From positions 140,041-164,040 of the forward strand of contig NZ_JAUTDR010000012.1 in the NCBI RefSeq assembly GCF_030649675.1: DNA of 24,000 nucleotides, given 5' to 3'. Below are positions 1 through 24,000 of the stretch, in pieces (position 1 is the first letter of the stretch; each line of letters starts with the position of its first letter). The notes under the pieces were generated by a model. That model saw only the letters and a program-made list of their open reading frames with translations, did no database searches and had not been told where the DNA came from. This DNA is from Haliea sp. E1-2-M8 (GTDB lineage Bacteria > Pseudomonadota > Gammaproteobacteria > Pseudomonadales > Halieaceae). A program made the position numbers and the translations under genes.

Positions 1-2
1 GC

Positions 3-599
3 GCGGCACTCATCCGGCCCGCAGCCGCGGCCGGACTCTGGGCGGCGGTGGCACTGGTGCTGGTGCTTGGCTGGCATCTCTGGCGCCGCGGTCCGCGCGG
101 CACGCTGGTGGTTGCCGGGCTGTGGGCGCTGCTGATTCCCTGGCTGGCGCTGGACTACCTCTGGCAGGTACAGCTGGAGCGGCAATTGCAGGAGACCCGC
201 GCCCAATTCGGCGCCCTGAGCCAGGCGGAAAAACACGAACGCGCGATCGACGCCGACCTGCAGCGCTATGCGCTACACCTGCAGCAGATCCTGCAGCCCC
301 TGCGCCACCAGCGCCTGTTCCTGCTGCACGAGGCGAACCAGGGGCACAACTTCACCCGCCTGCGCCTGCAGTTCAGGCTGCTGCCGCTGAACATCTACAA
401 CTACGGCAATACCCTGGTGGCCCCGGAGCATCTGCGCCCCAGTGACCTGGTGCTGCTGCTCAAACCCGTAGCCGGAGTACGCTACGACCCGGCCCGCGGG
501 CTGCTCGACGACGGTGCGCAGCAGGTGGCGGCCACCCTGCTGGACACGCACCCGCTCGGCAGCCTGTATCGCATTGCGGAGCCCGGCCATGCGCAGTAA
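3..599 (+). CDS. Hypothetical membrane-anchored protein, 5'-partial (reading frame is open to the window edge)
   Basis: The frame of ORF 48..599 has no stop back to nt 3, so the gene probably starts upstream of the window. It has a hydrophobic N-terminal stretch (LVLVLGWHLW...LWALLIPWLAL) followed by a soluble region. It lies 18 nt upstream of the next gene on the same strand in the polysaccharide cluster. I recognise no family. Confidence 0.45.
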   Translation, partial: AALIRPAAAAGLWAAVALVLVLGWHLWRRGPRGTLVVAGLWALLIPWLALDYLWQVQLERQLQETRAQFGALSQAEKHERAIDADLQRYALHLQQILQPLRHQRLFLLHEANQGHNFTRLRLQFRLLPLNIYNYGNTLVAPEHLRPSDLVLLLKPVAGVRYDPARGLLDDGAQQVAATLLDTHPLGSLYRIAEPGHAQ

Positions 600-617
600 A
601 CCGCGGAGGCGCCGCTA

Positions 618-2048
618 ATGCCCCTGCTCGAAGGCCTGCACCCCGTGGGGCTGGCGCTGGCCACCCTGCTGCCCTGGCTGGCGGGCTGCGGTGCGGTCCG
701 TTGCTGGCTGGGGCCAGTGCCGACCACCCTGCTGCTGGGCCACGGCTATCTGCTCGGGCAATTGCTCGCGGTGCTGTTATTGCTGACCTGGGACGCGCTG
801 GGCTTCACCCTTGCCTGGTGGCCGCTGGCCACTGCCCTGGCAGCGTTCGGCGCTGGCCTGTGGGCGCTCAGCCTGCGGCGCCACCCTGCCCACTGGCGCC
901 CCACTGTCTGTTTAAGTCCCGCGGACCTGCTGTGGCTGCTGCCCCTGGCCTGGTTCCTCTGGAGCCGGGGTTCGGTGCTGGTGGCAGAGCTGGCGCTGCG
1001 CCCGCTGTTTGCCTGGGATGCGTGGATGAACTGGGTGCCGCGGGCGGTGGTCTGGTTCGAACACGGCAGCCTGACCGAGTTTGTCCTGCCCCCGGCCTGG
1101 CTGGCGGCCGCGCCCGGCAGCGAACTCTATACCCTGGGCAACTGGCGGGCGGGTGCCTATCCGCCGGGCGTGCCGCTGCTGCTGCTGTGGCAGATGCTGG
1201 GCGCCGGGACCTTCGACCACACCCTGCTGTACCTGCCCTGGCTGCTGCTGGCCGCTGCCTGCGCGCTGGCGCTGTGGGGCCACCTGCGGCTGGTCGGCCT
1301 GGGGCGGGTGCCCACGGCCATCGCAGTCTACCTTTTGTTGAGCATGCCCCTGCTGACTACCCATGCGGTGCTGCCCGGATATGCGGACCTCTGGCTGGGG
1401 GTGTGCTTCACCCTGGGGGCGATGGCGCTGGCCCAGTGGCAGCACAGCGGCGAGCGGCGCTACGCGGGTCTGGCCCTGGCGCTGGCGCTGTTCTGTACCC
1501 TGCTGAAGACACCCGGTACGGGGTTTGCCCTGCTGCTGGTGTTGGCTACGCTGCTGTTCTGGTGGCGGCCCCCCGCGGCCTGGGTGCGTGCGACTGTGCT
1601 GGGCGGGCTGCTGCTGTTGCTGGCGGGCCTGCTGGCGGGGTTGAACCCGGAGCTGGTGCGCTATCTGCAGGAGCAGCCGGTGCTGGCGCTGCCCGGGCAC
1701 CTGCCGGCGCTGAAACTGCAGCTCAGCCCCCTGCTCCCCTACCTGGGGCAGACATTTTTCGTCTACGACAACTGGCACCTGCTGGGTGTGCTGCTCCTCG
1801 CCGCCCTGCTGGCGCGGGTGCTTGCCTGCGGCCCCGCCAGCCTCAACAGCATCGCCCTGCTGTTGCTGACCGGCGGCGCGGTCGTACTGGCGCTGGTCTT
1901 CGGCTTCACCCAGTACGGCCAGCGCCTGGAACAGGGCATCACCTTCCACCGCAGCTTCCTCTACCTGACGCCGCTGGCGGTATTTGTCGCCTTCGCCTGC
2001 CTGCAGCCGCTGCTGCCCCGGGCCGCCGCTGGCAGGGCACAGGAATGA
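618..2048 (+). CDS. Polytopic inner-membrane protein of the polysaccharide cluster (candidate Wzy-type polymerase or GT-C-like glycosyltransferase; family not resolved)
   Basis: 476-aa ORF that is Leu/Ala/Trp-rich with many hydrophobic segments throughout. GGAGG at 605-609 lies 8 nt before the ATG at 618. Its stop overlaps the next gene's start (ATGA at 2045-2048). Function is inferred from context only. Confidence 0.6.
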   Translation: MPLLEGLHPVGLALATLLPWLAGCGAVRCWLGPVPTTLLLGHGYLLGQLLAVLLLLTWDALGFTLAWWPLATALAAFGAGLWALSLRRHPAHWRPTVCLSPADLLWLLPLAWFLWSRGSVLVAELALRPLFAWDAWMNWVPRAVVWFEHGSLTEFVLPPAWLAAAPGSELYTLGNWRAGAYPPGVPLLLLWQMLGAGTFDHTLLYLPWLLLAAACALALWGHLRLVGLGRVPTAIAVYLLLSMPLLTTHAVLPGYADLWLGVCFTLGAMALAQWQHSGERRYAGLALALALFCTLLKTPGTGFALLLVLATLLFWWRPPAAWVRATVLGGLLLLLAGLLAGLNPELVRYLQEQPVLALPGHLPALKLQLSPLLPYLGQTFFVYDNWHLLGVLLLAALLARVLACGPASLNSIALLLLTGGAVVLALVFGFTQYGQRLEQGITFHRSFLYLTPLAVFVAFACLQPLLPRAAAGRAQE

Positions 2049-3424
2049 GTGCGCAGCGCCAGCCCAATCCCGAGCTGGGCCGCTTTGGCCCCCTGCTCGA
2101 TGCCGCGGCGATACTGCTGGCTGGCTATGGCTCCTGGTGGCTGCGCTGGTCGCGCCCGGAAGTTGCCTCACACTATCTGCTGGCGCTGCTGTTTGGCCTG
2201 TGTCTGGCGCTGGTGCTGCTGCCCGCGGCCCGCGCCTACCGCACGCCACTCTGGTGGCACCCGCTGCGCGGCGTGCTGGCGGCGGCACCGGGGCTGGTGG
2301 CACTGTTCGGGGCACTGATGCTGATCGCCACCCTGACCAAGACCAGCGCCGATTTTTCCCGCCTGTGGATGGCCGGCTGGGTGCTGCTCAGCCTGCCGCT
2401 GATGAGCGGCTGGCGCTTCCTGCTGGGCCACTTCGGCCGTGCCTCGGGGCGGCGGGTGCTGCTGCTGGGCAGCGGCGCGCTGGCGCGGGAGACTGCCCAA
2501 CAGCTCAGCTTGAGTGGTGGACCGGCGGCAGTGGCCGGCTGTGTGCGTCTGCCCGGAGAGGCGCCCTCCAGATCGCCCGTGCTGCACTGCCTGGGCACCC
2601 TGGCGGAGCTGGAGGCAATCCTGGCGGCGGCGGAGCCCGCGGTAACCGAACTCTGGCTGGCGCCGGACCAGCCCCCGGGGCGCGATGATGACGCCCTGCT
2701 CACCCGGCTGCGGCTCTACAGCCTGCCGGTGTGCTATGTGCCGGACCTGAGCATGCTGAACCTGCTCAACCAGCGCGCCAGTGAGGTAGACGGCGTTACC
2801 GTTATTGCGCTCAACGCCACGCCGCTGGACGGCCCCGACGCCTGGCTCAAGAGTCTTATGGATATCTCCCTGGCGCTATTGCTGCTGCTCCTGCTGGCGC
2901 CCCTGCTGCTGCTGGTCGCCCTGCTGGTGCGCCTCGACAGCCCCGGGCCGGTGCTGTATCGGCAGCTGCGCCATGGCAGCGGCGGCCAGCTGATCGAGGT
3001 GCTGAAGTTCCGCACCATGAGCGACGGCGCGCCGAGCGATTCCTTCAGCCAGGCCCGCCGCGATGACTCGCGGGTAACCCGCAGCGGGCGGTTCCTGCGC
3101 CGCAGTAGCCTGGATGAACTGCCACAACTGCTGAACGTGCTGCGCGGGGACATGTCCCTGGTGGGGCCGCGGCCGCACCCGGTGGCGCTGAACGAGGAAT
3201 ACGCGGCCAAGCTGGCCGCCTACATGCAGCGGCACCGGGTCAAACCCGGCATTACCGGCTGGGCCCAGATCAACGGCTACCGCGGGGAAACCGACACCCT
3301 GGAAAAAATGCAAAAACGCCTGCAGCATGATCTCTACTACATCGAGCACTGGTCCCCGGGGCTGGACCTGCAGATTCTCGCCAAAACGGCCCTGCTGGGC
3401 TGGACCGGTGCCAATGCCTACTGA
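2045..3424 (+). CDS. Polyprenyl-phosphate sugar-phosphate transferase (bacterial sugar transferase family, WbaP/WcaJ-type initiating enzyme of EPS/O-antigen synthesis)
   Basis: This is the C-terminal 459 codons of the 907-aa ORF 701..3424. The in-frame ATG at 2045 overlaps the upstream stop. There are N-terminal TM segments and then hallmark motifs: SPGPVLYRQ.RHG, KFRTM, DELPQLLNVLRGDMSLVGPRP, KPGITGWAQING. Confidence 0.88.
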   Translation: MSAQRQPNPELGRFGPLLDAAAILLAGYGSWWLRWSRPEVASHYLLALLFGLCLALVLLPAARAYRTPLWWHPLRGVLAAAPGLVALFGALMLIATLTKTSADFSRLWMAGWVLLSLPLMSGWRFLLGHFGRASGRRVLLLGSGALARETAQQLSLSGGPAAVAGCVRLPGEAPSRSPVLHCLGTLAELEAILAAAEPAVTELWLAPDQPPGRDDDALLTRLRLYSLPVCYVPDLSMLNLLNQRASEVDGVTVIALNATPLDGPDAWLKSLMDISLALLLLLLLAPLLLLVALLVRLDSPGPVLYRQLRHGSGGQLIEVLKFRTMSDGAPSDSFSQARRDDSRVTRSGRFLRRSSLDELPQLLNVLRGDMSLVGPRPHPVALNEEYAAKLAAYMQRHRVKPGITGWAQINGYRGETDTLEKMQKRLQHDLYYIEHWSPGLDLQILAKTALLGWTGANAY

Positions 3425-4406
3425 GCCGCTATCTCCCGAGCCCCTGGTTGATGAACCCTTAACTGGTGAGCCACTACCTGCTGAGCCACGGGCCGCTGCA
3501 GCCAGGCGCCCGAACCTGTTCCTGGTGGGCGCGCAGAAAAGCGCCACCACCACCCTGGCGGTGATGCTGGCCAGCCACCCCGAGGTCGCCATGGCGACGC
3601 CCAAGGAGCCGGGCTTTCTGGCCTTTGGCGAGCAGGGCTATACCTGCCGCGATGGCCACGGCGCAGCCACTGCGGCCAGCGGCTGGGTGCTGCGTTCCGA
3701 GCGGGACTACCTGGCCCTGTGGCAGGGAGCGCCGGCCCGGGCCCGGGTGCTGGGGGAAGCCAGCACCTGGTATTTGTCCGAGCCGGGCTGTGCGGAAAAG
3801 CTGCAGGCCTTCAACTCCGACGCCCGGATTGTGATGCTCCTGCGCCAGCCTGCGGACCGCGCCTATTCCGCCTGGTGCCACGCCCTGCGCGATAAAGAGG
3901 AGCCCTGCGCCCGGTTCGAGGATGCGCTGGCCGCAGAGGCAGAGCGGGTGCAGCCCTCGCACCTGCTGCGCTACCGGGAGCTGGGGCACTATGCCCGCTA
4001 TCTGCGCCGCTACCGGCAGGTGTTTGGGCCCGAGCGGGTGCTGGTGCTGTTCTACGAGGACCTGCTCCACCAGCCCGAGACACTGTGGCGCCAGTGCTGC
4101 GAGTTTTTGCAGATCAGCCACACACAGGCACCGGCAGCGCACCGGCAGAATCGCTCCGGCATGCCGCGCAGCCAGCTGCTGCACAAGCTGCTGCGCTCGG
4201 AGCGATTCAAGCGCCGCGTCAAGCAGCTACTGCCGCTGTCGTTTGTGGCCCGGGTCAAGGGGCAGCTGGATGCGGTGAACCTGGCGTGGCTGCCGCCGAT
4301 TCCGCCAGAAACCCGCCGCCAACTGACCCGGGAATTCGCCGCGGAAATCCGCGAACTCGAACGCCTGACCGGGCGCGATCTGCAGCACTGGCTGGGCGAT
4401 GCCTGA
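3414..4406 (+). CDS. PAPS-dependent sulfotransferase family protein
   Basis: A 5'-PSB-like loop (LFLVGAQKSATTTL) and a 3'-PB-like motif (LLRQPADRAYSAW) are present. The internal ATG at 3414 is preferred over 3327 because upstream codons overlap the preceding gene in another frame. The N-terminus carries an (EPLxx)x4 repeat linker. Confidence 0.8.
   Translation: MPTEPLSPEPLVDEPLTGEPLPAEPRAAAARRPNLFLVGAQKSATTTLAVMLASHPEVAMATPKEPGFLAFGEQGYTCRDGHGAATAASGWVLRSERDYLALWQGAPARARVLGEASTWYLSEPGCAEKLQAFNSDARIVMLLRQPADRAYSAWCHALRDKEEPCARFEDALAAEAERVQPSHLLRYRELGHYARYLRRYRQVFGPERVLVLFYEDLLHQPETLWRQCCEFLQISHTQAPAAHRQNRSGMPRSQLLHKLLRSERFKRRVKQLLPLSFVARVKGQLDAVNLAWLPPIPPETRRQLTREFAAEIRELERLTGRDLQHWLGDA
3424..3492 (+). 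repeat. 15-bp tandem repeat (about 4.6 diverged units, GAGCCnCTnnnnnnn) encoding an EPLxx pentapeptide repeat at the sulfotransferase N-terminus
   Basis: Units read directly: gagccgctatctccc / gagcccctggttgat / gaacccttaactggt / gagccactacctgct / gagccacgg. The translation is EPLSP EPLVD EPLTG EPLPA EP. Confidence 0.8.
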
Positions 4407-5202
4407 ATTACGCATGCTGGACAGCGCCCTCGCCGGCCCGGCCCTGCGCCGGTTCGCCGGCTGCGCGCTGCAGCCGCAGAGCCTGCAGGCGCTGCTGCAG
4501 AAGCTGTTGCCGCGGCTGACTGCGGGCGCTGCACCCCTGCTGGTGGGCCACCACAACCTGTACAGCCTGTATCTGCAGCAGCGGGACCCGGAGGTGGCGG
4601 CGTTTTACCGGCAGTGCGACAGCTGCTATGTGGATGGGGTGCCGGTGCTGTGGCTGCTGCGTGCGGCCGGCATCGACATACGCGGGGCGCAGCGCTTCTC
4701 GTTCATGGATTGCCTGCCGGAACTGCTGGACTTCGCCCAGACCGGGAAACTGCGGGTGTTTTACCTGGGTTCGGAAGACGCCGCCATCGAGCGCGCGCAG
4801 GGCTGGGTGGCGAAGGGCTGGCCGCAGCTGGAGATCGCCTGGCAGCACGGCTACAGCAAGGACGAGGCCGCGGTGGTGGCCGCGATCAATGCCTTCAGGC
4901 CGCAGCTGCTGCTGGTGGGCATGGGCATGCCGAAGCAGGAACAGTGGATCCTGCGCCACCGGGCGCAGCTACAGGCCGGCGCCATTTTCCAGGCCGGCGG
5001 TACCCTGGACTACTACACCGGTTTGCAGGCGCAGCCGCCCGCGGGCCTGAGCCGGCTGGGGCTGGCCTGGCTGTACCGCTTGCTGCACGACCCGAAACGG
5101 CTCTGGCGGCGCTATCTGCTGACACCCTGGGCGCTGCTACGCCCGACCCTGCGCCTGCGGCGGGAACTGCGTGCGGAACGGCGGCTACAGCGCGCAGCGT
5201 AG
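4399..5202 (+). CDS. WecB/TagA/CpsF-family glycosyltransferase (GT26)
   Basis: Family signature LLLVGMGMPKQEQWI ... AGAIFQAGGTLDYYTG is present. The ATG at 4399 overlaps the sulfotransferase stop by 8 nt. An alternative in-frame ATG exists at 4414. Confidence 0.85.
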   Translation: MPELRMLDSALAGPALRRFAGCALQPQSLQALLQKLLPRLTAGAAPLLVGHHNLYSLYLQQRDPEVAAFYRQCDSCYVDGVPVLWLLRAAGIDIRGAQRFSFMDCLPELLDFAQTGKLRVFYLGSEDAAIERAQGWVAKGWPQLEIAWQHGYSKDEAAVVAAINAFRPQLLLVGMGMPKQEQWILRHRAQLQAGAIFQAGGTLDYYTGLQAQPPAGLSRLGLAWLYRLLHDPKRLWRRYLLTPWALLRPTLRLRRELRAERRLQRAA

Positions 5203-6177
5203 CGCACGCAGCAGTGCGCCGGCCTTGCCCAGCAGCGAGCCCCGTGCCATGACGATGGCCCGGCCGTAATTGCGCACCATGGTCAGGCGGCGGCGCAACC
5301 GGAGCGGGCGACTGCGCTGACCCATCTCCGCCACCACCTCGGCCAGCTCGGGGCGGCGCTGCAAGCCTAGCGCCGTGCGGGCGAGCCGGACAATCTGCCG
5401 GCTGCGTTGCCAGCGCAGGTACAGCCGCCCCGGCCTGCCGATGCTGGCAAAGGCGTTGCTGCGGTGAATGCGGTAGAAAAATCCGGGCGTTGCCGAATGG
5501 TACTTGCGGCACCCCGCCACCGAGGAAGCGCGGACGATAATGCCATCCCCGGACAGGCGCGCCGCGGTGTGCGAGTGCCGGGGAATACCCAGCCAGCGGG
5601 CGATGCGGGTGCTCACAGGCATCTGGTCGGGGAGGTTTTCACGCACGGCCAGAAGGCGCCGGGCCAGGCTGCGCCGCAGTGCCAACCCAGAGGTCGGGGC
5701 GCCGACATATTCACCGCCTGACACGGTACTCCAGCGGGACGTGCCGGTGGGACCTTCCGGCAAGGCCATGTCGGCGAGCATGCGCCTTATCCCGCGGACA
5801 CTGGCTGAGGATTCGCCCCCAACCTGCGCTGCACAGAAGAACAGCTCGATGTCGGGCCAGGCCCCGGCGAGCGCGCGCAGGCGCTGCAGATAGCCGGGCA
5901 GAAAGTAGTCGTCGCTGTCGAGCAACAGGCAGAGATCACCGCGGGCGGCCTCCAGGCCATTGCACAGGGCCGCGAGCTGGCCCTGGTTGGCCTGCTGCAA
6001 AACTGTTACCTGTGGCAGGCGTGCGTACGCGGCGAGAATCTCCGGCGAGGCATCAGTGGAGCCGTCGTCGACAACAATCAGCTCATCATCCGGCGCCAGT
6101 TGCGGCAGCACTGAATCAAGTGCTTCGCGCAGGTAGCGCGCATAGTTGAAGTTGTCCACTACCACCGACAGACGCAC
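5185..6177 (-). CDS. Family 2 glycosyltransferase
   Basis: N-terminal GT-A signature: LSVVVDNFNYARYLREALDSVLPQ...DELIVVDDGSTDAS ... LLDSDDY (DxD). The GTG at 6177 is preceded by GAGGA (spacing about 5 nt) that overlaps the upstream stop. The longer ORF start at 6282 would overlap the flippase gene. Confidence 0.8.
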   Translation of the reverse strand: MRLSVVVDNFNYARYLREALDSVLPQLAPDDELIVVDDGSTDASPEILAAYARLPQVTVLQQANQGQLAALCNGLEAARGDLCLLLDSDDYFLPGYLQRLRALAGAWPDIELFFCAAQVGGESSASVRGIRRMLADMALPEGPTGTSRWSTVSGGEYVGAPTSGLALRRSLARRLLAVRENLPDQMPVSTRIARWLGIPRHSHTAARLSGDGIIVRASSVAGCRKYHSATPGFFYRIHRSNAFASIGRPGRLYLRWQRSRQIVRLARTALGLQRRPELAEVVAEMGQRSRPLRLRRRLTMVRNYGRAIVMARGSLLGKAGALLRALRCAL

Positions 6178-6184
6178 GGTATCC

Positions 6185-7560
6185 TCAAAAAACAGTAGTA
6201 CGTAAATGGTACTGGCGGCGCACCAGCCACCAGCAACCGGTGGCGAGCAGCAGGCTGCTGGCGATACTGGCCAGCGCCGCACCCAGGGCGCCCAGCACGG
6301 GTATCAACACCGCCAGCACCAGCAGATGCAGCGCCGCCGCCAGCACGGTGAGCCGCATTACCTGCTGCTGGTGGCCACTCATCACCAGCACCTGCTGGCA
6401 GTGCCCGAACAGCACGGCGCACAACTGCGCCAGCAACAGTGCCACCAGCACCGGCAACGCCGCGGCAAATTCGCCCCCAAACAAAGCCAGCAACCAGGGG
6501 CCGGCGGTAAATAGCAGCGCGGCCGCGACTACGCTCGGCCACAGGCTCACATGCGCAGCCTGAGTCACCACGCGCTGGAGGCGCGCCCGATCGCCCTCGG
6601 CGTGGGCGCTGGCCAGCCAGGGCTGGATCACCGCGGAGGTGACCGCGCCCGGCATGCCCGCCAACTGCGCCAGGCGGTCGGCGACAAAAAAACTGGCGGC
6701 GGCCAGCGGCCCGCCGATCAGGCCCAGCAGCAGGGTGTTGCCGTAGGTCATGACAATGTCGGCGACCCGGGTAGCGAACACCGGCATGGACTGGCGCAGC
6801 AGGTCCGCGGCCCCCGGGGTGGTGTCGCGGTTGTCCCCAGTAGTGTCAGCAGTGATGGCTGGGTCAACCGCAGGCTCAGTGCTGCCCGCCGCCGCGCTGA
6901 CAAGCGGCGGCCGCGCGCCCTCCCAGAGCAACTGCGCCAGCAATACCAGCAGCAGGCTGAGCGCGAGTGCAGTCAGAATGTCCAGCGCTGTCAGCGGCCG
7001 TTGGACCAGCAGGAATGCGCCCAGGGCCAGCAGGCCGGTAAGCAACGGGCGCAGCACCTGTATCGGGACGAACGCGGAGAACAGCCGCGACGCCGCCCGC
7101 GCCAAAGCCTGGCGCAACAGAATCAGGGCGAGCAGCGGGGATGCCAGCAGGGCCAGGCTGACGACCGCGCGCGGCAGCTCCGTAAACAGCGCTGCCGGCA
7201 GGCTCCAGACGATCAGCAGCCCTGCCCCGGCACCGGCGCAGCTGATCACAATGACGCAGCCGTGCGCGTTTCTGCTCAATTGGCGCAGAGCGGTGTAGTC
7301 CCCTCGGTGGACATGCACCGCGGCGAGCCGGCTGGCCATCATCGGAATGCCCAGCGCAAACAGCGTGCCGAGCAGGAACAGCAGGTTCTGGCCCCAGGCA
7401 TACACGCCGTAGGTAGTGGCGTCCGCCGCCAGGCGCGCCAGCAGAATCTGCAGCAGGAATACCACCGCCAGGCCGACGGCGCGAATGACCGCCGCCACCG
7501 CGCTTGAGCGCAGTACCTCACTGCGCCCCAGAAGGCGCCCTCCCCGCAACAGCCGTGCCT

Positions 7561-7564
<4 letters not shown>
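6185..7564 (-). CDS. Polysaccharide flippase-like membrane protein (MOP/Wzx superfamily)
   Basis: 459 aa with about 12 hydrophobic segments. The N-terminus (...[32 protein letters not shown]) resembles Wzx/polysaccharide biosynthesis proteins. There is an ATGA overlap with the upstream uxs-like gene. The assignment rests on architecture plus context. Confidence 0.6.
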
Positions 7565-8517
<953 letters not shown>

Positions 8518-8609
8518 TGCTACTGCTCCAGCGGTGCAAAAGGTCGCTATTGTGACCGATCAGCGGTGGTGCGTCACTCGCGCGCAACAAGGAGCCGCTT
8601 GAGGCGCGC

Positions 8610-9347
8610 CTATCTCACCAGCGACGCAGCCGCGATGGCGAACAGGGCTGACAACAATGTCCCGATCAACATGTATTCGGCAAATATCGGGTTTTTCAGC
8701 TTGTCAAATCTCACTAATCCCTTGGCGGCGATAATAAAGCCGAGAGCGCTCCAGTCGTCGGCGAGCAAAACCACCATAAGCATCAGCCAGCGCTCCAATA
8801 TGCCGATAACCCGGCCTGCGTTGTACTCCCTTATATCGAGGTCATCTGCGGGAGGCGAAGCAAGACGCGGCACCAGATTCAGGGCACTAAAAATACCCCT
8901 CATGGCAATATTGACTTCGTTGGCCAACACCAGCATCGCCACAAATATCGATGCGATGCGCCCCGCGGCAACAGGCTGGTGATAGCCCAGGGAGGCGATA
9001 ATATCGCTGCAATACCCTGCCATGGATATAGAAACCGTAGAAAGCGAAAAGCCGCCCAACACCGGGTACAGCACGGCAGGAACCAGGGCAACGCTGGCCA
9101 GTACGCCAAGTCGCGCCCAGTGAACTTTCCCTTTGGTTTCCAGCCAGCCCCCCACTACTGAAAAGGCAAGAGCCACGCCCCCAGAAATCCAGGTGAAAAG
9201 ACTTGAACCAAATACGACAAGTATAATTGCAGCCTGCGCAAGACCCAATATACCCGCAAACTTCCAACCAACAGCGTCATCCCTCTGCAGATACACTAGC
9301 CGGGTTGTTAACACGATGCACAGGAAAACCTGATACTCAATTACCAT
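8610..9347 (-). CDS. DUF3307-like multi-pass membrane protein (partner of the SatD-family gene)
   Basis: Multiple hydrophobic segments. The C-terminal block NAGRVIGILERWLMLMVVLL...GFIIAAKGLVRF...AEYMLIGTLLSALFAI matches my recollection of DUF3307. The ATG at 9347 has GAGG 6 nt upstream and is preferred over 9389. It overlaps the satD stop by 11 nt. Confidence 0.55.
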   Translation of the reverse strand: MVIEYQVFLCIVLTTRLVYLQRDDAVGWKFAGILGLAQAAIILVVFGSSLFTWISGGVALAFSVVGGWLETKGKVHWARLGVLASVALVPAVLYPVLGGFSLSTVSISMAGYCSDIIASLGYHQPVAAGRIASIFVAMLVLANEVNIAMRGIFSALNLVPRLASPPADDLDIREYNAGRVIGILERWLMLMVVLLADDWSALGFIIAAKGLVRFDKLKNPIFAEYMLIGTLLSALFAIAAASLVR

Positions 9348-9972
9348 GGTTACCTCGCAAGGCGTCATCCAGACATGTTGATATGGCACTGGAAATGTCG
9401 GCCAGAGTTCCGAGCAGTCCGTCGGCGATGTTTTTGTAGACTGCGGATTTGCTTATTTCAAGCTCGTTGGCGATGTCGCGAACTGGATGACCAGCCAAGT
9501 GCAATCGATACACCTCAAGACGGTTGTGCTGCCATTGCTCTTGCAAGTGAGACACCAGCGCCAATGAGTGATTGGTCAGCTCTCCCTGCGGCAGCCCTTC
9601 AACCCGATATAACCCACCGTGTTGCTTCAATACATCAATCGCATCTCTCGCACGATGGAAGGCAGGGCCATCCATACCCAGCGCCGCCTTCCTGTTGATT
9701 GGCGTATCGATTCGCCCCAAACCTACGCCGAATCGCACCTTGGTGGGAAACAATCGGCTTTGAATGGTGGCGACCATTGCCCACAGGGGTGTCGCTGTGG
9801 TCAACACCGCCTGGAACTCATCACCCAGGGTGATGGTGAGAGGCGATGCCAGCGCTTTTTTGTTGCGAAGATTGAGCTCTGTGAGCACGACCTCCAGCTT
9901 CGTCTGCAATTCGCCCCGTTCCAACACCTCGCGGGAACTGCAGATATCGCCGATCAACGCCAGATAATTCAT
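9337..9972 (-). CDS. SatD-family protein: N-terminal palm/cyclase-like domain plus C-terminal HTH
   Basis: N-terminus YLALIGDICSSRE ... PLTITLGDEFQAVL ... VRFGVGLG ... LGMDGPAFHRARDA fits the SatD family pattern as I recall it. The C-terminal HTH is VRDIANELEISKSAVYKNI. Confidence 0.7.
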   Translation of the reverse strand: MNYLALIGDICSSREVLERGELQTKLEVVLTELNLRNKKALASPLTITLGDEFQAVLTTATPLWAMVATIQSRLFPTKVRFGVGLGRIDTPINRKAALGMDGPAFHRARDAIDVLKQHGGLYRVEGLPQGELTNHSLALVSHLQEQWQHNRLEVYRLHLAGHPVRDIANELEISKSAVYKNIADGLLGTLADISSAISTCLDDALRGNHGN

Positions 9973-9973
9973 G

Positions 9974-10047
9974 TCAACCGTCCTGGTTGAAAATGCTTGA
10001 TTTCAACCATAATGGTTTACTTTCTGATTTTCAACCGAAATGGTTAA
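9974..10047. promoter_or_regulatory. Three copies of a 17-bp palindrome TCAACC-N5-GGTTnA (candidate operator array for the satD operon)
   Basis: Read directly. The copies are 9974-9990 TCAACCgtcctGGTTGA (perfect), 10003-10019 TCAACCataatGGTTTA and 10031-10047 TCAACCgaaatGGTTAA. Centre-to-centre spacing is 29 and 28 bp. The first copy abuts the satD ATG (9970-9972). Confidence 0.45.
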
Positions 10048-10287
10048 ATCCAGGGGTGCCAGTGCGACTCTTGCGGCCTCCAACACACCGGCATCAAACT
10101 CGTAGCCTCCTCGTGTCTTGAGCCAATCCAGAACTTCCGTGAGATGCGAGAGCGAAACACTGCCTTCGTGCACCGGTAAGGGAAATGTCGCGCGGTGGGC
10201 GAGCATGAGTTTGCGCATCGCCTGGCGGTAAATACACACGATGTCCGCCACGTCCGTCAGACCAACAAGATATTGGTCGCCACCCAT
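10003..10287 (-). CDS. Small putative DNA-binding protein (excisionase/MerR-superfamily wHTH, antitoxin-like)
   Basis: 94-aa ORF directly upstream of satD on the same strand. The pattern LVGLTDVADI...FPLPV...SLSHLTEVLDWLKTRGGY resembles small wHTH/antitoxin-type proteins. The start is uncertain (ATG 10287 or TTG 10269). The 3' end overlaps two operator-like palindromes. Confidence 0.4.
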   Translation of the reverse strand: MGGDQYLVGLTDVADIVCIYRQAMRKLMLAHRATFPLPVHEGSVSLSHLTEVLDWLKTRGGYEFDAGVLEAARVALAPLDLTISVENQKVNHYG

Positions 10288-10765
10288 GTCAGCCTCCCGC
10301 CATCCCCAGATCGGTAGCTACGGCACGCTACTGCTAAGCCTCGGCTTCGCCGCCGGGCTTACCGCGCTGCTGACTACTGTCATCACGCTCCGCGCCAGTC
10401 TTCCTGAACAGGCCCAATCAGCACCGCTGCCGGTCGCCACGCTCCTTTTTCAACAGGAGGATAGCTACCAGGAGACACTCCGCCTCACCGGCCTGCTGCA
10501 GGCGCGGGAACGGGCGCAGTTGGCGTTCGAGGTACCCGGCCTGCTGCTGTCGTTGGACGCGCGGGAAGGCGAACGCGTGGCCGCAAGGGCGGTGCTAGGG
10601 CAATTGGATACCCGGCAACTGGAAGCCCGGCGTGCGGCCGCGGCGGCGGATCTCGCCAGCGTGGAGGCGGATCTGGAATTGGCGCGTTTGCGCAGCGAGC
10701 GCAGTACGCAACTGCCACAACTGTTCCTGCTGCTGCGCCCAACCAAATGGGACCTGACCCTTTAA
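10286..10765 (+). pseudogene. Truncated N-terminal remnant of an RND/efflux periplasmic adaptor (membrane fusion protein, HlyD family)
   Basis: A signal-anchor (LLLSLGFAAGLTALL) is followed by an adaptor-like lipoyl/coiled-coil start (LRLTGLLQARERAQLAFEVPGLLLSLDAREGERV...LGQLDTRQLEARRAAAAADLASVEADLELARL). Only about 150 aa are present. The frame then runs into REP copy A and stops. Confidence 0.6.
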
Positions 10766-10818
10766 TTTTGGAGAAAGGGGGGGAAGAGAGAAAAGGGACC
10801 TGACCCTTTATTTTTGGA
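10749..10818. repeat. REP-like repeats A and B (direct tandem pair)
   Basis: 10749-10772 GGGACCTGACCCTTTAATTTTGGA and 10795-10818 GGGACCTGACCCTTTATTTTTGGA. Each can form a short AAAGGG/CCCTTT hairpin. Confidence 0.85.
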
Positions 10819-10836
10819 CACAGGGGGGAGGCAGAC

Positions 10837-11496
10837 GTGAGCAAATCCCGGCAGGAAACACCCCGGAACTACCATCACGGGGATCTTCGCAATGCATTGA
10901 TCATCGCGGCTGCAGAGTTGATTGAAGAAAGCGGAAGCACCGATTTCGCCATGATTGACGCCGCGCGCAGGGCAGGCGTCAGCAGCGCGGCTCCCTATCG
11001 CCATTTTCGGGACAAGTCTGCCATTCTGGAGGCGGTGGTCGAGTTCGCCTTCTTCGCCCTGGCCAGGGATATGGAGGCCGTCATTCCCCAAAACGCGCGG
11101 GACAGCATCGCGACCATCGTCGCCCTGGGCCAGGCCTACATCCGTTTTGTGACGGGACATCCCCAGTTCTACGCATTGATGTGGGGGGACCTCGGTGATC
11201 GGGAAGTCCGCCAGACCGACACCGAGCTTCGCAGCTCAGGTTTCTATATTTTGGTTGACGCGGTGCGCGCCTGGTGTGAGCAAAATGATCGCGGCGATGA
11301 GGATGCGCTTACGCTCGCAATCAAGCTCTGGGGCATGGCACATGGTCTGAGCGGAATTGCCATGCATGGGCACATCGAGCGATTTCTGCCGCAGGCGGAC
11401 GTTTATTCCCTGCTGGAAACCAGTACCTACACTTTCCTTGATGGCGTGCGCCAAGGACAAAATAAAGGGTCAGGTCCGTCCTTAAAACGGACCTGA
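10837..11496 (+). CDS. TetR/AcrR-family transcriptional regulator
   Basis: N-terminal HTH signature YHHGDLRNALIIAAAELIEESG...MIDAARRAGVSSAAPYRHFRDKSAIL. The GTG start has GGAGG at 10826-10830. The last ~11 codons and the stop lie inside the REP doublet C/D (..QNKGSGPSLKRT*). Confidence 0.85.
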   Translation: MSKSRQETPRNYHHGDLRNALIIAAAELIEESGSTDFAMIDAARRAGVSSAAPYRHFRDKSAILEAVVEFAFFALARDMEAVIPQNARDSIATIVALGQAYIRFVTGHPQFYALMWGDLGDREVRQTDTELRSSGFYILVDAVRAWCEQNDRGDEDALTLAIKLWGMAHGLSGIAMHGHIERFLPQADVYSLLETSTYTFLDGVRQGQNKGSGPSLKRT

Positions 11497-11508
11497 CCCT
11501 TTAAATTT
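11459..11508. repeat. REP doublet C/D (inverted pair, REPIN-like hairpin; likely bidirectional terminator)
   Basis: The 16-bp perfect stem pairs 11463-11478 (TAAAGGGTCAGGTCCG) with 11488-11503 (CGGACCTGACCCTTTA), leaving a 9-nt loop. A TTTT run follows on the minus strand after the RAYT stop. The element sits between the TetR end and the RAYT end. Confidence 0.8.
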
Positions 11509-11515
11509 CGTGAAG

Positions 11516-12202
11516 TCACCGCAGTTGCGGTCGCCCCGTCACCCGGGGGGCGACCTCCCTGCCAGCCAGTTTGCCGATACGTTCCAGGAACTCTTCGCTG
11601 CCAACGGCCCGGTTCTGGGCCGCGGCGCGGCGCAGTGCTTCCAGCACGGACTCCGGCAACTGCTGTGCCACAATGGTGCGATAACGTTGCCGCCGAGAAC
11701 CGGGTTTATCACCCAGCGCCAGATATTCCCTCCGCGGAACCACGAGCAACGATGAGCGCTCGCCCGCGTTCGTGTGCCACGATGACCAGAGCCAATCGCC
11801 CGGCTGAGCAACCATACCTGCACGTACAGGGTTAAATTCTATGTAGGACATGCAAGCAAAAAGATAGCGATCCGTGTCGACAATATTGGACTTGTAACGA
11901 CCGGCCCACAGTGCTCCCGTTCGTTCAAATCGGCGATTCACACGCTGAGCATAGTCACGGTTGAGATTTTGCATAAGCTTGCCGAGCCCGCCTTCCATTT
12001 CGGGAGTTACCAGCAAGTGGACGTGGTTGGTCATCAGGCACCAGGCGTGCACCGACACCCGGTAAATCCCGGCGTAATGCCTGAGCAGGCTGAGATACGC
12101 GAGGCGGCAGTCCGCATCAAAAAACACCGTCGCTCGATTGACGCCCCGCTGCACAACATGGTGCGGGTATCCGGGCAGCTCCAGACGAGGTTGACGTGGC
12201 AT
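11516..12202 (-). CDS. REP-associated tyrosine transposase (RAYT; IS200/IS605 Y1 transposase-like)
   Basis: MPRQPRLELPGYPHHVVQRGVNR..VFF...YL.LL......VHAWCLMTNHVHLLVTP ... RYKS..V..D.YL....YIEFNPVRAG is typical of the TnpA_REP/RAYT family. The ATG at 12202 is preferred because the longer ORF start (12313) lies inside the loop of REP doublet E/F. Confidence 0.8.
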   Translation of the reverse strand: MPRQPRLELPGYPHHVVQRGVNRATVFFDADCRLAYLSLLRHYAGIYRVSVHAWCLMTNHVHLLVTPEMEGGLGKLMQNLNRDYAQRVNRRFERTGALWAGRYKSNIVDTDRYLFACMSYIEFNPVRAGMVAQPGDWLWSSWHTNAGERSSLLVVPRREYLALGDKPGSRRQRYRTIVAQQLPESVLEALRRAAAQNRAVGSEEFLERIGKLAGREVAPRVTGRPQLR

Positions 12203-12292
12203 GGCGAATTCCGAAGTGAGCCTATGGAGCGCCAGTATTGCCTCTGCTCCAAAGCCGGATAAAGCGTCTGGCCAGATTGGGTGAAAAATAAA

Positions 12293-12333
12293 GGGACCTG
12301 CCCCTTTTTCCAAAAAATAAAGGGTCAGGTCCG
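12293..12333. repeat. REP doublet E/F (inverted pair; probable rho-independent terminator of ampG on the minus strand)
   Basis: 12294-12307 GGACCTGCCCCTTT pairs with 12319-12332 AAAGGGTCAGGTCC (14 bp, 1 mismatch, 11-nt loop). On the minus strand the stem is followed by CTTTATTTTTCAC. The element starts 4 nt after the ampG stop. Confidence 0.75.
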
Positions 12334-12336
12334 TTT

Positions 12337-13680
12337 TTACCCAGGCCGCGCCACCCGCAACAGCACAAATGCCAGGATGATCGCCGGCAACCCGGTGGCG
12401 GCGGTAATGAAAAAGAACGGCACCCAGCCCACCATTTCCGCCAATACCCCGGTAAAGCCTGCCAGTAATTGCCCGGGCAGGGTCATCAGGGAACTGAACA
12501 GCGCGTACTGGGTAGCGGTGTAGGCGGTATTGGTGAGGCTGGACAGATAGGCAATGAACACCGAGATCGCCAGCCCGCCGGAGACATTGTCGGCAATGAT
12601 CGCCAGCACCAGGCCATAGGTTTCCGGGCCGATAAACGCCAGCCAGGCAAACGCCAGATTGGTGGCCGGCGCCATGAAGGCGGTCAGCAGAAGGATCCGG
12701 GCAATGCCGTAGCGGGCCACGAGCAGCCCGCCCACCACCGCGCCCAGCAGGGTCATGCCCAGGCCAAAGGCGGCGGCGATATTGGCGATCTGCGCCTTGC
12801 TGAAGCCCAGGTCCAGGTAGAAGGGATTGGCCATGACCCCCATGAAAATATCGGTGAGGCGGAAGGTGCCGATAAAGGCCAGAATCAGCAGGGACACGCG
12901 GCCGTAGCGCTGGAAGAACTCCGCAAACGGGCAGACCACCGCGCCAATCAACCAGGCCTGCATCTCACGGCGCCAGCCGCGATGGTCCGTGCTCGCCAGA
13001 TAGTCGGTCACCCGTTGTTCGAACTGTACCGTGGTCTGGCTGACGGTGATCGCGGGCTCGGCGATGACCAGGGTGGTGACGATGCCCACCGCCATCAGCA
13101 GCCCCATTACCGCGTAGGCCACCGACCAACTGTCGAGGTTGGCCAGGTGCAGGGCCCCCGCCCCCGCCGCCAGGATCGCCACCCGGTAGCCGGTGACATA
13201 GGTGGCTGCCATCGCCCCCTGGCGGTGCTTCGCCTCTGCTTCCACCCGGTAGGCGTCGATGGCGACGTCCTGGCTGGCGGAGCCGAAGGCCGCCAGCACC
13301 GCCCACAGCGCTACCAGCCCCAGCTGTTCTCGCGGGTCGGTGAAGGCCATGCCCAGCAGGGCCGTGGCAATGACCAACTGCGCCAGCAGCATCCAGGCCC
13401 GCCGCCGCCCCAGCAGACGGCTGAGCAGGGGCAACTGGGCGCGGTCGATCAGCGGCGCCCACAGCACCTTGATGGAATGGGCCATGCCGACCCAGCTGAG
13501 AAAGCCGATCGCCGCGAGCTCTACCCCGAGGTCCCGCAGCCAGGCACTGAAGGTGCCCCCCACCAGCAGCAGCGGCAAGCCGGCGGAAAAGCCGAGGAAC
13601 AGCATGCCGATGACCCGCGGGTTCAGGTAGACGCGCAGACCCTCTGCGGCGGGTACGGGAAGGGGCTCACGGTCATTCAT
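12337..13680 (-). CDS. ampG: AmpG-family muropeptide permease (MFS)
   Basis: 447 aa with a 12+ TM profile. The N-terminus YLNPRVIGMLFLGFSAGLPLLLVGGTFSAWLRDLGV...IGFLSWVGMAHSIKVLWAPLIDR...LGRRRAWMLL is characteristic of AmpG. Confidence 0.8.
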   Translation of the reverse strand: MNDREPLPVPAAEGLRVYLNPRVIGMLFLGFSAGLPLLLVGGTFSAWLRDLGVELAAIGFLSWVGMAHSIKVLWAPLIDRAQLPLLSRLLGRRRAWMLLAQLVIATALLGMAFTDPREQLGLVALWAVLAAFGSASQDVAIDAYRVEAEAKHRQGAMAATYVTGYRVAILAAGAGALHLANLDSWSVAYAVMGLLMAVGIVTTLVIAEPAITVSQTTVQFEQRVTDYLASTDHRGWRREMQAWLIGAVVCPFAEFFQRYGRVSLLILAFIGTFRLTDIFMGVMANPFYLDLGFSKAQIANIAAAFGLGMTLLGAVVGGLLVARYGIARILLLTAFMAPATNLAFAWLAFIGPETYGLVLAIIADNVSGGLAISVFIAYLSSLTNTAYTATQYALFSSLMTLPGQLLAGFTGVLAEMVGWVPFFFITAATGLPAIILAFVLLRVARPG

Positions 13681-13850
13681 GGATCTAACTTTCCGGGCTG
13701 GCGGCGGCGCGGTCCATCATAGCGGCTGCAAAGTCGGGTGCAAGCATTGTGCGCGCCCTGTGCCCTGCCGTCTGTTAACGCACAGAACCTGCGCCGAAAC
13801 CGTGAAAAACTTGAACTCAAAGCACTTCGACAGGAATGTGCTAGTAGCGA

Positions 13851-13866
13851 GCATTCAACTGAATGC
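13851..13866. promoter_or_regulatory. Perfect palindrome GCATTCA-AC-TGAATGC just upstream of the RBS of the 13880 operon (operator or 5'-UTR hairpin candidate)
   Basis: Read directly. It ends 1 nt before GAGGAG (13868-13873) and 13 nt before the ATG at 13880. Function is unknown. Confidence 0.25.
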
Positions 13867-13879
13867 CGAGGAGTGTGTA

Positions 13880-14458
13880 ATGACACCATCTTACCCAGAC
13901 CCCAATCGCGGCGACGGGGGCAGTACGCCAGACGACCCCAAGAGCGGGACCGCGCAAGAGAAAATTGAAGCAGACGCCCGGGACGCGAAACGCGAAGCGG
14001 GTGCCAAAGCGCGCGAGCAGGCAGAAACCGGCCAGCACAAGCTCGCGGAAGGTGCGGACGCCCTGTCGGATGCCATTGATGCAGCCGCCTCAAACCTCGA
14101 CGATCACGACCGCGAGGGGCTGGCCCGCTACGCGCGCGAGTTGAGCAGCAATCTGGCGAACGCGGCGGGACAGCTGGAAGACCGCAGCGTCGATGACCTG
14201 GCGAAGGATGCCAAGCGTCTGGCGCGGGACAATCCGGCGCTGTTCATGCTTGGCAGTATCGCAGTCGGTTTTGGTCTGTCGCGGTTTTTCAAGGCGAGCG
14301 CGGAGCGCGACCACCACGACGATAGCAACGCCCCGCGTAACGCTGGAACGTCCCGGAATGAGGACTTCTCGACCCGCACGCCAGTGCAACCACGTATGAC
14401 GGAAACCTACAGAACACCGACTGCCCCAGGCAGTGGTGACGGGAGGGAAATCCTATGA
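13880..14458 (+). CDS. Charged, membrane-anchored stress-type protein (ElaB/YqjD-like architecture; family uncertain)
   Basis: The ATG at 13880 has GAGGAG 6 nt upstream. Upstream codons of ORF 13679.. overlap the ampG start and look non-coding. The protein has a long acidic/basic helical region, then the anchor NPALFMLGSIAVGFGLSRFF, then a polar tail. Confidence 0.6.
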   Translation: MTPSYPDPNRGDGGSTPDDPKSGTAQEKIEADARDAKREAGAKAREQAETGQHKLAEGADALSDAIDAAASNLDDHDREGLARYARELSSNLANAAGQLEDRSVDDLAKDAKRLARDNPALFMLGSIAVGFGLSRFFKASAERDHHDDSNAPRNAGTSRNEDFSTRTPVQPRMTETYRTPTAPGSGDGREIL

Positions 14459-14883
14459 ACCAGGAACATGAAACCGCGCCGAATGTACCGGCGAGCCGCG
14501 AACACGGCAATGAATCGATCGCCGACCTGATTCGTGATCTCGCCACGGACCTGTCCAGCCTGCTGGGCAAGGAGATCCAGCTGGCGAAAGCCGAGGTCGG
14601 GGAGTCTGTCTCGGAAGCCAAAACCGCAGTCGGCGCGCTTGCAACGGGCGCGGCCATCGCCATGGCGGGGCTCGTTGTACTGCTCATGAGCGCGGTGTAC
14701 GGACTCAGCAACGTCGTTGAGCCGTGGCTGGCAGCGCTGATTGTCGGCGCGGCCGCGCTGCTGATTGGCTACGTGATGGTCCATTCGGCCAAGGGCAAGA
14801 TGAGCGCGAGCTCAATGGTGCCGGATCGCACGCTGGATTCCGCGAAGAAGGACCAAGAGACACTGAAGAGGGCTGCCCGATGA
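14455..14883 (+). CDS. Holin-X / 'phage holin family' (holin superfamily III-like) two-TM membrane protein
   Basis: SIADLIRDLATDLSSLLGKEIQLAKAEV... is followed by two TM helices, then KGKM...KKDQETLK. This matches the Holin-X family pattern. There are ATGA overlaps with both neighbouring genes. Confidence 0.7.
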   Translation: MNQEHETAPNVPASREHGNESIADLIRDLATDLSSLLGKEIQLAKAEVGESVSEAKTAVGALATGAAIAMAGLVVLLMSAVYGLSNVVEPWLAALIVGAAALLIGYVMVHSAKGKMSASSMVPDRTLDSAKKDQETLKRAAR

Positions 14884-15569
14884 GCAACGCTACCGATACC
14901 AGCGGCGATGACACTCGCCACGACAAGCAACACGACGAAACGAAAAGCCCGGAACGGCTGGAACGCGAAGTGGACCAGGCGCGCGCCCGCCTCGGCAGGA
15001 CCGCGAGCGAGCTCTCGGATCGGCTTTCGCCCGGTGAACTCATGGACCAGGCGCTGGGCATGGCCCGCGAGCACGGCGGGGAGTTCGGCCGCAACCTGGG
15101 CGCCCAGGTGAAAAACAACCCGATACCGATGATTCTCACCAGCGTTGGCATCTCCTGGATGATGATGTCGTCCGGCAACAACGGCACGGCGCAGACCCAT
15201 CGCACGCACGATACCGGCACAGGCAGCGAGGGGCACGGTTTCAAGGACGCGCTTGGCAACACCGCCGCGAAATCGCGGGACGCGGCCTCCGCCGTGGGCG
15301 ACCGCGTGCACGGTGCCACCGCGCATGCCAGCGAGTCAGCGCAGAACGCCCGGGACAGCCTGGTGAAGTTCTATCGCGACCAACCGCTGCTCGCGGGAAG
15401 CCTTGGCATCGCCATCGGCGCCGCCCTCGGTGCGCTGGTGCCACCAACGGAGATGGAGGACAACATGCTCGGCGAAGCGAGAGATCGCAGCGTCGAGGCC
15501 GCGAAGTCCGAAGCCGTAAACAAGTACGACGAGGTGCGGGAGTCGGCGCGGTCGAAATCAACGACCTAA
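14880..15569 (+). CDS. DUF3618-domain protein
   Basis: SPERLEREVDQARARLGRTASELSDRLSPGELMDQA is a DUF3618-like N-terminus. There are internal hydrophobic segments (NPIPMILTSVGISWMMM; LLAGSLGIAIGAALGALV). The ATG at 14880 overlaps the upstream TGA. Confidence 0.65.
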   Translation: MSNATDTSGDDTRHDKQHDETKSPERLEREVDQARARLGRTASELSDRLSPGELMDQALGMAREHGGEFGRNLGAQVKNNPIPMILTSVGISWMMMSSGNNGTAQTHRTHDTGTGSEGHGFKDALGNTAAKSRDAASAVGDRVHGATAHASESAQNARDSLVKFYRDQPLLAGSLGIAIGAALGALVPPTEMEDNMLGEARDRSVEAAKSEAVNKYDEVRESARSKSTT

Positions 15570-15717
15570 GCGAGTTGGGGCAGCATGCAGCAATACTGCA
15601 TGCGGGCTCGTCTCCAGCCTGCGCTTGATTTGCCGCGGGACTTGAGCACGCGCCTGACGTATTCTTCTGGTGACCGCCGGGGAGCCCGGCTCCCACATTC
15701 TGTCACTGGAGAATACT

Positions 15718-16038
15718 GTGAGCTCTTCCTACAATTCGGACGCGCCGGCCCGCCACGACATTGATGCGCTGGCCGGCGTCACGCTGCTGGAATTCGGTAC
15801 TGACTGGTGCGGACATTGCCGGATGGCGCAGCCCATTATCGCCGCAGCAATCGCAAAACAGTCTGAGCTACGCCATCTCAAGGTCGAAGACGGCAAGGGC
15901 CGACCCCTGGGCCGCTCATTCGGCGTCAAGCTGTGGCCCACCCTTATATGCCTGCGCGACGGCCAAGAGGTCGGCCGGCTGGTGCGCCCTGCCAGCGGGG
16001 CGGCGGTGCAGGAGCTCTTGGCCAGGGCAGGTAAATAG
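15718..16038 (+). CDS. Thioredoxin-fold protein with CGHC active site
   Basis: LLEFGTDWCGHCRMAQP ... KLWPTLICLRDGQEVGRLV matches the thioredoxin fold, including a cis-Pro region. The GTG at 15718 has GGAG 6 nt upstream and is preferred over the GTG at 15670. Confidence 0.7.
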   Translation: MSSSYNSDAPARHDIDALAGVTLLEFGTDWCGHCRMAQPIIAAAIAKQSELRHLKVEDGKGRPLGRSFGVKLWPTLICLRDGQEVGRLVRPASGAAVQELLARAGK

Positions 16039-16343
16039 CGGATTTGATGATTGCCCCGTGGCACCGGTGTACTGGAAAACCTGTCACCCGGGTGAGAGCC
16101 GAAACTCAGCCAATACCGGACGTTTGCCACCAATCGTAGCATTTGCACGGCATGTCCAGCTACTACTCGCTTGATTCCGGAACCCTAACCGCCCAAAACC
16201 TTGCTCCCGGCAGCCGTTGACACTCGAAAGTCTGGATTTGTGCTATTTTTTATTGTGGCGGCTACAAACCGAAAGGCGTCGGTTTCATGTAACACGCTGC
16301 AAGCGACCTGCAAGACTGTGTCAGCCTGTGAAAGCTGAATCTT

Positions 16344-18575
16344 ATGAACGAATTTGCCATTCCAGGATATCGGATTCTCAAGCCACTGGGCAAGGGCGGT
16401 ATGTCTTCAGTATTCCTTGCCGTGCAGGAAACTTTCGGGCGGCAGGTGGGCCTGAAGGTACTCTCCCCGGAAATAGCCGAAAATGAGCAATTCGGACGTC
16501 GTTTTCTCCGAGAAGCCAGACTCGTCGCGAGCTTCAATCACCCGAACATAGTGACGGTTTACGATACCGGCTGCATTGACGGCATGTACTATCTGGCGAT
16601 GGAGCATCTCTCCGGTGGGGATCTGCGTAGAGCGCTATCCAAGGGCGTTTCAATACATGAAGCCCTGATTATCGTCATAGCAGCCGCAGATGCCATTGAC
16701 TACTCTGCTCGCAAGGGCGTCGTTCACCGTGACATCAAACCAACCAATATCATGTTCCGGGAAGACGGGAGCCTCGCTCTCGTTGACTTCGGGATAGCGC
16801 ACGATTTCAAGTGTGAAACCCTGTTGACAGCAGCGGGAACGGTACTTGGAACACCCCAGTATATGAGCCCTGAGCAGACCCTCGGGGAACCGACGGACTA
16901 TCGCGCTGACATCTACAGCCTGGGCATCGTATTCTACGAGCTACTGGTCGGCACCGTGCCATTTTCAGCAGACAGCGCCGCGGGAATCGGCCTGAAGCAC
17001 ATAAATGCCGAAGTGCCACCCCTCCCTGAGGAACTGCTTCTTTTCCAGCCTATTATCAACCGAATGCTGGAGAAATCACCCGACGACCGTTATCAGGAGA
17101 TAACTGAGCTAATTGATGACGCGGAAAAGCTGGCGGACAATCTTCCCATGGAGCTGAAGTCAACCATCCTGCTCCTGCAGGAGTCGGATGCGCCGGGCAG
17201 TTCGGCTCACTCAAGATCGAGTGGCAGTTTGAAGTATGTGCGACGTCGCTCCGAACGCCATAGCTTGAAAATCCGCTCACGGAAGCATCAGTCAAAGAGA
17301 ATATTGTGGTCTGGACTCACCGGAGTGATCGTAGTGGTTGGCTCTGCCCTCCTTTTGACGGGGCTTTTTACGAGTCACGCTCCAGCTGGCGGAAGTAAAC
17401 TGGTGTGGGGCTGGATGCCCAAGACGAACTGGATCAGCGATCCGACCGATTCAGCGTCAGCGGAGTTCGCCATTCAGGATTCTGGTTATGAGGTGGATAC
17501 CATTCCGCCAGACCTGGTACAGCCACAGCTGGATGAGGTTCCGGTGGAACCGATTGAGGTGCCTCAAGGTCCAGAGCTGGCTGGTGCGCTGACAATGTTT
17601 CAGGAGAGGGTCAGGGGTGGCAACCTGCGGGTCACTGCACAGGACAGCGCCTACTATGATCTACAACATCTCCGCACGCAGAACCTCCCGGCAACCGAGT
17701 TCCAGCGAGCACTTGATGCCCTCAATCGAGCTGCCGGACGTCAGGTTGACGGGCTTCTGAAAGCCGGAAAGTTACGGGATGCAGAGCGCCATATTGATGA
17801 TTGGGAAGTTGCGGCGGGCAGTGCAATGACCAGGGATTACCGGATCAGGCTTATCAGACAGCAACAAGATCTAGAGGAACAAAAAAGGCATTTATCCACA
17901 CTGAATACCCGGATATCGGCGCTCGCAGACAGGGCTGTTGATGAGCCGGCGACCAACAGAGAGTTGATATCGGCGTATGCCGAACTTTTTAAATTGGAAT
18001 CAGGTCGCGGCACTATTGAAGCAGGTTTCAACGATGCAGTTGCGCGCGAACTGGATCATGCCGGAGCATCGCTCGCCAGAGGCGATGTGGAGAGCGCCAG
18101 GACTTCGCTAGCTCTATTACACAGGGTCGTGCCGGAAGATGGCAGGCTAGCTGAAATCGAAGCCCGTACAACAAGACTGGAGCAAGACCGAGAGAGGGTC
18201 GTGGCGGCCATCTCCTTTGCAGAAAATGTCTTGCGGGAAGTCAGAGCGGACGACCGTTCTACATCTCGCACGCTTGGCGGTGATTTGATGACAATGCGTA
18301 GAATAGCAGACGCGCTGGCAGAGCTGACCCTGGCAGAGCGCGTCGAGCCCTACAAAAATCTTACCATTGCCACGAAAACAGAGCTATTGACCGCGTATCA
18401 AAAATTCTTTAACGCTTGCGTGGATTCTGGAGATATCGATTCAGCGAGGATCTCTATTCGGGAACTCGAGAGAGTTGCTGGTCAGTCCGTGGTCCAGCAA
18501 GCGTTATTGGTGAGTATGAGGGAACAGCTAAAAACCATGGCACCTTACAGGAGAAAAGATCTTCCCAGTTTTTGA
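16344..18575 (+). CDS. Transmembrane Hanks-type Ser/Thr protein kinase with a large C-terminal extracytoplasmic helical domain
   Basis: Kinase motifs: LGKGGMSSV (Gly loop), VGLKVL (beta3 Lys), HRDIKPTN, DFG (LVDFGIA), GTPQYMSPE. A single TM helix is present (ILWSGLTGVIVVVGSALLLTGLF). About 400 aa of helix-rich sequence follow, with no family I recognise. Confidence 0.85.
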   Translation: MNEFAIPGYRILKPLGKGGMSSVFLAVQETFGRQVGLKVLSPEIAENEQFGRRFLREARLVASFNHPNIVTVYDTGCIDGMYYLAMEHLSGGDLRRALSKGVSIHEALIIVIAAADAIDYSARKGVVHRDIKPTNIMFREDGSLALVDFGIAHDFKCETLLTAAGTVLGTPQYMSPEQTLGEPTDYRADIYSLGIVFYELLVGTVPFSADSAAGIGLKHINAEVPPLPEELLLFQPIINRMLEKSPDDRYQEITELIDDAEKLADNLPMELKSTILLLQESDAPGSSAHSRSSGSLKYVRRRSERHSLKIRSRKHQSKRILWSGLTGVIVVVGSALLLTGLFTSHAPAGGSKLVWGWMPKTNWISDPTDSASAEFAIQDSGYEVDTIPPDLVQPQLDEVPVEPIEVPQGPELAGALTMFQERVRGGNLRVTAQDSAYYDLQHLRTQNLPATEFQRALDALNRAAGRQVDGLLKAGKLRDAERHIDDWEVAAGSAMTRDYRIRLIRQQQDLEEQKRHLSTLNTRISALADRAVDEPATNRELISAYAELFKLESGRGTIEAGFNDAVARELDHAGASLARGDVESARTSLALLHRVVPEDGRLAEIEARTTRLEQDRERVVAAISFAENVLREVRADDRSTSRTLGGDLMTMRRIADALAELTLAERVEPYKNLTIATKTELLTAYQKFFNACVDSGDIDSARISIRELERVAGQSVVQQALLVSMREQLKTMAPYRRKDLPSF

Positions 18576-18610
18576 ATTGCCCAGCCGAAACTCCTGGAGG
18601 TTAGTGCCCT

Positions 18611-19378
18611 TCAGAATGCGTAGGAAAGGCCGATGCCAAAAGTGATCTCAGACTCCTCGATATCAACGTTCACATTGTCACTTCTCGTATCGTGTTTGTA
18701 GGTAAAAGAATCAACGTTAATGGAATAGCCCCAATCCTCATTGATGTCACCACGCCAGCCCACGCCAAATTTTACCCCGGTACCGCTGCCTGTACCGGTG
18801 TTGACAGGGCCACCCGAAACCTCCTGTTTGGCGCTACCGTCAAGCCAGGCGTGTGCAAAGGTGAAAGTGAGCCCCCCTTGGGGTATCAAAGGTAGCCAGT
18901 AACTCGCTCCAAGGAAAAAGCCGTCACTTTCGAACGTAAAACTCGCCGCAGGAGAGCCGTTGCCTTCGATCTTTGAGTCACGATACCCCAAGAATATACT
19001 GGTATTGCCTTGAAGCTGGTAACCGAGCGCGCCGACCCATTCTTTTCGGTTTCCTGTATATGTGATGTCACCTATAAATGGCACCGTAAATGAGTCGCTG
19101 GCGTCATTCGTTCCCTGAAAATAAACACTTGCGTACCAATCCCTCCATGTGATGCCTGAACCGACTTTAAGTGCCGCAGGGTTCACCCGGAAGGCAGATT
19201 TCAAATCAAGAACTCCGACGTTTGGAATCAGAATAGTGCCATCTTGCTCGAGTGAATAGTCCGCCAGAATGAACTCGGCGTAGGTAACCACATTGATGTC
19301 GTCCTGTGCCTCGCTTGTACCGATTATCGACAAGAAAACGACCGCAGTTGCCATGTGCACCGCAATATTTGATCTCAC
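18611..19378 (-). CDS. Outer-membrane beta-barrel protein (family unassigned)
   Basis: The GTG start has GGAGG 6 nt upstream. The signal peptide is MRSNIAVHMATAVVFLSIIGTSEA|QDD. Alternating aromatic/Gly-rich strands are present, and the C-terminus is ...FGIGLSYAF with a terminal Phe, the OMP signature. Confidence 0.75.
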   Translation of the reverse strand: MRSNIAVHMATAVVFLSIIGTSEAQDDINVVTYAEFILADYSLEQDGTILIPNVGVLDLKSAFRVNPAALKVGSGITWRDWYASVYFQGTNDASDSFTVPFIGDITYTGNRKEWVGALGYQLQGNTSIFLGYRDSKIEGNGSPAASFTFESDGFFLGASYWLPLIPQGGLTFTFAHAWLDGSAKQEVSGGPVNTGTGSGTGVKFGVGWRGDINEDWGYSINVDSFTYKHDTRSDNVNVDIEESEITFGIGLSYAF

Positions 19379-19693
19379 ACTAAACCTCCGGGGGCGCTGA
19401 GTTCAGTAATTGAGCTAGCTGGTCACCCTTGTTATGAATTTTTGGTGTCAGTCGGAAACATCATAGTCAGACTGGAAACCGCTTTGCCCGGATTCCGACA
19501 TTCGCGTTTATTAAAGACGAGAAGTTCTCTTTTGTAAAATTTTCATCGTGCCATGAACTTGATGCGCAGTTTTTCTATGTACTGGCTGTGGCAGAGCGAG
19601 CTGCTCAAGCTCGCGTGGACTTGATTGAGACGCGGCTGTTCGGCCAGGAAAAACTCAAGGCTCGGGGGACACTGTGCTCATTCATGCTTGGAC

Positions 19694-20227
19694 TTATCGT
19701 GCTGATGCTCGTTGTGCCGCAGCTACGGGTGTGGTTTGCATTCTGAGGGCCACTGTCCAACACCAGATCGGGTTCCTGTTACAACAATTTGCGGCAACGG
19801 TCTCGATAAACTGCGCAACAGAGCGGTAGTTGCGCTCGTTCAAAACCGCTTCCAATAACCGCCAGTCGATATTGAGGTAGTCGTGGAAGATGGCATTGCG
19901 CATCCCCACTGCGCCCCGCATGGCCGTGGCCGATGGCTCGACTATGGCAATTAGCTCGTAAACACGTTCAATCGCGGCACGCGCTTCTGTGGGGACAGGC
20001 TTGCCGCGACACTTGAGCACGTGTTTCGCGCAACCAATGGCCATTTCCACCAGCACCTGTAGGCCACGTTCGGCGGCATTGCGTTCGTTGAAAGTCAGTG
20101 GCCCGACCCGTCGCCGTGAGCCGTACAGCCACGCCACCTCAATATGGGGCTGAGCCTGCAAGGCGGCAATCAGGATGTCCAGTGCAGGGTTATCCATCAG
20201 CGGCACCCTGTGTAGTACCTGAGACAT
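19694..20227 (-). CDS. HepT-like HEPN (DUF86) protein carrying an MntA-like N-terminus: apparent mntA'-'hepT in-frame deletion fusion
   Basis: The C-terminal part has the HEPN Rx4H motif region (GMRNAIFHDYLNIDWRLL) and upstream helices like HepT. Residues ~15-40 (LDILIAALQAQPHIEVAWLYGSRRR) look like the start of a minimal nucleotidyltransferase up to the GS motif, but the DxD catalytic segment is absent. Confidence 0.5.
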   Translation of the reverse strand: MSQVLHRVPLMDNPALDILIAALQAQPHIEVAWLYGSRRRVGPLTFNERNAAERGLQVLVEMAIGCAKHVLKCRGKPVPTEARAAIERVYELIAIVEPSATAMRGAVGMRNAIFHDYLNIDWRLLEAVLNERNYRSVAQFIETVAANCCNRNPIWCWTVALRMQTTPVAAAQRASAR

Positions 20228-20238
20228 AACTTACAGCA

Positions 20239-21502
20239 TATACCGGAGACATGGTTTACACCTTTAGGCATTTGAGGGAGGACTTCAGATGCCTTGGAAG
20301 GAGTGTAAACCAATGGACGAACGTCTCAGATTTGTTGCCCGATGCCTTGATGGCGAGAACATGTCGGCTCTCTGCCGCGAGTTCGGTATCTCCCGGCCCA
20401 CCGGCTACAAGATCTTCAAGCGCTATATAAGACGCTGGGGCTCGAGGGCCTGGATGATCAAAGCCGAAGGCCCTACCGGCACGCCAATAAGCTACCCTTT
20501 CAGCTGGAGCGCACGATCCTTCAGCTCAAACGGGAATACCCCAGTTGGGGCGCACCCAAAATCCGCGAGAAACTGTTACGCAAATATCCCATGATCAAGC
20601 CGCCGGCCAAGAGCACGGTACATGCCGTGCTCAACCGGCACGACTTGGTCAAGAGCCGCAAGCGGCGTCGCCACAAGGCACAGGGGACGGCGCTCAGTGA
20701 CGCCCGGGCTCCGAATGCGCTGTGGTGCGCCGACTACAAAGGCGAGTTTCTGCTGGGTAACAAAAAATATTGCTACCCCCCCACAATCACCGACTACCCG
20801 TCTCGCTACCTGCTGGCCTGCGAGGGACTCGAATCCACCAAGTCACCCTTTGCATTTACGATATTTGAGCGAGTATTCCGCGAATTCGGTGTACCGGAAG
20901 CGATTCGTACCGACAACGGCTCCCCTTTCGCCTCCGCCAATGCACTCTTTGGGCTGAGCAGGCTCTCCGTCTGGTGGCTGCGCCTGGGTATTCGAATCGA
21001 ACGCATCAAACCGGGTAATCCTCAGCAGAACGGGCGGCACGAACGTATGCACCTGACTCTGAAGAAAGAAGCCACCAAGCCTCCCGGCTTCAACTTCCTG
21101 CAACAGCAGGGCCGCTTTGATCACTTCATAGAGGTTTACAACCACCAGCGACCCCACCAGGCACTGGGCGGACGCTATCCCGGTGACCTCTATACACCCT
21201 CAGTGCGCTCTTACGAGCCGCCCTCAGAGATCGATTATCCGTATCACGACCGGGCGGTGAGGGTCACGCAGTGCGGGCGCATTTGCATCGGCAAACGCAA
21301 GATCAACCTTAGCACCGTGTTTGCAGGTCAAACTATTGGTATTCGGGAAGTCGCAGACCGTATATGGCTGGTCAGCTTTATGGATTATGATCTAGGATTC
21401 TTTGATGAGGATGTGGGGCGGCTTGAACCCGCCACCAATCCATTTGTACCGGAACTGTAAACTATTTGCCCGGTATGATCTGTAAAGGATGTCTCCGGTA
21501 CA
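20239..21502 (+). mobile_element. IS481-family insertion sequence (about 1.26 kb) with imperfect terminal inverted repeats
   Basis: The left IR is 20239-20260 TATACCGGAGACATGGTTTACA. The right IR is 21481-21502, whose reverse complement is TGTACCGGAGACATCCTTTACA (19/22 identical). They enclose the transposase reading frames. I could identify no target-site duplication. Confidence 0.75.
20289..21460 (+). pseudogene. IS481-family DDE transposase (rve integrase core), interrupted by a frameshift near 20424-20432
   Basis: ORF1 (MPWKECKPMDERLRFVARCL...ISRPTGYKIFKRY) continues in another frame as ..KTLGLEGLDDQSRRPYRHANKLPFQLERTILQLKREYPSWGAPKIREKLL..MIKPP.. into ORF2. ORF2 carries the rve core: WCADYKGEF, IRTDNGSPFAS, PQQNGRHERMH. 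The frames join at the TATATAA tract. Confidence 0.75.
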
Positions 21503-21516
21503 GACCCGCCTTTGAA

Positions 21517-21561
21517 TGGCGGGGGCAGAAGGATTCGAACCCTCGACCTACGGCTTAGAAG
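21517..21561 (-). tRNA. Partial tRNA: 3' half (anticodon loop to CCA) of a tRNA-Arg(UCU)-like gene; probable att core/displaced tRNA end, not a functional tRNA
   Basis: The minus-strand read is CTTCTAA-GCCGT-AGGTC-GAGGG-TTCGAAT-CCTTC-TGCCCCC-G-CCA. This gives an anticodon loop with UCU, a 5-nt variable loop, a T-arm, the acceptor 3' strand, the discriminator and CCA. No complementary GGGGGCA acceptor 5' strand or D-arm exists upstream. Confidence 0.6.
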
Positions 21562-21581
21562 GCGGAATTTTACCCCTCTAG

Positions 21582-21625
21582 TATCAATCACTTAAAGTAT
21601 CTTTCCCTTATAAATCAACCGTTTA
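21582..21625. promoter_or_regulatory. Two matches to the IHF consensus WATCAANNNNTTR in the att arm
   Basis: 21582-21594 TATCAATCACTTA and 21613-21625 AATCAACCGTTTA lie 31 bp apart, between the tRNA fragment and the integrase gene. This is a consensus match only. Confidence 0.35.
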
Positions 21626-21669
21626 AGTTTGCCTTTGTTTTTCTTCGGTTGCCGGTGATATACTTCGTT

Positions 21670-21688
21670 GCACTTACCCTGCACTTAC
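21670..21688. promoter_or_regulatory. Direct repeat GCACTTAC x2 with 11-bp periodicity immediately upstream of the integrase RBS (candidate arm-type or regulatory site)
   Basis: GCACTTAC occurs at 21670-21677 and again at 21681-21688. GAGGTG at 21689-21694 and the ATG at 21700 follow. Confidence 0.3.
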
Positions 21689-21699
21689 GAGGTGCAATC

Positions 21700-22971
21700 A
21701 TGGCGGCGACACTCACCGAAAAAACCATCCCAAACCTGAGCCCCGGACCCTCCCCCTACGAGGTGCGCGACAAGGGCGGCAAGCATTCCGTGAAGGGCCT
21801 CCTGGTCAGGGTCCAGCCCAGCGGAACGAAAGCGTTTTATGTCGAGATCACCCGAGGCAAACGGGAGCGCATCGGAGACGCCAGCCAGCTCACATTAACA
21901 TTTGCCCGCGAACGGGCAAAGGAGATCGTGGGCAAGGCAGCAGGGGGGCATGACTTCCAAGCGGAGCGGCGGCAGAAAAAGGTATTGAAGGATTCCACCT
22001 TGCGAAGCTATCTGGACGGCCCGTTTACGGAGCACGCACAGGCCAACATTGCCAGCCACCGCGACATGCTGGCCCGGATCAATAAGGTGTTCGAGCATGT
22101 CCTCGACAAGCCCATGACCGAGATCACTGAACTGGATCTAGCCAAGTGGAAACGGGAGCGCAAAAACGTATCTCTTGAGACCCAGCGCCGGGAGCTGAGT
22201 TATCTAAAGGCCGTTCTGAATCACGCTGTTAGCAAAAAGATCATTCCCGGACACCAGCTGGCGCAGGTCAGGGTTAAGGGCACCCTCAAGCATGGCGAGG
22301 GCGAGGCTAAGGTGCGGTTCCTCTCCGATGATGAAGAAAAGCGGCTGCGGGCCGCACTGGACGCCAGAGAGCAGGAATTGCGCGAAGGCCGAGACCGTAT
22401 GCGGGCATGGCAGCGCGAACGAGGTAAGGCCCTCTCCCCTGCCATTCCAGCCGATCACTACGCCGACCACATTAAACCCCTGACTCTGGTGGCGATGAAT
22501 ACCGGGCTGCGCCGTGGAGACCTGTTTAACCTCACGTGGGATCAGGTGGACCTGGAGCGCAGGCAGATTCGCAAGATTATCAACAAGACCTCTCACGCGA
22601 GGCGCAAGGCTGGCAAGAAACTAGAACCCGCTGTCCTGCCGCTGTCTGCCGAGGCCCACAGGGTGCTGCAACAGTGCCACAATCAACGCGGCGACTCCCC
22701 CTATGTGTTCCCCTCCCCTATTTCCAACGGGCCATTGACGGACGTTAAGAAGGGATTCGAGGCCGTTCTCAAAGACGCCAGCATTGCGGGGTTTCGGTTC
22801 CATGATCTGCGGCACACTTTCGCTTCGCGGCTGGTCATGGCAGGCGTGGACATAAACACCGTCCGGGAGCTGATGACGCACTCCGACATCAAGATGACTC
22901 TGGTTTACGCGCACTTGAGCCCAGACCATAAAGCGGCGGCGCTGGATCGCGCATTCGGAGGTGCGAAATGA
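21700..22971 (+). CDS. int: Tyrosine-type site-specific integrase (P4-like, with N-terminal arm-binding DUF4102-type domain)
   Basis: The N-terminus YEVRDKGGK..KGLLVRVQPSGTKAFYVE is the DUF4102 pattern. The catalytic region has TGLRRGDLFNLTWDQVD, HDLRHTFASRLVMAGVDINTVRELMTHSDIKMTLVYAHL (R..HxxR..Y). The ATG at 21700 with GAGGTG upstream is preferred over 21649. Confidence 0.9.
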   Translation: MAATLTEKTIPNLSPGPSPYEVRDKGGKHSVKGLLVRVQPSGTKAFYVEITRGKRERIGDASQLTLTFARERAKEIVGKAAGGHDFQAERRQKKVLKDSTLRSYLDGPFTEHAQANIASHRDMLARINKVFEHVLDKPMTEITELDLAKWKRERKNVSLETQRRELSYLKAVLNHAVSKKIIPGHQLAQVRVKGTLKHGEGEAKVRFLSDDEEKRLRAALDAREQELREGRDRMRAWQRERGKALSPAIPADHYADHIKPLTLVAMNTGLRRGDLFNLTWDQVDLERRQIRKIINKTSHARRKAGKKLEPAVLPLSAEAHRVLQQCHNQRGDSPYVFPSPISNGPLTDVKKGFEAVLKDASIAGFRFHDLRHTFASRLVMAGVDINTVRELMTHSDIKMTLVYAHLSPDHKAAALDRAFGGAK

Positions 22972-23591
22972 CTAAGCGCAAACTTAGCGAATTCGACACC
23001 CCCACCCACAAGCGCATAGTGGGGCCATTACATGAGTGGTTTTCGGCTGAGGACGACCGTGACTGGCTCATTGCTGGTGACGCCGATGGTACGGAAGTAA
23101 ACTTCAAAGCCATAGAGGATCTACTCGAACATTGTTCGCAGATTGTGCCGAGTGAAGAAACCAAAGCATTTTCAGCCGAACTGTTTGAGGGCGCGCTGCG
23201 TGTAGCACGGATGCTTGCGCAACGCGATGACAAGACCCGAGGGATGGTAGAGCTAATCATCCATAATATGGCTTTGGGAGCTGCCTATTTAATAGAAGAT
23301 GTTGCCTTGCTTCAAACTGAGGCCGAGCAACGAAACAATATTCTCGTTAACAACGCTGGCAAAACTGCGGCCAAGCACTACGCTCTGGGTCGCGCCCGAC
23401 TTCACCTCAAAGATGACGAGGGCCAGAAGCTACGCATGGGCGCGCTAGCGGATCAGGTTTACCGCGATCTGGTTGGAACGGAACATGAAGCCTACCTGCC
23501 GGGCACACCGGATGGGGTGCGCAAGTGGCTGGCCGATGGTGACTTGCCAGAATACGTGCGTAGCAGAGGCCGACCGAAAAAAAATAGGTAA
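22968..23591 (+). CDS. Hypothetical island protein, translationally coupled to int, with C-terminal AT-hook-like tail (RSRGRPKKNR)
   Basis: 207-aa ORF with an ATGA overlap onto the integrase stop. It is an acidic, helix-rich protein with no family I recognise. The RGRP core flanked by basic residues lies at the extreme C-terminus. Confidence 0.6.
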   Translation: MTKRKLSEFDTPTHKRIVGPLHEWFSAEDDRDWLIAGDADGTEVNFKAIEDLLEHCSQIVPSEETKAFSAELFEGALRVARMLAQRDDKTRGMVELIIHNMALGAAYLIEDVALLQTEAEQRNNILVNNAGKTAAKHYALGRARLHLKDDEGQKLRMGALADQVYRDLVGTEHEAYLPGTPDGVRKWLADGDLPEYVRSRGRPKKNR

Positions 23592-23713
23592 AAAACAATT
23601 CGCCACCCGGTCGGATAACTAATTATCCGGCCCGCCCAGCAAATTTTATTGCTCTTTCCCGCCCTGTACTGTGCCTCTCGTAAACAGCAAAAACCTGTCA
23701 CGAGGGTCACACA

Positions 23714-23932
23714 ATGTCAAAAACCAATGCTAAACACTTGCCCCCGGAAGTGGAGAGACAAGCTTTCTCGATTGATGAATGGCGAGCCCGCTGGGGATTC
23801 GGTCGAAACTTTACTTATGACCTGATAGCCGCCGGGAAACTCAAAAGCACGAAGCTTGGCCGCAAGCGGATCATTACCGCAAAGCAGGACCGGGAGTTTG
23901 CGGAGTCTCTTGAAGTGGAGGCCGCACAATGA
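23714..23932 (+). CDS. AlpA/excisionase-type helix-turn-helix DNA-binding protein
   Basis: 72 aa. FSIDEWRARWGFGRNFTYDLIAAGKLKSTKLGRKRIITAKQDREF fits the AlpA/Xis wHTH pattern. GAGGG lies 7 nt upstream of the ATG. It occupies the typical position next to an island integrase. Confidence 0.7.
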   Translation: MSKTNAKHLPPEVERQAFSIDEWRARWGFGRNFTYDLIAAGKLKSTKLGRKRIITAKQDREFAESLEVEAAQ

Positions 23933-24000
23933 ATCCCTGCGACCAGCAAGACGCGCCCCGCAGCGAGCTAGATTCAACGATCAGCCTGCGACCCGAACAC
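23929..24000 (+). CDS. Start of an unidentified island gene (3'-partial, runs off the window)
   Basis: The ATG at 23929 overlaps the upstream TGA (ATGA). The frame stays open to the window end (MNPCDQQDAPRSELDSTISLRPEH). It is too short to classify. Confidence 0.35.
   Translation, partial: MNPCDQQDAPRSELDSTISLRPEH

Follow-up and report, generated by a model that had tools for sequence, protein, structure and literature searches.

The satD gene and the membrane-protein gene that follows it, satE, constitute a conserved two-gene unit that is widespread but unstudied, and our analysis of the copy carried by Haliea sp. E1-2-M8 leads us to propose that SatD is probably a dimeric autorepressor of satDE in which the palm domain would bind a nucleotide or turn it over, with the SatE-like membrane protein serving as both its output and its partner. 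The computational evidence behind this proposal comprises the fold of SatD, a set of invariant residues, the pairing of the two genes, operator arrays upstream of satD and covariation between the operator and the SatD recognition helix. SatD is a Pfam-catalogued family for which, to our knowledge, no function has been established, the genes of Streptococcus mutans included. Our search of the literature found no experiments on any SatD-family member (the term 'SatD' also abbreviates satellite DNA and chemistry terms) and one incidental mention of DUF3307.

The satD–satE pair and its membrane protein

The window (the whole 24,000-nt stretch of DNA that was analysed) contains three co-oriented ORFs on the minus strand, at 10287-10003 (94 aa), 9972-9337 (211 aa) and 9347-8610 (245 aa from the ATG). 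These coordinates agree with an earlier first-pass annotation of the locus, which had described three co-oriented genes and an 11-nt overlap between satD and the membrane gene; the gap between the first and second ORFs is 30 nt. The coding features are as follows.

8610..9347, minus strand: SatE-like polytopic membrane protein, 245 aa, 11-nt overlap with satD (gene pairing, AF2)
8613..8942, minus strand: C-terminal module, membrane-protein residues 136-245, with motifs NExN..R, EYNAGRVIGILERW, AAKGLxRF and FAEYMLIGTLLS
9337..9972, minus strand: satD, SatD-family protein with palm domain, helical linker and HTH (Pfam and AF2)
9421..9528, minus strand: three-helix HTH, SatD residues 149-184, recognition helix 175-184 (Pfam, PDB profile, AF2)
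9589..9972, minus strand: cyclase/GGDEF-like palm domain, SatD residues 1-128, beta-alpha-beta-beta-alpha-beta core (Foldseek against the PDB)
9814..9825, minus strand: codons of G50-D51-E52-F53, GDEF motif in the beta2-beta3 hairpin (alignment)
9946..9948, minus strand: codon of D9, at the end of strand beta-1 (invariant, 203/203)
10003..10287, minus strand: 94-aa ORF ('wHTH'), likely a remnant outside the unit

A membrane gene lies directly 3′ of satD on the same strand in 77 of the 86 sources and in 73 of the 77 assessable loci (the 86 sources minus duplicate loci and contig ends), which are drawn from many phyla. In 41 of 67 loci satD and satE overlap at their junction, and in another 21 the junction is of ≤15 nt, so the earlier suggestion that SatD is co-conserved and co-translated with a membrane protein is supported. 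Four loci (L006, L007, L011 and L039) have satD without satE, indicating that the partnership is not obligatory. Among the species-representative genomes scanned, at least 539 had SatD relatives, and at 50% identity the membrane-partner superfamily falls into approximately 5,700 clusters. The window pair is homologous to satD–satE of the S. mutans sat operon and to the SatD–DUF3307 pairs of Fusobacterium and haloarchaea, with the same gene order and overlap and a common C-terminal module in the membrane protein. The S. mutans sat cluster has only been 'implicated' in acid tolerance (PMC12077213).

The AF2 model of the window membrane protein (pLDDT 91) has nine long helices and a one-turn helix. 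It gave no fold match in a Foldseek search of the PDB (best E=0.56) and the protein had no match in Pfam, NCBIfam or PADLOC, and a profile search of a collection of 5.8 billion proteins returned relatives, all of them unannotated. The C-terminal 110 residues are nevertheless homologous to genuine SatE/DUF3307 partners: the module at residues 136-245 aligned with residues 150-249 of a Halorientalis DUF3307 protein, a genuine SatD partner, with an hhalign probability of 98.8% (E=6.6e-17), and its motifs recur in Fusobacterium SatE. The Halorientalis protein itself matches DUF3307 (PF11750) with E=3e-16 over residues 15-115, whereas neither the window protein nor any of 60 relatives did so at E<=10, and the window protein is without the N-terminal DUF3307 domain and the HxLxDFxxQ motif of the SatD-linked DUF3307 proteins. 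On sequence comparison we therefore place it in the SatE superfamily through its C-terminal module, outside the Pfam DUF3307 model; its earlier description as 'DUF3307-like' holds for the C-terminal module common to DUF3307 proteins and not for the PF11750 domain.

Palm and helix–turn–helix domains of SatD

The 211-aa SatD is 100% identical to the 'SatD family protein' of Haliea sp. E1-2-M8, and its match to Pfam SatD (PF16264; 111.3 bits, E=6.5e-32) lies far above the gathering score of 29 bits, so that the family assignment made in the first pass stands. The AF2 model (pLDDT 95.4) has the beta-alpha-beta-beta-alpha-beta secondary structure of a palm fold in its N-domain, which we predict with high confidence to be of the class III cyclase/GGDEF type. 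A Foldseek search of the PDB matched the Rv1900c cyclase domain (E=8e-5, probability 1.0, target-normalised TM ~0.5), with a probability of 1.0 also for bPAC, Ma1120, PycC, the DosC GGDEF domain and GCH-III. Ranks 1-38 were class III cyclase domains throughout, the Pycsar cyclase PycC among them, and ranks 39-42 were the PucR-type regulator 9f80, a second uridylate cyclase, a GGDEF domain and GCH-III; a viral structure library returned cyclase/GGDEF domains too. The AlphaFold/Foldseek comparison that had been recommended for this domain has thus yielded a palm fold, with class III cyclases matching best, followed by Pycsar cyclases, GGDEF domains and GTP cyclohydrolase III.

The two acidic motifs to which the first-pass annotation had drawn attention as being in cyclase/GGDEF contexts, ALIGD(9)ICSSRE and TLGD(51)EFQAV, are both found in SatD, and the two aspartates, on whose conservation across the family that suggestion depended, are invariant. 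Together with S13, T48, G50, E52, Q54, T90, M100, G102, F105 and R109, D9 and D51 are present in 203/203 sequences, a set that takes in one Agrobacterium and one haloarchaeal member, and F53 is kept in 199 of the 203. In hhalign alignments, which are not significant alone, D9 is matched to the first metal-binding Asp of adenylyl cyclases, the one in FADI, and G50-D51-E52-F53 is aligned with GDCY/GDAY of cyclases; the comparison of the SatD N-domain with six mammalian adenylyl cyclase domains gave a probability of 1.6%, which is not significant and serves as a consistency check only. We suggest from these alignments that D9 and D51 sit at the metal-binding aspartate positions of cyclase/GGDEF enzymes, and D9, S13, D51, E52, R80 and R109 are candidate ligand-binding residues.

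The likeness to class III cyclases (Rv1900c, Ma1120, bPAC, mammalian AC C1/C2) and PycC lies in the palm fold, in two Asp residues, one closing strand beta-1 and one within the beta2-beta3 hairpin, and in two Arg residues, of which one is in beta-4 (VRFGVGLG compared with RIGIHTG) and the other in the next helix. SatD differs from them in having no significant sequence match, a shortened beta-hairpin arm and a fused HTH. By-eye motif mapping further placed the invariant F105, not Asn, four positions before the invariant R109, so that the Asn of the Asn-Arg pair has apparently been replaced, found I47/T48 and no Lys four positions ahead of G50-D51, and identified no base-specifying Lys/Asp or Glu/Cys pair. 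In Pfam, Guanylate_cyc (PF00211) did not match SatD at E<=1, nor were there matches to GGDEF (PF00990), GGDEF_2 (PF17853) or HTH_30 (PF13556), and when full-length SatD and its N-domain were each used for sequence-profile searches of the PDB, HTHs or noise only were returned and no cyclases. Compared with GGDEF diguanylate cyclases, the SatD hairpin LGDEF is identical at 4/5 positions to GGDEF in the equivalent structural position, the first Gly being Leu, and the DosC GGDEF domain is a fold-level Foldseek match (E=3.7e-3), but there is no RxxD I-site and guanine-binding residues were not identified.

The C-terminal part of SatD contains AF2 helices at residues 149-159, 164-171 and 175-184. 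Residues 150-185 gave weak HTH matches, HTH_7 and Sigma70_r4_2 included, all under the Pfam cut-offs, and the PDB profile search matched resolvase and YlxM HTHs; the HTH that had been proposed to follow the palm domain is supported.

A GGDEF-type palm, linker helices and a C-terminal HTH are also the architecture of PucR/CdaR regulators (Mycobacterium tuberculosis MabR/Rv2242, PDB 9f80; BAD_0249, 3onq), in which a GGDEF-like domain is joined to an HTH and which as dimers bind palindromes (PMC11617747). MabR 9f80 matched SatD over its whole length in Foldseek (234 columns, E=3.3e-3) with an rmsd of 14.8 Å, so the domain arrangement of SatD differs from that of MabR. The two groups have no sequence similarity, the MabR palm has lost its catalytic motif (HGTWL) whereas SatD keeps the invariant GDEF and D9, and SatD, which is paired with a membrane protein, lacks an additional sensor domain at its N-terminus.

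Operator arrays and proposed regulation of satDE

Upstream of satD we found an array of palindromes of the form TTnAACC-N5-GGTTnAA, which we designate the operator. The predicted elements of this region are as follows.

9976..9988: predicted operator site 1, AACCGTCCTGGTT, with the AGGA ribosome-binding site in its spacer, 4 nt upstream of the satD ATG
10005..10017: predicted operator site 2, AACCATAATGGTT, overlapping the predicted -10 hexamer
10033..10045: predicted operator site 3, AACCGAAATGGTT, overlapping the predicted -35 hexamer
10006..10034, minus strand: predicted sigma-70-type satDE promoter, TTGAAA, 17-nt spacer, TATGGT (consensus match only, 9/12)

Exact matches to the palindrome occur three times in the 24 kb, all at 9976-10045, against 0.23 expected, and they overlap the predicted satDE promoter, the sole promoter predicted on the minus strand. 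Across the family, 60 of 81 loci have AACC-N5-GGTT in the 150 nt that precede satD, and 40 of them have at least two copies. Its density there is 9.7 per kb compared with 0.012 per kb elsewhere in the same loci (~800-fold), while control motifs with an N4 spacer, an N6 spacer or swapped halves were near zero. Of 112 spacings between neighbouring sites, 95 are of 28-29 bp.

Clades differ in their operator half-sites, and among all 211 SatD alignment columns the one with the top mutual information with the base 5′ of AACC is residue 176, which lies in the recognition helix (175-184). The value, 1.16 bits, was matched by 0 of 5000 shuffles in a test that ignores phylogenetic relatedness. T is the base in 15/15 loci with V176, C is the base in 9/9 loci with K176 and in 5/5 with S176, and in one locus R176 occurs with G; the pairing switches among close relatives inside Halieaceae. 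Because of the conserved operator arrays and this covariation, SatD appears to be a sequence-specific autoregulator, with a conserved palindromic operator at its own promoter and a predicted specificity that tracks its recognition helix. The first-pass annotation had set its nucleotide-signalling idea against the case of a plain transcription factor devoid of nucleotide chemistry; sequence-specific autoregulation bears out the transcription-factor half of that description.

In the window the sites extend over the predicted -35 and -10 hexamers and the ribosome-binding site of satDE, and SatD binding should therefore repress satDE rather than activate it. We propose that satD and satE would form a self-contained, autoregulated two-gene operon, in which SatD, probably dimeric, would have its palm domain at the N-terminus and its HTH at the C-terminus, joined by two linker helices, and would bind arrays of two to four of the palindromes at the 28-29-bp spacing. 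The palm appears to keep the residues with which class III cyclases and GGDEF enzymes bind Mg2+ and a nucleoside triphosphate (D9, S13, G50-D51-E52, R80 and R109), and nucleotide binding or turnover may alter the presentation of the two HTHs to DNA. The SatE-like protein would be made in step with SatD via translational coupling and would be the regulated output and, most likely, the physical partner of SatD, its charged, conserved C-terminal module docking on or signalling to SatD. BlaI/BlaR1-type operons of a repressor and a membrane sensor, and sigma/anti-sigma pairs, are likewise autoregulated and combine a cytosolic DNA-binding protein with a co-translated membrane protein; satDE has no homology to these, and SatE is without a recognisable protease or sensor domain. 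With a defined predicted operator, a predicted specificity residue (176) and a list of candidate ligand residues, the family is now testable. If the palm only binds nucleotide, SatD would be a compact model for GGDEF-like control of HTH regulators of the PucR family, for which we know of no identified effectors, and if it is catalytic, SatD would be a transcription factor with a working cyclase-type active site.

Alternative readings and genomic context

We consider it unlikely, although worth weighing, that SatD is primarily an active nucleotidyl cyclase or GGDEF-like synthase whose second messenger is sensed or gated by SatE, with the HTH adding feedback control or templating the pairing of enzymes on the operator array. 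The palm fold matches cyclases, Pycsar PycC included, the 'cyclase + membrane protein' layout of two genes is like that of Pycsar and CBASS, a module rich in Arg, Lys and Glu is conserved in SatE, and the candidate metal and phosphate ligands are invariant in all 203 sequences, whereas in MabR the motif is lost from the GGDEF-like domain, which is non-catalytic (PMC11617747). Strict conservation is, however, equally expected of a ligand-binding site, the Asn of the catalytic Asn-Arg pair and base-specifying residues were not found in SatD, and there was no match to a Pfam cyclase or GGDEF family or to PycC or PycTM in PADLOC. A related and similarly doubtful reading is that SatD is catalytic while bound to DNA, the 28-29-bp arrays uniting its palms and the charged module of SatE reading either the product or the consumption of NTP. 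If true, a catalytic SatD would make the pair a previously unrecognised nucleotide-signalling module of many bacterial phyla and haloarchaea.

Two further readings draw on the genomic surroundings of the pair. That in this genome it is a regulator and sensor dedicated to the neighbouring polysaccharide cluster, whose epimerase, flippase and GT2 genes would be reached by read-through, we regard as distinctly improbable. In the window the UXS-like epimerase, Wzx-like flippase and GT2 genes follow the pair on the same strand after 92 nt that contain no terminator-like site, the satE–epimerase order is repeated in a Haliea MAG, and in a Porticoccaceae MAG the pair is embedded in a polysaccharide cluster. 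Such neighbours are nevertheless confined to a few Halieaceae and Porticoccaceae, contexts elsewhere being unrelated, and neither the cluster nor the rest of the 24 kb contains any further operator site; we rejected a general tie to polysaccharide synthesis on the ground that it extends to few relatives only. We give very little credence to an anti-phage/abortive-infection or toxin–antitoxin-like system with SatD as antitoxin or sensor and SatE as membrane-disrupting effector. Toxin–antitoxin modules are typically two-gene operons with autoregulation, translational coupling and palindromic operators, the position of the pair varies among Halieaceae, the membrane gene has been lost four times with satD kept, satD of an Agrobacterium pAt sits among HipA, HEPN and antitoxin genes, and in Haliea relatives the GC content of the pair is ~8 points under that of its flanks. 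Set against this, neither SatD nor SatE was matched by PADLOC, relatives were found in 0 of 50,697 phage records and 10 of 72,556 plasmid records, and SatE, with 245 aa, multiple helices and many invariant polar residues, is unlike small membrane toxins. In addition, the neighbours fall into 146 and 139 Pfam families, mostly housekeeping (PdxJ, DUF2400, OPT, aminotransferases), defence-model matches occur in only a handful of 274 neighbour ORFs, and synteny around the pair is conserved across an Ignavibacteriota/Bacteroidota clade. The heterogeneous housekeeping neighbours, the lack of a phage copy and the lack of a PADLOC match thus speak against the 'conflict module' of the first-pass annotation.

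The locus had also been described as a low-GC, three-gene islet. The GC content of 8610-10287 is 0.537, a real drop from the 0.684 of the polysaccharide cluster (1-8517), and that of 10288-16000 is 0.627, but the value is not distinctive, since 16001-24000 has 0.544. In 65 other loci the pair is 0.016 +/- 0.035 lower in GC than its own flanks, and a foreign low-GC island was rejected because the right third of the window has an equal GC content and the pair does not show a systematic drop across loci. Neither Rfam families nor tRNAs were found in the window, and there is therefore no tRNA-linked island.

The number of genes in the unit has been reduced to two, as no homologue of the 94-aa ORF was found in the 85 other loci, which also led us to reject this gene as the regulator of the module; it clusters as a singleton. 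PDC-M06 was not found in the literature. The ORF matched PADLOC PDC-M06B with E=4e-25, over profile positions 81-150 of 174 only, and phrog_2620 at positions 76-151 of 187. The satD operator region supplies the 3′ end of the ORF, and similarity between the window and Kineobactrum stops at 10055. The ORF is likely a chimera in which what remains of a longer excisionase/PDC-M06B-like gene has been fused to the region upstream of satD.

Gene pair, adjoining g1 frame and flanks

The first-pass annotation had described a low-GC islet of three co-oriented genes, and three minus-strand ORFs, with an 11 nt overlap between satD and the membrane protein gene (satE), are present as it had them, with a gap of 30 nt between g1 and satD:

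10287-10003, minus strand: g1, 94 aa
9972-9337, minus strand: satD, 211 aa
9347-8610, minus strand: satE (membrane gene), 245 aa counted from ATG; alternative GTG start possible at 9389

The window SatD and SatE sequences are each 100% identical to the deposited proteins of Haliea sp. E1-2-M8. We scanned one genome per species for SatD relatives, found at least 539 and kept the best 80 loci, which sample Gammaproteobacteria, Verrucomicrobiota, Chloroflexota, Ignavibacteriota, Bacteroidota and Calditrichia, among others. By a membrane-protein profile, 77 of 86 sources have satE directly 3′ of satD in the same orientation, as have 73 of 77 without duplicate loci and contig ends, so the order of this pair is conserved. 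The junction is overlapping in 41 of 67 loci (by 4 nt in 25 and by 11 nt in eight), and a gap of 15 nt or less is found in 21 more. Four loci (L006, L007, L011 and L039) have genuinely lost satE, apparently independently of one another. In these, satD is kept together with its upstream palindromic operator while satE is deleted or cut down, in L006 (Kineobactrum sediminis, 8629-8691) and L007 (8626-8709) to its first 21-28 codons.

The third gene, g1, has no homologue in the other 85 loci, and the unit is thus one of two genes and not three. Its matches to the PADLOC model PDC-M06B (profile positions 81-150 of 174) and to an excisionase-type PHROG (positions 76-151 of 187) are limited to the C-terminal half of each profile. 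Nucleotide similarity between the window and Kineobactrum, its closest relative, is confined to 9287-10055. The conserved satD upstream region therefore ends at 10055, just short of the g1 domain homology (nt 10060-10269), and the last ~18 g1 codons lie within that region, crossing the operator sites. From these sequence comparisons we concluded that g1 is a putative chimeric remnant and no partner of the satDE unit; it looks like the remnant of a rearrangement beside the satD promoter.

The lower GC content of the block (0.537 for 8610-10287) stands relative to the left polysaccharide cluster (0.684) and to 10288-16000 (0.627), but is not unique to it, because the last third of the window has a GC content of 0.544; across 65 loci, the pair is 0.016 ± 0.035 lower in GC than its flanks. 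The polysaccharide cluster (1-8517) encodes a sugar transferase, a sulfotransferase (3327-4406), WecG, GT2, a Wzx-like flippase and a UXS-like epimerase. As its GC content is well over that of the rest of the window (0.54-0.63), it may be this cluster that is foreign in composition, and not the satDE block. To the right lie a truncated ORF, a TetR gene (10837-11496) and six copies of a REP-like element, against 0.02 expected:

10749-10763, 10795-10809, 11464-11478, 11488-11502, 12293-12307 and 12319-12333: REP-like element, core AAAGGGTCAGGTCCC

The truncated ORF (10241-10765, plus strand, 174 aa) resembles the N-terminus of an efflux membrane-fusion protein and is without a Pfam match at E<=1e-3; its start overlaps that of g1 on the opposite strand, and it ends in REP-like elements. 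The copies, arranged as direct and inverted pairs, follow this ORF and lie on both sides of the TetR gene, and may mark the site at which the efflux locus broke up.

Predicted structures of SatD and SatE

SatD matches the Pfam SatD family with E=6.5e-32, and its HTH matches (HTH_7, Sigma70_r4_2 and others) are weak, under the Pfam cut-offs. In the AlphaFold2 model (pLDDT 95.4, built on 64 homologues), residues 1-128 form a beta-alpha-beta-beta-alpha-beta palm, and a helical part (residues 130-207) includes a three-helix HTH (149-184), in agreement with the HTH earlier placed after the N-domain. The cyclase/GGDEF-like character proposed for that domain was supported at the level of fold by Foldseek, as the top 38 matches in the PDB were all class III cyclase domains, including those of Rv1900c (E=8e-5), bPAC, Ma1120, soluble guanylate cyclase and mammalian AC; the Pycsar cyclase PycC ranked 9, and a second uridylate cyclase, the DosC GGDEF domain and GTP cyclohydrolase III ranked 40-42. 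A viral structure library again returned cyclase and GGDEF domains, and held no close viral relative of SatD.

Both of the acidic residues singled out earlier, D9 and D51, are invariant in 203 SatD members (a set that includes one Agrobacterium and one haloarchaeal protein), together with S13, T48, G50, E52, Q54, T90, M100, G102, F105 and R109, and R80 is kept in 202 of the 203. An hhalign comparison with six mammalian cyclase domains was not significant (prob 1.6%); it nevertheless aligns D9 and D51 with the aspartates of FADI and GDCY, respectively, and R80 with the arginine of RIGIH, consistent with the Foldseek fold match. When mapped by eye, R109 is the counterpart of the cyclase transition-state Arg, although invariant F105 stands in the place of the Asn that precedes this Arg in cyclases, and the base-specifying residues of cyclases were not found. 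We therefore place SatD as a separate family within the cyclase/GGDEF palm superfamily, with candidate metal and phosphate ligands kept.

The membrane protein had been called DUF3307-like. Neither it nor 60 relatives matched any Pfam family, DUF3307 included, and ~260 relatives in a large protein collection are all unnamed; a full HMMER scan gave 283 cluster representatives at E<=1e-30 and 5,724 at E<=1e-3. On a haloarchaeal plasmid, however, satD is followed, with a 4 nt overlap, by a protein that matches DUF3307 over residues 15-115, and profile comparison aligned residues 136-245 of the window protein with 150-249 of that protein (prob 98.8%, E=6.6e-17). SatE of a Fusobacterium satD-satE pair has C-terminal motifs in common with the window protein, but carries an N-terminal HLLADFLFQ motif that the latter lacks. 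The window protein shares the C-terminal region but has neither the Pfam match nor this motif, so the earlier label is correct at the superfamily level and incorrect for the DUF3307 domain as Pfam defines it. What stays constant among SatE proteins is a C-terminal module, marked by NExN..R, EYNAGRxIGxLERW, AAKGxxRF and FAEYxLIGTLxS. The AF2 model of SatE (pLDDT 91) consists entirely of helices, nine long and one of a single turn, and had no fold match in the PDB.

Operator arrays, recognition helix and proposed mechanism

Of 81 loci, 60 carry the palindrome AACC-N5-GGTT within 150 nt upstream of satD, and 40 have at least two copies. Its density there is 9.7 per kb, compared with 0.012 per kb elsewhere in these loci; control patterns (4- or 6-nt spacers, swapped halves) were essentially absent. 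If each half-site is allowed one degenerate position, the number of loci with a site rises to 74 of 81, and 62 have at least two. There are up to four sites per locus, with a spacing of 28 or 29 bp between neighbours in 95 of 112 cases, and the extended consensus is TTnAACC-(AT-rich N5)-GGTTnAA. The 24 kb window contains three exact matches (0.23 expected), all beside satD:

9976-9988: operator site 1, spacer contains the AGGA ribosome-binding site
10005-10017: operator site 2, overlaps the predicted -10
10033-10045: operator site 3, overlaps the predicted -35

These -10 and -35 elements belong to the sole promoter-like site predicted on the minus strand.

The variable base beside AACC changes in step with residue 176, which is second in the predicted recognition helix. 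V176 occurs with T (15/15 loci), K176 and S176 both occur with C (9/9 and 5/5, respectively) and Q176 occurs with C or A, whilst a single locus pairs R176 with G. Among 211 alignment columns, residue 176 has the top mutual information with this base (1.16 bits), a value reached by none of 5000 shuffles, the significance of which is overstated because the test ignores relatedness. The pairing switches between close Halieaceae (S/C in the window and Kineobactrum, V/T in four relatives and T/A in another four). The chemistry of the pairs and the position in the helix are nonetheless as direct readout by SatD would predict.

Repeated upstream palindromes of other sequences were also seen by eye at the distant SatD loci of Agrobacterium, haloarchaea, Fusobacterium and Fermentibacteria. 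At L086 (Agrobacterium tumefaciens pAt) there are three ACC(C)-N-GG(G)T palindromes ~28-29 bp apart; at L087 (Halorientalis plasmid pHOS300, 3814-3973) there are four of a different type, GTTCGSY...RSCGAAC, which suggests that the array layout was retained and the recognised sequence changed.

SatD is very probably an autoregulator, which would occupy the operator array and repress satDE. Its palm domain would be the signal-receiving part, probably binding Mg2+-NTP or a related nucleotide via D9, S13, D51, E52, R80 and R109, with altered DNA binding as the outcome. We put nucleotide or metal binding by this domain at slightly better than even, and consider it unlikely to make a signalling product. 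SatE, co-produced with SatD, would be the regulated product and presumably also a partner that uses its conserved C-terminal module to report a membrane-associated condition. Among described architectures, the nearest is that of the PucR/MabR family, in which a GGDEF-like domain is joined to an HTH that binds palindromes as a dimer and the palm motif is degenerate (PMC11617747), whereas that of SatD is invariant. The family name is already in Pfam, the family is widespread and the window copy is in no way unusual within it; our literature search found no paper tying SatD to a cyclase fold, operator or function, and the novelty lies in the reading of the family, not in this copy.

Genomic context and the defence reading

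The block had also been considered a candidate signalling or conflict module. That satDE is a defence or toxin-antitoxin system now seems very improbable, as neighbours, phage and plasmid records and GC content are all unlike those of a defence island. Only a handful of 274 neighbour ORFs matched PADLOC at E<=1e-10, and SatD relatives were absent from 50,697 phage records and present in 10 of 72,556 plasmid records, most of these being megaplasmids. When the two ORFs closest to the pair on either side are taken together across loci, 146 Pfam families are represented downstream and 139 upstream. Polysaccharide genes adjoin it only in the window, one Haliea MAG and Porticoccaceae MAGs, and in Parahaliea it lies between rarA and lolA.

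The commonest neighbours (DUF2400, OPT, PdxJ and CAAX protease) stem from a single Ignavibacteriota/Bacteroidota clade in which synteny is conserved. In 11 loci of this clade (L042, L045, L047, L049, L050, L053, L055, L059, L064, L069 and L085), the ORFs around satDE agree in size and strand, with ~265-aa and ~240-aa ORFs upstream in nine and ~260-aa and ~670-aa ORFs downstream in seven. The four families probably correspond to these size-conserved ORFs, which would point to a long-standing, vertically inherited context in this clade.

At L086 (4013-5088), the distant SatD gene is followed by one for a 90-aa hypothetical protein in place of SatE, and its neighbours include antitoxin, HEPN-nucleotidyltransferase, HipA and DUF4365 genes. 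In addition, one downstream neighbour ORF of a satDE pair matches the PADLOC PycTM and ‘2TM effector’ models (E ~1e-19 to 1e-31), so that a Pycsar/CBASS-type effector adjoins satDE in at least one genome.
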